NCBI GenBank assembly: GCA_022711175.1
Contig: JAKLFM010000002.1
Span: forward strand, 1,274 to 65,273
Direction: 5' to 3'
Source of the DNA: Bacteroidota bacterium
GTDB taxonomy: Bacteria > Bacteroidota > Bacteroidia > Bacteroidales > UBA4417
DNA: 64,000 nucleotides
Both the position numbers and the translations under genes were made by a program. Of this stretch, positions 1 to 64,000 are shown in pieces. Numbering within the stretch: position 1 is the first letter of the stretch; each line of letters starts with the position of its first letter. The notes under the pieces were generated by a model. The model was not told the origin of the DNA, ran no database searches, and worked only from the letters and a program-made list of their open reading frames with translations.

Positions 1-494
1 ATGCGGCTGCTCAATTCGTAGGAAGTGGTTTGCATAATTTCCCTGAAGGACGATGATAATTCCTGCAGTTGGGCAAACTCGTCGTTAGTAATTCCGTTAA
101 GCAGAGCTGTTTCGAGGTTGGCGTTGAGGATATCGACAACACGTAAAGCAGTTTCCGATAAGGAATGGTAGGAATAATGCCGGAGGCTGGTGCGGTAATT
201 CTTCATGGTCTGAAGCATCACGTTGTCGTGAAGCTCCGAAGCCGTTGAAATGGCCGCTCCGATGGCATTGTCGAGAGCGCTGTAGAGGCGTGAAGCCGCA
301 TCGCGCTTCTGGGCATGATGTTCAGTATATGGCCTGTCGAGTATCGACAGGAGTTCCGACATACGGTCGGTATTGCCGGCAAAAGAATCGCGGGCGGTTA
401 TTATTGAGGTGAATCCTTCGAAAGCGTCAGGATAATCGTTTAAAATCCTTCGCACTGTCAGGAATTTGTCTGTCGTTTTAAAAAAACGGTTCAT
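1..494 (-). CDS. hypothetical protein, 3' end cut by window edge (about 164 N-terminal aa visible); fourth gene of the XRE-ImmA cassette
   Basis: My own translation of the minus strand gives ATG at 494-492 (MNRFFKTTDKFLTVRRILNDYPDAFEGF...) with an in-frame TAA three codons upstream. The frame stays open to position 1. The start overlaps the end of ORF 478-966 by 17 nt. No motif recognised. Confidence 0.5.
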   Translation of the reverse strand, partial: MNRFFKTTDKFLTVRRILNDYPDAFEGFTSIITARDSFAGNTDRMSELLSILDRPYTEHHAQKRDAASRLYSALDNAIGAAISTASELHDNVMLQTMKNYRTSLRHYSYHSLSETALRVVDILNANLETALLNGITNDEFAQLQELSSSFREIMQTTSYELSSR

Positions 495-966
495 GTTCGT
501 TTAGTTTTAACGAGTATATAATAAGTGAATTTACGGGCAGTATATGCCAGCCCGCGGTGGCAGTTGCAGTGTGGGGGCGGGCCGAAAGTAACGGCACGAT
601 AAACCCCTTTTCTGACGGAGGCGATAGTCCGAGTGCCGGCCTGCTGATTAGTTTTCTGTAACAAATACGTTCATCTATCAGGAACTTGTATTTCTTCTGT
701 TCTGCTGAAAGTCTTTCCGACGGCAGATGAAGCCCTGTGATGCGAACAGCCTTTACTTTGATGAGGGAATCGTCGTACCATACAATGATATACCTTAGCC
801 ACTTTGTTCCCGGTTGCCTGCTTTCAACCGACCGGTGGAAAGCATTCGATATCCTGTAGGCAACCCGTGGCTCTTCAATGCGCCTGTGTATTTCGTACAA
901 GGTATCTTCATCCAGGACTATCAGCCCTTCGATACCCAAAAACCGTGCAAACTTTCCCCGGTTCAT
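478..966 (-). CDS. hypothetical protein (162 aa), third gene of the XRE-ImmA cassette
   Basis: From the ORF track. ATG 966-964 forms an ATGA start/stop overlap with the upstream ORF (963-1481). No domain recognised. The C-terminal third looks compositionally odd, so the true 3' end is uncertain. Confidence 0.45.
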   Translation of the reverse strand: MNRGKFARFLGIEGLIVLDEDTLYEIHRRIEEPRVAYRISNAFHRSVESRQPGTKWLRYIIVWYDDSLIKVKAVRITGLHLPSERLSAEQKKYKFLIDERICYRKLISRPALGLSPPSEKGFIVPLLSARPHTATATAGWHILPVNSLIIYSLKLNEHEPFF

Positions 967-1481
967 GCCAGCTTCTCTTTTTTGGGTAAAGCACTATTAA
1001 CGAACAGCTGCTTTTCATTGGGCAAAGCCAGCTTGTTTATCCGTCCAAGCAAAGGAGTATAATGATGTTTCAGCGATTTGTGGCTTATTATTCCAGCCAT
1101 GGCTAACTGCTCCAGTACACCTGAATAGGTGCAGACTGTAAGCCGCATTGCCTCTGCCGCTTTCAACATCCGGGGATCGATGGTCAACAGCGTACCATTG
1201 TCCCTGCTGGTCAGAAACAGTACTGAATAATCGGCTAATGTGAGGCCGGGCAGGGTGGTAGAAAGCTGATATGAATATTGAAGTTCATCCGGCGAAAGTG
1301 TAGATAAATAAATTTTACCCGTTTCGAGGGGTGCATGGGTAAATGCACCCGGAAAGGGGCCTTGAAGATATGCCGTCGAAGTGGTGGTGACGCGGAAACT
1401 GAAGCGGGAAATGGCCGGCAGCAATCCTGCTGCACCGAAATCCCTGATGCTTAATGTATCAAGAATGAGGAGGTTTGTCAT
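963..1481 (-). CDS. PIN-like (VapC/DUF4411-like) predicted nuclease, 172 aa
   Basis: The ATG (1481-1479) lies 23 nt inside the 3' end of the ImmA gene. Acidic residues sit in PIN-like contexts: LLILDT at the N-terminus, LTLADYSVLFLTS, and LLTIDPRMLKAA. The assignment is by eye only. Confidence 0.4.
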   Translation of the reverse strand: MTNLLILDTLSIRDFGAAGLLPAISRFSFRVTTTSTAYLQGPFPGAFTHAPLETGKIYLSTLSPDELQYSYQLSTTLPGLTLADYSVLFLTSRDNGTLLTIDPRMLKAAEAMRLTVCTYSGVLEQLAMAGIISHKSLKHHYTPLLGRINKLALPNEKQLFVNSALPKKEKLA

Positions 1482-2526
1482 GGTACTGATATAGTTTAAC
1501 GAGTTCTTCGAGCGGCAGGCTGGCCAGATCGGCAGCCTTCGTTAGTGAAATGAGTTGTTCTTCCATGGCACGTGATAGCAGTAATTGGAAACGAGTTGAT
1601 TTATCAGCCCTGCAATTGGTGCCGATGTGCAATTCCATCTTATCGGCGCTTATAATATGCATCAGGTTGATGTAAGTAAATTTTGAGATGATATCGTGTT
1701 GCAGGGCGTTGAGTGCGATTGCCCTGGCTGAGATTCCGTATTTATCCTTGAGAAGCCCCAGTTCACGGGGTGAGATGGATGTACGGTAGCGCCCCAGTTC
1801 GCGGATGAGCAGGTCGCGTGGTAACAGCATAGCTGCAGCAAACCGGTTGCAGAGAGTCTCCTTGTCATCATCCGATACGCCTGCTCCAAACTCGAGCAGC
1901 AGGTGTGCCAGTTCGTGAAGGGCTGAAAACCTTTTCCGTTCGGTAGTCGGGCCTTTGCCTCTCAGCACAATCACCGGTATTTCGTCGTTTGCAAAGCCTG
2001 AATAGCCGTCAAACTTGTCGTCGGCATCAATCTCGATCACGAGAATGCCGTTGTCTTCAATCAGGTTTATTACATTGCTGATACCTTCAAACCCGGTGTG
2101 CCAAAGCCTGCTTAGCAAGGCTGCTGCTGCTTCGGCATCTTCAGGCGTGTTGACAATGGTTTGTCTCAACGGATCAGTGAAAGTACCCGACACATTGAGC
2201 AGGCGCTCAAGTTCGAGGTAATTTTCGATGCGCGACGTTATTTCGTGTTTAAGGGATTCTTCCTTTCGTTTGCCAAGGTCAGCCTTTTTCCTGAACCTGA
2301 CTCCCGAGACGGTTACTGATAAAGGTTTATAGAAATATTCAACCTTCACATTCAATGCACCGGCAAGCGCTTCGAGCACAGCGGTATCGGCCATCATCTC
2401 TCCGCGCTCGTACTTGGCGATGGAGGTCTTTTTGACGAAACCGTTGATGCGGGCTACAAGCTGATCCTGCGAGAGGCCAGCCTGCTTGCGTGCACTGAGT
2501 AACCGTTTGGCGAATAGTTCTTTCAT
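1459..2526 (-). CDS. XRE-family HTH fused to an ImmA/IrrE (COG2856, M78-like) zinc metallopeptidase domain
   Basis: N-terminal HTH: LLSARKQAGLSQDQLVARINGFVKKTSIAKYERGE. HEXXH motif in SALHELAHLLLEF. Start moved to ATG 2526-2524 (MKELFAKRLL), because the ORF-track start at 2586 adds an implausible leader. Confidence 0.85.
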   Translation of the reverse strand: MKELFAKRLLSARKQAGLSQDQLVARINGFVKKTSIAKYERGEMMADTAVLEALAGALNVKVEYFYKPLSVTVSGVRFRKKADLGKRKEESLKHEITSRIENYLELERLLNVSGTFTDPLRQTIVNTPEDAEAAAALLSRLWHTGFEGISNVINLIEDNGILVIEIDADDKFDGYSGFANDEIPVIVLRGKGPTTERKRFSALHELAHLLLEFGAGVSDDDKETLCNRFAAAMLLPRDLLIRELGRYRTSISPRELGLLKDKYGISARAIALNALQHDIISKFTYINLMHIISADKMELHIGTNCRADKSTRFQLLLSRAMEEQLISLTKAADLASLPLEELVKLYQYHDKPPHS

Positions 2527-2945
2527 ATTAAGGTATCTTCCTCTCAGGGAATATTGTGTGTTCAATTCGATACAAAGATAGTGCAATTGTACCCGTGTTC
2601 AACAAAAAGATTAAAATATTTTTATGAACACTATGAAATTTATTCTAAAAAGTTGAAAGACAGGGCATATGATTTAAAAATAAAATTCAACATTAACAAA
2701 GATATAACACGAAAGGGACTTTTTGTCAATATTTGCATAATAAAATTGCAAGTGATTCGGGTTTCTGTACCGGGCAACCGCCTCCGGACAATATTTGTCT
2801 GAGGAAGTTCCGGGTAAGGACAATAAATTCGCGTATCATTATCCTGAAACCTGTCCTGAAAGATTGAATACAGATATCTACAGATAAAACATTATTGAGA
2901 TTTTTGGATATGCCCACACGGATTTTTGGATATAATCGGATAAAT

Positions 2946-3375
2946 GCCTGGCCTCCCTGTATAAAACCCTGACTTGTTTGTACAAAGGCCTGACATCTTT
3001 GTATTAAGGCCTGACCTCATTGTATAAGGGCCTGACCTCTTTGTACAAAGGCCTGACCTCTTTGTATGAAAGCCTGACCTCTTCGTATGAAAGCCTGACC
3101 TCTTTGTATAAAGGCTTGACCTCTTCGTATAAAGGCCTGACCTCTTCGTATGAAAGCCTGACCTCTTCGTATAAAGGCCTGACCTCTTCGTACGAAGGCC
3201 TGACCTCTTTGTACAAATGCCTGACCTCTTCGTACAAAGGCTTGACCTGGTTGTACAAAGGCCTGACCTCTTTGTACGAAGGCTTGACCTGGTTGTACAA
3301 AGGCCTGACCTCTTTGTACGAAGGCTTGACCTCTTTGTACAAAGGCCTGACCTCTTTGTATAAAGGCTTGACCTA
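2946..3375. repeat. Tandem array A: 20 copies plus a 10-bp partial of a 21-bp unit, GCCTGACCTCTTTGTACAAAG
   Basis: Read directly. Units are in phase from 2946 with no spacers. Consensus units contain the perfect 12-bp palindrome CTTTGTACAAAG. 3240-3323 is an exact duplication of a 42-bp two-unit block. Confidence 0.95.
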
Positions 3376-3387
3376 AAGGATGGAGTA

Positions 3388-3576
3388 ATTGACCCGATCC
3401 GTTAAGTAATTGAACTGAGCGAATGGGTGATTGAACTGAGCAAATGGGTGATTGAGCCGAGCGAATGGGTGATTGAACGGAGCGAATGAGTGATTGAACG
3501 GAGCGAATGAGTGATTGAACCGGGCGAATTAGTTATTGACTCGAGCGAATGAGTGATTGACTCGAGCAAAGGCTCT
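3388..3576. repeat. Tandem array B: about 9 copies of a different 21-bp unit, ATTGAACNGAGCGAATGRGTG
   Basis: Read directly. Units start at 3388, 3409, 3430, 3451, 3472, 3493, 3514, 3535 and 3556. The first and last copies are degenerate. The array begins 12 bp after array A ends. Confidence 0.9.
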
Positions 3577-3695
3577 GTTTAGAGAACTATGTCATGAATA
3601 TGATATGCACCAAGATCAATTCAGAATCTTTATAGCCGACAATTTATTGTTGATAAGTAGTAAATTGTTCAATTAATAAATCTAAAAAGACACCT

Positions 3696-3703
3696 TATAT
3701 TTG
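3696..3703 (+). promoter_or_regulatory. Candidate Bacteroidota sigma-A -7 box (TATATTTG, fits TAnnTTTG) for the XRE/type III R-M operon
   Basis: The motif lies 23 nt upstream of ATG 3726. It is followed by TTGAC-N7-GTCAA (3701-3717) and a 10-bp direct repeat GTCAACACTA x2 (3713-3722, 3728-3737). Confidence 0.35.
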
Positions 3704-3725
3704 ACACATTTAGTCAACACTAAGA

Positions 3726-4028
3726 ATGTCAACACTAGGATTGAAATTAAGAGAATTGAGAGAACAGTCAGGATTGTCTTTGCGAAAGGCTGCAATGCAA
3801 GTAGATATTGATGTGGCAATATTGAGCAAAATGGAACGTGGAGAAAGAAAATTCTCAAAAGAATTGGTTTTAAAATTAGCTGACCTTTATAAAGCTAACT
3901 CTCATAAATTAGTTATTGACTTTTTAAGTGAAAAACTACTTTACGATTTAGAGGACGAAGATTTTGGGCTTGAAGCATTGAAAGTCGCTGAGAAACAATT
4001 AAAATACAAGAAACAGAAAAATGTCTAA
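3726..4028 (+). CDS. XRE-family helix-turn-helix transcriptional regulator (100 aa)
   Basis: HTH: LRELREQSGLSLRKAAMQVDIDVAILSKMERGER. Its stop overlaps the next ORF's ATG by 8 nt (ATGTCTAA at 4021-4028). Confidence 0.85.
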   Translation: MSTLGLKLRELREQSGLSLRKAAMQVDIDVAILSKMERGERKFSKELVLKLADLYKANSHKLVIDFLSEKLLYDLEDEDFGLEALKVAEKQLKYKKQKNV

Positions 4029-4545
4029 ATCTGATAATATAAAACGGGCAAAGCTTCTACGTAAAAGAAAAAAAGAAAGGGAAAAACAAACCCTTTTCAA
4101 TGGTAATTTGCTTAAAGACCAACAAATGCTGCGTGAAAAAGCAGAAAAAGACAATGTAAAAATTGTGGACAGGTCCTTACTTGGCAGGGAAGAAAAAATA
4201 TCAACAGTTTTGCTCGAAATGATAAAGCCTGTTTTATTTACCGCACAGGATGAAGAGGATGCAAAGGGGATTGTAGCAATGGGCGTTGTAGCATGGAATT
4301 GCGGAGTTATTAAGCAAAAGTTGGGCGAAGACAAGCTGAAAGATGCAATGAAGGCATTTAAAAGTAAAGAAAACAGCGAAGAAAGAAAATTGCTTGATGA
4401 GTACATACAAGTTAAATGTAAACAGTTTGGGCAATACAACGATTTTATTACCGACTTTCAAATCTCTTTTGAGCGTGACGGAAGAATGAATTTCACCGTG
4501 CTTACAGGTGTAACTGACGATATTGCAAAAACATTAAAAAATTAA
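4021..4545 (+). CDS. hypothetical protein (174 aa) with a Lys/Arg-rich N-terminus
   Basis: From the ORF track. It is wedged between the XRE gene (8-nt overlap) and mod (3-nt gap). The N-terminus reads KRAKLLRKRKKEREKQ. No motif recognised and no HEXXH. Confidence 0.6.
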   Translation: MSKSDNIKRAKLLRKRKKEREKQTLFNGNLLKDQQMLREKAEKDNVKIVDRSLLGREEKISTVLLEMIKPVLFTAQDEEDAKGIVAMGVVAWNCGVIKQKLGEDKLKDAMKAFKSKENSEERKLLDEYIQVKCKQFGQYNDFITDFQISFERDGRMNFTVLTGVTDDIAKTLKN

Positions 4546-4548
4546 GCT

Positions 4549-6303
4549 ATGCCAACACTCCAATTCAAAGGGAAAAACATCATCTGGAACCACCATTTGG
4601 CTGTTCCGTTTCATACATTGGACGAAGTTCCAGAACTGCATTGCCAGCCCGAAAAAGCAAATGGTAATATGATAATTGAAGGCGACAACTTAATTGCTTT
4701 AAAAGCACTTTTGCCAGAATTCTCTAATCGAATTGATGTAGTTTGCATTGATCCACCTTATAATACTGGTAATGATAATGGACAAGGAAAAGGATGGATT
4801 TATAATGATAGAGTCAATAGCCCTTTAATAAAAGAATGGTTTGCTAAAGAAGTAGGGTTAGATGATTTAACAAGGCATGACAAATGGTGTTGTATGATTT
4901 CTCCAAGATTAAAATTACTGAGAGAATTGATGAAAGATGAAGGTTCCATTTTTATTTCACTTGACGATAATGAAATGTATACGCTGCGATCATTAATGAA
5001 TGAAATTTTCGGTGAGGAAAACTTTATTGCATTATTGCCAACCATAATGAATTTGAAAGGAAATCAAGATCAGTTTGCTTTTGCGGGTACACATGAATAT
5101 ACTTTAGTTTATGCAAAGAATAAGATTAAAAGTAGATTTTATGAGTTTGAATTAGATGATGAAGATGCAGATGATTGGGAATATGATAATATAGGCCCAT
5201 TTAAAAAAGGCAGAGGGCTGTTAGCTGATGGCAAAGGCAAATTCAGAGAAGAAAGGCAATACATGTATTTTCCCCTTCTGGTAAAAGATGGAAAAGTTTT
5301 TTTAATCCAAGAAAGTGAATACAAGAAAATATATGATGTTACTTCGAATTCATTTAATGATAAGTATGTGGATGATTTGGTGAAAAAATATACAAAAGAA
5401 GGTTATAAAGTTGTATTACCAATTGATAGTAATAATAACAAATTAAGATGGACATGGGGCTTTGATAAAAAATTTATGTCGCATTTGGATGAAATAATTG
5501 TGACTGAAACGAAAAATGGACTTTCATTAAATAAGAAACAAAGACCAACTTTAGGTGAATTACCCTCAAAAAAACCGAAAACGATTTTTTATAAACCACA
5601 ATATAGCAGCGGAAATGGAACAAATCAGCTAAAAGAGTTGTTACCTGATAAGGAATTCAACAATCCTAAACCAATTGATTTAATTAAGGATTTCATAATA
5701 ATAAGTACTGACAAGAATGCTATTATACTTGATTCATTTTCCGGATCTGGAACAACTATGCACGCAGTATTGGAATTAAATAAAGAAGATGGCGGAAACC
5801 GAAAATGTATAATGGTGCAAATGCCCGAAAATTCTGAAGCTGAACCAGATAAAAATATTTGTAAAGACATTACAAGGGAAAGAGTAAAACGGGCTATTGA
5901 AAAATACGGCTTCGATGCAGGCTTTCAATATTACCGCCTGGGTCTTCCCCTTGATGCAGAAACCATGCTGGCAGGACAATTACCAACCTACAAGCAGTTT
6001 GCAAAATATGTTTATTACCTGTGTACAGGTGAAAATCTGGAAGCAGAAGACAAAATAAACGAAGCCGAGTATTACGTTGGCGAGTATGGCAAACAAGCTA
6101 TTTATTTGGTTTACAAACAAGATTACGATACACTTACACGCCTTGCACTAAATTTAACACTTGCCAAAAAAATAAAGGAACAACAACCAGGCAAAAAGCG
6201 GATTGTGTATGCACCGTCATGCTTTTTGGACGAAGAATATTTAACTGACAATCAAATTGAATATGTGGGTATTCCATACAATTTATTTCAACGCAACCAG
6301 TAA
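4549..6303 (+). CDS. mod: Type III restriction-modification methyltransferase (Mod; beta-class N6-adenine/N4-cytosine MTase)
   Basis: Catalytic motif IV in VVCIDPPYNTG comes before the AdoMet motif I in LDSFSGSGTTMHAV (beta-class order). A long variable region lies between them. The res-type helicase gene follows directly. Confidence 0.85.
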   Translation: MPTLQFKGKNIIWNHHLAVPFHTLDEVPELHCQPEKANGNMIIEGDNLIALKALLPEFSNRIDVVCIDPPYNTGNDNGQGKGWIYNDRVNSPLIKEWFAKEVGLDDLTRHDKWCCMISPRLKLLRELMKDEGSIFISLDDNEMYTLRSLMNEIFGEENFIALLPTIMNLKGNQDQFAFAGTHEYTLVYAKNKIKSRFYEFELDDEDADDWEYDNIGPFKKGRGLLADGKGKFREERQYMYFPLLVKDGKVFLIQESEYKKIYDVTSNSFNDKYVDDLVKKYTKEGYKVVLPIDSNNNKLRWTWGFDKKFMSHLDEIIVTETKNGLSLNKKQRPTLGELPSKKPKTIFYKPQYSSGNGTNQLKELLPDKEFNNPKPIDLIKDFIIISTDKNAIILDSFSGSGTTMHAVLELNKEDGGNRKCIMVQMPENSEAEPDKNICKDITRERVKRAIEKYGFDAGFQYYRLGLPLDAETMLAGQLPTYKQFAKYVYYLCTGENLEAEDKINEAEYYVGEYGKQAIYLVYKQDYDTLTRLALNLTLAKKIKEQQPGKKRIVYAPSCFLDEEYLTDNQIEYVGIPYNLFQRNQ

Positions 6304-6309
6304 AAAACT

Positions 6310-8844
6310 ATGTATTTAAAAAAATATCAAATAAAAGTTGTAAGTGAAATCAAACAGTTTCTGCAAACTGCACGAGATACCAAAACATCGTTTGACATTG
6401 CAAAACAGGCATTGCCTGAAAATATGCGCCATACCTTGAATTGGGTGCAAACAACTTTTCAAACGAGTAATTTGGAATATAAAGACCGTTGTACAAACGG
6501 ATTGGGAAACAGTTATCCCCGAATGATTATAAAAGTTCCGACAGGTGGTGGAAAAACATTGCTTGCCGTTGAATCAATCAGGGAGTATCAGAACCTTTTT
6601 GCTCAAAAACGCACTGGGCTTGTAGTTTGGATTGTTCCGAGTGAAACCATTTACAGCCAAACTGTTCAAAAAATCAGGGACAAAGGAAATCCGTTACGCC
6701 AGTTATTAGACCAGTGCAGCGGAAACCGAACTATTATTTTGGAAAAAGGACAACGACTGACAACCAATGATATTGAAGAAAATTTGGTTGTCCTGTTTGT
6801 TATGATTCAGTCAATAAGCCGCACCAATGGGAAAGAAGCGTTAAAAGTTTTTCAGGACAGTGGCGGTTATGACAGTTTTTTCCCTGCCGACAATCGCTAT
6901 GACCTACACGAACAACTATTAAAGCAAGTTCCAAACCTTGATTTTATTTCACCTCTTGGCACAGAGCAACCTTTAATAATGACAAGTCTTGGAAACGCAA
7001 TCCGTATTTCAAAACCATTTATAATCATAGATGAAATTCACAAAGTATTTTCAGAAAATGCCCGAAAAACTATTGATAGTTTAAATCCTGACTTTGTACT
7101 TGGTTTTTCTGCAACACCAAAAGCCGAAATGAATGTTTTGGTTACCATTACAGGACTTGAACTTAAAGAGGAGGAAATGGTAAAACTCGACATGCACATT
7201 CTTCCACCCATCAGCAAGCAGGAAAATGACTGGAAAGCGATGGTAAAGGAAATTAAGGAGCATCGCGAGAAATTAGAAGAAACAGCAAAACAATATAAGG
7301 AAAATACAGGTGTTTACATCCGACCAACTGCTTTATTACAGGTTGAAGCAACAGGAAAAGACCAAAGAGGCAGAGGCAAGGTTCACAGTCTTGACGTTAA
7401 AGAATATCTGGTTAGTCTTGAAGTAAACCCCGATGAAATTGCAATAAAAACAAGCTCCCAAAATGATATTGAAGATGTAAACCTGTTCTCACAAAATTGT
7501 CCGGTCCGCTTTATTATTACCAAAGAAGCATTGCGGGAAGGTTGGGATTTTTCATTTGCTTACATTTTGGGAATTATTCCGAATGTGAATTCGAACACAG
7601 GCGTAACGCAGTTAGTTGGCAGAATATTACGTCAACCTTTTGCAAGAAAATCAGGAGTTAAAGAACTTGACGAGAGTTATGTTTATTATACAAAGGGCGA
7701 TACACGAGAAATTTTAGACAGAGTTTCAACCGGATTTAAGAATGAAGGACTTGAAGATTTGGTAACCAAACTGAAATTCCGTGATAACGAAGCAATAAAT
7801 GCCACCAAAACAGTAAAGATAAAAAAAGAGTTCAGCGAGAAGTTTCAAAACTCATTTTATTTGCCAGTTTGGCTAATGGTTGATAAAAGCGGTTCAAAAA
7901 GACGTTTTAATTACGAAAGCGACATCAAACCGAAAGTTGATTTTACAAAACTGGAATTGAATGATGAATTTTTGTCAAAACTTGAAAACTCATTGAGTAA
8001 CGAGACAAAAGAAAGAAAAGCATTTGCCATTACACTTGATGATTCGAGTAAAGCATCATTTGTTGAAGAACACAGTCAATCAAACGGAAAAGCAGAAATA
8101 AATATTGATTACTTAACACGCAGATTAAACGAATTAATTGAAAATCCTTTTTTGGCAAGGATTATCGGAACGAAATACTTATTACAAATTGAAGATAAAA
8201 TTGGAAAGGAAAAACTGAAAGAACATTACAGCTTCATTGTTTCTCAGCTATGTAAAAAGTTTCAGGAAGAAAAGATAAAGCAGGAAGAAGAAATATTTTT
8301 GGAAGAACTGAGAGTCCAAAATCTTGTTCTTGCAGTTTCTGATGATGATACAATAGGATTCAAAGTTCCAAAAGAGGATGTTATTACAGTGAGTCCAATT
8401 CCAAGCACATACAAATACTATCTTTTCGATGATGTTGAAGTAACAGCAATGAACACGCTTGAAAGGAAAGTTGGAGATTTACTTGACAAACAGGAAAAGA
8501 TTCTTTGGTGGTTCAGAAATAAAGTAAACAGAAAATGGTACTCTATACAAGGTTGGCAGCAGAATAAAATCAGACCAGACTTTGTAGCTGCAAAAAAAAC
8601 AGCCGATAATCATTTGGAATTGGTTTACATCATTGAAAGTAAAGGAGAACATCTTCTTGGAAACATCGACACGACCTATAAAAAGAAAGTACTTGATGTA
8701 ATGACGGAGCAAAAACAACTCAAAAATATTAAGGCTTATCAGACACAAATTCCATTTGAAGAATATGTGATCAATGAAAAAGTTGAATGCTATTTAGTAG
8801 AGCAAGGTAAAGAAGAAGAAAAAATTAAAGAGATATTGAAATAA
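6310..8844 (+). CDS. res: Type III restriction enzyme Res subunit (SF2 helicase plus C-terminal PD-(D/E)xK-like nuclease)
   Basis: Walker A in VPTGGGKTLLA, DEAH-like box in FIIIDEIHK, and LREGWDFSFAYILG. C-terminal IRPDFVAAKK...LVYIIESKGE is nuclease-like. The gene starts 6 nt after the mod stop. Confidence 0.85.
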   Translation: MYLKKYQIKVVSEIKQFLQTARDTKTSFDIAKQALPENMRHTLNWVQTTFQTSNLEYKDRCTNGLGNSYPRMIIKVPTGGGKTLLAVESIREYQNLFAQKRTGLVVWIVPSETIYSQTVQKIRDKGNPLRQLLDQCSGNRTIILEKGQRLTTNDIEENLVVLFVMIQSISRTNGKEALKVFQDSGGYDSFFPADNRYDLHEQLLKQVPNLDFISPLGTEQPLIMTSLGNAIRISKPFIIIDEIHKVFSENARKTIDSLNPDFVLGFSATPKAEMNVLVTITGLELKEEEMVKLDMHILPPISKQENDWKAMVKEIKEHREKLEETAKQYKENTGVYIRPTALLQVEATGKDQRGRGKVHSLDVKEYLVSLEVNPDEIAIKTSSQNDIEDVNLFSQNCPVRFIITKEALREGWDFSFAYILGIIPNVNSNTGVTQLVGRILRQPFARKSGVKELDESYVYYTKGDTREILDRVSTGFKNEGLEDLVTKLKFRDNEAINATKTVKIKKEFSEKFQNSFYLPVWLMVDKSGSKRRFNYESDIKPKVDFTKLELNDEFLSKLENSLSNETKERKAFAITLDDSSKASFVEEHSQSNGKAEINIDYLTRRLNELIENPFLARIIGTKYLLQIEDKIGKEKLKEHYSFIVSQLCKKFQEEKIKQEEEIFLEELRVQNLVLAVSDDDTIGFKVPKEDVITVSPIPSTYKYYLFDDVEVTAMNTLERKVGDLLDKQEKILWWFRNKVNRKWYSIQGWQQNKIRPDFVAAKKTADNHLELVYIIESKGEHLLGNIDTTYKKKVLDVMTEQKQLKNIKAYQTQIPFEEYVINEKVECYLVEQGKEEEKIKEILK

Positions 8845-8873
8845 CAGTTTATTATCAACATAAATCCAATATT

Positions 8874-9104
8874 ATGGCACGTTGTACAAGAACAAGAAAT
8901 TTAGAAGTCCATCATATACGAAGAGATGGTGGCAATGGTTTAGACAATGCTGAGGTTCTATGCTCGGATTGTCATTCAAATACAAGTACTTATGGCACAC
9001 CAGGAAAATCACCAGAGCCATTTACTCAAGACACTATCATGAAAGCTTTAAGAAGAGCAGATTTTCGTTGTGAATGCACAAGATTCACATGTTTACATCA
9101 TTAG
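8874..9104 (+). CDS. small HNH-motif protein (76 aa), possibly an N-terminally truncated relic
   Basis: HNH core: NLEVHHIRRDGGNGLDNAEVLCSDCHSN. The usual upstream CxxC pair is missing (only MARCTRTRN precedes the core). Its frame opens only at 8829, 29 nt after the res stop. Confidence 0.5.
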   Translation: MARCTRTRNLEVHHIRRDGGNGLDNAEVLCSDCHSNTSTYGTPGKSPEPFTQDTIMKALRRADFRCECTRFTCLHH

Positions 9105-9401
9105 AAAGCATAACTGTTCTGTCCTTTTTCTGTTTTCCTTGTTTGCAAAAACGATCATTAATTTATTGGAGGTTAGTTTGGCATTCTTGACTTATGGTTA
9201 TCAAAGCCTGAGGAAAAACCGACATCAGACTGAGTAAGTCCTGCCGGATAAATCTTTCCTTTCTGCGTTTTACTGTCAGGCGCAGTAATCGAAAATTGAA
9301 TAATCCGGCCTAAACCGAGCCGCTATTCCTAAGCAAAGCTTGCATGTGATTGCGGAGGAGAATTTCAAAATGATTGATCAGGAGAACCGCCAATTGTACC
9401 A

Positions 9402-11240
9402 TTAACCATTTCCTTCTTCCCCATTTTCTCTCCTGCCTTCCCTATGAAAATATCCATACACAATCCCCGCCTTGGCCTTACCCACCACTGCCTGCAGCTC
9501 TTCCAATGAGGCTTCGGATATTTTTTTCACGCTCCGAAACTTCCACAGTAGTGATTGCGCCGTGCTGAAACCAATGCCGTCAATATCAGTAAGCTGGGTT
9601 TTGATGGTTCCTTTTTCGCGGCGCTTGCGGTGATGCGTAATGCCGAAGCGGTGCGCTTCGTCGCGTATCTGCTGGATGATGCGCAGTGTCTCCGATTTCT
9701 TGTCGATGTACAACGGGATGGAGTCGCCGGGTTTGTAGATTTCTTCGAGCTTTTTGGCAATGCCTATCACATCAACCTTACCGTTCAGTCCGAGCTTTGT
9801 GAGGCTTGTCATGGCTGAACTCAACTGTCCCTTGCCGCCATCAATCACAACGAGCTGCGGAAGCGGCTTTTCCTCGTCGAGAAGGCGCCTGTACCGCCGG
9901 AAGATCACCTCTTCCATGCTGGCAAAATCGTCGGGGCCCTCTACTGTTTTAATGTTGAAATGGCGGTACTCCTGCTTGTCGGGTTTGCCGTTGCTGAACA
10001 CCACCATGGCAGCAACCGGGTAGGCGCCCTGAATGTTTGAATTGTCGAAGCATTCAATCCGCAGCGGCTCGGTTTTCAGCCGTAAGTCCGACTGCATTTG
10101 TGCCATGATGCGTTTTGTATGGCGCTCGGGATCAACGCGTTCGAGCTGCTTGTTTTTTTCGATGCGGTAGAATTTGGCATTGCGTTCGCTCAGTTCGAGC
10201 AGCGCTTTTTTATCTCCCCTGATGGGGATGGCAGTGGTGATTCCCTCCATTTCCACGTCAAGTGCAAACGGAACCACAATCTCGCGGGCATCGCTCTGGA
10301 AACGGTTTCTCAACTCGGTAACGGCGAGGGTGAGCAATTCGGCAGGCGATTCGTCGAGGCGCTTTTTTAGCTCCAGTGTATGACTCTGTATGATGCAGCC
10401 ATTGATCACTTTCATAAAATTGACGTACGCCGACGAAATATCATCGCAGTATGAAAATACATCCACGTTGTGTATGGAAGGGTTCACCACCGCCGATTTG
10501 CTCTGGTAGCGGTCGAGCAGCTCGATTTTCTCCTTCAGGAACTGTGCTTTTTCAAATTGATAATCCGCCGCGCTTTGTTTCATCATGGCGGTCAGCCCTT
10601 GTCTTACGGTTGAAATATTGCCTTTGATGATCTGCCTGATCTCGTTCAGCGTCTGCTGGTATTCCTCCTGTGCCTGCAGTCCTTCGCATGGCCCTTTGCA
10701 GTTGCCGATATGATATTCGAGGCAAACCTTGAATTTCTTTTGCCGGATGTTTGTCTCCGAAAGGTTGAGCGAACAGGTCCTGAGAGGATAAAGTTGCCGG
10801 ATAAGGTCGAGCACGGTGTGCATCATTTTCCCCGATGCGTAGGGGCCGAAATATTCCGATCCGTCTTTTACCAGGCTCCGGGTAGGGAAGATGCGCGGAA
10901 AGGGTTCGTTTTTGATGCAAATCCAGGGATAGGTTTTATCATCCTTGAGCATCACGTTGTAGCGCGGCTGGTATTTCTTGATGAGGTTGTTTTCGAGCAG
11001 CAGCGCATCGAGTTCGGTATCGACAACAATAAAACGGATGTCCTCAATCTTCTGAACCAGAATTTTCACTTTCCCGGTAAGGGAGCCGTCGCGGGTAAAA
11101 TACGATGAGACTCTCTTTTTCAGATTCTTAGCCTTGCCGACATACAACAGCTTGCCTTCCTTATCGTAATACTGGTACACCCCGGGCTTATCGGGAAGAT
11201 CCTTTACGATGTTTTCGACGTGCAGTGATTTGGGAGGCAT
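9402..11240 (-). CDS. uvrC: excinuclease ABC subunit C
   Basis: GIY-YIG N-terminus (PGVYQYYDKEGKLLYVGKAKNLKKRV). C-terminal HhH (LTDIDGIGFSTAQSLLWKF). 612 aa. Confidence 0.95.
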   Translation of the reverse strand: MPPKSLHVENIVKDLPDKPGVYQYYDKEGKLLYVGKAKNLKKRVSSYFTRDGSLTGKVKILVQKIEDIRFIVVDTELDALLLENNLIKKYQPRYNVMLKDDKTYPWICIKNEPFPRIFPTRSLVKDGSEYFGPYASGKMMHTVLDLIRQLYPLRTCSLNLSETNIRQKKFKVCLEYHIGNCKGPCEGLQAQEEYQQTLNEIRQIIKGNISTVRQGLTAMMKQSAADYQFEKAQFLKEKIELLDRYQSKSAVVNPSIHNVDVFSYCDDISSAYVNFMKVINGCIIQSHTLELKKRLDESPAELLTLAVTELRNRFQSDAREIVVPFALDVEMEGITTAIPIRGDKKALLELSERNAKFYRIEKNKQLERVDPERHTKRIMAQMQSDLRLKTEPLRIECFDNSNIQGAYPVAAMVVFSNGKPDKQEYRHFNIKTVEGPDDFASMEEVIFRRYRRLLDEEKPLPQLVVIDGGKGQLSSAMTSLTKLGLNGKVDVIGIAKKLEEIYKPGDSIPLYIDKKSETLRIIQQIRDEAHRFGITHHRKRREKGTIKTQLTDIDGIGFSTAQSLLWKFRSVKKISEASLEELQAVVGKAKAGIVYGYFHREGRRENGEEGNG

Positions 11241-11460
11241 TCGGTGGTTGTTTTGGGATTGGGGTGTTGGGTTTTGGGAATTATTCAGTTGTTGATTCAG
11301 TTGTTGATTCGGTGGTTGTTTTGGGATTAGAGTGTTGAGTTTTGGGATTGGGATTTATTCAGTGGTTGATTCAGTGGTTAATTCAGTGGTTGATTCGGTG
11401 GTTGATACGGTGGTTAATTCGGTTGATGATTCGGATTATAGGAGTTGATCCTTCACCCGA
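11241..11460. repeat. Nested G/T-rich (plus strand) tandem repeats filling the thiL-uvrC spacer
   Basis: A block of about 68-86 bp starting TCGGTGGTTGTTTTGGGATT occurs at 11241 and 11309, with a partial copy at 11395. Inner 12-bp words ATTCAGTKGTTG are repeated. By my count there are 12 C in 11241-11437. Confidence 0.85.
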
Positions 11461-12522
11461 TCAACCCTTAATGGCTCCACGATTCATATGATCGAACCCC
11501 TGTGCCGTGATCTCCACCAGCACATTGTCGCCGGTGACCAGGTTACAGCCCTCATCAGCGGCAGTGATGTGACCAATCACCGATACATCAGTGAGTTGCC
11601 TGATTTTCTCGTAATCATTCATACTGATGGTAAACAGAAGTTCGTAATCCTCGCCTCCGTTCAATGCTGCCGTCACGGGCGAAATATTAAATTCTTCGGC
11701 GGTAGCAACAGTCATGGGGTCAATGGGAATTTTTTCTTCATAAAGGCGGCAGCCGGTGTTGGAATCGTGACAAATGTGAAGAATCTCGCTGGCGAGGCCA
11801 TCGCTTATATCAATCATGGCGGTTGGCAGGATTCCTGCTTCCTCAAGCTTCCTGATCACATCGCCGCGAGCTTCAGGCTTGAGTTGCCTGCCGATGATGT
11901 AGTCATGTCCTTCGAGGTCGGGTTGCATATCAGGATTGGCAAGGAAGACCTGCTTTTCGCGTTCAAGCATCAGCAGCCCGGTATAGGCAGCGCCAAGGTC
12001 GCCGGTAACGCATACCAGGTTGCCGGGCTGGGCAGTGTTCCTGTAAACCACTTTCGACTTGTCAACAGTGCCCGTCACGGTAAGGGCGAGAAACAGTCCA
12101 TGCGGGCTCGCGGTGGTGTCGCCGCCGGCAAGGTCAACATGGTAATGTTTGCAGGCAAGTTTTATCCCGGCATACAACTCGTCGAGCGCTTCGGCCGAAA
12201 ACCGGTTCGATACCGATATCCCGACGAAAAGTTGTCGCGGCGAACCGTTCATGGCATATATATCCGAGAAATTCACCACAGCAGCTTTGTATCCTAAATG
12301 TTTCAGCGGCGTGAAGGCCATATCGAAATGAATGCCTTCGATGAGCAGATCGGTGCTTACAAGCGTGAGCAGATCGCCGTTCTCGAGAACGGCAGCATCG
12401 TCGCCAATGCCTTTGATGGTGGAGGGATGTATTGTGCCGACGTCGGATGTCAGTCGGTTGATCAGCCCGAATTCGCCCAATTCGCTTAGTTCAGTGCGTG
12501 CGGTATGTGAATCTTCCAGCAT
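11461..12522 (-). CDS. thiL: thiamine-monophosphate kinase
   Basis: AIR-synthase-like fold motifs: LGEFGLINRL, GIGDDAAVL, LAGGDTT. 353 aa. Confidence 0.9.
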   Translation of the reverse strand: MLEDSHTARTELSELGEFGLINRLTSDVGTIHPSTIKGIGDDAAVLENGDLLTLVSTDLLIEGIHFDMAFTPLKHLGYKAAVVNFSDIYAMNGSPRQLFVGISVSNRFSAEALDELYAGIKLACKHYHVDLAGGDTTASPHGLFLALTVTGTVDKSKVVYRNTAQPGNLVCVTGDLGAAYTGLLMLEREKQVFLANPDMQPDLEGHDYIIGRQLKPEARGDVIRKLEEAGILPTAMIDISDGLASEILHICHDSNTGCRLYEEKIPIDPMTVATAEEFNISPVTAALNGGEDYELLFTISMNDYEKIRQLTDVSVIGHITAADEGCNLVTGDNVLVEITAQGFDHMNRGAIKG

Positions 12523-12745
12523 ATTATTATTGATTTTCGCAAAAATACATCAGGATAGATTTACAATGCCCAAATTCTTTAAAAGAGATTCAAATGATGA
12601 CTAATTTTGCGCCTTCGTTTGCCGGCTGAATCCTTTTTGCTTACCGCCGGTTGAACCGGTGATCAAGAAAAATTGTTATAGCTTTTAATCTTCCGCCCTG
12701 AAAAATCATCTAACTGCAATAAACATTTCCCATCTTCCACCTTTT

Positions 12746-15664
12746 ATGTTTCGCTCCCGTTTTCTGCTACTACTTGTAGGTTTCTTCCTGCTGAATGCTG
12801 CCATAGCGCAGGACTTCCGAATTACAGGCGTATTACTCAATGCCGATGATCAGCTTCCGCTGGTTGGCGCCACCGTGAAACTGACGAGCGCCCGCGATAC
12901 CACTCAATTCAAATACACAACCTCGAAACAGCAGGGCGATTTTGAGTTCAGTAAGCTGAACCGTGGCCCTTATATCCTCGAAATCACATACATAGGGTTT
13001 GATAAACTGAGGAAAAGCGTCGTTGCAAATTCCGCGACGCCCAAACGCGAGCAATACATCCTCAAGCCTTCGGCTACCACGCTCAAAGAGGTTGACGTAA
13101 CGAGTACCACCATCAGGGGAGAACAGAAAGGCGATACCGTGCAGTTCAATGCCAACGCGTTTAAGGTTACCCAGGATGCGACAACCGAAGACCTTGTGCG
13201 GAAAATGCCGGGCATCACCGTTGAAAACGGCACTGTAAAAGCACATGGTGAGGAAGTGAAAAAGGTGCTGGTGGACGGCAAACAGTTTTTTGGAGACGAT
13301 CCTTCGGTTGCGCTGCGAAACCTTCCGGCAGAAGTAGTTGACAAAATCCAGGTATTTGATAAGCTCTCCGACCAGGCAGCCTGGACGGGATTTGATGATG
13401 GCAATGCCCAGAAAACCCTGAATATTGTCACCAAATCGGCAAAGAACAACGGGCAGTTCGGCAAGTTTTCGGCCGGCTACGGCACCAACGACCGCTACCT
13501 GCTGGGCGCTAACATGAATATTTTCAACGACCAGCGAAGGATCACCCTGCTTGGCCTCAGCAACAACATCAACATGCAGAATTTCACCGCGGATGAAGCT
13601 ACATCGGGCTCTTCGGGTTCAGGAGGCGGAATGATGTCGGGCAGAGGCGGAGGCCCGGGTGGTGGTTTCAACATGGGGCCATCGAGCGGCATCAATACCA
13701 TCAACTCATTGGGAGGCAACTTCAACCAAAGCTGGGGGACAAAACTTACGGTAAACGGCAGCTACTTCTACAACCGCAACATCAACGACCTGACGAAGAA
13801 AATCAGCCGGCAGTACTTCCTTACCGCCGACTCGAGCCAGTATTACAATGAGAATACGGTTTCGCGGAATACCGGCAACAACCACAGGATGAACGTCAGG
13901 ATTGAATACAATCCAAACGACAACAATTCGATCATCTTCACACCACGCTTAACGGTTCAAAACAGTTCGGCAAACAGCAATGTGCTGGCATTGAGCGGTT
14001 ATGCCCCCGATTTTCTGACAACCTCCATGATGCTGAGCGCTACCGATAATCAGACGGAGAGCAAATCGGAGAGTGTTAATTTTAACAACGACTTCCTGTA
14101 CCGTCATAAATTTGCGAAAAAGGGACGCACGGCCTCCATCAACCTTGGCACAGGTTTTAATGACCGTACCCGCGACAATGTGCTCAGCGCACTCAACAGC
14201 TATTACGGAACTCAAAGCGGCACCTGGGGCGATTCGCTGCAGCAGCAGGCCAAAACGCTTACCACAGGGCTTTCGCTGTCATCGAACCTGGTTTATACCG
14301 AACCGGTGGGCGAAAACAGCCAGTTGCAGGCCAATTACAATATTTCATACTCCAAAAACGACAACGATAAAAAAACATTCGATTATGTGTTTGAGCAGCA
14401 GGACTATTCGCCCTATGTTGATACGCTGCTGTCGAATGTTTACAACAACCGCTATATTACCCACCGTCCCGGACTCGGTTATTTGTATAAAACCGAAAAG
14501 GCAAACCTTAATGCCGGTGTCACATACCAGTATGCTTTGCTCAAAGGCGAACAGGAATTCCCGAAAGCTGCTAACACCGAAAATACGTTTAAAAATATCC
14601 TGCCGAACCTGTTTTTCAATTACAAGTTCTCCGACCGTATGAACCTGAGGGTGGTGTATCGTAGCAGCACCAACGCCCCTTCGGTAAGCCAGCTGCAGGA
14701 GGTGGTTGACAATTCGAACCAGCTGCTGCTGTCGGCAGGTAACCCGAACCTGAAACAGGAAGTTCGCCATTTTGCCATGAGCCGTTTCTCGTGGCAGAAC
14801 AAACCAAAAACGGCTAATATTTTCTGGATGTTTTTCTTCCAGAAAATGCAGGATTACATCGGCAATTCAACGATGCTCGTGAAGCGCGATACCGTGTTCT
14901 TCGGACAGTTTGTTGCCCGCGGGGCGCAGATATCCATGCCGGTCAACCTCGATGATTCATGGAATACCCGAACCTTCCTTTCGGTGGGTATTCCGCTGAA
15001 GTTTATCAAGAGCAACCTCAACTTTAACAGCGGATTGAGTTATACCCAGATTCCGAGTTTGATCAACGGCATGCAGAACCTTTCCAAAACACTCGGTATC
15101 AACGAAGGAGCTGTGATTGCGAGCAATATCAGCCAGAAGCTTGATTTTACGCTTACTTACAACTTCAACTACAACTTTGTTGACAACACGCTGCAGTCGC
15201 AATCCGACAACAATTACATATACCAGGCTGCATCGGCAACTGTAAACTGGCAGTTCTGGAAAGGGTTCTTCGTTCAGAACAATGTGACATACCAGAAGTA
15301 CAACGGTATTTCGACCAGTTACCTCACGGATTATACGCTGTGGAATGCAGCCGTTGGGATGAAATTCCTGAAAAACAATGCTGCCGAAGTAAAGCTCAGC
15401 GCCTTTGACCTTTTAAATGAGAACAGGAGTGTAAACCGCAGTGTTTCCGATACCTACATCGAAGATTCATACACCGAAGTACTGCAGCGTTATGTGATGC
15501 TTACATTTACCTATAATCTGCGCAATTTCAACGGCAAAACCCCGCCAGCCAACCCCGACAGGCGAGGCGACTGGCATCGCGACGGCCCTCCTCCGGGTGG
15601 CGGCTCCGGGCCTCCTCCGGGTGGTGGTTTTAGCCCGCCTCCGGGTGGTGGTTTCCCGCTGTAA
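12746..15664 (+). CDS. outer-membrane beta-barrel / TonB-dependent-receptor-like protein with an N-terminal CarboxypepD_reg-like domain
   Basis: Signal peptide MFRSRFLLLLVGFFLLNAAIAQ. Ig-like FRITGVLLNADDQLPLVGATVKL. Plug-like segment VRKMPGITVENG. Long alternating beta-strand region ending LTFTYNLRNF, followed by a 44-aa Pro/Gly tail. Confidence 0.8.
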   Translation: MFRSRFLLLLVGFFLLNAAIAQDFRITGVLLNADDQLPLVGATVKLTSARDTTQFKYTTSKQQGDFEFSKLNRGPYILEITYIGFDKLRKSVVANSATPKREQYILKPSATTLKEVDVTSTTIRGEQKGDTVQFNANAFKVTQDATTEDLVRKMPGITVENGTVKAHGEEVKKVLVDGKQFFGDDPSVALRNLPAEVVDKIQVFDKLSDQAAWTGFDDGNAQKTLNIVTKSAKNNGQFGKFSAGYGTNDRYLLGANMNIFNDQRRITLLGLSNNINMQNFTADEATSGSSGSGGGMMSGRGGGPGGGFNMGPSSGINTINSLGGNFNQSWGTKLTVNGSYFYNRNINDLTKKISRQYFLTADSSQYYNENTVSRNTGNNHRMNVRIEYNPNDNNSIIFTPRLTVQNSSANSNVLALSGYAPDFLTTSMMLSATDNQTESKSESVNFNNDFLYRHKFAKKGRTASINLGTGFNDRTRDNVLSALNSYYGTQSGTWGDSLQQQAKTLTTGLSLSSNLVYTEPVGENSQLQANYNISYSKNDNDKKTFDYVFEQQDYSPYVDTLLSNVYNNRYITHRPGLGYLYKTEKANLNAGVTYQYALLKGEQEFPKAANTENTFKNILPNLFFNYKFSDRMNLRVVYRSSTNAPSVSQLQEVVDNSNQLLLSAGNPNLKQEVRHFAMSRFSWQNKPKTANIFWMFFFQKMQDYIGNSTMLVKRDTVFFGQFVARGAQISMPVNLDDSWNTRTFLSVGIPLKFIKSNLNFNSGLSYTQIPSLINGMQNLSKTLGINEGAVIASNISQKLDFTLTYNFNYNFVDNTLQSQSDNNYIYQAASATVNWQFWKGFFVQNNVTYQKYNGISTSYLTDYTLWNAAVGMKFLKNNAAEVKLSAFDLLNENRSVNRSVSDTYIEDSYTEVLQRYVMLTFTYNLRNFNGKTPPANPDRRGDWHRDGPPPGGGSGPPPGGGFSPPPGGGFPL

Positions 15665-15686
15665 CCATTTAAAATCGATTCCATTT

Positions 15687-15714
15687 AAACCGGGTAGAAG
15701 GCCCGGTTTTTTAT
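15687..15714 (+). terminator. Rho-independent terminator after the OMP gene
   Basis: ACCGGG (15689-15694), 7-nt loop, CCCGGT (15702-15707), followed by a T-run. Confidence 0.6.
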
Positions 15715-15815
15715 TTCGGTACCTTATTTCCGAAAATTATCAGCTATCGCCAACATTCTGCCCCTACAGGTGTTAAATTTGAGGTGCGAAGCACAATTGA
15801 TCTGTTGTAAATTGT

Positions 15816-15823
15816 TAACTTTG
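15816..15823 (+). promoter_or_regulatory. Candidate -7 box TAACTTTG upstream of sufB
   Basis: Fits TAnnTTTG. It lies 47 nt upstream of ATG 15870. Confidence 0.3.
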
Positions 15824-15869
15824 CGTCGCTTTTATTTAAACTAAATAAGAATGATTTAGCCCGCCTGAC

Positions 15870-17318
15870 ATGGAAAAAGAGTCGAACAACATTTTGGATG
15901 AGGTAACTAAGGGCGAATACAAATACGGTTTCTACACCGATATTGAAATGGAAACAGCCCCCAAAGGGCTCAACGAAGATATTATCCGCTACATTTCGGC
16001 AAGGAAGAATGAACCGGAATGGCTGCTTGAATTCCGCCTAAAATCATACCGGCACTGGCTCACGATGAAGGAGCCGAAGTGGGCACATATTAACTACCCG
16101 GCAATTGACTTCCAGGATATCATCTACTACGCCGCTCCCAAGCCGAAAAAAGAACTCAAGAGTCTCGACGAAGTTGATCCCGAGCTGATAAACACCTTCA
16201 ATAAACTCGGCATTTCGCTTGAGGAGCAAAAACGACTGAGCGGCGTTGCCGTGGATGCCGTAATCGACAGTGTGTCAGTGAAAACCACCTTCAGCGATAC
16301 CCTTGCAAAACTGGGCATTATCTTTTGCTCCTTCAGCGAGGCAGTTCAAAAGCACCCTGATCTCGTAAAGCAATACCTCGGAAGTGTGGTTCCGCATACC
16401 GATAACTTCTTTGCCTCACTCAATTCGGCTGTTTTCAGCGATGGCTCATTCTGTTACATTCCCAAGGGTGTGCGCTGCCCCATTGAGCTATCGACCTACT
16501 TCCGTATCAATGCAGCCAATACCGGCCAGTTTGAACGCACACTCATTGTTGCCGACGAAGGCGCCTATGTAAGTTACATGGAAGGCTGCACGGCACCGCA
16601 ACGCGATGAAAACCAGTTACATGCGGCTATTGTTGAGATTGTTGCCCTCAAAGATGCCGAAGTAAAATACAGCACTGTGCAAAACTGGTATCCCGGTGAT
16701 AAGGACGGTAAAGGAGGCATCTATAATTTCGTGACCAAACGCGGCATCTGCAAAGGCAGTCATTCAAAAATCTCCTGGACACAGGTTGAAACCGGTTCGG
16801 CCATTACCTGGAAATACCCGAGCGTAATTCTTATGGGCGACTATTCCATAGGCGAATTTTACTCTGTTGCCGTGACAAACCACCATCAGCAGGCCGACAC
16901 AGGCACCAAGATGGTTCACCTGGGGCGCAATACCAAGAGTACAATCATCAGCAAGGGAATTTCGGCCGGGCAAAGCAACAACAGCTACCGGGGACTCGTG
17001 AGGGTCATTAAAAGAGCCGAAAACTGCCGCAATTTTTCGCAGTGCGATTCACTGCTTTTGGGCGACAAATGCGGCGCTCATACTTTCCCGTACATCCGTA
17101 CCGAAAATCCCACTTCCATTGTTGAACACGAAGCTACAACGAGCAAAATTTCCGACGATCAGCTTTTTTACTGTCAGCAGCGCGGTATAAGTACCGAAAG
17201 CGCTATCGGGCTCATTGTGAACGGCTATGCCAAGGAAGTGCTGCAGCATCTGCCGATGGAGTTTGCCGTTGAAGCACAAAAGCTGCTATCGGTAAGCCTC
17301 GAGGGCAGTGTGGGTTAA
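15870..17318 (+). CDS. sufB: Fe-S cluster assembly protein SufB
   Basis: 482 aa, with [26 protein letters not shown] near the C-terminus. First gene of a suf operon. Confidence 0.95.
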
Positions 17319-17352
17319 GAAACATGTAATCAAAACATTGAAACCATTATAA

Positions 17353-18099
17353 ATGTTAAGCATTAAAAACCTGAGTGTTGCCATTAAAGGCAAAGAAATA
17401 CTCAAAGGAATAAACCTGGAGGTGAATGCCGGCGAAGTGCATGCCATCATGGGTCCAAACGGAACCGGCAAAAGCACACTGGCCTATGTGATTGGCGGTC
17501 GCGAAGGGTATGAAGTCACCTCGGGAGAAATCATATACAAAGGCAGAAATCTTCTTGACCTTTCAACCGAAGAACGTGCCTGTGAAGGTATTTTCCTTGG
17601 ATTCCAATACCCTGTTGAAATTCCGGGAGTTAGCATCACCAACTTTCTGCGCACGGCCATCAACGAACAGCGGAAATACCAGGGCCTCGACCCAATCCCG
17701 GCGGCGCAGTTCCTCGCAAAAATGGAGGAAAAGAAAAAAATGCTCGAATTGCAGGATAAACTTGCCAACCGTTCGGTAAATGAAGGCTTTTCGGGAGGTG
17801 AGAAAAAGAAAAACGAAATTTTCCAGATGGCAATGCTCGAACCCAGCTTAGCCATCCTCGATGAAACCGATTCAGGCCTCGATATTGATGCATTGCGCAT
17901 TGTGGCTACCGGGGTGAACAACCTGCGCCGCCCTCACAATTCAACCATAGTGATCACGCACTACCAGCGCCTGCTCGATTATATTGTTCCCGATGTTGTG
18001 CATGTGCTCTACGACGGGCGCATCGTGAAATCGGGGGGCAAGGAAATGGCCCTCGAACTCGAAGAAAAAGGGTATGAGTGGATCAAAAATTCGCTCTGA
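17353..18099 (+). CDS. sufC: Fe-S cluster assembly ATPase SufC
   Basis: Walker A GPNGTGKST, signature FSGGEKKKNEI, Walker B AILDETDSGLD. Confidence 0.95.
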   Translation: MLSIKNLSVAIKGKEILKGINLEVNAGEVHAIMGPNGTGKSTLAYVIGGREGYEVTSGEIIYKGRNLLDLSTEERACEGIFLGFQYPVEIPGVSITNFLRTAINEQRKYQGLDPIPAAQFLAKMEEKKKMLELQDKLANRSVNEGFSGGEKKKNEIFQMAMLEPSLAILDETDSGLDIDALRIVATGVNNLRRPHNSTIVITHYQRLLDYIVPDVVHVLYDGRIVKSGGKEMALELEEKGYEWIKNSL

Positions 18100-18105
18100 T
18101 CAATT

Positions 18106-19557
18106 ATGAAACAGAGCTTAGTACCTGATGGCGAAAAAGAAACAATGAGTACCAGCATTCAAACATACAGTCTAACTGAAAAGCTTACCTTCCATCACGG
18201 GCAGCACAAGCATGCCTTTGCGGGAGGCGATCCTGTGTTTGCTGCCGAACAAAGGACCAACGCATGGGAGCAATTTACCAAAGCAGGCCTTCCGCATGCA
18301 GGATTGGAGCAATGGCGCGGAACAAACCTCGACAAATCATTCGAAACAGAGTATGTTTTCTCTACTGTCCCCGCAGGCCAGGGTGTTGATATCGAATCCA
18401 TATTCAAGTGTGCCATCCCTCATTTCGAAACCTACCTGGTGACACAGCTTAACGGCTGGTATGTTTACAACGACAGTCCGCTGCATACACTGCCTAATGG
18501 AATGATTGTCGGCAGCCTGGCAAGTGCCATGAGCCGTTTTCCGGAACTGATACAGAACTATTATGGTAAACTTTCTTCCGAATCCATCGAAGGGCTGACA
18601 GCACTCAATACAGCGCTGGCACTTGACGGAATTTTCGTGTATGTGCCCGACAATGTTACCGTTGACGAAACGCTGCAGATGGTAAACCTGCTCGATTCGC
18701 CCGAAAACCTGATGCTCCACCCGCGCAATCTGGTGATTCTCGGCAGGAATGCACACCTGAGGCTCGTTCAGTGCGACGATTCCATCAACCACGGCATTAC
18801 GTTCATCAATTCGGTCACAGAGGTGTTCCTGGGAAAAGATTCCTCGCTCGACCATTACAAACTGCAGAACAAGGACAGCCATTCCACACTCATCAATACC
18901 ATCTACTTCAGCCAGGCAGAAGGAAGCCGGCTTTCGTCGAACGCCATCAGCCTCAATGGCGGTATCATCCGCAACAATTCACTTGTTAAGCTGGAAGGCG
19001 AAAATGCTTCGGCTGAAATTTCGGGCCTGTACCTGATGGACAAAAATCAGCATATTGATAACCGCGTTTTTGTAGATCATAGTGCGCCCCACTGCCAGAG
19101 CAACGAGATGTTTAAAGGTGTGCTCGACGATCATGCCACCGGTGTTTTCAACGGCCATGTTTTGGTAAGGCGCGATGCCCAGCAAACGGTAGCCTATCAG
19201 AAAAACAACAACATACTCCTTACCGACAAAGCCACGATTGATACACGGCCGTTTCTCGAAATTTATGCCGACGATGTGAAATGCAGCCATGGCGCCACCG
19301 TTGGCCAACTCGATGCCAACGCGCTGTTTTATATCCGGTCGCGGGGTATTAGCGAAGCCAGCGCCCGCATTCTGCTGATGTATGCTTTTGCTGCCGAAAT
19401 CATAAATAAGATCAGCATTCCTGAGTTGCGCCAGCGCATTGACGATATGGTGAAGAAACGCCTGCGCGGAGAACTGTCATATTGCGATCAGTGCGTGCTC
19501 CATTGCAGTGCACAGGAGAATAAGGTCAATTTTGAAATTGATATGTCGAAAATCTGA
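18106..19557 (+). CDS. sufD: Fe-S cluster assembly protein SufD
   Basis: C-terminal LFYIRSRGISEASARILLMYAF, and its position between sufC and sufS. The start could instead be the internal ATG (MSTSIQ) 42 nt downstream. Confidence 0.9.
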   Translation: MKQSLVPDGEKETMSTSIQTYSLTEKLTFHHGQHKHAFAGGDPVFAAEQRTNAWEQFTKAGLPHAGLEQWRGTNLDKSFETEYVFSTVPAGQGVDIESIFKCAIPHFETYLVTQLNGWYVYNDSPLHTLPNGMIVGSLASAMSRFPELIQNYYGKLSSESIEGLTALNTALALDGIFVYVPDNVTVDETLQMVNLLDSPENLMLHPRNLVILGRNAHLRLVQCDDSINHGITFINSVTEVFLGKDSSLDHYKLQNKDSHSTLINTIYFSQAEGSRLSSNAISLNGGIIRNNSLVKLEGENASAEISGLYLMDKNQHIDNRVFVDHSAPHCQSNEMFKGVLDDHATGVFNGHVLVRRDAQQTVAYQKNNNILLTDKATIDTRPFLEIYADDVKCSHGATVGQLDANALFYIRSRGISEASARILLMYAFAAEIINKISIPELRQRIDDMVKKRLRGELSYCDQCVLHCSAQENKVNFEIDMSKI

Positions 19558-19562
19558 GACTT

Positions 19563-20822
19563 TTGTTCAGTGATACTTTTCCATTGAAAATAAATACCAT
19601 CGTGCCTTTAAACATTGATACCGTCCGTTCCGATTTCCCGATACTGAGTTCCGAAATCCACGGCAAGCCGCTCATTTATTTCGATAATGCTGCGACCACG
19701 CAGAAACCACAGCAGGTTATTGATGCTATAAGCGATTATTACCTGCATCACAACTCCAATGTTCACAGGGGCGTGCACAAACTGAGCAGGCAGGCGACCA
19801 TTTCGTTTGAAGAAACGCGGAAAAAACTGGCTGCTTTCCTCAATGCCGCCCATGATCATGAAATCATTTTCACACGCGGCACTACCGAAGCCATCAACCT
19901 GGTGGCATACACGTTTGGTGAATCCACCATCCGCGAAGGCGATGAGGTGATTGTATCGAGCCTTGAACACCACTCCAACCTGGTTCCCTGGCAGCAGCTC
20001 TGTATAAGGAAAAATGCCCACCTACGTGTTATTCCCATCTTCGATAACGGAGAACTCGACATGGAGGCCTATACCGCAATGCTGAATGAGCGTACCCGCC
20101 TGGTTGCCGTCAACCACATTTCCAATTCGCTGGGAACCATTAACCCGGTGAAGGAAATCACGCGGATGGCCCATGAGCATGGTGCGGCTGTTATCATTGA
20201 CGGGGCACAGGCATTGTCGCACGGGCCGGTGGATGTGCAGGATATTGACTGTGATTTCTACGCTTTTTCGGCGCACAAAATGTATGGTCCTATGGGCATC
20301 GGGGGCCTTTACGGAAAGGAATCGCGGCTCGAAAACATGCCGCCGTTTCATTATGGCGGCGAAATGATTGAAACAGTATCGTTCGAAAAAACAGTTTTCA
20401 ACAAGCTGCCCTATAAATTTGAAGCCGGCACTCCCAATGTTGCGGATGCCATCGGCTTTGGTGCCGCTGTGGACTACATCAGCAGGCTGGGATGGGAGTT
20501 TATCAGGGAGCAGGAAAGCAAACTGCTTAACTACGGAACGCAGCAGTTGTCGGCAATCGAAGGGCTGAAAATCATTGGTACGGCTCCGCACAAGGCCTCC
20601 ATTGTTTCATTCCTGCCGGCAAACATCCATTTTTATGATGCCGGTATGGTGATAGATCAGTATAGTATTGCCGTGAGGACAGGGAACCACTGCACACAGC
20701 CGCTTATGGCGCGGCTTGGCATACAGGGAACCATCAGGGCTTCGTTTTCGTTTTACAATACCACCGCTGAAATCGACAAACTTGTGGAGGCGGTGTTGAA
20801 GGTTAAGGAATTGTTTGCCTGA
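19563..20822 (+). CDS. sufS: cysteine desulfurase SufS (PLP-dependent)
   Basis: PLP lysine context FSAHKMYGPMGIG and catalytic Cys context RTGNHCTQP. The ORF-track start is TTG, and no earlier in-frame ATG exists. Confidence 0.9.
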   Translation: MFSDTFPLKINTIVPLNIDTVRSDFPILSSEIHGKPLIYFDNAATTQKPQQVIDAISDYYLHHNSNVHRGVHKLSRQATISFEETRKKLAAFLNAAHDHEIIFTRGTTEAINLVAYTFGESTIREGDEVIVSSLEHHSNLVPWQQLCIRKNAHLRVIPIFDNGELDMEAYTAMLNERTRLVAVNHISNSLGTINPVKEITRMAHEHGAAVIIDGAQALSHGPVDVQDIDCDFYAFSAHKMYGPMGIGGLYGKESRLENMPPFHYGGEMIETVSFEKTVFNKLPYKFEAGTPNVADAIGFGAAVDYISRLGWEFIREQESKLLNYGTQQLSAIEGLKIIGTAPHKASIVSFLPANIHFYDAGMVIDQYSIAVRTGNHCTQPLMARLGIQGTIRASFSFYNTTAEIDKLVEAVLKVKELFA

Positions 20823-20895
20823 TGCTCGATTAAATTTTCACAGGCAGAAAAGTAAGAATTCTCTCGTATTTTAGCATTGGCTAAACATCACGATT

Positions 20896-21330
20896 ATGAC
20901 GATTAAAGAAACTATTGATCAGATAGTCAGCGAGTTCGGATACTTCGACGACTGGATGGACAAATACAATTATCTCATCGAGATGGGGAAAAGCCTCCCG
21001 ATGATTGAAGAAAAATACAAAGTTGACTCGAACCTCATCACAGGATGCCAGTCGCGGGTATGGCTGCATGCCGATCTCGAAGATGGCCGCATATTCTTCA
21101 CTGCCGACAGCGACGCAGTTATCACCAAAGGTATTGTAAACCTGCTGATAAGGGTATTTTCGGGGCATACGCCTCAGGAGATCGTGGAAGCCCATACCGA
21201 TTTTCTCGACAGCATCGGGCTGAAAGAACACCTTTCGCCTACACGAAGCAACGGCCTGCTTTCGATGATGAAGCAGATGAAACTTTACGCGCTGGCTTAT
21301 AAGACCAAACTCGAAAGTGATGCCAGTTAG
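20896..21330 (+). CDS. sufE: SufE-family sulfur acceptor
   Basis: Conserved Cys loop ITGCQSRVWL. 144 aa. Follows sufS. Confidence 0.85.
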   Translation: MTIKETIDQIVSEFGYFDDWMDKYNYLIEMGKSLPMIEEKYKVDSNLITGCQSRVWLHADLEDGRIFFTADSDAVITKGIVNLLIRVFSGHTPQEIVEAHTDFLDSIGLKEHLSPTRSNGLLSMMKQMKLYALAYKTKLESDAS

Positions 21331-21439
21331 TTCATGGTAAAATATTGAATGGTTAAGAGTTAATAGTAATTAGTGAGGCCAATCAACCAATCCACCAGTC
21401 AACCATCCCGAAAGCTTTCGGGACAAATCCCCCAACCCG

Positions 21440-21763
21440 ATGTACAATCTTGAATACAAGTCGATGCTTAACGAAAGGGTAGTGCAGGTGCTGAAAACGA
21501 TTTTTGATCCTGAAATACCCGTAAACATTTACGACCTGGGACTCATCTATGAGATCAACATCAATAACGAAGGGGTGGCCGAGATACTTATGACCCTCAC
21601 GGCGCCCAATTGTCCCGTGGCCGAAGACCTGCCGGTCGAAATTCATGACAAGGTGGCGGCGGTTGAAGGCATAAAAGGCTGCAATGTTACGCTTACTTTC
21701 GACCCGCCCTGGGATCGTGCCATGATAAGCGATGAAGGCCTGCTGGAACTGGGATTCCTATAA
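21440..21763 (+). CDS. SUF-system Fe-S assembly protein (DUF59/MIP18 family, SufT-like)
   Basis: IFDPEIPVNIYDLGLIY and LTAPNCPVAE motifs. 107 aa. Last gene of the suf cluster. Confidence 0.8.
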   Translation: MYNLEYKSMLNERVVQVLKTIFDPEIPVNIYDLGLIYEININNEGVAEILMTLTAPNCPVAEDLPVEIHDKVAAVEGIKGCNVTLTFDPPWDRAMISDEGLLELGFL

Positions 21764-21897
21764 AATATTGCCAAACTGGTTAAACCGCTAAACTTTCCTG
21801 CCCTGCTATTTGTTAAATTTCCTAAAAGCAAATAATATCCACTTTCATCAACCGTTTGCCAGCTAAATTATATTTTTGCTGAATCGAATAACTTTTT

Positions 21898-23814
21898 ATG
21901 ACCTCACCTGTTCAAGGCACATTATTATCAAAGATCAATTCGCCGAACGATTTGCGAAAACTTCAGCCCGAAGAGCTGCCGGTATTGTGTCAGGAAGTCA
22001 GGCAGTTTATTCTGGAAGTCATTTCAAAGAATCCCGGGCACCTGGGAGCCAGTCTTGGCGCTGTTGAGATCACAACCGCCATTCACTATGCCTTCAACAC
22101 GCCGGAAGATAAGCTCGTATGGGACGTTGGCCACCAGGCTTATGCTCACAAAATCCTTACCGGACGTAAGGATGTTTTTCATACAAACCGCACCTACAAG
22201 GGCATCAGCGGCTTCCCCAGGAGATCCGAAAGTGAATACGATGCCTTCGGTACCGGCCATTCGTCCACCAGCATATCGGCAGCATTGGGCATGGCGATAG
22301 CCTCGGCGCTGGCAGGCAACAAAAACCGGCAGCATATCGCAGTGATTGGCGATGGCGCCATGACAGGCGGTATGGCAATGGAAGCTCTCAACAATGCAGC
22401 CGTATCAAAAGCTAACCTCCTGGTTATCCTCAACGATAACGGCATTGCCATTGACAAAAATGAAAGCGGGCTGTCGAATGCGCTTACCGAGATTACGACC
22501 TCGCAAACGTATAATAAACTCAGGGATAAGATATGGGTCCTCATGGGCGGCAAAACCCGCTATGGGGCAAACTCACGAGCTATAGTCAAGCAAATCAGCG
22601 GAGCGCTGAAATCAACGCTGCTCAGGCGCAGCAATCTCTTCGAGGCATTCGGTTTCAGGTATTTCGGCCCTGTTGACGGGCACGATGTGGTGAGGCTGGT
22701 GCATCTTTTCGAAGATATGAAACGCATCCCCGGCCCGAAACTGCTGCATGTGGTTACCACCAAAGGCAAAGGGTTCGAGAAAGCCGAAAAAGATCAGACT
22801 ACCTACCATGCCCCGGGACAATTTGATAAAGATACCGGCGAAATAAAGGATGTTCCCTGTAAAAACCTGCCTCCCAAATACCAGACAGTTTTTGGCAGAA
22901 CCATCATCGAACTGGCCGAAAAGAATGAAAAGATAGTGGGCGTTACTCCCGCCATGCCTACCGGTTGTTCACTCAACATGATGATGGTGAAGATGCCCAG
23001 CCGCGCCTTTGATGTGGGCATTGCCGAGCAGCATGCCGTTACCTTTTCAGCGGGGATGGCGGCCCAGGGATTTGTGCCTTTCTGCAACATATATTCCACC
23101 TTCATGCAACGTGCCTACGACCAACTGATTCATGACGTGGCACTGCAAAATCTTCATGTGGTTTTCTGTCTCGACCGCGGAGGCATTGTAGGCGAAGATG
23201 GCGCCACCCACCACGGCGTTTTCGACCTTGCTTACCTCAGGCCCGTTCCCAACCTTACAATAGCATCGCCCCTTAACGAGGAAGAGCTTCGCAACATGAT
23301 GTACACTGCCCAGCTCGAAGGCATGGGACCATGGGCAATCCGCTATCCGCGTGGCAGGGGTGTGATGCCGGAATGGAAAACGCCTTTCACAGCGTTGCAA
23401 CCGGGCAAAGGACAGAAGCTGCGCGATGGTAAATCGCTGGCATTTATCTCGATAGGGCATATTGGCAACGTGGTGACGGATGCCTGCAAAACCCTTTCGG
23501 AACAAGGCATTGAGGCCGCAGTGTATGATATGCGTTTCCTGAAACCGCTCGACGAAGATATTTTAAAGGAGGCTTTCTCAAAATTCGATAAGATCATCAC
23601 CATCGAAGACGGAACCATTCTCGGCGGGCTCGGCAGCGCGGTGATGGAATATGCCAGTGACAATGGCTTTCATAAGACCACGATACATCGCCTTGGCATC
23701 CCTGATAAATTCATAGAACAGGGAACCCCTGAAGAACTGTACCATGAGTGCGGTATTGATGCCGAAGGCATCGTAAATGTTGCAAAGAATATCCTGTATT
23801 CAAAACAGGGCTGA
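21898..23814 (+). CDS. dxs: 1-deoxy-D-xylulose-5-phosphate synthase
   Basis: WDVGHQAYAHKILTGR. ThDP motif IGDGAMTGGMAMEALNNA...LNDNG. 638 aa. Confidence 0.95.
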   Translation: MTSPVQGTLLSKINSPNDLRKLQPEELPVLCQEVRQFILEVISKNPGHLGASLGAVEITTAIHYAFNTPEDKLVWDVGHQAYAHKILTGRKDVFHTNRTYKGISGFPRRSESEYDAFGTGHSSTSISAALGMAIASALAGNKNRQHIAVIGDGAMTGGMAMEALNNAAVSKANLLVILNDNGIAIDKNESGLSNALTEITTSQTYNKLRDKIWVLMGGKTRYGANSRAIVKQISGALKSTLLRRSNLFEAFGFRYFGPVDGHDVVRLVHLFEDMKRIPGPKLLHVVTTKGKGFEKAEKDQTTYHAPGQFDKDTGEIKDVPCKNLPPKYQTVFGRTIIELAEKNEKIVGVTPAMPTGCSLNMMMVKMPSRAFDVGIAEQHAVTFSAGMAAQGFVPFCNIYSTFMQRAYDQLIHDVALQNLHVVFCLDRGGIVGEDGATHHGVFDLAYLRPVPNLTIASPLNEEELRNMMYTAQLEGMGPWAIRYPRGRGVMPEWKTPFTALQPGKGQKLRDGKSLAFISIGHIGNVVTDACKTLSEQGIEAAVYDMRFLKPLDEDILKEAFSKFDKIITIEDGTILGGLGSAVMEYASDNGFHKTTIHRLGIPDKFIEQGTPEELYHECGIDAEGIVNVAKNILYSKQG

Positions 23815-23867
23815 TTCTCCAATCTTTCATACTGTTTTCCTTACATTTACCGAAAATTGGAACATCG

Positions 23868-25595
23868 GTGAAATGGAATGAACTGCTGCGCCGCAAAACC
23901 TTTGCTCAACTGCTCGAACATGCAGGCGAAAGCGAGGGCCCCGGCAGCATGAAACGTAACCTTACCACAGGCGACCTTACTGCTCTGGGAATTGCCGCCA
24001 TAGTGGGTGCAGGAATTTTCAGCACCATTGGCAATGCTGCTGCAAGCGGAGGACCGGCAGTCTCATTATTGTTTGTTTTCACCGCTTTTGCCTGTGGACT
24101 TTCAGCCATGTGTTATGCCGAGTTTGCTTCGGGCATACCCGTGAGCGGGAGCGCTTACACATACTCCTACGCGAGTTTTGGTGAACTCATCGCCTGGATC
24201 ATCGGCTGGGACCTTATCATGGAATATGCCATAGGCAATATCGCGGTGGCCATTTCGTGGTCGGGGTATTTTACAGGATTGATGCATGGCCTTGGTTTTC
24301 ACATTCCCGAATTCCTGTCGATAGATTACCTGTCGGCTTCACGTGGTTTCAATGAAGCGGTAAACCTGATGAAAAGCGGTATTCCGTTTGCTGAACTTAA
24401 CAGCAGCTTACAGGAAGCATTCAATGCATGGGAAGGGGCGCCGGCACTTGGCGGCATCCGGCTTATTGCAGACCTGCCGGCTTTTGGCGTTGTGCTGCTT
24501 ATCTCCTGGATCTGTTACAAAGGCATCCGCGAAAGCAAACTCACCGGCGATATCATGGTAATCCTCAAAGTAGGCATTCTGCTGGTGGTAATTGGAGTCG
24601 GCGCTTTTTATGTTGACCCGGGCAACTGGAGCCCATTTGCTCCCAACGGCATCGGGGGAGTGCTGAAAGGCGTTTCGGGAGTATTCTTTGCCTATATTGG
24701 TTTCGATGCCATTTCGACTACCGCCGAGGAATGTAAGAACCCCCGCCGCGACCTGCCGGTTTCAATGTTTCTGGCTTTACTCATCACTACAGTGCTTTAT
24801 GTGGCTACAAGTCTCATACTTACCGGAATGGTACATTATTCTGAACTGGGTGTTGCCGATCCGCTGGCCTATGTTTTCAACAAACTCAGCCTCACGAAGC
24901 TCTCGGGAGTGATTGCTTTCAGCGCTGTAATAGCGATGGCCGGAGTACTGTTGGTTTTCCAGCTTGGCCAGCCCCGCATTTGGATGAGTATGAGCCGCGA
25001 CGGTTTGTTGCCTCCGGTCTTCTCAAAGCTTCACCCAAAATACAAAACACCCGCCTTTGCAACCATAGTCGCCGCGGTATTAGTTTCAGTGCCGTCGCTT
25101 TTCCTCAATCTTACCGAAGTCACCGACCTTACCAGCATCGGGACACTCTTTGCATTTATCCTGGTCTCTGGCGGGATACTCATCATCAATCCTTTGGGAA
25201 AGAACAGACCCGGGAACAAAGGTTTCAGGGTACCCTATGTGAACAGCCGCTGGTTTCTTCTGCCCATCTGGATCATCGTACTGTTCATACTCATGAATTC
25301 CCAAAGCCTCCATATTGCAGGAAAGTTCAGTTCCGGGATGCAGGAGGGCATGTGGTATTTTATAAAGCATAATTTTCCCGCACTCATTTTCGTGCTGGCA
25401 TCGGTCATTATCACGGTGATGGCCGTTATTCGCAAGTGGTCGCTCATACCAGTGCTGGGGCTGCTCACCAATCTGTACCTTATGAGTGAGCTGGGTGTAA
25501 CCAACTGGATGAGGTTCCTGGTGTGGCTGGTGGTTGGGCTGATGTTGTATTTTACCTATGGATTTAAGCATAGCAGGCTGAGGGGAAGTAGTTAG
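23868..25595 (+). CDS. APC-superfamily amino acid permease
   Basis: About 12-14 hydrophobic segments. GDLTALGIAAIVGAGIF and FAYIGFDAISTTAEECKNPRRDLP. The GTG start is kept because the N-terminal LLRRKTFAQLL segment is typical of this family. Confidence 0.85.
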   Translation: MKWNELLRRKTFAQLLEHAGESEGPGSMKRNLTTGDLTALGIAAIVGAGIFSTIGNAAASGGPAVSLLFVFTAFACGLSAMCYAEFASGIPVSGSAYTYSYASFGELIAWIIGWDLIMEYAIGNIAVAISWSGYFTGLMHGLGFHIPEFLSIDYLSASRGFNEAVNLMKSGIPFAELNSSLQEAFNAWEGAPALGGIRLIADLPAFGVVLLISWICYKGIRESKLTGDIMVILKVGILLVVIGVGAFYVDPGNWSPFAPNGIGGVLKGVSGVFFAYIGFDAISTTAEECKNPRRDLPVSMFLALLITTVLYVATSLILTGMVHYSELGVADPLAYVFNKLSLTKLSGVIAFSAVIAMAGVLLVFQLGQPRIWMSMSRDGLLPPVFSKLHPKYKTPAFATIVAAVLVSVPSLFLNLTEVTDLTSIGTLFAFILVSGGILIINPLGKNRPGNKGFRVPYVNSRWFLLPIWIIVLFILMNSQSLHIAGKFSSGMQEGMWYFIKHNFPALIFVLASVIITVMAVIRKWSLIPVLGLLTNLYLMSELGVTNWMRFLVWLVVGLMLYFTYGFKHSRLRGSS

Positions 25596-25870
25596 ATTTG
25601 AAGATTTGAAAATGGGGAATGAGGAAAATTTGAAAATTTGAAAATGGGGAAATGGTGAATCTGGAGACTGGAATCTGGAAACTGGAAATAGGAAACAGTT
25701 AATTGGTAACAATTGTTGGGATTTGAAAGCAGTAAGTAGGTGGATCCCTTTAGGGATATAGGGGCGGGAAGGTGAGCGCTGAAATCTGGAACCCGGCACC
25801 CGGAACCACAAGGTTTACAAAGAAGATTTTAAGGAAACCGGAAACTTTAAACATGAGACTTGAGACAGAT
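25596..25870. repeat. Low-complexity word repeats downstream of the permease and upstream of the AraC gene
   Basis: ATTTGAA(G/A) occurs x5, AATGGGGA(A)ATG x2 and AATCTGGA x4, plus GGAAAC/GAGAC words. 25596-25660 contains no C at all on the plus strand. A small hairpin ATCCC-TTTA-GGGAT lies near 25743-25756. Confidence 0.75.
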
Positions 25871-25942
25871 GTCATAATACTTCAATCATTGGCAGTTAAA
25901 CAGATGAGCAAGAAGTGCAAACAGCAGGTTTTATATTTCCGG

Positions 25943-25950
25943 TAGCTTTG
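25943..25950 (+). promoter_or_regulatory. Candidate -7 box TAGCTTTG upstream of the AraC-family gene
   Basis: Fits TAnnTTTG. It lies 17 nt before ATG 25967. Confidence 0.35.
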
Positions 25951-25966
25951 CACATTTTGTAACGTT

Positions 25967-26911
25967 ATGAACTCAAGTGAATTCAGCCGGCAGGAGTATA
26001 CAGCCCGCATCAACCGCGTGATGGATTACATCGGGAAGAACCTCGGCGACCAGATTGACCTGTCGGTTATGGCCGAAATCGCTTCGTTTTCGCCATACCA
26101 TTTTCACAGGATATTTACGTTTATTGTCGGTGAAACGTCTGCTGACTTTGTCTCGCGGATCAGGCTTGAGAAAGCGGCACAATTACTTCGCGATGATACG
26201 AAATCAACGGTAGGCGATATTGCCTTCAGGTGCGGTTTTGTGAACATTTCTTCTTTCAGCCGGGTGTTCAGGAGCTATTTCGGCATGACCACCAGGGAGT
26301 TTCGCGAACAGGAAAAAGCCATTTTTGTGAAGGACGGTATCAGATATGGCAAGAATTGCAAACCGGTGAGCAAGATTGGTAAACATGTTCAGCAGGTAAA
26401 CGATCAATTTTGCAGTGTCGATTATAAACAACTCATCATTATGGACACGAAAATTGAAATTAAGCAGATGCCGGAACTGCATCTAATCTATTGCCGTCAC
26501 ATGGGCGCTTTCAACAAAATTGGCCAGGCTTATGAAAAGCTTTACCGCTGGGCAGGCCCCCGCGGACTGGTGACACCTGCTGCCCGCACCGTGACGGTGT
26601 ATCACGACGATCCGGCAATCACCAGCATCGATAAGGTGCGCCAGGATGCAAGCCTCGTGGTTAAGGGCGATGTAAAGGTCGAAGGCGAAATAGGCAAGTC
26701 AACCATCCCGGGCGGCAAGTATGCCGTGGGTCATTTTGAGATCAGGGAAACCGAATTTGAGCAGGCATGGAATACCATGTGTTCGTGGCTTACCGAAAGC
26801 GGCTACCAGCCCGGTGAAGGCCCTACCTATGAGTATTACCACAACGATTACAACGAACACCCCGAACACAAATTTATCGTGGACATCTGCCTGCCCGTGA
26901 AACCGTTGTAA
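25967..26911 (+). CDS. AraC-family transcriptional regulator with a GyrI-like effector-binding C-terminal domain
   Basis: AraC HTH: IAFRCGFVNISSFSRVFRSYFGMTTREFR. The C-terminal half (GGKYAVGHFEIRETEFEQAWNTMCSWL) is GyrI/SOUL-like. Confidence 0.85.
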   Translation: MNSSEFSRQEYTARINRVMDYIGKNLGDQIDLSVMAEIASFSPYHFHRIFTFIVGETSADFVSRIRLEKAAQLLRDDTKSTVGDIAFRCGFVNISSFSRVFRSYFGMTTREFREQEKAIFVKDGIRYGKNCKPVSKIGKHVQQVNDQFCSVDYKQLIIMDTKIEIKQMPELHLIYCRHMGAFNKIGQAYEKLYRWAGPRGLVTPAARTVTVYHDDPAITSIDKVRQDASLVVKGDVKVEGEIGKSTIPGGKYAVGHFEIRETEFEQAWNTMCSWLTESGYQPGEGPTYEYYHNDYNEHPEHKFIVDICLPVKPL

Positions 26912-26935
26912 ATTGCTCTGAGAATCTTTGCAACA

Positions 26936-26970
26936 GCTCCGTGATAGGTTTTCACGGGGCTTTATTGTTT
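26936..26970 (+). terminator. Rho-independent terminator after the AraC-family gene
   Basis: 9-bp stem GCTCCGTGA / TCACGGGGC (one G-U pair), 7-nt loop, then TTTATTGTTT. Confidence 0.6.
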
Positions 26971-27117
26971 CATATAGATTATTAGGAGCTAGTTGCTAGT
27001 AAAACTTAAACTATTGTGGATTGGCACAGATTAATCCATCGGAACAGTGCCACTTGGATATTCAACCTTAGGCTAAACGGCTCGCGGCTCTGGGTCCCAA
27101 GTCCATGTCAACAGGGT

Positions 27118-27621
27118 TCATAAATCTTTCAGTTTTGCCTTTTCAGCTTTTTGATTAGCATTTATATCTGTGTAACCAATTTGAAAGTATATATCGCTAT
27201 TCTTTTGTTTGAAAGCAATCAATATCATCGTTGAATTAACTTTATCTACCCATCTCGCCATATCATTAGTAACATCTTGAATGCCATATTTTAGATCATA
27301 TTTTCTTTTGAAGTTATTGAATAATTCCTGTGCTTCTATTAAACTTAAATCAGTAACTGAAAATATGCCAGAATATAGTTTGTTGTCATAGAAATGAAGA
27401 ATCAACGTGAATATGGTTCCGTAGAAGTTTACGTTAGGAATAACATAAGAGTAGTTAAGTGAATCAAATAGAATTGGATTTTCAGTTTGCCTTTCTGAAA
27501 GCACTTTGAAAGCTTCTTCTTTTGAGCAACCCAATTTTAATCCCATAAATCCTGTAATTTCCTGTTTTTGGGAGTAACAGAATATTGGAACTAACACAAG
27601 AATTAATAAAACATTTTTCAT
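27118..27621 (-). CDS. hypothetical secreted protein (167 aa), AT-rich gene
   Basis: Signal peptide MKNVLLILVLVPIFCYSQ. No motif recognised. Markedly lower GC than the flanks. Confidence 0.6.
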   Translation of the reverse strand: MKNVLLILVLVPIFCYSQKQEITGFMGLKLGCSKEEAFKVLSERQTENPILFDSLNYSYVIPNVNFYGTIFTLILHFYDNKLYSGIFSVTDLSLIEAQELFNNFKRKYDLKYGIQDVTNDMARWVDKVNSTMILIAFKQKNSDIYFQIGYTDINANQKAEKAKLKDL

Positions 27622-27766
27622 AGATCTTTCCTTATATTGTTTTTCTGCTGAGTATTCAACTAGAAGGTGTATATTCCACGCAAATGTATTGTATTAATGC
27701 AATTATTATGACAGTTGTGATAATCTGATATTTCATCTTTAATAAATGAGTGGCTTAATTAATTAA

Positions 27767-28543
27767 TTAATTAATCTGAGAATCAAATTCAAGCCTATCA
27801 CAAAGTAAAATATACATATGCTCGATCGTATTTTTAATTGATAGCAGTTCTTTACTTGCAATACTTACATTTCCTTCCAAATATCTTGCTTTGGTTCTTA
27901 TACCTGAAAGTTTGTTAAATGCCTTACGTCTTTCAATTTCAAAATCTGACTTCGAGTGTTTATATCGATAGTTGAATTCAGTAGAAATAATCTTATGACT
28001 AGTTTTTCCAAGGATGCTTTTATTTGCCTGAAGAAGTAAATCTGTTTTTGCTAAAAGTTCAATCGTACTAAAAGCATTGTCTATAAAAGCGAATACATAA
28101 TTTTTATCTAATGTAAAATTACTAGCATCAAGAAACTCTTTTGCAACTTTAAGATATTCAATACAAAGGAGTTTATTGTATCGAAAATCGAAAGTTAGCT
28201 GATAACCGTCTTTGAAAAGGATTAGAGTAGAGTGTCCGCAATTTGAAAAATCCTTTTCATTCAATTTGACATACTCAACTTCTTTGAGTTCTGGCCAAAA
28301 ACTTGAATGAGTACGATTAATGCCTTCTTTAAGTTTAACTTCTACTGACACCTCTTCGTTTAATCTTACTATATATGGACGGCCATCTGGAAAGAAAATA
28401 GCCTGAGCGGCGAATAAAACGAAATTCTCAGGAAGAGTATTTAACTGTTTGCGTCTTTCAATCTCAGGATTAAAAAACAAATCCATATTATTCTTAAAGA
28501 CATTGTATGCTGCTTTCGAATTGTCAAATAGTGCAGAGTCCAT
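27767..28543 (-). CDS. hypothetical protein (258 aa) with a HEPN-like C-terminal four-helix region
   Basis: The C-terminal half fits the classic HEPN layout by eye: AKEFLDASNFTL..FAFIDNAFSTIELLAKTDLL, then KTSHKIISTEF, then FNKLSGIRTKARYLEG. The N-terminal ~120 aa is unassigned. AT-rich. Confidence 0.45.
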   Translation of the reverse strand: MDSALFDNSKAAYNVFKNNMDLFFNPEIERRKQLNTLPENFVLFAAQAIFFPDGRPYIVRLNEEVSVEVKLKEGINRTHSSFWPELKEVEYVKLNEKDFSNCGHSTLILFKDGYQLTFDFRYNKLLCIEYLKVAKEFLDASNFTLDKNYVFAFIDNAFSTIELLAKTDLLLQANKSILGKTSHKIISTEFNYRYKHSKSDFEIERRKAFNKLSGIRTKARYLEGNVSIASKELLSIKNTIEHMYILLCDRLEFDSQIN

Positions 28544-28573
28544 TCTTTTTTAAACTAAATTTTTGTACCTATC

Positions 28574-28897
28574 TCAATCCCAATGAAACAACTCTTCCAT
28601 ATTCGTCCACCAGTCGGTTGGTCCGGCTGATTCAACCGGCTGCTGGCAGGGGATGCACTCTTTCCACCATTCCTGCGTAAGCGGATCGGCGGCCATTTTG
28701 GCCATATCGGCTTCATAATCATTGCCGGTGTACTCAAAATAAGCAAACAGGAAGCCTTCACGATGAAAGATGGTGTAGTTCCTTATGTTGCACCGGCTTA
28801 TCATGTCGAGAACGCCCGGCCACACAGCTGCATGGAGCTTTTTGTATTCCTCGTATTTTTCGAGCCTGAGCCGGATAATTTGTCCGTAACGTTTCAT
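28574..28897 (-). CDS. rhaM: L-rhamnose mutarotase family protein
   Basis: 107 aa. YGQIIRLRLEKYEEYKKLHAAVWPGVLDMI...NYTIFHREGFLFAYFEY matches my memory of the YiiL/RhaM family. Confidence 0.8.
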   Translation of the reverse strand: MKRYGQIIRLRLEKYEEYKKLHAAVWPGVLDMISRCNIRNYTIFHREGFLFAYFEYTGNDYEADMAKMAADPLTQEWWKECIPCQQPVESAGPTDWWTNMEELFHWD

Positions 28898-29363
28898 GGT
28901 TTATGAATGTTTTGAGCAAATATATTGATGATATCCATCAAAAAATGTTCACACTCCGAATTTAGCCTGATAGCGCTTTGCTTAATTTGTCATCGCAAGG
29001 GAATGACATTATGAAAATTCAGATAGTTTTCAAGGGAAGGATCATAACGAGGGGCTTGCGCAAGCGATACAGAAGCATGGGCAGGATTGTGTGATGGCGC
29101 GGCTTGTGTCGCGCAGCAGATCCGACCCGTAGAAAACAATGAATTTTCATAAAGTCTTGACTTTTTCTTTGTTACTTTCTTTTGTGGCAAGACAAAAGAA
29201 AGTAAGAGAAACTACAATTCTCTTAAGATTATATACATATTGCAATCTCACTCCAGAACCAAATTAATAAGTTAGGTTGAGAGGCTAAGCCTTGGATTTA
29301 CATGCATAAAGGTAACCTAACAGATCGCAACTCTTCTTAATTTTACCCCGAAAAATTAACTGC

Positions 29364-30143
29364 ATGTCCTGGCTTGTCATTACTGCGCTTATTGTTTCCG
29401 GTGTTTTCGTGGGGTTTATCAATACACTGGCCGGCGGCGGAACCATCATCTCGCTTTCACTGTTTATGCTGCTGGGCTTGCCTGCCAACATAGCCAACGG
29501 CACCAACCGCGTGGCTGTCATCCTTCAAAACCTTACCTCAGTAAGTCAGTTCAGAAAACAAAACCTGCTCGATTTCAAAAAAGCCAATAAACTGGCCATC
29601 CCCACCATGATCGGGGCTATGGTCGGCGCTCAAATCGCCAGCGATATCAACGAAAACATTTTCAGGAAAGCTGTTGCCGTGGTGATGCTGGTGATGGTTT
29701 ATTTCATTGTTACAAAACCATCGCAATGGCTCAAAGGCACACAGGCATTGCAGGAAAAACCTGTTTCGTGGCTGCAGGTTGCCATCTTCTTCCTTATAGG
29801 CGTTTACGGCGGGTTTGTGCAGGTTGGCGTCGGCTACTTCATACTGGCCGGCGTGGTGCTTGGCGCCGGTTACGACCTGGTAAAAGCCAATGCCATCAAA
29901 GTGTGGATTGTACTGCTTTACACTCCGCTGGCACTCATCATCTTCATCCTTAACGACCAGGTAAACTGGACGTACGGACTTGTTCACGCTATTGGCAACA
30001 TCATTGGAGCATTCATCGCGTCGAGATTTGCCGTGAGCTGGGGAGCCAATTTTGTCCGCTGGGTCATCATTGTCGTAATTTTGGTATTCTCATCCGACCT
30101 GCTCGGAATTATCAACATAAGGGAAATGATCACACAGATCTGA
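29364..30143 (+). CDS. TauE/SafE (TSUP) family anion exporter
   Basis: Eight hydrophobic segments. NTLAGGGTIISLSLFMLLGLPANIANGTNR. Confidence 0.85.
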   Translation: MSWLVITALIVSGVFVGFINTLAGGGTIISLSLFMLLGLPANIANGTNRVAVILQNLTSVSQFRKQNLLDFKKANKLAIPTMIGAMVGAQIASDINENIFRKAVAVVMLVMVYFIVTKPSQWLKGTQALQEKPVSWLQVAIFFLIGVYGGFVQVGVGYFILAGVVLGAGYDLVKANAIKVWIVLLYTPLALIIFILNDQVNWTYGLVHAIGNIIGAFIASRFAVSWGANFVRWVIIVVILVFSSDLLGIINIREMITQI

Positions 30144-30197
30144 AGCCCTTTGCCAGGAGTAGTTCTATTTGTAAGGATCACATAAAGAAACGCTTAG

Positions 30198-31187
30198 TTG
30201 AAACTCTACCAACACATCTTCATTTGCATCATCTTACTTATCGGCACGGGTTTATATGCCCAAAACGGTAAGTATGCACTGGTAATTCATGGCGGTGCGG
30301 GAAATATCAGGCCCGAGAACCTGCAGGCAGAAGTAGCTACCAGCTATGAAGCAAAGCTGAAAGAAGTTCTCAGGCTTGGCGATTCCATCCTGTGTGCCGG
30401 CGGTACAAGCTTTGATGCTGTTGAAGCATGCATCAGGATGATGGAAGATTGCCCTTTATTTAATGCCGGTAAAGGTGCCGTATTCAATGCCGAAGGCAAA
30501 AACGAGATGGATGCATCGGTGATGGATGGGAAAACAGGTCTGGCAGGAGCCGTTGCCGGAGTTACAACAATTAAAAACCCGATCAGCGCCGCACGTTCCG
30601 TGATGGAAAAATCGCAGCATGTGATGCTGAGCGGCAAAGGGGCTGAAATATTCGCTGCTTCACAAGGCCTGGAAATAGTAGCTCAGGACTACTTCTTTAC
30701 CCGGGAACGATGGAATGATTACCTTAAAGCCAGGCAGAAAGCTGATTCACTGGAACTTATTGATAAAAAGCACGGAACAGTAGGATGCGTGGCATTGGAT
30801 AAATATGGCAACCTGGCTGCGGGAACATCAACAGGGGGAATGACGATGAAGAAATACGGGCGAATCGGCGATTCTCCCATCATAGGAGCAGGAACGTATG
30901 CCGATAACAACACCTGCGCCGTTTCGGCAACCGGCCACGGTGAATTCTTCATCAGGAATGTAGTTGCCTACGATATTTCGGCGCTTATGAAATACAAAGG
31001 ACTCAGTTTACTGGATGCCACCAACGAAGTGATCATGAAAAAACTGAAAAGCCAGGGCGGAAATGGCGGTGTGATAGCAGTGGATAAAAACGGTAATATT
31101 GCAATGACTTTCAACACTGCAGGAATGTTCAGGGGATATGTGAAAGCCGGCGGCGAAATGAAAGTGGCTTTGTTTAGTGACAATTAA
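30198..31187 (+). CDS. isoaspartyl peptidase / L-asparaginase (Ntn hydrolase)
   Basis: Signal peptide. LVIHGGAGN. Autoprocessing site HGTVGCVALD. TTL G start in the ORF track is TTG. Confidence 0.9.
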   Translation: MKLYQHIFICIILLIGTGLYAQNGKYALVIHGGAGNIRPENLQAEVATSYEAKLKEVLRLGDSILCAGGTSFDAVEACIRMMEDCPLFNAGKGAVFNAEGKNEMDASVMDGKTGLAGAVAGVTTIKNPISAARSVMEKSQHVMLSGKGAEIFAASQGLEIVAQDYFFTRERWNDYLKARQKADSLELIDKKHGTVGCVALDKYGNLAAGTSTGGMTMKKYGRIGDSPIIGAGTYADNNTCAVSATGHGEFFIRNVVAYDISALMKYKGLSLLDATNEVIMKKLKSQGGNGGVIAVDKNGNIAMTFNTAGMFRGYVKAGGEMKVALFSDN

Positions 31188-31365
31188 GCCGGAATATGAG
31201 GTTGTCTTACAAAGCCCACTTTGTGGATTTAGAGTCAACTTTATGCTCTTTATGGAATTATAAATCGCTGTTACACAGAGATGCACAGAGAAGGCACAGA
31301 GTTACACAAAGAGCAGCTGAGAATAATTTGTTTACCTAAGATTGCCTTTTTACAAAGATTCAGAC

Positions 31366-31905
31366 ATGGAAGATCTCAACACGACTCCATATGTACGTCC
31401 CACCTGGGACGAATATTTCATGGAAGTGTCGCGCACCATTGCCAAGCGCGCCACCTGCGATCGCGGGCGCAGCGGTTGCGTGATTGCGCGCAACAAGCAG
31501 ATACTGGTCACAGGATACGTTGGTTCACCGGTAGGATTGCCGCATTGCGATGATGTTGGGCATCTTTTTAAACAGGTAACCCACGAGGACGGCAAAGTGA
31601 CCAACCATTGCGTGCGTACCGTTCATGCCGAGCAAAATGCCATCTGCCAGGCAGCGCGCTTAGGCATTTCGCTCGAAGGCAGCACCTTGTATTGCAAAAT
31701 GACCCCATGCCGCACCTGCGCTATGCTCATCATCAATTGCGGGATAAAACGGGTGGTCTGCGAATTCAAATACCACTCGGGGTCGGAGTCGGAAGAGATG
31801 TTTTCGCAAGCCGGTATTGAGCTTTCGTATGTAAATGCTGAAGTGCTGCAATATGCACGGCAACAGGCTGACGAAGACCAGCAAACGAATGAGACGGTTC
31901 AATAA
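31366..31905 (+). CDS. comEB: dCMP deaminase (ComEB family)
   Basis: Zinc motifs VHAEQNAI and PCRTCAMLI. WDEYFMEVSRTIAKRATC. Start moved from the TTG at 31342 to ATG 31366 (MEDLNTT). Confidence 0.85.
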   Translation: MEDLNTTPYVRPTWDEYFMEVSRTIAKRATCDRGRSGCVIARNKQILVTGYVGSPVGLPHCDDVGHLFKQVTHEDGKVTNHCVRTVHAEQNAICQAARLGISLEGSTLYCKMTPCRTCAMLIINCGIKRVVCEFKYHSGSESEEMFSQAGIELSYVNAEVLQYARQQADEDQQTNETVQ

Positions 31906-31916
31906 ACGACAAATAA

Positions 31917-32969
31917 TCAGACAGTTATAAGCTTTGCTGCCGAAGCCTTGAAATGAACCCATATCGTTTTTCCCCGCTGTAAACCAAGCTTTTCGGCTGA
32001 TTCACGGCTTACCTGCGCATGAAGCGGGATGCCGATATTCACCACAACCTCTTCACCGTTTCTAACGGGGTAAATATCCTCAACAATTCCCTCGAAATTG
32101 TTCAGGGCGCTGCTTTCGAAATTTTCGGCCGAGAGCAGGATGTCCTCATTCCTTATCAGCAAATAGCCTGTATCAGAGTTAGTTACACAGTTCAGGGTAA
32201 TGGGAACATTTTCATGCGGATATGCCGTTACCAGGTCATGCTTTCTTTCGATCCTTACCCTGAAAAAATTCCTGATGCCGGCAAAGTGAGCCACAAAACC
32301 GCTCACGGGATTACTGAAGACTTCATGAGGCGTTCCTGTCTGTACGATTTTACCGTTGTCAATAATGGCAATGCGGTCGGCGAGTGAAACGGCTTCATCA
32401 AAATCGTGTGTCACGTGGATGATGGTCTGGCCATCCCGGTTGATTTGCCTTAGCAAAGCGCGCAGGTCCGATTTAAGCATGCTGTCGATGGAAGCCAGCG
32501 GTTCGTCGAGCAATAAAACTTTCGGTTTTTGCACCAGTGCACGGGCAAGGGCTACACGCTGCAACTCTCCGCCCGATAGTGTTGCGGGACGCCTGTTCAA
32601 CAAATGGCTGATCTGTAAAGTGCTGATAATCGGTTTGATGCGCTTTGATCTTTCTTCTGCTGTTAAATGCCTGTGCTTAAGAGGATAGGAAATATTCTCA
32701 TTCACTGTTAAATGCGGAAACACGGCGTGGTCCTGGAAAACCAGCCCGATCTCGCGCTGTTGAATTTTTTCATTCGAAATCTCTTTTCCCTTTAGCTTGA
32801 TTGAGCCTTCATGGATTTTATTCAATCCGGCAATGGCTTCGAGCAGCAACGATTTTCCCGCACCTGACTCGCCAAGAAGTATAAAATATTCACCATCAGC
32901 AACTTCGAAGCTAATGTTCTTCAGGTGAAAACCCGGCAACGAAAGGCTCAAATTGTCAATCTTAAGCAT
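31917..32969 (-). CDS. ABC transporter ATP-binding protein, molybdate/tungstate type with a TOBE-like C-terminus
   Basis: GESGAGKS, LSGGELQRVALARAL and LLLDEPLASID. The C-terminal ~110 aa resemble a TOBE/Mop domain. Confidence 0.8.
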   Translation of the reverse strand: MLKIDNLSLSLPGFHLKNISFEVADGEYFILLGESGAGKSLLLEAIAGLNKIHEGSIKLKGKEISNEKIQQREIGLVFQDHAVFPHLTVNENISYPLKHRHLTAEERSKRIKPIISTLQISHLLNRRPATLSGGELQRVALARALVQKPKVLLLDEPLASIDSMLKSDLRALLRQINRDGQTIIHVTHDFDEAVSLADRIAIIDNGKIVQTGTPHEVFSNPVSGFVAHFAGIRNFFRVRIERKHDLVTAYPHENVPITLNCVTNSDTGYLLIRNEDILLSAENFESSALNNFEGIVEDIYPVRNGEEVVVNIGIPLHAQVSRESAEKLGLQRGKTIWVHFKASAAKLITV

Positions 32970-33759
32970 GATGCACAGGTTTTTGTTCCTTATTACGTGC
33001 CAGCATGCGCAGCAGTATGAAAACCGCCAGCGAGATCAGGATAAACAGCACTGAAACCGGCCTGGCATATTTCAGCCCGAAAGCGCCGAAACGCTCATAG
33101 ATAAGTATTGGCGATATCATCGGGTGGTATGCGACCATGATCACGGCGCCAAATTCGCTCATACCCCGGGCAAACATCAGGATAAGCCCCGACAGGATAT
33201 TCCGCCATGCCAGTGGTAATGCAATGGTAAAGAACACCCTCGAAGGTGATGCACCCAACGTGAGTGCTGCTTTTTCGAGCCTTTCGGGTACGGCGCTGAA
33301 ACCATCGCGGGCAGCATTGATGAGGAAAGGAAGGCTCACAAAGGCCATGGCAACCGCAATTCCGGCAGGATGCCCTACAAAATCAAGCCCAATGGCCGAT
33401 CCGGCTTTTCCCAATAACGAGTTGCGCGAAACGAAGCCCAGTATGGCAATACCTGCGGCCGAATGCGGAATTACTATCGGTAAATCAATAATACCGGTTA
33501 CTATGCTTTTGAGCGGGAAACTTTTCCTGGCAAGCAGGTATGAAAAAGGAATGGCTGCCACTGAAAAAACTACTGTTGCGGCCAACGAGACCCAAAGTGT
33601 GAGCTTAATACTCTGCTGAACTTCAATATCTTTCGCTGTTTCGAACAGGTCAGCCGGGCTGGTTGCAACAAACATCCCTGCCAGCGGAGCGATGATGAAC
33701 AGCAGGATAAGCGCCGACGCGAGTACAACAATGAGTTGAAACGGTGTGAAGGATTTCAT
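32962..33759 (-). CDS. ABC transporter permease (MetI-like)
   Basis: EAA-type loop EKAALTLGASPSRVFFTIALPLAWRNI. 8-nt overlap with the ATPase gene. Start moved from the TTG at 33777 to ATG 33759 (MKSFTPFQL). Confidence 0.85.
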   Translation of the reverse strand: MKSFTPFQLIVVLASALILLFIIAPLAGMFVATSPADLFETAKDIEVQQSIKLTLWVSLAATVVFSVAAIPFSYLLARKSFPLKSIVTGIIDLPIVIPHSAAGIAILGFVSRNSLLGKAGSAIGLDFVGHPAGIAVAMAFVSLPFLINAARDGFSAVPERLEKAALTLGASPSRVFFTIALPLAWRNILSGLILMFARGMSEFGAVIMVAYHPMISPILIYERFGAFGLKYARPVSVLFILISLAVFILLRMLARNKEQKPVHHA

Positions 33760-33917
33760 CGGAGAGTCAAAAGGCAAAGAGGAAGAGGTTGAATCAGGGT
33801 TTAAGTTTACCCTTCGACAAGCTCAGGGTGATAAGTTTCAAGTTTCTTGTTTAAGGCAGTTTATAATTGGTTAAAGATTTTTGTTTCAGGGTTTAATTTG
33901 TTGTTGTTCATTCGTTT

Positions 33918-34889
33918 TCACTTTTTTACAAAGGGTTTAAGTGAAGCTGGCACTTTATCATAATTGCCAACTTTCATCGGGACAACGGATGGCTGTCCAT
34001 TTTTAAGCATGATTTTCTGCCCTTTCTCTTTATTGAGCAGGAATTCGGCAAATGCCAGCGCGGCAGCCTTGTTAGGTGCATCGCGCAGTATGGTGAAGCT
34101 GTATATCATCGGTTCGCCGGTCATCGTTACTTTTTCACCCGGGGCTTTTCCGTTAATGTCAACTTTGGCAGTGGCATACTCAGCGGCAAATGCAGGATTT
34201 TTCAGATTGATCTGGTCGGGGAGGATAAGGTATTTGAGGTTGTGCTGAACGGCAACACTGCGGTAGAGAAAAATATAATCCACCGAGCCGGTTTCGAGCA
34301 GTGCAAGCAGGTCGGTTTCTTTAGGACGCATATAAGCCTGGTCCTTGCCGGTAAACTGCTTCTGTAATCCCGGCCGTTTGTAATATTTTTCAGCCAGCTG
34401 CAGCATCATGAGCGTGCGGTATCCGCATGGATCGGCATTGGGATCGGAACGGCCATAGATCACATCCGGCTGACGGAGGATATTCATCCAGTTTTTCGCA
34501 TTTATTTTCTCGGAATACCTTGATTTTTCATTGTACACTACGCATAACTCGTTGCCGGCGAACTTAATATTCCAGTCGGCGAACTTCGGTATCAGCATAT
34601 TGTCAATCACGGCATAATCGGCCGAAGCCATAATGTCGCAGGGCTTTCCGAGATCGGTGATCTTCCTGGCCGAAGCCACCGAACCGGCAGCTTCCATCAT
34701 GATATTCACACCGGGATTCGCCTTTTTAAATTCATCAGCTACCTCCTTCAATGGCACCGACAGGCTGCCGGCATGAAAGATGATCAGATCGCCGTTTACT
34801 TTTGCGTTGCTCTGGCAAAATGCAGAATATGAGCTTATTGACAATAATGCAGAGAACAAAAGAAGACGTATAACCGTATTAAATTTCAT
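33918..34889 (-). CDS. periplasmic substrate-binding protein, probably molybdate/tungstate (ModA/WtpA-like)
   Basis: Signal peptide MKFNTVIRLLLFSALLSISSYSAFCQ. IIFHAGSLSVPL. The substrate assignment rests on operon context. Confidence 0.75.
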   Translation of the reverse strand: MKFNTVIRLLLFSALLSISSYSAFCQSNAKVNGDLIIFHAGSLSVPLKEVADEFKKANPGVNIMMEAAGSVASARKITDLGKPCDIMASADYAVIDNMLIPKFADWNIKFAGNELCVVYNEKSRYSEKINAKNWMNILRQPDVIYGRSDPNADPCGYRTLMMLQLAEKYYKRPGLQKQFTGKDQAYMRPKETDLLALLETGSVDYIFLYRSVAVQHNLKYLILPDQINLKNPAFAAEYATAKVDINGKAPGEKVTMTGEPMIYSFTILRDAPNKAAALAFAEFLLNKEKGQKIMLKNGQPSVVPMKVGNYDKVPASLKPFVKK

Positions 34890-34984
34890 GGATTTGTATG
34901 GTTAAATCATGACAAAGATAGAAAACGATATGTAAACCCGGGCATAACGGATTTGTTCAGGATTGTGATTGTCTGGAAAGCGGG

Positions 34985-35545
34985 TCAACGGGTTTCCACA
35001 ACTTTCAGCACTTTTTCAACTTCTGACTGTAAACTTTGTATGGAATGGTCGTTCATAAAAGTATAATCGGCCATGCGGATGCACTTCCCGATGTTTTGTT
35101 TGTTCGGATCGTCAGAAGCCATCTCTCGCTGCTCATTTTCGATAAAGGTGAAATAGGAAATCCGGTCGGTTTCGCTGTTGCGTTTCACAATGCGTTCGTA
35201 GCGAACCAAAGGATCGGCATCCACGGCAAACAGAATGAAATTGCCTTTCGATCTGAGCGATTCCACCTCACCGGGTGTGCGGATGCTTTCGATGATGCTG
35301 TTTTTGCCACCAAGTTTTGCCTGTTGGTGCAGTTGATCGGTAATCCACGAAGGTGAATGCTTTGCCCGTAAATCGTTAGCTACCAATACCATGCTGTCGC
35401 GGTTCACAACCATACCCCGCCGAACGATCTCTTCAGAGATAAATCCGCGCACCGAAAAATGAACAAATCCCTTTTCTTTAACCAGGAAATCAACAATGGT
35501 TCCTTTTCCCGCGCCGAGGGTTCCGGTAATTCCGATGATCAGCAT
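34985..35545 (-). CDS. P-loop nucleoside/nucleotide kinase-like protein
   Basis: P-loop IGITGTLGAGKGT at the N-terminus. 186 aa. Specificity not assignable. Confidence 0.6.
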   Translation of the reverse strand: MLIIGITGTLGAGKGTIVDFLVKEKGFVHFSVRGFISEEIVRRGMVVNRDSMVLVANDLRAKHSPSWITDQLHQQAKLGGKNSIIESIRTPGEVESLRSKGNFILFAVDADPLVRYERIVKRNSETDRISYFTFIENEQREMASDDPNKQNIGKCIRMADYTFMNDHSIQSLQSEVEKVLKVVETR

Positions 35546-35809
35546 TTCTCAGTAGATTATGTCAATAAATATTTTATATTAATTGATTCATACTTATTTA
35601 AAGGCTTCTGTTTCAAGCATTTCCTTCAAGAGTTGTATTTTCAAAGTAAAACAACAAGATAGACTTTTTCTGCTTTGGTGAAATGGATTAAATGACCTTT
35701 TCAGATGTTTTCACCGCAATAGATAAACAGAGCATAGAGAATCCACATTAGAACCCGATGTACTTTACTGATATGGAGATCCTTGCATGTGTGATGAGGT
35801 ATCAAAAGA

Positions 35810-36580
35810 TTATCTTACCATTTTTCTATTCTGTTCTTCAATCCATATTTCAGTATTTTCAATTTCCACTTCATACTCCTTCTGTTTCAACTCCAGCTTA
35901 AGGAATAGTTTACGCATTTCTTCAGAGTTAGATTCTTTTCTTGGGTAATCATTAAGTGCTTTCAAAACAGATTCTGAGCATTTGGTTGATTCCAATGCTT
36001 TACCAAGCATGTAAATAGGTAGAAAAAATTCATCAGGGCCTGATACAGAAGTACCTAAAATAATACCATTTTTATCAATTATCCAATAATTAGGCGTACC
36101 AACCGGAGGATCAGCAAGTTTCTTATGCTTAAACATTTTGAAAATGTTTCTTTTAGTATAAAGTTGTATTCCAACGAGATGATTCGAGTCGATATAGTTT
36201 CTCCATTCGTTAAAGCTCACCCGGTGATCGCAAACTTTTATTAAAACAATCTGATTATCTATTCCTAATGTTTCTAAGCTTGAAAGCAACAAAGGCTCAT
36301 ATCTGTTATCAATTAATGAAGATCCACATACCGGATCCCAAAAACCAAGGTAGATAACTTTTCCTCTGTATTTTTTCAAATCTACCTTTTGTCCTGTTAG
36401 ATCAACTAGTCCTTTTAGTTTAATTTTTGTACCCGACAATGGAATCATACGTGAAGAATATCTGATATTCCATAATGAATCACTTTGACTCGAAGCTTTT
36501 ATTGTCAGTAGCAATAATAAGAGAACTCCTAATCCTTTCATAAATATGATAAAACAAGTTTTAAATCTATTTAAAATCAT
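35810..36580 (-). CDS. thioredoxin-fold-like secreted protein with a degenerate active site (AT-rich gene)
   Basis: N-terminal hydrophobic segment. KVIYLGFWDPVCGSS has a single Cys where TlpA-type proteins have WCxxC. The start overlaps the LOG stop by 14 nt. Confidence 0.45.
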   Translation of the reverse strand: MILNRFKTCFIIFMKGLGVLLLLLLTIKASSQSDSLWNIRYSSRMIPLSGTKIKLKGLVDLTGQKVDLKKYRGKVIYLGFWDPVCGSSLIDNRYEPLLLSSLETLGIDNQIVLIKVCDHRVSFNEWRNYIDSNHLVGIQLYTKRNIFKMFKHKKLADPPVGTPNYWIIDKNGIILGTSVSGPDEFFLPIYMLGKALESTKCSESVLKALNDYPRKESNSEEMRKLFLKLELKQKEYEVEIENTEIWIEEQNRKMVR

Positions 36581-37175
36581 TTTCCTTCAATTCTTTAATC
36601 CATTTACCCCCTTCGACCTTCACAGGTATATAACTTGCAATTCTTTCAAGAAGCAGGTTTTCATCACTTTCACAGATTAGATTCCGGAAGTGTTCTGATT
36701 TTACAAACCGCTGGGTCACTGAATGATCGAGAAATTTCATCAGGTGATCGTAATAGCCATTGACATTAAAAAGGGCAACCGGTTTATCGATAAGTTCCAG
36801 TTGATTCCAGCTCATCACTTCGAAAAGTTCGTCCAATGTGCCTATCCCGCCCGGCATGGCAATGAAGGCGTCAGACAGTTCATTCATCAGGGCTTTGCGC
36901 TCCGACATGGTATCAACTTCATGAAACTCGCTGATGCCGGTGTGTGCTACTTCCCGCCTGATGAGGCTGTGAGGCATTACCCCGACAACTTTGCCACCGG
37001 CTTCCATCATGGTATCGGCAATCACCCGCATAAGTCCTACATTGCTGCCGCCGTAAACGAGCGTTATCTTTTTTTCGGCAAGCATGAGTGCAAGCTTACG
37101 GGCTTTCATGGTATATACGGCTTCACTGCCGCTTGATGAGCCGCAGAAAATGCAGATGGAGTTTATTTCAGGCAT
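36567..37175 (-). CDS. LOG family (TIGR00730) nucleotide phosphoribohydrolase
   Basis: LVYGGSNVGLMRVIAD and AMPGGIGTLDELFE motifs. Confidence 0.85.
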   Translation of the reverse strand: MPEINSICIFCGSSSGSEAVYTMKARKLALMLAEKKITLVYGGSNVGLMRVIADTMMEAGGKVVGVMPHSLIRREVAHTGISEFHEVDTMSERKALMNELSDAFIAMPGGIGTLDELFEVMSWNQLELIDKPVALFNVNGYYDHLMKFLDHSVTQRFVKSEHFRNLICESDENLLLERIASYIPVKVEGGKWIKELKENDFK

Positions 37176-37228
37176 GGGTTTTTTTGAGTTTCAGGTTTGA
37201 AGTTTCAAGTTTCATGTTGGTTCGATTC

Positions 37229-37930
37229 TCAGCTGTTAGAAAGACTCATCCCGAAAACTTCGGCGATGTTCCTGCTGAGCACTTTTTTCACAGCATCTAT
37301 ATCCATCATTCTCCCCAGTTCCTTTTGGAGCGACGTGACCTGCTTGTCAGTAAACCCACAGGGATTAATCATGTTGAAATAGGAAAGATCGGTATTCACA
37401 TTGAAGGCAAAACCATGCATACTTACGCCCCGGCTCACACGGACCCCAATGGCACAAATTTTCCGGGTTTTACCGGGAATGCGGGTATCAATCCAAACAC
37501 CGGTCGCACCGGTAAGCCGTTCACCGGCAATTTTATATTCTTTCAGGGCCAGAATGATTGATTCTTCGAGTTTTTCGATGTATTCGCGCACTCCTTTCAC
37601 AAAATAATCGAGGTTGAGGATGGGATAACCTACAATTTGTCCCGGGCCGTGATAAGTAATATCGCCACCGCGGTTGGTGTGGACGAACTCGGCGTTTTTC
37701 GCCTGTAACTGTATATAATTGGCCAGCAGGTTATCCTCCGAACCGCTTTTGCCAAGGGTAAAAACGTGCGGATGCTCTACAAACAGTAAATAGTTATCAG
37801 TGAATTGGTTAATGGGTTGATTCTTTAGCAATGCAAGTTTCTGGCTGATGATTTGCTGCATCAGGTTTTCCTGGTAGTCCCAGGCTTGCTGGTATGGCAT
37901 GAGGCCAAGGTCGCGAAATGTGGCTTTCAT
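37229..37930 (-). CDS. lipB: octanoyltransferase
   Basis: RGGDITYHGPGQ and KICAIGV motifs. Start moved from the TTG at 37948 to ATG 37930 (MKATFRDLGLMPYQQAW). Confidence 0.9.
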   Translation of the reverse strand: MKATFRDLGLMPYQQAWDYQENLMQQIISQKLALLKNQPINQFTDNYLLFVEHPHVFTLGKSGSEDNLLANYIQLQAKNAEFVHTNRGGDITYHGPGQIVGYPILNLDYFVKGVREYIEKLEESIILALKEYKIAGERLTGATGVWIDTRIPGKTRKICAIGVRVSRGVSMHGFAFNVNTDLSYFNMINPCGFTDKQVTSLQKELGRMMDIDAVKKVLSRNIAEVFGMSLSNS

Positions 37931-38003
37931 AGGTATATCTTCTTTCAACCACTAACACAAAGGATCATCTATGTGTTTCTGAATGGTCTGAGTGTCTTAG
38001 TGG

Positions 38004-38867
38004 TTAAGATTTAATGTGCTTTTCAGCATGATAACTGCTCCTAACCAGCGGCTTACTCTCCACGTGGGTAAAGCCTTTCGCCAGTCCGGCAATGCGGTAC
38101 TTCTCAAACTGTTCGGGATGGATGTATTCGGCAACCGGTAAATGATCAGGCGTAGGCTGTAAATACTGCCCGATGGTGAAAATGCTGCAACTGGCTTTTC
38201 GCAGGTCATCCATAGTTCCAAGCACTTCGTCCTCACTTTCACCCAATCCAACCATGATGCCCGATTTTGCCGGGATGCCTGATGCGGCAATCTGCTTTAA
38301 AACCTCAAGGCTGCGATCGTACTGAGCGGCACTACGAACCTGTGGCGTTAGCCTGCGCACCGTTTCGAGATTATGCGAAATAATTTCAGGGGCAGCATCA
38401 ATCACGATCTGCAGATTTTCTTTATTACCGCCAAAATCAGGTACAAGGGTTTCGATGGTTGTACCGGGATTCAGTTCTTTTACTTGCTTCACAGTGGCAG
38501 CCCAGAGTGCAGCACCTCCGTCGGGTAGGTCATCGCGGTCAACTGATGTTATCACAACATGTTTCAGTTGCAGGTGTTTTACCGATTGTGCTATCTTCTC
38601 AGGCTCCTGTTCATCCACCGGCAAAGGGCGGCCGGTTTTTGTCGCGCAAAATTTACAACTGCGTGTGCAGATGTCTCCCAGGATCATGAAGGTAGCCGTT
38701 CCGGCATTCCAGCATTCGCCCATATTCGGGCATTTGCCGCTGGAACAGATGGTATGAAGCCCTTTCTCCTGCAATATTCCTTTCACTTTCAGATAATTGT
38801 CGCCTTTTGGCAACCTGATCTTCAGCCAGTCGGGTTTGCGGAGGTGTGTAGTATCTTTTTCAGGCAT
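38004..38867 (-). CDS. lipA: lipoyl synthase (radical SAM)
   Basis: N-terminal cluster CSSGKCPNMGEC and radical-SAM motif CTRSCKFC. Confidence 0.95.
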   Translation of the reverse strand: MPEKDTTHLRKPDWLKIRLPKGDNYLKVKGILQEKGLHTICSSGKCPNMGECWNAGTATFMILGDICTRSCKFCATKTGRPLPVDEQEPEKIAQSVKHLQLKHVVITSVDRDDLPDGGAALWAATVKQVKELNPGTTIETLVPDFGGNKENLQIVIDAAPEIISHNLETVRRLTPQVRSAAQYDRSLEVLKQIAASGIPAKSGIMVGLGESEDEVLGTMDDLRKASCSIFTIGQYLQPTPDHLPVAEYIHPEQFEKYRIAGLAKGFTHVESKPLVRSSYHAEKHIKS

Positions 38868-39084
38868 CGAAACGAGTGTATGTGTTTCTATCAGAGTATT
38901 TTAAATTGCCATGATATATTTCTGGCAGTCAAATATCATTGTATTGAAAGTATTGTCAAAAGTACAGTTTTCAGCCGGATTCAATGGGTTGTTCGTCCTT
39001 CTGTTCCGAATAATGTTGTATTTTTGATCTCTCAAATCCAGGAAATACCGGCTAAAAAGAGCATAAACGTATTTCAACTTCCCG

Positions 39085-40065
39085 ATGAACACACTCTATC
39101 CGCTGAAATTTACTCCTATTTTCAAAGATAAAATTTGGGGAGGCCGAAAGGTTAAGACCTTATTCGGACAGGACTTCGCCCCGTTGCGCAATTGCGGCGA
39201 ATCATGGGTGCTATCAGCTTATGGCGATGAAATAAGCGTTGTTTCCAATGGATTCCTGGCTGGTAATGACCTCAGTGAACTGGTTGAGGTTTTTATGGGA
39301 GATCTGGTGGGCGAGAAAGTTTACCAGCAATCGGGTGAAGTATTTCCTTTGCTGATCAAGCTGGTTGATGCCAACGACTGGCTTTCAATACAAGTGCATC
39401 CTGACGATGCAATGGCGCAAAGGCTCGGTCATCCCAACGGGAAAACCGAAATGTGGTACGTGGTGGATGCCGATGCGAACTCTGAACTTATCTCGGGTTT
39501 CAATCGTGAAATAACAAAAGAGGAGTACCTGCGTTGCCTCGAAAACAAAACGCTGAAATCAATCCTCAACTTTGAGAAAGTAAGAGCAGGCGATGTTTTT
39601 AATATGCCGGCCGGACGAGTGCATGCCATGGGGCCGGGGATACTGATCGCCGAAATACAGCAGACAAGCGACCTTACATACCGTATCTACGATTTCGACC
39701 GTGTGGATGAAAAGGGTATGACGCGCGAACTGCATACCGACCTTGCCCTGCAGGCCATTGATTTCAGGCATTACGACAGTTACCGTACTGAGTATGATCC
39801 GGCTTTCAACAAAACCGTTAACCTGGTAACCGCACAGTACTTCTCCACCAGCCTTATTCATTTTGGCACGCCGGTTGTAAAGGATTACAGCGGCATCGAT
39901 TCGTTTGTTGTGTTGTTCTGTGTTGCCGGCGCCTGTGATGTTGAATATGAAGGAGGCTCCGAAGAACTAAAAGGAGGCGAAGTGGTGCTGGTTCCTGCTG
40001 CTATGGAACAGGTTAAACTGATTCCCGGCGGCGAAACAAAACTGCTCGAAATATATGTGCCCTGA
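39085..40065 (+). CDS. manA: class I mannose-6-phosphate isomerase
   Basis: LSIQVHPDD, GKTEMWYV and VHAMGPGILIAEIQQTSDLTYRIYD (cupin metal ligands). Confidence 0.8.
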   Translation: MNTLYPLKFTPIFKDKIWGGRKVKTLFGQDFAPLRNCGESWVLSAYGDEISVVSNGFLAGNDLSELVEVFMGDLVGEKVYQQSGEVFPLLIKLVDANDWLSIQVHPDDAMAQRLGHPNGKTEMWYVVDADANSELISGFNREITKEEYLRCLENKTLKSILNFEKVRAGDVFNMPAGRVHAMGPGILIAEIQQTSDLTYRIYDFDRVDEKGMTRELHTDLALQAIDFRHYDSYRTEYDPAFNKTVNLVTAQYFSTSLIHFGTPVVKDYSGIDSFVVLFCVAGACDVEYEGGSEELKGGEVVLVPAAMEQVKLIPGGETKLLEIYVP

Positions 40066-40119
40066 TGCCTGCGGTTTAATTGCATCAATTACAAACCCCA
40101 CTCATAAACCTGATTTAAC

Positions 40120-40644
40120 ATGAAAAAACTCATCTTTTTTTCGCTTATCATTCTCGCCGGGATGAGGCTTGCAGCACAGGAGGAATTCAAGCCCCTGTTT
40201 AAAATCCCTTCGATTGTTGTAACCGATATTGACGGTAATAAAATTAACACTGCCGAACTTACCAACAATGGCAAACCTTTTATCCTCAGCTTCTGGGCAA
40301 CATGGTGCAAACCTTGTGTGAAGGAACTTACCACCATTGCCGATGTTTACCAGGACTGGCAGGATGAAACCGGTGTGAAGCTTATTGCTGTCTCCATCGA
40401 CAATTCTCGCTCGGTGGCGCAGGTTAAACCCATGGTGAACGGTAAAAACTGGGATTACCAGGTGCTGCTCGATGTGAACAACGAACTCAAGCGTGCCATG
40501 AACGTAAATGCCGTTCCGCATACTTTCCTGGTGAATGGCAAAGGCGAGGTAGTATGGCAGCATACCAGTTTCAGCGAAGGCGCCGAACTTGAACTCATCG
40601 GGTTGGTGAAAGATCTGGTGAAATCAGAAGAAGCCGCAAAATAA
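40120..40644 (+). CDS. TlpA-family thiol-disulfide oxidoreductase
   Basis: Signal peptide. FWATWCKPCVKE (CxxC). Confidence 0.85.
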   Translation: MKKLIFFSLIILAGMRLAAQEEFKPLFKIPSIVVTDIDGNKINTAELTNNGKPFILSFWATWCKPCVKELTTIADVYQDWQDETGVKLIAVSIDNSRSVAQVKPMVNGKNWDYQVLLDVNNELKRAMNVNAVPHTFLVNGKGEVVWQHTSFSEGAELELIGLVKDLVKSEEAAK

Positions 40645-40674
40645 TCAAATCAGTCAATCACATAAGATTCATTT

Positions 40675-42357
40675 ATGTTGAAACTTAATCTAAACCGTCT
40701 TTCCGGCATACTGGCACTTGCATTAACAGCGGTGCCGGTTTTTATTTCGGCTCAAAACTTTTTACAGGGAGGCCAGGTAAACGGCAACTTCCAGATGGAT
40801 GCACAGTTTTACCGCACCGATTCGGCCATACAGGCTTTTGCGGTTCCCGAAAAAATGATGATGAACAGCTGGACCAATCTCACTTATAACCTTGGCAATT
40901 TCAACGCCGGCATGCGGTTCGAAACCTACCTTAACCCGGTGAACGGTTACGACCCAAGGTACAAAGGCACGGGCGTTCCTTACTGGTTTGCCGATTACCG
41001 CTCCGACCAGTTCGAGGTTACAGCAGGACATATTTATGAGCAGTTTGGTTCGGGGATGGCTTTTAGAACCTATGAAGAACACAACCTCGGATACGACAAT
41101 GCACTGCGGGGTGTCAGGGTGAAATTCAACCCGGTGAACGGCATCGAATTTAAAGGCATTTGGGGTACACAGCGCTATTTTTGGGAACAGGGACCCGGGA
41201 TTGTCAGGGGAGGAGATGCTGATATCAATCTCAATCAGGTAATCAAGAAATTTGAAAGTAGCAAACTCAAACTTCAGTTAGGTGGCAGCTTCGTGAGCAA
41301 ATACCAGCCAAACGAAATTATCACTGATCATGACGGTAATGAGCTCATATTACCGCTCAATGTCGCGACCTCTGCCGGGCGATTCAATATTGGTTACGGC
41401 AGGTTTGGCCTTTCGGCTGAATACGCTTATAAAATCAACGATCCGTCGGCGGCCAATAACTACATCTACCGTCCGGGACAATCGTTGCTGGTTACCACTA
41501 CCTATTCGCAAAAAGGACTTGGTGTGATGCTTCAGGCTAAACGTATCGAAAACATGAGCTATAAATCGAAACGTACCGAAACCGGTAATGTGCTTGATAT
41601 CAATTACCTGCCGGCAATTACAAGGCAGCATGCCTATTCGCTTGCGGCTATGTATCCTTACGCTACGCAGCCAAACGGTGAAATGGGCATACAGGGGCAG
41701 CTAAATTATAACATCAAAAAAGGAACGCTGCTGGGCGGCCATTATGGAACTGACATTGCCCTGAATTTCTCTGCCATTTCATCTCCAAAGCTTGAAATGA
41801 TCGATACTATTGCCCTGTCAACTCCGGGTACAAAAGGGTACGAATCTCCATTTTTTGCAATAGGAGACGAACTGTATTACAGGGATATAAACCTTGAAAT
41901 CAGCCACAAATTTGGTAAGAAATTCAAAGGTAGTCTCACCCTGATGCGCGAGGATTACAACATCGAAGTTATAGAAGGCCATACCGGCGAAGAGATGGTT
42001 CATGCAAACATTGCCATTGCTGAATTAACATACAAGTTTACCAGCACAAAAGCACTCAGAGGCGAATTTCAATGGCTTGGCACAAAGCAGGATGACGGCA
42101 GCTGGGCAATGGCTATGCTTGAATATACGGTTGCACCTAAATGGTTTTTCAGCGTGACCGATATGTACAACTATGGTAATGAGGTAGTTGACAACCGCCT
42201 GCATTATCCGCTGGTTTCGGTTGCATACAATAACAATGCCAACAGGATACAGGTTTCGTATGGCAAGCAGCGCGAAGGCATTGTCTGTGTTGGCGGAGTT
42301 TGTCGCAGTGTGCCGGCTTCCAACGGCCTCACAGTCACAATTACCAGTAGTTTCTGA
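40675..42357 (+). CDS. predicted outer-membrane beta-barrel protein (DUF6029-like from memory)
   Basis: Signal peptide LALTAVPVFISAQ. Alternating beta-strand pattern throughout, ending ...LTVTITSSF (C-terminal aromatic residue). Confidence 0.55.
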   Translation: MLKLNLNRLSGILALALTAVPVFISAQNFLQGGQVNGNFQMDAQFYRTDSAIQAFAVPEKMMMNSWTNLTYNLGNFNAGMRFETYLNPVNGYDPRYKGTGVPYWFADYRSDQFEVTAGHIYEQFGSGMAFRTYEEHNLGYDNALRGVRVKFNPVNGIEFKGIWGTQRYFWEQGPGIVRGGDADINLNQVIKKFESSKLKLQLGGSFVSKYQPNEIITDHDGNELILPLNVATSAGRFNIGYGRFGLSAEYAYKINDPSAANNYIYRPGQSLLVTTTYSQKGLGVMLQAKRIENMSYKSKRTETGNVLDINYLPAITRQHAYSLAAMYPYATQPNGEMGIQGQLNYNIKKGTLLGGHYGTDIALNFSAISSPKLEMIDTIALSTPGTKGYESPFFAIGDELYYRDINLEISHKFGKKFKGSLTLMREDYNIEVIEGHTGEEMVHANIAIAELTYKFTSTKALRGEFQWLGTKQDDGSWAMAMLEYTVAPKWFFSVTDMYNYGNEVVDNRLHYPLVSVAYNNNANRIQVSYGKQREGIVCVGGVCRSVPASNGLTVTITSSF

Positions 42358-42382
42358 TGTATAACTCCGAAAATCATCGACA

Positions 42383-43291
42383 ATGAAAAAGACTAAATAT
42401 ATTTTCAGAATAGTTCTCCTGGTTGCGTCAGTAACATGGCTGCTGAATTCCTGTGATAAAATTGATGAACCTTATGTGATTAAGAAAGAAGTGATTGACA
42501 CAGCTCAGTGCCCGGTCCCTGATTTTCCGGCTGTAACCAATCCTGTGAAGAGAGTGCTTCTCGAAGATTATACCGGCCACACCTGTGTGAATTGCCCGCG
42601 GGCTGCTGTGACTGCACGCGAATTGATGGAGCAATACGGCGAACAGCTTGTTGTTATTGCCGTGCATGCCGGTTACTTTGCCAAACCTCTGGCGGCGCCA
42701 TTTGATTATGATTTCAGAACACCTGCAGGGACATCCTGGGACGATTTCTTCGGCATCGGCGATGTGGGCAATCCCAATGGCATGGTAAACAGGGTAGGTT
42801 ATCCTGCTCAGCATATCCTCTCGCCTTCAGCATGGGGAAATGCCGTTGCAAATGCTGTGACTGCAGCGCCACTGGCGGAGTTGCAGATGATAAGTGAATA
42901 TGACGAAACATCTTCAAAACTTTGTGTTCATACAAAGACAACATTTCTGCAGAACATTACCAACAGGGAACTCAAGCTTTCGGTCGTAATTGTTGAGGAC
43001 AGCATTGTGCAGGCTCAGAAAAACAATGATGCGCAGGTCGGCCTGACTCCTCAAATTAACGATTATGTGCACATGCATGTTTTGCGCGGCGCAGTGAATT
43101 CGGCCTGGGGTGAAAAAATCCTTGAGAAAGGCACTGTATCAGGCGATCCTGTAATAAAATCGTACCAAACCAAACTCGAAGGTTTTAATATCTACGAAAT
43201 GGAACCTGATCATTGCCGCGTTATAGCTTTTATTTATGATGGTGAAACGTACGAAGTACTTCAGGTTACTGAATCCAGGCTCGTCGAATAA
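42383..43291 (+). CDS. Omp28-related lipoprotein with a thioredoxin-like CxxC
   Basis: Lipobox LLNSC. LLEDYTGHTCVNCPRA. Confidence 0.6.
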   Translation: MKKTKYIFRIVLLVASVTWLLNSCDKIDEPYVIKKEVIDTAQCPVPDFPAVTNPVKRVLLEDYTGHTCVNCPRAAVTARELMEQYGEQLVVIAVHAGYFAKPLAAPFDYDFRTPAGTSWDDFFGIGDVGNPNGMVNRVGYPAQHILSPSAWGNAVANAVTAAPLAELQMISEYDETSSKLCVHTKTTFLQNITNRELKLSVVIVEDSIVQAQKNNDAQVGLTPQINDYVHMHVLRGAVNSAWGEKILEKGTVSGDPVIKSYQTKLEGFNIYEMEPDHCRVIAFIYDGETYEVLQVTESRLVE

Positions 43292-43318
43292 AGCCATCAG
43301 CTCATGAAAATTAAATAA

Positions 43319-43352
43319 CCCCGCTACAGTTTTCCGGTAGCGGGGTTTTAAT
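43319..43352. terminator. Bidirectional rho-independent terminator between convergent genes
   Basis: CCCCGCTAC (43319-43327) pairs with GTAGCGGGG (43337-43345). An A-run lies upstream and a T-run downstream. Confidence 0.7.
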
Positions 43353-43375
43353 TTTATCAGTTACTTTCCTGACAA

Positions 43376-46300
43376 CTATCTTGTTACAATCAGCTTCCTG
43401 ATGAATTGATGGTTGTTGTTCATTACGGTAACAAAGTAAAGTCCGGCAGGCAGATTCCTTACATTTATTGTTTTTGCACTGGCGGCTGCTATGTTTGCCT
43501 GGCTGAAAACAGTTTTGCTCAGTGCATCGGTTATGCGGAGGTTTACAGTGCCGCTCATGCCGCTAAAACTAATGGTGGCTGAACTGGAGGCAGGATTTGG
43601 ATAGATGTTCACATCAGGATTACGGTTCTCGGCCACATCGGTGCAATACTCTACGTTGATATACGCGGCTTTGAACAGTGAACTTGTGGTTGTGCCATTA
43701 CCAATAGTGAGTGTAACATCGTAGGTTCCAGGGTTAGCATAAACCACTGTGGGATTCTGTTCATTGCTGGTAGCAGGCTCGCCGCCGGTGAATGTCCATT
43801 CCCATGTTGTGGCTCCTCCTGTTGAATAATCGGTAAAAACAGTTGAGCCGCCGTCGCAAATAGTCGATGGCTGGGCAATGAAATTTGCATTGAGTGGCGA
43901 AGCAAGTATTCCGAAGAACTCGATGATACGCAGCATGTACTCGTTACGGGTGGCAGGGAAGTCGCCATTGACTAATCCTCCGAATTCAAATGCCGAACCA
44001 ATCGTTTTGTATGTTCCGGCATTGTTGGCCACAGCGGTGATATAATAGGGTGAACTGTTTTTATAAATATTGAAGGCACTGCCGGTTGGAGCAATGTGGT
44101 CAATAAAATCGTTGTCGCCGTCGTAGGTTAGTGTCAATCCATCGGTAAACGAACCTGCCTGTCCAAGCTCGGTTGAAAGGTCATTCGAGCCGTCCATAAT
44201 TCCGTTGATGTTAAACAGCGCATGAACAGCAGTTTTCGGATCGTAATACCAGGTATCGGCGCCTTCCATGTAAATGTTTCCGCCATTGTTTATAAAATCG
44301 GCAAGCAATTGTCCCTGGGCAGAGGTCAGAACATATTTCTTGGTGCCTGTACCAAGACAAACGAACAGCGTTTGATAACCGGTGAGATCAGCAGGCATTG
44401 CAGTTACATAATCGGCAAAAATGTTGTTGGCCTGTAGCGATTCGAGGATCACCGGGCCTGAATTGTTATTCTTATCGAGGTCAATCACTGCAACCGGTAT
44501 TTGTCCGATAACAACCGACAACGCTGAAGATGCTGAAAGTCCCTTGTCAGCGCTCATGGCAAAAGCGGCAGGAACAACATGTCCGGCAGGAGTATCGCCG
44601 CTGGCCTGAATGGTGAAGGAACGAGGCACAGTTTCGCCGGCCGGTATATCGCCATAAGTTTGTGTATTTGCCGACAGAAGGCTGAGATATGGATCATTAA
44701 ACGAAATTTGACCTGAACCATTTTTTATTTCTGCTGACCCACTGTTTGAAATATTCAACACCAGGTCGAAGGTTTCACCGGGTTCGGCCATGCCGTTATT
44801 GTTACCTGTGGCATCGTTGATGGTGAAGGATCCGAATGTCAGAACACCGGCATGAGCAGTAAAACTGAAATTGCCATTCCAAACATAACTGTCGCTGGTC
44901 GCTGTATAATGCAACGAAATGGTGTGCAGGTCAGGGATGTTGTCGGGCAGATGGAAAGCAAAGCCATCAGTAATGGCAACGGTCTCATTGGCCGGAATGA
45001 GGGGATAGAGTTCCGAACTATCAGTGATTTGGATGTATTCGTCAGTGGTGGTGATGGTTACATTAACATTTTGAGCATCAAGAATGCCGATGTTTTTTAG
45101 TGTAAGCGAAACACCCACCGTTTCACCGTAATCAGCCAGCCCGTTATTGTTAAACAGGGCATCATCAAGTGACGATGCGTTGTAGATAAGGTAAGGCCCG
45201 GCATTTGGAATTACCGGGATATCAGCTAAATATGCAAGTCTGTTGAATCCGGTTATAACAAGCTGAAGCGTGTCGGGTTGTTCGAGTGCGGGGAAGGAGA
45301 GGGTGAGTGTTCCTCCGGTGATAAACCCGGCAGCTATGATTTGATTCTGACTCGAGAGGCCAACCAGGGCGCCTTCTGCATCAGCATTGACAACAAATTC
45401 CGACGAGCCGATAAAAATTTGTGCTTCGTGGGTGGCCGAAATAGTTTGCGGCATAGCGGTATAAACGTTTACTGATGGATCTCCGAAGATTGTCCAGGTA
45501 TCGGTCATATCTGAACCGTCACCTCCGTATGAATCGTTCATTTTGTAGCAACCGTTAATTGAAAGCCCGCCAAATGTGCGTTTTATGTTATCAGGATAAG
45601 TTTCGACCAGGATATTGTTCATCTCATCTTCACCTTCCATAGGTGGGTTCCAGCTTTGGTTTATTGTTGACATGAAAGTGGCAATAGCACCGGTTGGGCC
45701 TGTCGAATTTTTGGCACGCAACCAGGCTTCGGCAAAGCAGGTACCTCCCGGGAAATTGCCGTTTACACACGCAACACTCCAAATGAAAGGCCACCTGTGA
45801 TTGTTGGTAAGTGCGTTGACGTTGTTATTTGAAAATCCGGTTGTTCCCCATGACTGATCACTGCCATGGCCTGTGTAGTTGATAATCCCCGATCCCGGGT
45901 TAACAAACGACGCAACCATAGCAGGTGTAGGGTTACCTGACTGGTCTTCGCCTCCCTGTGATCCATCGTATAATTCGGCTACCGATGTGTAGGTAAAGCC
46001 AAGCAATTGGTCGCGTATGTTGCGTATATGCTGGTAATCGTACTCGCCTTCATCACCCGGTCCCTGATCGGAGCCGATCCCGATCCCTTTGCTGAACCAA
46101 TCAATCGAAACATCAGGATTTTTTTCATATTCAAGGGTACGCTGTACCATGGTATTCACATGATCAACAGTTTCGGCCGAAAACCTGCCGACAATAATGT
46201 CAGGATAATGGTCGTTACCAACAATATAGCCGTATGCATTGTCCGACGGTCCTGCAATACTGCCCGAAGTGTTTGTTACAATCTGAGCAGCGTCGCCAAC

Positions 46301-47200
46301 AAGCAGCAGGAAGGTAAGGCCATTGTTGTTATAATAGTTGTTTACATACGTCTTTATTGCCGAAGCAGTGTTGCCAATCGAAGCAATGTCAACCATCTCA
46401 GTTTGAATGCCCATCTGGTTTTTCCAGTCAACAAATGGTTGCATGGCACTTATGAAATTACCGTAACATATCACCAGCATTTTACCATATTCGCCCAATG
46501 GAGTATAATCAGTGTTTGCGTTGTTGATAAACCTGCGGTTGTATATGGCTTTGAAATCGTTGTCAACTCTTGCAGGGAAATCGGTCCTGTCAAGGGTATT
46601 GATTCCGCTATGGCCTTTCGAAAAAACTTTAACAGTTAAATCAGTATAAACCCTGAGTACTTTGGTTACAGGATTGTATGCAAATGGGTAAACAACAACG
46701 GTTTGTCCCCTGAAATCACGCATGATGTAAGGATCGCGTAGCTCGGCAATTTTGCCCGGGAAGAAACTGTTTTCGCTATATGCACGGCCATATTCAAAAG
46801 GCACATTCGCCGGATTAATGTCGCGGGTCAGGTTCCCTTTCGAAGGTGCAATGGAGATATCCTGATAATCGATGTATGACGAGGAAATAACTTCCACGTC
46901 CATAATATCGGCATCGGGAACAATGAGTGATGTTGTGAGCTTAGGCAGGTCAGGAGCGCCTTTCATCATGATTGGAGTTCCGGTGCCGATGGAAATGTAG
47001 ATTTCATTTCCCCGCTGCGTTTTTACCTGATTGCTGTAATATCCGTCGATCGAAAAATGAACAACTGATGTAGTAATGTTGGATGAAATCAGTTCAGTTT
47101 TGGCCGGTGTTGGTTGCTGTGAACTTAAATTGATCCATTCGCCGCCAAAAACTGTAAAACTGAAGATGGCCAGTAGAAGAGTAAGGTATAGGTTTCGCAT
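43376..47200 (-). CDS. gingipain-family (peptidase C25) protein with a PKD-like domain and a T9SS C-terminal sorting domain
   Basis: Signal peptide. His/Cys dyad contexts NYTGHGSDQSWG and WSVACVNGNF. PKD-like EWTFTGGEPATSNEQNPTVVYANPGTYDVTL. CTD NIYPNPASS...LPAGLYFVTV. 1274 aa. Confidence 0.85.
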   Translation of the reverse strand: MRNLYLTLLLAIFSFTVFGGEWINLSSQQPTPAKTELISSNITTSVVHFSIDGYYSNQVKTQRGNEIYISIGTGTPIMMKGAPDLPKLTTSLIVPDADIMDVEVISSSYIDYQDISIAPSKGNLTRDINPANVPFEYGRAYSENSFFPGKIAELRDPYIMRDFRGQTVVVYPFAYNPVTKVLRVYTDLTVKVFSKGHSGINTLDRTDFPARVDNDFKAIYNRRFINNANTDYTPLGEYGKMLVICYGNFISAMQPFVDWKNQMGIQTEMVDIASIGNTASAIKTYVNNYYNNNGLTFLLLVGDAAQIVTNTSGSIAGPSDNAYGYIVGNDHYPDIIVGRFSAETVDHVNTMVQRTLEYEKNPDVSIDWFSKGIGIGSDQGPGDEGEYDYQHIRNIRDQLLGFTYTSVAELYDGSQGGEDQSGNPTPAMVASFVNPGSGIINYTGHGSDQSWGTTGFSNNNVNALTNNHRWPFIWSVACVNGNFPGGTCFAEAWLRAKNSTGPTGAIATFMSTINQSWNPPMEGEDEMNNILVETYPDNIKRTFGGLSINGCYKMNDSYGGDGSDMTDTWTIFGDPSVNVYTAMPQTISATHEAQIFIGSSEFVVNADAEGALVGLSSQNQIIAAGFITGGTLTLSFPALEQPDTLQLVITGFNRLAYLADIPVIPNAGPYLIYNASSLDDALFNNNGLADYGETVGVSLTLKNIGILDAQNVNVTITTTDEYIQITDSSELYPLIPANETVAITDGFAFHLPDNIPDLHTISLHYTATSDSYVWNGNFSFTAHAGVLTFGSFTINDATGNNNGMAEPGETFDLVLNISNSGSAEIKNGSGQISFNDPYLSLLSANTQTYGDIPAGETVPRSFTIQASGDTPAGHVVPAAFAMSADKGLSASSALSVVIGQIPVAVIDLDKNNNSGPVILESLQANNIFADYVTAMPADLTGYQTLFVCLGTGTKKYVLTSAQGQLLADFINNGGNIYMEGADTWYYDPKTAVHALFNINGIMDGSNDLSTELGQAGSFTDGLTLTYDGDNDFIDHIAPTGSAFNIYKNSSPYYITAVANNAGTYKTIGSAFEFGGLVNGDFPATRNEYMLRIIEFFGILASPLNANFIAQPSTICDGGSTVFTDYSTGGATTWEWTFTGGEPATSNEQNPTVVYANPGTYDVTLTIGNGTTTSSLFKAAYINVEYCTDVAENRNPDVNIYPNPASSSATISFSGMSGTVNLRITDALSKTVFSQANIAAASAKTINVRNLPAGLYFVTVMNNNHQFIRKLIVTR

Positions 47201-47326
47201 ATGTTTTGGATTGTTTAAGGCTAATTTACATTATTACGAAGGTAATTTGTTACGGGACATAATTTTACCTTAAAAGAGTGCATAAAGATAGAAAATATAT
47301 CATATGAATTTTATCCTGATAAATAT

Positions 47327-47370
47327 GAAATAAAAACTGCCTGCAAAAAACTGATTTTTTCTGCAGGCAG
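47327..47370 (-). terminator. Rho-independent terminator after the upstream C25 gene
   Basis: The plus strand reads CTGCCTGCAAAAAA-CTGA-TTTTTTCTGCAGGCAG (47337-47370). On the minus strand the hairpin is followed by TTTTTATTT. Confidence 0.6.
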
Positions 47371-47391
47371 CATGTGTAATTAATACTCCTT

Positions 47392-50300
47392 TTACCTTGA
47401 ATGAATAACTTTTATCACCGAAATATTCGAACCTTCAGTTACCTTACAGGTATAAACTCCTGCAGGCAAGAGGCTTCCGTCCCATGTAACGGTGTTTACA
47501 CCCTGACGCATGAAACCGTCGTTAAGCACAGCAACTTCGGAGCCGATGGCATTGTAAAGCGCAATTTTTACCCTGGAATTGCCATTGGCATTGTATGTGA
47601 TTTTTAGTTGTGTGACAAACGGATTTGGATTCACTTGCAACGAAGATGCAGATTCTGTAGAAATTCCTGTGAATCCGAAATAAACTTCGTTCGAGGGTTC
47701 TGAATGGCAGCCTGCTGCATTCGTTGTCACCACATAATAGAAATTTGTATGCTGGGGTGTATAGGTTTGCTGGGTTGCACCTTCAATAATGCCATTTCCG
47801 TCATACCACTGGTAGCCGGTGGCCTGTGTCGAAACCAGGTTATTGCCCGAAATGGTTACTGTGGGGGTTGCAGGGAGTGCCTCGGTAAAGACTTCTACAT
47901 AATCTGTCATGCTTGCCGTGCCACTTGTAACGGTTACACTGTAGAGTGTATATCCCGAAGGAGTAGCAACCGGATTAAAAATTGTAGGATCATTCAGCGT
48001 TGCTGCAGGTGACCAGGAATAATTATAAGTCCCCCAGCCGCCGGTGGCAAATACATACAATTGTGAAGTGCTGCCTTCGCAGACATGTGCCGGCAGGGCT
48101 GTGGTATAAACGGCAAGCGGACCACTCTGGTTTTCGCTGAAAGGAGGCAGCATGATGAAATCCACCCATGCAGCGTCCTGGAAAGCAATGGAGGCTTCAT
48201 CCTTTTCGTATGCCCAACGAAGTTTATGAGGTCCCGAAGGAACGGCATATGAAACAAGGTTCCAGTCTTTGTTTCCCGACCATTCATCCATCTTCTGGTC
48301 ATCAATGTAAAAACGAAGGAAATCATAGCCTTGTTCAGATGATACTTTGCGGTAAAACGAAATATTACCGGCGCTGAGTACATTTACATCAAGGTACATT
48401 TCGCTTGATTGTGAGTTGCCGATATTTCCTGATTTTGAACTGTAAGTTCCCTCGTATTTTACAGCATTATCAATTGCCCAGTTGCTGTTACCGGCAAACT
48501 GCCAGTTATACTTGGTGAGCGTACCCGTTTCAAAATCTTCAACCTGCTGCCCAACCGTCATGTATAACCCTTTGATAACATTGTATGGGCCGGCATTGCC
48601 AACAAAATACATGCTGAATTCATAACCTGCCGGGGCATCGGGGCTAACTGTGAAACTCCATGATGAAGCAGCTGACTCGCCGGCAACAATGCTTCCGAGG
48701 TTTTGCGCCTGTGTGTTGCCCGAAATGTAGTTTCCAAAATATGCCATCTGGGCAATCACATCAGTGGTAGCGCAATGGCCGGCATTATCGGTATTTACTG
48801 TTAGTATAATTGTTTCACCGGGTTCAACAATGCCATTGCCATTACCTCCGGTTGCATCGCTTATGGTAATATCTTCGGCTCTGAGCAAAGGAGCATACAG
48901 TGTAAGCGGTAGCTGATACACGAATTCGGAGGTATCGGCCTGTAATGTAAGCGTAAGAGTCGCCTGGTGCATATCGGGCAGGTAGTCGGCGACCTGTACT
49001 TCGAATACGTTGCTTACCGACTGCACTTGCTGGCTTGGAATTAACGGCCAGGTAAAAGCGGGTTGTGTGACCTGTAAATAGGGATCGCCTGATGAAATGG
49101 TTGCAAGTGTGTTGACGGCGGCTGCATTTCCGTAATTAACAACCGAAAGGTCAAAATTGAGAGATTCGCCAAATTCAGCCATCTGGTTGCTGTTGCCTCC
49201 GTTGTCATTAATCTGGTACTGATCGAGCATCAGGTAAGGTCCCTCGGGTGATGCCACCAGCACACTGTCAATAAATGGTTGCATGTTTTGTTTGGTAACC
49301 ACAACATCGGCGTAACCTGGTTCAGTAAACGGTATAATGTTAATCAGTGCTGTGCCCGATTCGTCGGCTTCGGCAACTCCATGAATGATATTGTCTCTGG
49401 TAATAGCCACGTATGCATAGGGTTCGGTTTCAACTTCAAATGTCGAGGTGCCCAGTGGCAGCAGAGGCGTGTAGGAAGCTTGCATGGCCGGTGGTACTGA
49501 GTAGTAAACCATGAGCGAGGGATCGCCAAACAGGCAATATATTTCCCAATAATACTGCTTCATGCCCGAATTGGATTCCTGAACAGCCAGGTTGCCGGCA
49601 AATACCATCTGATCCTGGGTTGAGTACCATTCGGTCATGGGTTCACCATGATCGTGGAATGTACGGTCATAAGCACCAAGCCCATGATCTTCGTAAGTGG
49701 GATTAACAACAATTGGTCCCGTGCCAACTCCCCAGTAATAGTCCTCGTCCCAGTAACTGTTGTTCGACGCGCCGATATAACCGAGAGCACCTTTGTTTTG
49801 GGCACGCAGCAATGCTTCACCAAAGCAATACTGGTTATATGTTCCTGTAACGCAGCAATTACCAACCATCAAAGGATATTTATCAGCGTTTGCGAGATTG
49901 GCCACATCATTGATGCTGAAAGAAGGATCGGCCCAACCGCTCACTGAACCATGTGCAGTATAATTGGCATAACCAACACCGGTGCTCACATTGGCCCGGA
50001 TGTTTTGTGCATAATTTGCACCTGAAGGCTCGGGTTGCAGGTATGTGTGCGAAAGCAGTCCATGCGCTTCGTTGAAATAGTATGTAGTTCCGTAGTTGAT
50101 CTGTCCGTTTCCGTAAATTGGTCCATAGCTGGGATCGTGACCGGCAATCATCACACACTCGCCCAAAAACGAAGGATCGGGCATAAGGTACTGCTCGTAT
50201 TGCAGTGTTTTATCAATCTGTGGCTGAAGTTCAGAAGCATTGGTGGCTGAGAACCTTCCGTAATATACTTCGGGAAGATAGTCGCCACTATACTCACAGT

Positions 50301-51312
50301 AGTAAAGATCGCTCACATGCGAACCGCAGTTGTAAGCAGGTATTTGTTCAACATCGCCCACAAACAGCACAAATGTAGGGGCAGGGTCTTCGGGAGTGCC
50401 TGTTGTGTATAGTCCCTGCAGGTATGCTTTAATGGAATTGAATGTAGAGCCGACCGCCGGGTCGTTTGTGTAAGCCTCAATTACTTTAAATCCTTTTTTT
50501 GTTTTCCACTTGATGAAGGGCTGCAATTGCGCCTGGAACATCGGATCGGAAACTATCACATATTTTACAGGAGGTTTCGAAAGTGTATCGCGGTTATCGG
50601 TAACCGGTTGAAGATTAAGAACATTGTTGTAAATACTTCTGAAATAGGGCGAATCATACCTGGAACGATTATCATTTGTTTTGGCAATATTGGCTCCGGT
50701 AAAGCACACTTCAACAACCATGTTGTTATAAATGCGCACCACATTGGTCACCGGGTTGTACTGCACGGGTGAAATGACGAGGTTCCCGAGCCTTACACCT
50801 CTGAGGTAGCCATCAACATTTACCGAAGCAAGCTCGCCTCCTAAAAATTGATTTATGCTGTAAGTGGCTGCATTGTAAACAACATCGCCGGCCTGCCTGT
50901 TTTTGGGCTGTGGCGGCTGTGACGGAAAAAGCTTATCGTTTACACCCCAGGCAGTGAGCTGGTATTCCTGCATATCGTAGCTGATTACTCTTACTTCGGG
51001 AACAGCATCAGCCGGAACTTCAATAAGCCTGCTCAGCACAGGTAACTGCGGGTCGCCGGCGATGGTGCTTTTTGAATATCCAGCCACAAGCAATTCGCTG
51101 AACATTCCTTTTGAGGTTGATATTTCGAGGAAACTCAGGTCGTTTACAACATTTGTAACCTGTAACTTGCTGTAGCTGCTTTCGTTTACCGATAAACGGT
51201 TTTCGGCGCCCGGAATAAGCTTGACATTGTTAGCCGTGTATGCCGGTAAAAAAAAGAAAGCAACCGCGATCGTTGCTAAAAACAAGCCACGCATCAACGT
51301 AAAGTTTTTCAT
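47392..51312 (-). CDS. gingipain-family (peptidase C25) protein with a MAM/galactose-binding-like domain and a T9SS C-terminal sorting domain
   Basis: Signal peptide. Dyad contexts NYTAHGSVSGW and LMVGNCCVTGTY. CTD LQVNPNPFVTQL...LPAGVYTCKV. 1306 aa. Confidence 0.85.
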   Translation of the reverse strand: MKNFTLMRGLFLATIAVAFFFLPAYTANNVKLIPGAENRLSVNESSYSKLQVTNVVNDLSFLEISTSKGMFSELLVAGYSKSTIAGDPQLPVLSRLIEVPADAVPEVRVISYDMQEYQLTAWGVNDKLFPSQPPQPKNRQAGDVVYNAATYSINQFLGGELASVNVDGYLRGVRLGNLVISPVQYNPVTNVVRIYNNMVVEVCFTGANIAKTNDNRSRYDSPYFRSIYNNVLNLQPVTDNRDTLSKPPVKYVIVSDPMFQAQLQPFIKWKTKKGFKVIEAYTNDPAVGSTFNSIKAYLQGLYTTGTPEDPAPTFVLFVGDVEQIPAYNCGSHVSDLYYCEYSGDYLPEVYYGRFSATNASELQPQIDKTLQYEQYLMPDPSFLGECVMIAGHDPSYGPIYGNGQINYGTTYYFNEAHGLLSHTYLQPEPSGANYAQNIRANVSTGVGYANYTAHGSVSGWADPSFSINDVANLANADKYPLMVGNCCVTGTYNQYCFGEALLRAQNKGALGYIGASNNSYWDEDYYWGVGTGPIVVNPTYEDHGLGAYDRTFHDHGEPMTEWYSTQDQMVFAGNLAVQESNSGMKQYYWEIYCLFGDPSLMVYYSVPPAMQASYTPLLPLGTSTFEVETEPYAYVAITRDNIIHGVAEADESGTALINIIPFTEPGYADVVVTKQNMQPFIDSVLVASPEGPYLMLDQYQINDNGGNSNQMAEFGESLNFDLSVVNYGNAAAVNTLATISSGDPYLQVTQPAFTWPLIPSQQVQSVSNVFEVQVADYLPDMHQATLTLTLQADTSEFVYQLPLTLYAPLLRAEDITISDATGGNGNGIVEPGETIILTVNTDNAGHCATTDVIAQMAYFGNYISGNTQAQNLGSIVAGESAASSWSFTVSPDAPAGYEFSMYFVGNAGPYNVIKGLYMTVGQQVEDFETGTLTKYNWQFAGNSNWAIDNAVKYEGTYSSKSGNIGNSQSSEMYLDVNVLSAGNISFYRKVSSEQGYDFLRFYIDDQKMDEWSGNKDWNLVSYAVPSGPHKLRWAYEKDEASIAFQDAAWVDFIMLPPFSENQSGPLAVYTTALPAHVCEGSTSQLYVFATGGWGTYNYSWSPAATLNDPTIFNPVATPSGYTLYSVTVTSGTASMTDYVEVFTEALPATPTVTISGNNLVSTQATGYQWYDGNGIIEGATQQTYTPQHTNFYYVVTTNAAGCHSEPSNEVYFGFTGISTESASSLQVNPNPFVTQLKITYNANGNSRVKIALYNAIGSEVAVLNDGFMRQGVNTVTWDGSLLPAGVYTCKVTEGSNISVIKVIHSR

Positions 51313-51349
51313 TATTTAGGAAGGATTTGTGAAAATGAGGTTGAACAAA

Positions 51350-51357
51350 CAAAAGTA
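51350..51357 (-). promoter_or_regulatory. Candidate -7 box (TACTTTTG on the minus strand) for the 47392-51312 gene
   Basis: The plus strand reads CAAAAGTA, the reverse complement of TAnnTTTG. It lies 38 nt upstream of ATG 51312. Confidence 0.3.
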
Positions 51358-51514
51358 CACTATTAGTAAATATGTTTCATTTTGAATTATTTCAAATTCC
51401 AAAAAAATTTTAGGAAGTTTTTGTTGAAAGAAAGTGACTGATTTACTGCATTTCAGATAATCAAAGGCCTTTTCGAATATGCAGAAGGTATATCAGGAGA
51501 GCGTTTTCCGAATC

Positions 51515-52771
51515 TCAAAGCTTCTGATCCCTCAATTTACCAGCAATCTTACACACAGGGTACCAGGTTGCAGCAAAGCCGATGAGGAAAACAGTGATAA
51601 ACACCCAAATAAAATCGGTAAATTTCATTTTCACAGGATAAGCATCGATGATAAAAGCGCCGCTGCCGCCCTGCAGCTTCACGATGCCATAATGTTGCTG
51701 CAGCCAGCAAATCAATGCTCCGAGGGCAATTCCTGCTATTGCGCCTATGAGTGAGATGAGCATGCCTTCGGATAAAAATATTTTCCTGATCGATGTGTCA
51801 TCAGCACCCATGCTCCGAAGTACCGTAATATCGCGGCGTTTGTCGAGTATAAGCATTGTGAGGGACCCGATAACATTGAAAGTTGCTATCAGCAGAATAA
51901 ACGACAGGATGAGAAAAACCGCCCATTTTTCGGATTTCATGATTTTATAGAGCACTTCCTGCTGTTCGAAGCGGTTTTGTACTTTGTAATCTGCACCGCA
52001 ATATGCTTTCACTTTTTTTTGAACCAGTTTTACATTGCTGCCTGGTGAAAGCATAATTTCGACAGAAGAAATTTCATCCGGGTATTCAAAGAGATTCCTG
52101 GCAAAACTCAAAGGAACGAGCATGTATTTGATATCAAACTCCGCTGATATAGAAAAAATTCCTGATGGCTGAATTAGTCCGGTGTTGAACGATTCGTCGG
52201 GCAAGCCGCTTAATGACGCATTCCTGGCCGGCACATAAACTGATATGACATTTCCGGGATCAACAAGGTCAAGGCTAAGCACATCGGCAATGCCCACACC
52301 GGGCACTGCAAACATGTTGCTGTCCTGTTCGAGAACAAAATTCCCTTCGATGAGCATACTGTCTAGTGGCGAATAGTTCTGATATCCTGAACCGACACCT
52401 TTTATGGTTGCAATGCATTGCCTGTCGTGGTAGCGCAGAAGGGCGTTTTCCTCAATTACCTCTGTAAAATGGATGACACCGGGTAGCTTTTTGATGGAAT
52501 CAGCAGGTAAATCGCTGAGGCGGAATGTTTTACCCTGGGCAGGTGTGATCTTCAAATCGGGATCAAAGGCATTGAAAAGCGAAACCACCACACTTTCGAA
52601 GCCATTGAAAACACTCAGCACGATGATGAGCGCCATGGTACCGATGGTAACACCCAGCACCGAAATTCCGGAAATGATGTTGATGATATTGTGCGATTTC
52701 TTTGAAACCAGGTAACGTCGCGCTATGTAAAACGGGAAGTTCAAATTACTGCTTGAATTGGTGCATGACAA
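51515..52771 (-). CDS. FtsX-like ABC transporter permease (LolC/LolE family)
   Basis: FPFYIARRYLVSKK N-terminus, a large periplasmic loop, and a C-terminal FtsX region SIRKIFLSEGMLISLIGAIAGIALG. Confidence 0.85.
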   Translation of the reverse strand: MSCTNSSSNLNFPFYIARRYLVSKKSHNIINIISGISVLGVTIGTMALIIVLSVFNGFESVVVSLFNAFDPDLKITPAQGKTFRLSDLPADSIKKLPGVIHFTEVIEENALLRYHDRQCIATIKGVGSGYQNYSPLDSMLIEGNFVLEQDSNMFAVPGVGIADVLSLDLVDPGNVISVYVPARNASLSGLPDESFNTGLIQPSGIFSISAEFDIKYMLVPLSFARNLFEYPDEISSVEIMLSPGSNVKLVQKKVKAYCGADYKVQNRFEQQEVLYKIMKSEKWAVFLILSFILLIATFNVIGSLTMLILDKRRDITVLRSMGADDTSIRKIFLSEGMLISLIGAIAGIALGALICWLQQHYGIVKLQGGSGAFIIDAYPVKMKFTDFIWVFITVFLIGFAATWYPVCKIAGKLRDQKL

Positions 52772-52870
52772 ATGTAAAGTATTCTGCTTTATTTCGTCGT
52801 GTTGCTAAACGATAAGATCACGGTGTTATATCGGCACATATTTTGTTACTTTTATTCGAAATTTCATTCA

Positions 52871-53437
52871 ATGAACACCGAAACAATTACAGCCGTAGCT
52901 CTGGGAATAGGATTAAGTGCCAGCTGCGGTTTCAGGGTATTCGTGCCTTTGCTGGTAGCCAGTGTTGCAGCAAGGGCGGGCATTATTCCATTACAGGAAA
53001 GTTTTAATTGGCTGGGAAGCTGGCCGGCAATTATCTGTTTCGGAGCTGCCACGGTTGCCGAAATTGCAGCTTACTATATCCCTTTTGTTGACAACCTGCT
53101 CGATGGCATCACGACACCGCTGGCCATTGGCGCCGGTTCTTTACTCATGACATCTGTTCTGCCGATTGATGCCGATATGCTGAAATGGGTAACCGGCATC
53201 ATCATCGGCGGTGGCGCTGCAGCGGCAGTACAGGGCGGTTCGGTAATCACGAGGCTGGGGTCAACGAAACTTACGGCGGGTTTGGGCAACCCTGTTGTCG
53301 CTACTGGCGAGCACGCTGCCGCCTTTGGCACATCCCTTCTTTCGCTGGTGATTCCGGTAGTTATTGCGCTGGTTTTTGTTGTATTAATCGGTTTCTTTAT
53401 AATGAAATTTGGCAGGCGATTATTGCGCCGCAGCTAA
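52871..53437 (+). CDS. DUF4126-like integral membrane protein
   Basis: GLSASCGFRVFVPLLVASVAARAG and several Gly/Ala-rich TM segments. Start moved from the GTG at 52799 to ATG 52871. Confidence 0.55.
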   Translation: MNTETITAVALGIGLSASCGFRVFVPLLVASVAARAGIIPLQESFNWLGSWPAIICFGAATVAEIAAYYIPFVDNLLDGITTPLAIGAGSLLMTSVLPIDADMLKWVTGIIIGGGAAAAVQGGSVITRLGSTKLTAGLGNPVVATGEHAAAFGTSLLSLVIPVVIALVFVVLIGFFIMKFGRRLLRRS

Positions 53438-53519
53438 ATAACATAAATAATCTGCTTTTCTTCAGGATAGTCTTCAAAAAGAGATTGCTACCTTTGAGCA
53501 TTCTTACACGTATTGCTCT

Positions 53520-55340
53520 ATGAATGCCATGCCTTTTGTGATAGGCGCCCTGCTAGTTCTCGTGCTTGCTTACCGTTTTTATTACAGTTTTGTGACTGCA
53601 AAACTGGCTGCCATCAGCGATTCAAAACTTCTTCCTTCTCAAAGGCTTTACGACGGACAAAACTATTACCCCATGAACAAATGGGTGTTGTTTGGCCATC
53701 ATTTTGCCGCTATAGCCGGCGCTGGTCCATTGGTGGGACCTGTTTTGGCTGCGCAATTCGGCTTTATGCCCGGTTTCCTGTGGATGCTAGCCGGCGCAGT
53801 GCTTGCCGGCGCCATGCATGACCTGGTGATACTGGTCGCTTCACTTAACCACGACGGGAAATCGCTGGCCGAAATCGCCCGTACCGAAATTAGCAGAGTA
53901 AGCGGTGCAACGGCATCCTTCGCCATTATCCTTATCCTTGTGGTAGCCATGGCCGGGCTGGGACTGGTAGTTGTGAATGCTCTTGCCGAGAGTTCGTGGG
54001 GCACATTTACCATTGCCATGACCATACCCATTGCCCTGCTTATGGGAGTATGGATGTTCAGGATAAGGAAAGGCAAAACGGTGGAAGCCACTATTGCCGG
54101 CGTGATCCTGCTTTCGCTGGCTGTGATTTTTGGCAATAATATCGCTCATTCATCTGCTGCATCGTTCTTTTTGTTTAATCATAAGTCGCTCACTTTGCTG
54201 CTTGTGGCGTATGGTTTTATTGCTTCGGTACTGCCGGTATGGCTGCTTCTTTCGCCCCGCGATTATCTCAGTTCCATCATGAAACTCAGCGTAATTGCCA
54301 TGCTGGCTGTTGGGATTATCATTGTTGCGCCAACCATACACATGCCGGCGTTTACTCAATTTACACATGGCGGCGGACCGATCATTCCGGGGAAACTGTT
54401 TCCTTACCTGTTTATCACCATTGCCTGCGGCGCCATCAGCGGGTTTCACGCGCTGGTAAGTTCAGGGACTACGCCCAAAATGATCATGAGCATGAAGGAC
54501 GTGAAATTCATTGCTGCCGGGGCTATGCTTTCCGAAGGAATGGTAAGCATTCTTGCACTGGTAGCAGCAACCAGTCTTTTACCGCTCGATTATTTCCAGA
54601 TCAATATTCCCGCTGATAAATTCCAGGCTTTTCTGCCACAATTGCAGGCCATGGGATTTACACAGTCAAATCTTGCACAGCTATCGGCTGAAGTAGGCGA
54701 AAAGATAGCCGGAAGAACCGGTGGCGCCGTATCGCTGGGCGTGGGAATGGCTTATATATTTTCTTCGATACCCGGGTTGCAGCACCTGATGAGCTACTGG
54801 TACCATTTTGCCATCATGTTTGAGGCGCTGTTTATCCTCACCACCATCGATGCCGGCACCCGTATCGGAAGGTTTATACTGCAGGAGTCGCTGGGTAAGT
54901 TTTATAAACCATTCTCACGCACCGACTGGCTGCCCGGTAACCTGGTTGCAAGTGGACTAATGGTGCTTGCGTGGGGCTATTTCATATACACGGGGAGCGT
55001 GGCTACTATCTGGCCCATGTTTGGCACGGCAAACCAACTGCTTGCCACTGTTGCCCTGGCCATTGGCACATCATTCATCATCAACCGCGGTTTGGTGCGA
55101 TATTCATGGATGACAATCATCCCCATGCTTTTTGTGGGAATAACCACACTCACAGCAGGTTATATGAATATGAAAAATATTTATTATCCCCAGATACTCG
55201 ACCCGGCTAAGCATGTCCAGGGCATCATCAACTTTACGTTAACAGCTACAATTGTTGTTTGCGTATTAGTTGTCTTTGCTGACGCAATACCGAAATGGGT
55301 AGCTGTAATCCGCGGCAGGCGGCGTGTTCTTACTAATTAA
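53520..55340 (+). CDS. cstA: carbon starvation protein A (peptide/pyruvate transporter family)
   Basis: FGHHFAAIAGAGPLVGPVLAAQFG. About 16 TM segments. 606 aa. Confidence 0.9.
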   Translation: MNAMPFVIGALLVLVLAYRFYYSFVTAKLAAISDSKLLPSQRLYDGQNYYPMNKWVLFGHHFAAIAGAGPLVGPVLAAQFGFMPGFLWMLAGAVLAGAMHDLVILVASLNHDGKSLAEIARTEISRVSGATASFAIILILVVAMAGLGLVVVNALAESSWGTFTIAMTIPIALLMGVWMFRIRKGKTVEATIAGVILLSLAVIFGNNIAHSSAASFFLFNHKSLTLLLVAYGFIASVLPVWLLLSPRDYLSSIMKLSVIAMLAVGIIIVAPTIHMPAFTQFTHGGGPIIPGKLFPYLFITIACGAISGFHALVSSGTTPKMIMSMKDVKFIAAGAMLSEGMVSILALVAATSLLPLDYFQINIPADKFQAFLPQLQAMGFTQSNLAQLSAEVGEKIAGRTGGAVSLGVGMAYIFSSIPGLQHLMSYWYHFAIMFEALFILTTIDAGTRIGRFILQESLGKFYKPFSRTDWLPGNLVASGLMVLAWGYFIYTGSVATIWPMFGTANQLLATVALAIGTSFIINRGLVRYSWMTIIPMLFVGITTLTAGYMNMKNIYYPQILDPAKHVQGIINFTLTATIVVCVLVVFADAIPKWVAVIRGRRRVLTN

Positions 55341-55356
55341 TTTATATATCAGACGC

Positions 55357-56088
55357 ATGATAAGGATTAGTGTTTTAACGATTATGATTTTCTTGATTGG
55401 CTGTTCAAATAGAAATCAGGAAAACAAAGCCATATCAACGAATTCTAACACTCTTGTTGCAAATGATAAGTGTTTTTTTGATTTCATTTATGATTTTATG
55501 GTTGATAAAGATTTTCAATTGTCCCGAATTAGAATAGACAGATGGTATTACAGAAACTATTTTGCTGAAAAAGACTATTCACTCCATTTCTATCAATCAT
55601 TTAATAGACCGGAAAAGGAATTTGAAACAGATTTACAGAATACAAAGTACCTGACCATAATCGATTTAAAGAAAAAATTAACCTCTAATCTTAAATTTTA
55701 TAAAGAAAACAAGAAATGGTCTCTTATACAATTAGAAGATAGTGATTTTGTTACAGATTCGGTGATCGACTTTGAGACATTTCTGTACCAATTCTCAACA
55801 GATAACACATTTATGATGAATCATATCCGTTTTCCATTAAAATACACATTTGCTGACCCAGACAAGGATTATGCAGATACTACACAATATTTGGATTCAA
55901 ATAGTAATCTGAAATTTAACTTCTTTGAAAAAAGCTATTTAATGTATTTCCATGAAACCCCCAAAATTGATGGGAAAAAGATAATGATTTTTCTGAGGGG
56001 TATTGACAATGGACTAAACTCATATTATTACTTTGAAAAACAAGAGGATAACTGGTTTTTAATTGAAGAAAGCGACTATTCGACATAA
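55357..56088 (+). CDS. hypothetical lipoprotein with an internally duplicated motif (AT-rich gene)
   Basis: Lipobox FLIGCS. Two copies of F..F.Y.F..D..F....IR (FFDFIYDFMVDKDFQLSRIR and FETFLYQFSTDNTFMMNHIR). Start moved from the GTG at 55324 to ATG 55357. Confidence 0.55.
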   Translation: MIRISVLTIMIFLIGCSNRNQENKAISTNSNTLVANDKCFFDFIYDFMVDKDFQLSRIRIDRWYYRNYFAEKDYSLHFYQSFNRPEKEFETDLQNTKYLTIIDLKKKLTSNLKFYKENKKWSLIQLEDSDFVTDSVIDFETFLYQFSTDNTFMMNHIRFPLKYTFADPDKDYADTTQYLDSNSNLKFNFFEKSYLMYFHETPKIDGKKIMIFLRGIDNGLNSYYYFEKQEDNWFLIEESDYST

Positions 56089-56248
56089 TAATAGTCGGGA
56101 TATAACAGCACCTGCCTGCCACGAGGCTTCTTTTAAATACTTTTACTGCCTTTGAAGTCTTTGCTTCTTGGGGAGTCAGTTATGAAGAGTTTGGCAGAGG
56201 TCTTCAGCAGAACGTTGAAGCAGATTAGCAGAAAGTATTTTGTTAAAA

Positions 56249-57055
56249 TTATTTCCATGCTTTCACCACAAGCCCGGTGCCGCTCTTATGTCTCAGGTTT
56301 ACATCCATTTGATTGAGGATGAGGCATAAAGGAAATACGATGAGGTAATAGACTGGCAGCAAAATGAAAAACAACTTTGATTTTCCTAGCATCAGGATGG
56401 GATATTTCATTGACAGCCGCCACGACAGTTGTCCTGGTTTACCGTACTGATAATGAGCCTCGGTATGGCTGAAACCGGCTTTTTTAAGCTTTTCCTCTAT
56501 CTCAAGGATATTGTAGCCGTCGCGCACATGTTCTTCGATAAATGATTCTTCTTCATGATAATGAACATCGCTGCCACCCTTGTCGCTGGGAGTGGAAATA
56601 AGCACCATACCGCCCGTTTTGAGTGAACTATGAAAATTCTCAAACACTTTCACATCTTCGAGGATATGTTCCATTACGTCAACCGAAAGTACGAGATCAT
56701 ACTTTCCGGCTTCCGAAAACGAGGTAAGATCGGCATAGGAGAATGAAACATTCGTTCGCCCGATTTTGCTGAAAAATGAATTGCAATCCTCAATTTGCTC
56801 TTCTTTCACATCAACGCCTTTCACGGTGTAGCCTGATTTCATCCCCGAAAGGTAATACGAATACTGGCCAAAGCCCATGCCGGCATCAAGAATGGCTGCT
56901 TTATCCGGGGCTTGCGCGGCCCACTGTTTCAGTTGCTTCCTGATGTGCCACGACCTCAGAAGCAACATGTCGAGCAGATGATAAAACAATTTCCGCAACC
57001 ACGGACTACGGTTAAATACCTTGCCAAGCGAGCGTTTTATGGGATCGTACTGCAT
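56249..57055 (-). CDS. class I SAM-dependent methyltransferase with a C-terminal hydrophobic segment
   Basis: Motif I ILDAGMGFGQYSYYL and motif II-like YDLVLSVDVMEHI. Confidence 0.8.
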   Translation of the reverse strand: MQYDPIKRSLGKVFNRSPWLRKLFYHLLDMLLLRSWHIRKQLKQWAAQAPDKAAILDAGMGFGQYSYYLSGMKSGYTVKGVDVKEEQIEDCNSFFSKIGRTNVSFSYADLTSFSEAGKYDLVLSVDVMEHILEDVKVFENFHSSLKTGGMVLISTPSDKGGSDVHYHEEESFIEEHVRDGYNILEIEEKLKKAGFSHTEAHYQYGKPGQLSWRLSMKYPILMLGKSKLFFILLPVYYLIVFPLCLILNQMDVNLRHKSGTGLVVKAWK

Positions 57056-57188
57056 TCGGTGAGAGTTTCGGATTAGAAGAGTTTCGGAGTTTTAAAGCTG
57101 TTATAATCTTATAGGAATGTGTTTCTTAAATTAACCGTTTCCTGTAATGCTATTTTCTATTAAACATTGGCCGTTTCCTGATACAACG

Positions 57189-57527
57189 TCAGCTTTTCAG
57201 CAGCTTCTCAATGTTTTCGATATAATCAAGCGAATCGTCGATAAAGAATTCCAGCTCCGGAATTGAACGTACCTGGTTATGGATCCGGTTGCCGAGTTTC
57301 AGCCTGATTTCTTTCTTATGAGCGTTGATGAGTGCCAGCAGTTCTTCTTTATCGGTCTTTCCGAACAAGCTGAGGTACGACTTGGCCATGTATAAGTCGG
57401 GCGAGATGTGCACCTTTGTCACCGTGATCATATTTCCCTGGAACTGGTCGCGGCTTAAAGCCTGGAATATTTCACCCAGATTTTTCTGTATCAGCCGCGC
57501 AATCTTCTGCTGTCGTGTGTTTTCCAT
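57189..57527 (-). CDS. rbfA: ribosome-binding factor A
   Basis: MENTRQQKIARLIQKNLGEIF...ITVTKVHISPDLYMAKSYLS...IPELEFFIDDS. Start set to ATG 57527; the 120-aa upstream extension in the ORF track is not RbfA-like. Confidence 0.9.
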   Translation of the reverse strand: MENTRQQKIARLIQKNLGEIFQALSRDQFQGNMITVTKVHISPDLYMAKSYLSLFGKTDKEELLALINAHKKEIRLKLGNRIHNQVRSIPELEFFIDDSLDYIENIEKLLKS

Positions 57528-57681
57528 TCGGCAAAGGTACAATAAAATGGAAAGTGTTGCTTCAAAACAACCTCCTGCTACGGCGAATGTAAATGACTGA
57601 ACCTGAAATGAACTGAATTGTAATATTTTTGCATGCCCGTAGTTAATATTTTGACCCGGCAATTCCTGTAACGCCTCTCCT

Positions 57682-59502
57682 GTGAAAAAACTGAAGATAC
57701 TGCTGAAATATGCTATACCGTACAAATGGTATGCATTGTTAAATATCATATTCAATGTTTTTGGGGCGATGTTTTCGCTGGTTTCGCTGGCTTCGCTCAT
57801 CCCTGTGCTCAATATTCTGTTTAAACAATCCGAACCTGTTACTACACTTGTACCCTGGTCGCTCGATACCAAAGTTGTTTTCAACAACCTAAGCTATTAC
57901 ATAAGCCAGGAAATTACACGGAATGGCGCAACCCATACCCTGATGATTATATGCATTGGCATTGTGGTCCTTTTTTTCTTTAAGAACTTCTTCCGCTACC
58001 TGGCGCTGTTTTATGTGGCCGTATTACGCAACGGGGTTGTAAAAGACCTGCGCAATGCCCTGTATCACAAGATATTGATCCTGCCATTGGCATACTATTC
58101 CGATCAGCGCAAAGGCGATATCATGTCGCGCATCACCAATGATGTGCAGGAAGTTGAATGGTCTATCTTGTCATCTCTCGAAATGCTCTTCCGCGATCCG
58201 ATTACCATCGTAATATACCTGGTGGCGATGTTCAAGATCAGTCCGGAGTTAACCATGTTTGTACTGATTGTGCTGCCGGTTGCAGGTTACCTGATCGGGC
58301 TTATCGGCAGGAGCCTGAGAAGAACTTCCCAAAAAGGACAGCGGAAAATGGGTGAGCTGCTTTCGCTGATCGAGGAAACTATTTCGGGGCTCAGGATTAT
58401 CAAGGGTTTCAACGCGATAAATTATTCATACCGCAATTTTGATGAAAACAACCGTGGCTTCATGCGGTTGATGGTGAGATTGTTCCGCAAACGCGACCTT
58501 GCTTCTCCCATCAGTGAATTTCTCGGAATAGCCGTCACCGCGCTCATTCTGTGGTATGGCGGAAAGCTGATCCTGTCGTCCGAGGCATCGCTCACAGCCC
58601 CGAAGTTCATCCTGTATATCGGCATCTTTTCGCAGATCATTGTCCCAGCAAAAGCCATCACCACAGCCTTTTACAATATTGAAAAAGGATCGGCATCCAT
58701 TGATCGCATCAACCAGGTGCTTGAGGCTGGCGAAGTCATAGTGGAGAAACCTGATGCGTTGGAAATCAGAGAGTTCAAAAAAAGTGTTGAATACAGGAAC
58801 GTATTATTTAAATACGAAAAGGATTATGTGCTTAACGATGTTAGCATAACCATACCTAAAGGGAAGATGATAGCGCTGGTGGGGCCTTCGGGCGGAGGTA
58901 AATCGACACTTGTAGATTTGCTGCCAAGGTTTTACGATGTAACTGAAGGCGGGATTTACATTGACGGTAACGATTTGCGCGATTTGAAAATTGATCACCT
59001 TCGGGGCCTGATGGGTATCGTGAGCCAGGAAACCATACTCTTTAACGGTACGGTAGCCGAAAATATCGCTTTCGGAATGAACGAAAGCCGCATCGAAGAT
59101 ATCATCCATGCTGCCAAAGTGGCTAATGCCCATGAGTTTATCGAAAAACTTGAGAATGGTTATGAAACCAACATCGGCGACCGCGGGGTAAAACTTTCAG
59201 GAGGCCAGCGACAGCGTATCAGCATTGCTAGGGCCGTGCTGAAAAACCCGCCCATCCTTATACTTGATGAAGCCACTTCAGCGCTTGATACCGAAAGCGA
59301 AAGACTTGTTCAGGAGGCCTTACTGAACCTCATGAAAAACAGGACTTCTATCGTTATTGCCCACAGGCTGTCGACCATTCAGCATGCCGACGAAATCATC
59401 GTGATCAATGAAGGAAAAATTGCAGAACAGGGAAGCCACAATGAACTGCTGGCTGCCAAAGGTATCTACAGCCACCTCTGTGAAATGCAATCATTCAGTT
59501 AA
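57682..59502 (+). CDS. ABC transporter permease/ATPase fusion (MsbA-like exporter)
   Basis: Six N-terminal TM segments. GPSGGGKST, LSGGQRQRISIARA and ILILDEATSALD. GTG start. Confidence 0.9.
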   Translation: MKKLKILLKYAIPYKWYALLNIIFNVFGAMFSLVSLASLIPVLNILFKQSEPVTTLVPWSLDTKVVFNNLSYYISQEITRNGATHTLMIICIGIVVLFFFKNFFRYLALFYVAVLRNGVVKDLRNALYHKILILPLAYYSDQRKGDIMSRITNDVQEVEWSILSSLEMLFRDPITIVIYLVAMFKISPELTMFVLIVLPVAGYLIGLIGRSLRRTSQKGQRKMGELLSLIEETISGLRIIKGFNAINYSYRNFDENNRGFMRLMVRLFRKRDLASPISEFLGIAVTALILWYGGKLILSSEASLTAPKFILYIGIFSQIIVPAKAITTAFYNIEKGSASIDRINQVLEAGEVIVEKPDALEIREFKKSVEYRNVLFKYEKDYVLNDVSITIPKGKMIALVGPSGGGKSTLVDLLPRFYDVTEGGIYIDGNDLRDLKIDHLRGLMGIVSQETILFNGTVAENIAFGMNESRIEDIIHAAKVANAHEFIEKLENGYETNIGDRGVKLSGGQRQRISIARAVLKNPPILILDEATSALDTESERLVQEALLNLMKNRTSIVIAHRLSTIQHADEIIVINEGKIAEQGSHNELLAAKGIYSHLCEMQSFS

Positions 59503-59526
59503 GGTAAAGTTCAGAAAAACAGAGTT

Positions 59527-60411
59527 TTAGATAATCCTGTAATTTTTATACTCAAACAACCTGTGCCCTGTTACTCGTTCGAACCAGTGCAAAACTGTTT
59601 TTTTGAAGCTCAATTTCTTCTTTGAAATATCAAGATCTATTTTCCATTCAGCATTCATAATCCGCTCGGCCATTACAGCGGGATGAGTGCCTGTGAAAAG
59701 GGCAATTGAGTCCACATCTGAAAAATCAAAAAGGTCTTCCTGCTTTACATTTTCCCTGATCCAGTTTTCGTCGTGCCAGAGTTTATGAAAATCAAGCACT
59801 TTTGTTTGCATGGTTTTGGGATTCTTAACCCATCCGTAATGATAAACCGATGCATCTATTGGCTTCACTTTAAGTTTATTACCGTTCTTCCTGAATCCCT
59901 GGGCATCACGGTACGACCGAATAGACTTATCATTGCGTATCACTCTCACTTCATTGCGGTACCAGCGGCGCGAATCACCGATGTAACGATAAGTGCCGTA
60001 AAAATGAGTATAGTTAAAAACCAACCCTTCAACGCGTTCATCCCGGAGCCACTCTTCCATTGATCTCCTGATTTCAGGATGGTACTTCTCATGAATTACT
60101 TCGTCGGCTTGCAGGTAAAAAGCCCAGTTGAATTCGTTGGAAATCAGGTCGAAAGCTTTGTTGGTTTCCACAGCCAGCACTTTGCCGCCTTCCTTGAGCG
60201 AATCGTCCCAAATACTTTCCTCAATCCTGACTTTGGGTGAATCAATATTACGTATCAATTCAAGTGTTGCATCGTCCGATTTACCTACCAGAACTAAGAA
60301 CTCATCACATACAGGAAGTATGGACGTTATGGATTCAACAACAGGGTAATCGTATTTTACAGCATTTCTGACGATGGTGAATCCGCAAACTTTCATTCCG
60401 GCCGGTTTCAA
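59527..60411 (-). CDS. glycosyltransferase family 2-like protein
   Basis: N-terminal CGFTIVRNAVKYDYPVVESITSILPVCDEFLVLVGKSDD resembles GT2/SpsA-like folds. Called by eye only. Confidence 0.55.
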   Translation of the reverse strand: MKPAGMKVCGFTIVRNAVKYDYPVVESITSILPVCDEFLVLVGKSDDATLELIRNIDSPKVRIEESIWDDSLKEGGKVLAVETNKAFDLISNEFNWAFYLQADEVIHEKYHPEIRRSMEEWLRDERVEGLVFNYTHFYGTYRYIGDSRRWYRNEVRVIRNDKSIRSYRDAQGFRKNGNKLKVKPIDASVYHYGWVKNPKTMQTKVLDFHKLWHDENWIRENVKQEDLFDFSDVDSIALFTGTHPAVMAERIMNAEWKIDLDISKKKLSFKKTVLHWFERVTGHRLFEYKNYRII

Positions 60412-60495
60412 TTGAAGGATGCAAAGTTGCAGACAAAAAGTACATCATTTTCGCTCATGCTCACAAATTAGTTACTGCTCATGCTTTTTCATCCT

Positions 60496-60503
60496 TACAT
60501 TTG
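60496..60503 (+). promoter_or_regulatory. Candidate -7 box TACATTTG upstream of the M20 amidohydrolase gene
   Basis: Fits TAnnTTTG. It lies 24 nt before ATG 60527. Confidence 0.3.
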
Positions 60504-60526
60504 TCAGTAATAAATAACTCCCGAAG

Positions 60527-61708
60527 ATGCTGAAAGAAAAAATCCGTCAACTTTCATCAAAATTCTCAGCCGAGATGATCGCCATCAGGCGTCACCTGCA
60601 TACCTATCCTGAATTATCGGAAAAAGAAGAAAAAACAGCGGCATACATCTGCGAAAAGCTTACTGAGTGGGCAATTCCGTTTACACCAAATGTTGGGGGA
60701 CATGGCATTGTTGCCGAAATAAGAGGGAGAAAACCCGATAGCCAGTTGATTGCCCTGCGTGCCGATATGGATGCATTGCCGATTGTTGAAAGGAACGAGG
60801 TGAGCTACAAATCCTGCATACCAGGCGTAATGCATGCCTGCGGACACGATGTGCATATGGCCTGCCTGTTGGGCGCTATACTCATTCTTAACAGTCTGAA
60901 ACATGAATTTGATGGCACTATACGATTGATTTTCCAGCCTTCGGAGGAGAAATTCCCCGGCGGGGCTTTGGCCATGATCAACGATGCTGTGCTGGAGAAT
61001 CCGCGTCCCGGAAAAATCTTCGGCCAGCATGTTTTGCCTACCCTCGAGGCAGGAAAAGTTGGCTTTAAGGCAGGCCGCTACATGGCATCAACCGATGAAG
61101 TTTACCTTACAGTGCGAGGTCGCGGAGGCCATGCCGCCACACCCGAATTGAATACCGACACCGTGTTAATTGCTTCGCACATCGTGGTCGCATTGCAACA
61201 GGTTGTAAGCCGGTCAGCGCCTCCGGGAATTCCTACAGTACTGTCGTTCGGCAAATTTATTGCCAACGGACGTACCAATATCATTCCCGGCGAAGTGAAA
61301 ATTGACGGAACCTTCCGCACTTTCGACGAAACCTGGAGAGCGCAGGCGCATGAAAAAATCACTACGCTGGCACAAGGCATGGCCCAAAGCATGGGTGGTG
61401 ATTGCGAAGTATTTATTGACAAAGGTTATCCTTATCTTGTGAATGATGAGGAACTTACCGAAAAATCGAAACGCCTCGCCATTGAATTCCTGGGCAGAGA
61501 AAATGTAGTGGATTTGGAACAGCGCATGACTGCCGAGGATTTTGCCTATTATTCGCACATCGTTCCGGCATGTTTTTACAGGCTAGGAGTGAAAAATCCC
61601 GGTTGGAAGGAAATCAGAAACCTGCATACTGACATTTTTGATGCCGATGAAAGCAGCATCGAAACCGGCATGGGATTAATGGCCTGGATAGCAGTCAATA
61701 ATATTTAA
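60527..61708 (+). CDS. M20-family amidohydrolase (N-acyl-amino-acid amidohydrolase / hippuricase type)
   Basis: LRADMDALP, MHACGHDVH, and GGHAATP after the dimerisation insert. Confidence 0.9.
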   Translation: MLKEKIRQLSSKFSAEMIAIRRHLHTYPELSEKEEKTAAYICEKLTEWAIPFTPNVGGHGIVAEIRGRKPDSQLIALRADMDALPIVERNEVSYKSCIPGVMHACGHDVHMACLLGAILILNSLKHEFDGTIRLIFQPSEEKFPGGALAMINDAVLENPRPGKIFGQHVLPTLEAGKVGFKAGRYMASTDEVYLTVRGRGGHAATPELNTDTVLIASHIVVALQQVVSRSAPPGIPTVLSFGKFIANGRTNIIPGEVKIDGTFRTFDETWRAQAHEKITTLAQGMAQSMGGDCEVFIDKGYPYLVNDEELTEKSKRLAIEFLGRENVVDLEQRMTAEDFAYYSHIVPACFYRLGVKNPGWKEIRNLHTDIFDADESSIETGMGLMAWIAVNNI

Positions 61709-61714
61709 CAGACT

Positions 61715-62743
61715 ATGATTGTTGCCGGTAAACATTTCCGCACCATTTGGATGGAAGGCAGTTCAATATTTATGATCGACCAGAATGCTCTGCCATTTGA
61801 ATTCAGGATACATGAGGCACGCACTTACCTTGAAACTTGCACTGCCATTAAAAATATGACTACGCGGGGAGCCGGTGCAATAGGAGCAGCTGCCGGATTC
61901 GCCATGGCGCAGGCTTTTATCGAAAGTGGCGGAAATCAGGGCTTTGTTGAAATTGCCCGAAGCGAAACAGAGGCAACTCGTCCTACGGCACGCAACCTTT
62001 TTTACGCAGTTGAAAAGGTTTTTGATGCCGGTATGTTTGCTGCCGAAAATGCAGTGATTGAAGCACAGCGGCTTGCCGACGAGAATGTAAACGATGCCCT
62101 TAGGATATCTGAGTTCGGAAATACATTGATCAAAAGCGGTTCCAGGATACTCACGCACTGTAATGCAGGATGGCTTGGATTTGTTGACTGGGGAAGCGCC
62201 CTGGCGCCGATTTACCGTGCGCACCGCGAAGGCAAGAAAGTATTTGTTTACGCTGATGAAACACGCCCGCGTAGCCAGGGCGCACGGCTTACAGCCTGGG
62301 AACTTTCGAACGAAAACATTCCACATGTTATTGTTCCTGATAATGCCGGGGCATATCTCATGTCGAAAGGCATGGTGGATGTGGTTATCGTCGGGGCAGA
62401 CCGTATTGCCGCCAATGGCGATACAGCTAACAAAATCGGGACCTTCGAAAAAGCAATCATAGCAAAGGAATTTGGTATCCCGTTTTATGTGGCTGCGCCT
62501 TCATCCACCTTTGATTTCTCGTTAAGCGATGGAGGCGCCATTCCTATTGAAGAACGAAGCCCCGATGAGATTTTGTATCAATCGGGGCCTGATGAATCTG
62601 GACTAAATCACCGCATCAGGGTTGCAAATCACACATCCTCTGCTCTAAATCCGGCATTTGATGTAACCCCTGCTGAATACATCACTGCTTTCATTACCGA
62701 AAAAGGAATTACCAGCGCTTCGGGTGGCAAGTTCAGTTTTTAA
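61715..62743 (+). CDS. mtnA: S-methyl-5-thioribose-1-phosphate isomerase (eIF-2B alpha/beta/delta family)
   Basis: THCNAGWL, ETRPRSQGARLTAWEL and VGADRIAANGDTANKIGT. Confidence 0.85.
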   Translation: MIVAGKHFRTIWMEGSSIFMIDQNALPFEFRIHEARTYLETCTAIKNMTTRGAGAIGAAAGFAMAQAFIESGGNQGFVEIARSETEATRPTARNLFYAVEKVFDAGMFAAENAVIEAQRLADENVNDALRISEFGNTLIKSGSRILTHCNAGWLGFVDWGSALAPIYRAHREGKKVFVYADETRPRSQGARLTAWELSNENIPHVIVPDNAGAYLMSKGMVDVVIVGADRIAANGDTANKIGTFEKAIIAKEFGIPFYVAAPSSTFDFSLSDGGAIPIEERSPDEILYQSGPDESGLNHRIRVANHTSSALNPAFDVTPAEYITAFITEKGITSASGGKFSF

Positions 62744-62778
62744 TTTCCTGCCAAATGGCAAGGATTATTCATTTCACC

Positions 62779-62786
62779 TAACTTTG
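62779..62786 (+). promoter_or_regulatory. Candidate -7 box TAACTTTG upstream of the RND adaptor gene
   Basis: Fits TAnnTTTG. It lies 21 nt before ATG 62807. Confidence 0.3.
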
Positions 62787-62806
62787 CCACAATCCATATC
62801 TCCTCC

Positions 62807-63895
62807 ATGAAACTCAGTAATTTTCATTCGGTTTCACTATGTTGCCTGGTAATGATCCTTGCCTTAGCCGGATGTTCGAACCAATCGAACGATAAAAAGA
62901 AACCCGACAATAAAAGTGCCACAAAGCAGGTAATGGCTGATGCTGTTGTTGTGTCGGCTTCAACGCTTGAAAATACTATCAGTACAAACGGCACACTGCT
63001 TCCGGCTGAGGAGGTAGAGCTCCGGAGTGAATTGCCGGGGAGAATTGTAGGCATCAATTTCCATGAAGGATCGCAGGTTGGTAAGGGCGATTTGTTGGTA
63101 AAAATCGATGATCGCGAGCTCCAGGCACAACTTGCCAAGTTAAGACTCGACGAAAAGCTCGCTGGCGAGGATGTTTTCAGAAAGCAGAAACTGCTCGAAA
63201 TCAATGCAGTAAGTCGTGAAGAATATGATAAAGCTGTCAACCAGCAGGAAATTGTAAAAGCCAATATCAGCCTTTTAAATGCCCAGATTTCGAAAACTGA
63301 GATTAGGGCTCCATTCACTGGTATCGTAGGTCTCAGGCAAGTGAGTGAGGGCGGATATATTTCAACATCCACCCTAATTGCAAAGCTTCAGCAGGTTGAT
63401 CCGGTCAAACTCGAATTTGCAGTACCTGAAAAATATCGGCAGAATCTCAAACCGGGAACAAAGGTGAATTTTACTGTTGACGGCAGTGAAACACAATTTA
63501 CAGCAGCCGTATATGCTATTGAACCTGCATCTGATCCGCTCACTCACAGTATTAAACTGCGGGCTGTGTGCGCTAATCCGGGTAAAGTGTTGTTGCCCGG
63601 CGCATTCGCCCGAATCACTATCGGGCTACATAAATTGAACAATGCTATAATGTTGCCTGCCGAAGCCATTATTCCCAATCTGAACGGGCAAAAAGTTCTT
63701 GTCTACCAAAACGGTAAAGTCGTTTCGCAACAGGTTGAAACGGGTATCCGCAGCGAAAAGCAAATACAGATTACAAGTGGCATCAATGTTGGCGATACTG
63801 TGTTTATTAGTGGTTTGCTTGTGCTCAAGGACAAAATGGAGGCGCTGCCGAGGATAGTTAATTTGCAGAGTATCGATTCGACAGGTACGAAATAA
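62807..63895 (+). CDS. efflux RND transporter periplasmic adaptor subunit
   Basis: Lipobox LALAGCS, a coiled-coil hairpin region, and IRAPFTGIVGLRQV. Confidence 0.9.
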   Translation: MKLSNFHSVSLCCLVMILALAGCSNQSNDKKKPDNKSATKQVMADAVVVSASTLENTISTNGTLLPAEEVELRSELPGRIVGINFHEGSQVGKGDLLVKIDDRELQAQLAKLRLDEKLAGEDVFRKQKLLEINAVSREEYDKAVNQQEIVKANISLLNAQISKTEIRAPFTGIVGLRQVSEGGYISTSTLIAKLQQVDPVKLEFAVPEKYRQNLKPGTKVNFTVDGSETQFTAAVYAIEPASDPLTHSIKLRAVCANPGKVLLPGAFARITIGLHKLNNAIMLPAEAIIPNLNGQKVLVYQNGKVVSQQVETGIRSEKQIQITSGINVGDTVFISGLLVLKDKMEALPRIVNLQSIDSTGTK

Positions 63896-63956
63896 ATGGA
63901 AGCGAATCCGTCTAGATAGTATTCATTTCCAACATATTACCACAGCCAGCTTATTC

Positions 63957-64000
63957 ATGAATATATCCTCACTCAGCATCAACCGCCCCGTATTGGCAAC
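63957..64000 (+). CDS. RND efflux permease, N-terminal 14 codons only (cut by the window edge)
   Basis: ATG 63957 gives MNISSLSINRPVLA, an AcrB-type N-terminus, directly downstream of the adaptor gene. Confidence 0.55.
   Translation, partial: MNISSLSINRPVLA

Follow-up and report, generated by a model that had tools for sequence, protein, structure and literature searches.

Plasmid iterons (those of P1, F, R6K, pSC101 and RK2) and the P1 incA locus are made up of ~20-bp direct repeats at ~two-turn spacing. There are 3-9 units, their sequence is cognate to each replicon, and such arrays can titrate or handcuff a single protein. The partition centromeres R1 parC, pSK41 parC (20-bp repeats) and F sopC form a one-sided cooperative nucleoprotein filament, and their sequences are orthogonal between systems. 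Type III TA arrays (ToxI, CptI, TenpI) contain 2-6 copies of a 34-45 nt unit; members of one family share the unit length but differ in its sequence, and the pairs are cognate. Three-component TA-like modules combining an XRE-COG2856(M78) protein with a PIN protein are also of a known kind (Makarova et al., 2009; PMC2701414).

The window analyzed here is the whole 64-kb stretch of DNA from a Bacteroidota bacterium, and near its left end is a tract of tandem repeats (2946-3567). Comparison of about 100 related loci, with period profiling over 582 kb of them, identifies this tract as a conserved non-coding satellite of a small mobile Bacteroidota defence-island module, and not of the type III R-M system encoded alongside. 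The predicted layout of the module is [flank motif]-[21-bp array]-(rmrA - PIN-like g2 - g1)-g0, and its parts in the window are as follows.

1..494, minus strand: g0, first 164 codons of a 313-aa protein (full length in locus L001)
478..966, minus strand: g1, 162 aa, no family match (conservation by tblastn)
963..1481, minus strand: g2, a 172-aa PIN-like (VapC-type) putative toxin (AF2 and Foldseek), overlapping the end of rmrA
1459..2526, minus strand: rmrA-like gene, XRE HTH fused to an M78 (ImmA/IrrE) peptidase (Pfam HTH_3 and Peptidase_M78)
2558..2631, minus strand: promoter and putative operator region of the XRE-M78 gene (12 lineages aligned by eye, motif scan)
2899..2933, plus strand: flank ("leader-like") motif, two copies with GATTTTTGGATAT (comparison across loci)
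2946..3375, no strand: array A (TRF, unit table, pattern search, column variability)
3376..3567, no strand: array B (TRF, register table, pattern search)

How does this arrangement compare with the described systems? As in iterons, units of the 17-22-bp class are directly repeated at ~two turns, the period being 21 in all 12 lineages that carry an array. Unlike iterons, however, the array lies in a chromosomal defence island with neither a Rep initiator nor a plasmid, it numbers 15-40 units as against 3-9, and its candidate binder, g0, has no winged-helix fold. Partition centromeres likewise consist of head-to-tail repeats that differ in sequence from system to system, but no ParA/ParM or ParB/ParR gene was seen at any of the loci compared here and the array is not on a plasmid. 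Type III TA arrays share the placement of a non-coding tandem array beside an abortive-infection- or TA-like module; in contrast to these, the units here are 21 nt long and present in 15-40 copies, and the array, lying 215-1000 bp from the next gene, is neither co-oriented with nor directly upstream of a toxin gene and lacks a terminator. Neither Pfam nor PADLOC matched g0, g1, g2 or g5 to the ToxN/AbiQ, CptN or TenpN toxins. In its genes the module resembles RosmerTA and other XRE-M78 + PIN systems, since the operon starts with a fused XRE-M78 protein (RmrA HMM) followed by a predicted PIN-fold protein. A literature search, however, gave no tandem DNA array or g0-type gene for those systems, nor any paper tying RosmerTA, XRE-M78 modules or defence islands to 21-bp arrays, and the array here accompanies g0 and not rmrA.

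The original prediction described an array of about 20 head-to-tail 21-bp copies at 2946-3375. TRF confirms it (2942-3374, period 21, 20.6 copies, 84% matches, 0% indels, score 537), and array A comprises 20.5 abutting units with the consensus GCCTGACCTCTTTGTACAAAG. Several other features that had been read from the sequence also stand: an exact 42-bp two-unit duplication at 3240-3323 (3240-3281 = 3282-3323), a 13-bp direct repeat GATTTTTGGATAT at 2899-2911 and 2921-2933, a non-coding gap of ~1.2 kb (1199 bp are gene-free), and flanking genes encoding XRE + Peptidase_M78 on the minus strand and XRE, a 174-aa ORF and type III Mod + Res on the plus strand. The array had further been said to be built on a perfect 12-bp palindrome. 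This is present in the consensus, but only 2 of the 20 units of array A contain the exact CTTTGTACAAAG; a perfect 12-bp palindrome of any kind is found in 3/20 and a perfect 10-bp one in 5/20. By column variability the best-conserved stretch of the unit is GCCTGACCTC (read on the operon strand, GAGGTCAGGC), not the palindrome. The extent given for the array is real, but array B, which directly abuts it, had been missed. Array B consists of about 9 units (7-9) of GTGATTGAACYGAGCGAATGR in the same 21-bp register, with a related TGAMC core at equal offset; it therefore continues array A to give a repeat tract of about 620 bp (2946-3567), and is the older or distal portion of a single compound A+B array. 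Array edges are degenerate in the unit table. An AT-rich flank adjoins the array. In a second assembly of this organism, array A has 15 units and array B has 8, and the differences from the window preserve the register; the 15 versus 20 A units reflect either copy-number polymorphism or assembly collapse.

The unit is confined to this locus. The degenerate form GCYTGACCTCTTYGTAYRAAG has 19 matches at up to three mismatches in the 64-kb window, against 0.02 expected, all of them in array A, and TRF found no further array of base period 21 and at least 150 bp in the same 64 kb. Among 185,579 species genomes, the array A unit was found again in one array, the orthologue in a Lentimicrobiaceae MAG, and otherwise only as two single chance matches. 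A generic minisatellite scattered over many unrelated loci, which had been named as a finding that would refute the prediction, is thereby rejected. Other intergenic tandem arrays do occur in these genomes, including a 12-bp array at 11239-11434 and 7-bp (TCCGTTC)n arrays in the related MAG. A contingency locus (1-9 bp units in an ORF or promoter) was also considered and rejected, the unit being 21 bp and the distance between array and -7 box exceeding 350 bp; gain or loss of 21 bp keeps the helical phase. A CRISPR array was rejected because the units abut without spacers and the scan of the window's left end showed no cas genes; in lineage L104, a true CRISPR array lies beside the 21-bp array yet is distinct from it.

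Arrays of period 21, 42 or 63 are present in 12 of 14 g0 lineages (the window locus, L008, L009, L010-12, L019, L020, L034, L099/L015, L100, L101, L104 and L105, but not L014 or L102/103), although many contigs break at arrays, so that copy numbers, and the absence of an array from short contigs, are uncertain. None of 25 loci with an RmrA homologue but no g0 has one, giving an association between array and g0 of Fisher p=2e-8 when lineages are counted as independent, though they are related. In every array-bearing lineage the array and the promoter that serves g0 are 215-1000 bp apart, with the array on the upstream side. Arrays are kept down to 33% g0 identity and through inversion and loss of rmrA/g2/g1; in L101 and L105 they accompany g0 alone, rmrA, g2 and g1 all being absent within 7 kb. 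This distribution indicates that arrays follow g0, and neither rmrA nor type III R-M.

What is conserved is the spacing. The two-helical-turn period, already singled out in the original prediction, is the key feature and the sole property kept in every related lineage: every g0-locus array that reaches 200 bp repeats at 21 bp or at a multiple of it, and no array of base period 21 and at least 150 bp was found outside the g0 arrays in the 582 kb profiled. Unit sequences are mostly unrelated between lineages, most profiles being no more alike than permuted controls, and the MAG GCA_015657475.1 carries four g0 paralogues/modules with four different array units. The similarity of the array B unit to that of L099/L015 is borderline (common GTAATTGA). 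Within units, variability is clustered, leaving a ~10-bp core of about one helical turn (combined p=0.005).

The flank motif contains TTTTTGGATATGCCC at 2901-2915. Related motifs (TTTTTGGACAYTCCC) lie beside the arrays of five other lineages, always with their polarity into the array, and exact TTTTTGGACAYTCCC occurs only four times in 101 loci, each adjoining an array. Motif and array together are inverted relative to the operon in the window locus and L008, and not in L009, L099 or L101; their orientation is thus free relative to the operon, as expected of a DNA site. In L100, an IS256-family element is inserted within the motif with the target duplication ATTTTTTTG, so the motif is not an IS terminus and this candidate was rejected. 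Read directly, the motif sequences show no recognizable promoter, the TA that belongs to the Bacteroidota -7 box (TAnnTTTG) being missing, and scans for a promoter (sigma-70-type only) or terminator flanking the array gave nothing above chance.

The rmrA-like product matches the PADLOC RmrA model PDLC03949 over its full length (E=1.4e-41) and the NCBIfam spr1629-family antitoxin, and it is the predicted regulator/antitoxin of the operon. No HMM matches g2 (Pfam, PADLOC and other family scans); its AF2 model is of moderate confidence (pLDDT 69), its top Foldseek matches are all PIN/VapC proteins (TM 0.48-0.63), and a DUF3368 protein that occupies its place in L013 shows weak colinear similarity to it. 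By tblastn, g1 varies more than the other genes of the operon, and Pfam, PADLOC, NCBIfam and PHROG scans gave no family match for it. In the search for an adjacent RmrT toxin, PADLOC matched none of g0, g1 and g2. The order XRE-M78 (RmrA-like), PIN-like g2, g1 and lastly g0 is usual in g0 loci, which have R-M, McrBC, GmrSD, Cas9, Kiwa KwaA and SNF2/PLD genes as neighbors, a defence-island context. The chromosomal neighbors of the window locus are uvrC, thiL and suf genes.

It had been stated that no gene in the window explains the array. The best-associated partner, g0, is in fact present at 1-494 on the minus strand, cut by the left edge. A strongly basic linker joins its helical N-domain to an acidic CarboxypepD_reg β-sandwich (Pfam; AF2 pLDDT 84), and this architecture is uniform across the family, which amounts to 41 clusters among 1.84 billion representatives. 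Foldseek matches cover the β-sandwich only (carboxypeptidase D TTR-like domain, pilins and phage tail-fibre domains); the helical N-domain has no structural match there, no DNA-binding fold is recognizable in g0, and sequence searches of PDB, Pfam, NCBIfam and PHROG were uninformative as to function. The N-domain is variable and roughly neutral in charge. The linker has 6-8 K/R residues in each of the 12 lineages with an array; the two without one (L014 and L102) have 4 each, the two lowest values of 14 (a 1/91 chance by rank, with only two negative lineages). A variable helical domain joined to a linker that is strongly basic only in array-bearing lineages makes g0 the likeliest candidate for the binder. 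Such a linker suits RNA binding equally well.

What, then, could the array do? The account we favor, still tentatively, is that it constitutes a set of helically phased putative cognate binding or docking sites, most likely for g0. Each unit would be a site bound by a module-encoded protein, g0 being the best candidate, and the exact two-turn spacing would place the bound proteins on one face of the DNA, where about 15-40 protomers could assemble into a cooperative filament. Such a filament could act in cis to dock g0, to titrate it or to let it autoregulate, and concerted evolution could maintain the match between an array and the g0 of its module, permitting several modules to coexist in one cell. 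Searches for the array unit at its own promoter or operon, or antisense to the operon, gave cognate matches no better than non-cognate ones; with no copy of the unit at the promoter, there is no sign of simple autoregulation via a shared site.

The iteron-like or cooperative-binding reading of the original prediction survives as the best guess, but the neighboring XRE proteins (1459-2526 and 3726-4028), which had been put forward as the binders, are unsupported in that role, and an operator or titration array for either of them is very unlikely. Such a role would suit the consensus palindrome CTTTGTACAAAG, which is of the kind bound by dimeric HTH proteins; the units of L009 are palindromic too (TTTGCGCAAA), and array B units (GATTGAACNG) agree at 7/9 positions with the operator half-site ATTGAACAC. 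The units of most lineages, however, have no palindrome, and XRE-M78 appears to have an operator of its own. Three GTGTTCA/TGAACAC half-sites (2558-2564, 2595-2601 and 2625-2631), here taken as putative RmrA operators, lie around the Bacteroidota-type -7 box TATCTTTG of the XRE-M78 gene (2573-2580, minus strand), where they form an inverted repeat shared throughout the clade, GTGTTCA-N22/23-TGAACAC. RmrA is highly conserved in its HTH, and this inverted repeat is unlike any array unit, and no half-site at 0-1 mismatches falls inside any array, the one flanking copy being at the edge of the L019 array window. Arrays also stand beside g0 alone, with no XRE gene, in L101 and L105. The plus-strand XRE/type III R-M cassette is limited to this organism's locus, being missing from the 11 other array-bearing lineages (in L008, homology to the window stops inside the array), and a controller (C-protein) operator of the R-M system was rejected on the same grounds. 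Still less probable is a plasmid-type iteron origin or partition centromere of an integrated element, also part of the original prediction. The directly repeated 21-bp units, spaced two helical turns apart like those of iterons and certain parC sites, would fit it, as would the AT-rich flank. The locus, however, is surrounded by chromosomal housekeeping genes, GC skew does not switch at the array, and neither the array nor g0 was found in PLSDB (72,556 plasmids) or IMG/VR. The Rep- or ParA/ParB-like gene that had been suggested as worth looking for nearby did not appear: no Rep, ParA, ParB or ParR was found among the genes scanned at the window's left end, nor among those called at 15 related loci, and Pfam, PADLOC, NCBIfam and PHROG scans of the flanking genes gave no Rep family. 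On the same searches of IMG/VR and PLSDB, carriage of the module by phages or plasmids was rejected, as was capture of the units from phages (three unit types, no matches in IMG/VR).

An RNA role deserves more weight, although it too is unlikely: the array could be transcribed, perhaps from the flank motif, and its 21-nt units bound or processed by a module protein (the g0 linker or PIN-like g2), akin to a type III TA RNA or a guide-like array. A fixed unit length with free sequence, and different units for the paralogues of one genome, recall type III antitoxin arrays, and the fixed polarity of the motif towards the array, the basic linker and the modeled PIN RNase fold of g2 are all consistent with it. 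However, no promoter was recognized in the motif and no terminators beside the array, Rfam had no match to the array, folding energies against column-permuted arrays gave no consistent signal on either strand (MFE z -2.2 to +1.4), array and operon show no complementarity, no ToxN, CptN or TenpN toxin is present, and 15-40 copies is far above the 2-6 of type III arrays; in the window locus and L008, moreover, the array is inverted relative to the operon and hence not co-transcribed with it. That only the 21-bp phase matters, the array being sequence-independent structural DNA (a phase-preserving spacer, an insulator, or curved or flexible DNA modulating the promoter or recruiting a nucleoid protein), is improbable. 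It would account for a period conserved without its sequence, for the free orientation and for the constant position upstream of the promoter serving g0. Set against shuffled units, however, natural ones rank anywhere from the 2nd to the 96th percentile in predicted bend (wedge model), and there is therefore no consistent selection for curvature, while the conserved unit core, the restriction to g0 loci and the linker correlation would be left unexplained. About equally improbable is a neutral minisatellite (VNTR) of single origin beside an ancestral cassette, hitch-hiking with it, its period kept by in-register unequal recombination. The 15 versus 20 units in two assemblies, the recent exact 42-bp duplication, the degenerate edges and the other intergenic arrays of these genomes (12-bp and 7-bp) are as it would predict, but the array is retained in 12/14 lineages, to 33% g0 identity, despite cassette rearrangements, and no other base-period-21 array of at least 150 bp occurs in the 582 kb of loci profiled. 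Units have diverged to saturation, yet no g0-locus array has a 20-, 22- or 23-bp period, and fixed indels would be expected under neutrality. Finally, 21 bp is seven codons, but a heptad-repeat protein encoded by the array is scarcely credible. Several frames are open through array A, and gene callers place ORFs in some arrays (112 aa in L001, 161 aa in L009); no strand or frame, however, is consistently open. L063 has at least two stops in all six frames and array B of the window at least one; the AFVQRGQ frame lacks a start codon in the window locus and contains two stops in L008. Unit variation has no codon-phase bias and the deduced peptides are unrelated across lineages, so the coding reading was rejected on six-frame translations, stop counts and the codon-phase test.

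The docking-site account can be extended, although this is doubtful, to a two-part immune or addiction module formed by the 21-bp array and g0. Array DNA or RNA would hold g0 inactive or positioned, acting as a repeat-made tether or "antitoxin," with specificity renewed by concerted evolution to give up to four orthogonal modules per genome, mostly under an RmrA-PIN switch sensing damage or infection. The orthogonal array/g0 pairs, four in one genome, make specificity directly testable by array swaps. Gene-centred annotation misses such arrays, since callers ignore them or call spurious ORFs and short-read assemblies break there. If the proposal is correct, a helically phased repeat array would be an integral, conserved part of a defence-island module, a class of Bacteroidota intergenic minisatellites would gain a concrete function, a small new protein family (g0) would be defined, and a non-coding component would be added to RosmerTA-like XRE-M78/PIN systems.

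The 21-bp head-to-tail array predicted at 2946-3375 (array A) was borne out: TRF places it at 2942-3374, with 20.6 copies, 84% matches, a score of 537 and no indels. A pattern search of the window with the degenerate unit, allowing up to three mismatches, gave 19 matches against 0.02 expected, and none outside the array. An exact 42-bp duplication (on re-examination), the 13-bp direct repeat GATTTTTGGATAT in two copies and the 1199-bp gap around the array were likewise recovered. The original prediction built the unit on a palindrome; CTTTGTACAAAG does exist but is exact in only 2 of 20 units, and the invariant part is GCCTGACCTC instead. The extent given for array A was correct, but an adjoining array (array B) had been missed. 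Its units carry a TGAMC core related to that of array A, at a matching offset, and since array A continues in register into array B, the repeat tract amounts to about 620 bp.

Features around the repeat tract (window positions)
1-494, minus strand: g0, codons 1-164 of 313 aa; the complete gene is in L001
2558-2564, 2595-2601 and 2625-2631: GTGTTCA/TGAACAC half-sites in the minus-strand promoter region (2558-2631)
2946-3375: array A
3376-3567: array B, about nine units of GTGATTGAACYGAGCGAATGR, directly abutting array A in a shared 21-bp register
3726-8844, plus strand: low-GC (34-41%) cassette of XRE, 174-aa ORF, type III Mod and Res

A 15-nt exact repeat, AATTAGTTATTGACT, has one copy within array B (3527-3541) and one within the plus-strand XRE gene (3907-3921); it may be coincidence, as some exact 15-mer recurs in 13 kb with a chance of roughly 0.1.

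The window is Bacteroidota chromosome, with genes including uvrC, thiL, suf genes, dxs and those for OMP_b-brl_3/CarboxypepD_reg proteins. The minus-strand operon left of the array comprises four genes, an XRE-HTH/M78-peptidase fusion at its head and three given the working names g2, g1 and g0. The fusion matches PADLOC RmrA (E=1.4e-41) and the NCBIfam spr1629-type antitoxin. The AF2 model of g2 (172 aa), of moderate confidence, matches PIN/VapC structures exclusively, and a PIN-like g2 in this position would fit the known association of XRE-COG2856 with PIN (PMC2701414). No family could be assigned to g1 (162 aa). In the plus-strand cassette, the XRE protein is controller-like and the 174-aa ORF is without a family. 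Other repeats in the window include a separate 12-bp tandem array, unrelated to the 21-bp one, between uvrC and a thiL-like gene (11239-11434; ATTCRGTGGTTG, about 6.5 copies plus a three-copy block), at whose site lies a 41-nt direct repeat (11239-11279 and 11307-11347). A 24-bp repeat, in three copies, is coding and in frame within an OMP_b-brl_3 gene (15585-15655), and a cluster of 7/8/14/32-bp repeats (25582-25696) lies in the gap between genes 23949-25595 and 25967-26911.

With which neighbour does the array belong? Among the sequences found, the window is most closely related to a Lentimicrobiaceae MAG (locus L008), with 88% DNA identity across 3.4 kb. Homology spans the four-gene operon, enters the array and ends inside it; the L008 array is longer (861 bp in total, in 42-bp units of two 21-bp subunits). 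An assignment of the array to the XRE/type III R-M side fails here, as L008 has the array without the R-M cassette, which was inserted beside the array in this organism only. A wider survey covered XRE-M78 homologues and g0 homologues with their contigs, 80 metagenome loci and 4 viral loci, each scanned for tandem periodicity. In the window and at the related loci L008, L009, L010-12, L015/L099, L018, L019, L020, L034, L063 and L104, an array is found 215-1000 bp upstream of the operon; its period is 21, or 42/63/84/126 with 21-bp substructure. Solitary g0 genes at L101 and L105 also have an upstream array (262 and 215 bp, respectively) and lack rmrA, g2 and g1 within 7 kb; at L100 the array is 1.6 kb upstream of g0, with a weak g1-like remnant alone in between. 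Overall, 12 of the 14 g0 lineages having enough upstream DNA carry an array; the g0 proteins of the two others (L014, L102/103) rank with the most divergent, at 32-33% identity. RmrA-homologue loci without g0 have an array in 0 of 25 cases (Fisher p=2e-8 against g0 lineages, a statistic that ignores phylogeny). Genes beyond the array vary by locus (type III, MmeI-type, type I and Eco57I-type R-M, McrBC, GmrSD, Cas9/CRISPR, KwaA, SNF2/PLD) and are a defence-island context. Since the array tracks g0 lineages while its far-side neighbours change, it is assigned to g0 and its operon rather than to the R-M cassette; the tract accompanies the g0 module in cis as a conserved element.

Some of these neighbourhoods have features of their own. 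At L104 (2621-4637) a type II CRISPR array (46-47-nt repeats, about 21 units, cas9/cas1/cas2 upstream) stops 28 bp short of the g0-module array (21 bp x 16.5), and cas9 genes also adjoin the array-less g0 in L102/L103. At L013 (8001-12309) an rmrA homologue (47% identity) leads a different operon, of DUF3368 (PIN-like), Piwi-domain Argonaute and GmrSD_N genes, adjoining a type III-like R-M system with SIR2 and DUF87 genes; no array is present.

The unit sequences are mostly unrelated across lineages in profile comparisons with permuted controls. Only W_A-L008 (W being the window), L101-L105, L101-L104, L019-L104 and L099-L034/L104 exceed the 99th percentile; what little similarity is left in these pairs points to shared ancestry, with concerted evolution thereafter. 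In a single MAG (GCA_015657475.1), four contigs each carry a g0 paralogue, and the four units all differ. The base period is nevertheless 21 in every g0-locus array, and 20, 22 or 23 in none; the 21-bp phase, two helical turns, is maintained while unit sequence turns over. As units have diverged to saturation while the period never shifted, we infer selection on the period. Variability within units is clustered, with a better-conserved core of about 10 bp (combined permutation p=0.005). In 582 kb of profiled loci, no further array with a base period of 21 reached 150 bp. Only one other long array lies close to an rmrA homologue, at L062, a locus without detectable g0 (1106-1479; 44 bp x 7.4, 227-252 bp upstream of a homologue of 43% identity); it differs in type but matches in relative position. 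Downstream of g0, and at other places in the Lentimicrobiaceae MAG, there are long arrays of 7-bp units ((TCCGTTC)n and its variants) with REP-like hairpins close by: L008 (4778-5185), L100 (9009-9430) and L101 (9151-9618, 13306-13648). Intergenic minisatellites with other periods abound in this genome.

A flank motif, TTTTTGGACAYTCCC (inside GTGTATTAAACTTACACAYTTTTTTGGACAYTCCC), is separated from the array by 0-95 bp in the window, L008, L009, L099, L100 and L101, with a variant at L105. It points into the array in every case; motif and array together are inverted relative to the operon in the window and L008. The 13-bp direct repeat of the window is its duplicated flank motif. At L100 an IS256-family element (Transposase_mut, 4440-6000) sits inside the motif T-run with target duplication ATTTTTTTG, and with a second IS end some 10 bp upstream, the region looks like an insertion hotspot.

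The g0 family is tiny (32 clusters by word-indexed search; 41 at 50% identity among 1.84 billion representatives) and about 305-315 aa long in nearly all clusters. Its AF2 model (pLDDT 84) comprises an all-helical N-domain (residues 1-208, one helix running to 56 residues), joined by a disordered linker to a CarboxypepD_reg beta-sandwich, to which Foldseek matches are confined. Variation falls in the N-domain, whose charge is roughly neutral; the beta-sandwich is strongly conserved, with a very acidic pI of 4.1. The linker has 6-8 K/R residues in all 12 array-bearing lineages and 4 in both array-less ones, the two lowest of 14 (1/91 by rank, in a small, non-independent sample). This is the sole feature tying a specific protein property to array presence, and such a strongly basic linker would fit nucleic-acid binding by g0, whether of DNA or of RNA.

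The tract is not coding: none of the reading frames, on either strand, is open consistently, codon-phase bias is absent and deduced peptides are unrelated across lineages, which disposes of a heptad-repeat protein. Nor is it an operator or titration array for the adjacent XRE-M78 protein, as had been proposed. Ahead of the XRE-M78 gene, each array-bearing-clade lineage carries a conserved inverted repeat, GTGTTCA-N22/23-TGAACAC, with the Bacteroidota -7 box (TAnnTTTG) between its arms and one more half-site placed distally. The inverted repeat is positioned as in the window at L008, L010, L014, L015, L019, L020, L032 and L063; in the window, L008 and L009 one half-site is direct rather than inverted. 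This repeat is likely the operator of this RmrA clade and differs from the array units. Half-sites with 0-1 mismatch are absent from the arrays, save one flanking operator copy at the L019 array-window edge; array B alone weakly resembles a half-site. Reuse of the array unit within its own operon was not above background. The suggested plasmid-type centromere or iteron array did not hold as to origin: the locus is chromosomal, and units and g0 are both absent from IMG/VR and PLSDB plasmids, so the tract is neither plasmid- nor phage-derived.

What, then, could the array do? A repeat RNA as the partner seems unlikely, as arrays gave no Rfam match and no consistent folding signal, and their flanks no terminator or recognisable promoter. 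A sequence-independent structural element is more doubtful still: predicted bends of 2-28 degrees per unit (in a wedge model) span percentiles 2-96 of shuffled units. A neutral, hitch-hiking minisatellite is about equally improbable, given a period constant at 21 despite sequence saturation. The literature searched yielded no account of arrays of this kind beside defence modules, RosmerTA-like or otherwise. The leading but tentative reading is that the array provides phased DNA sites bound by the cognate g0. It would then work like an iteron or centromere array.
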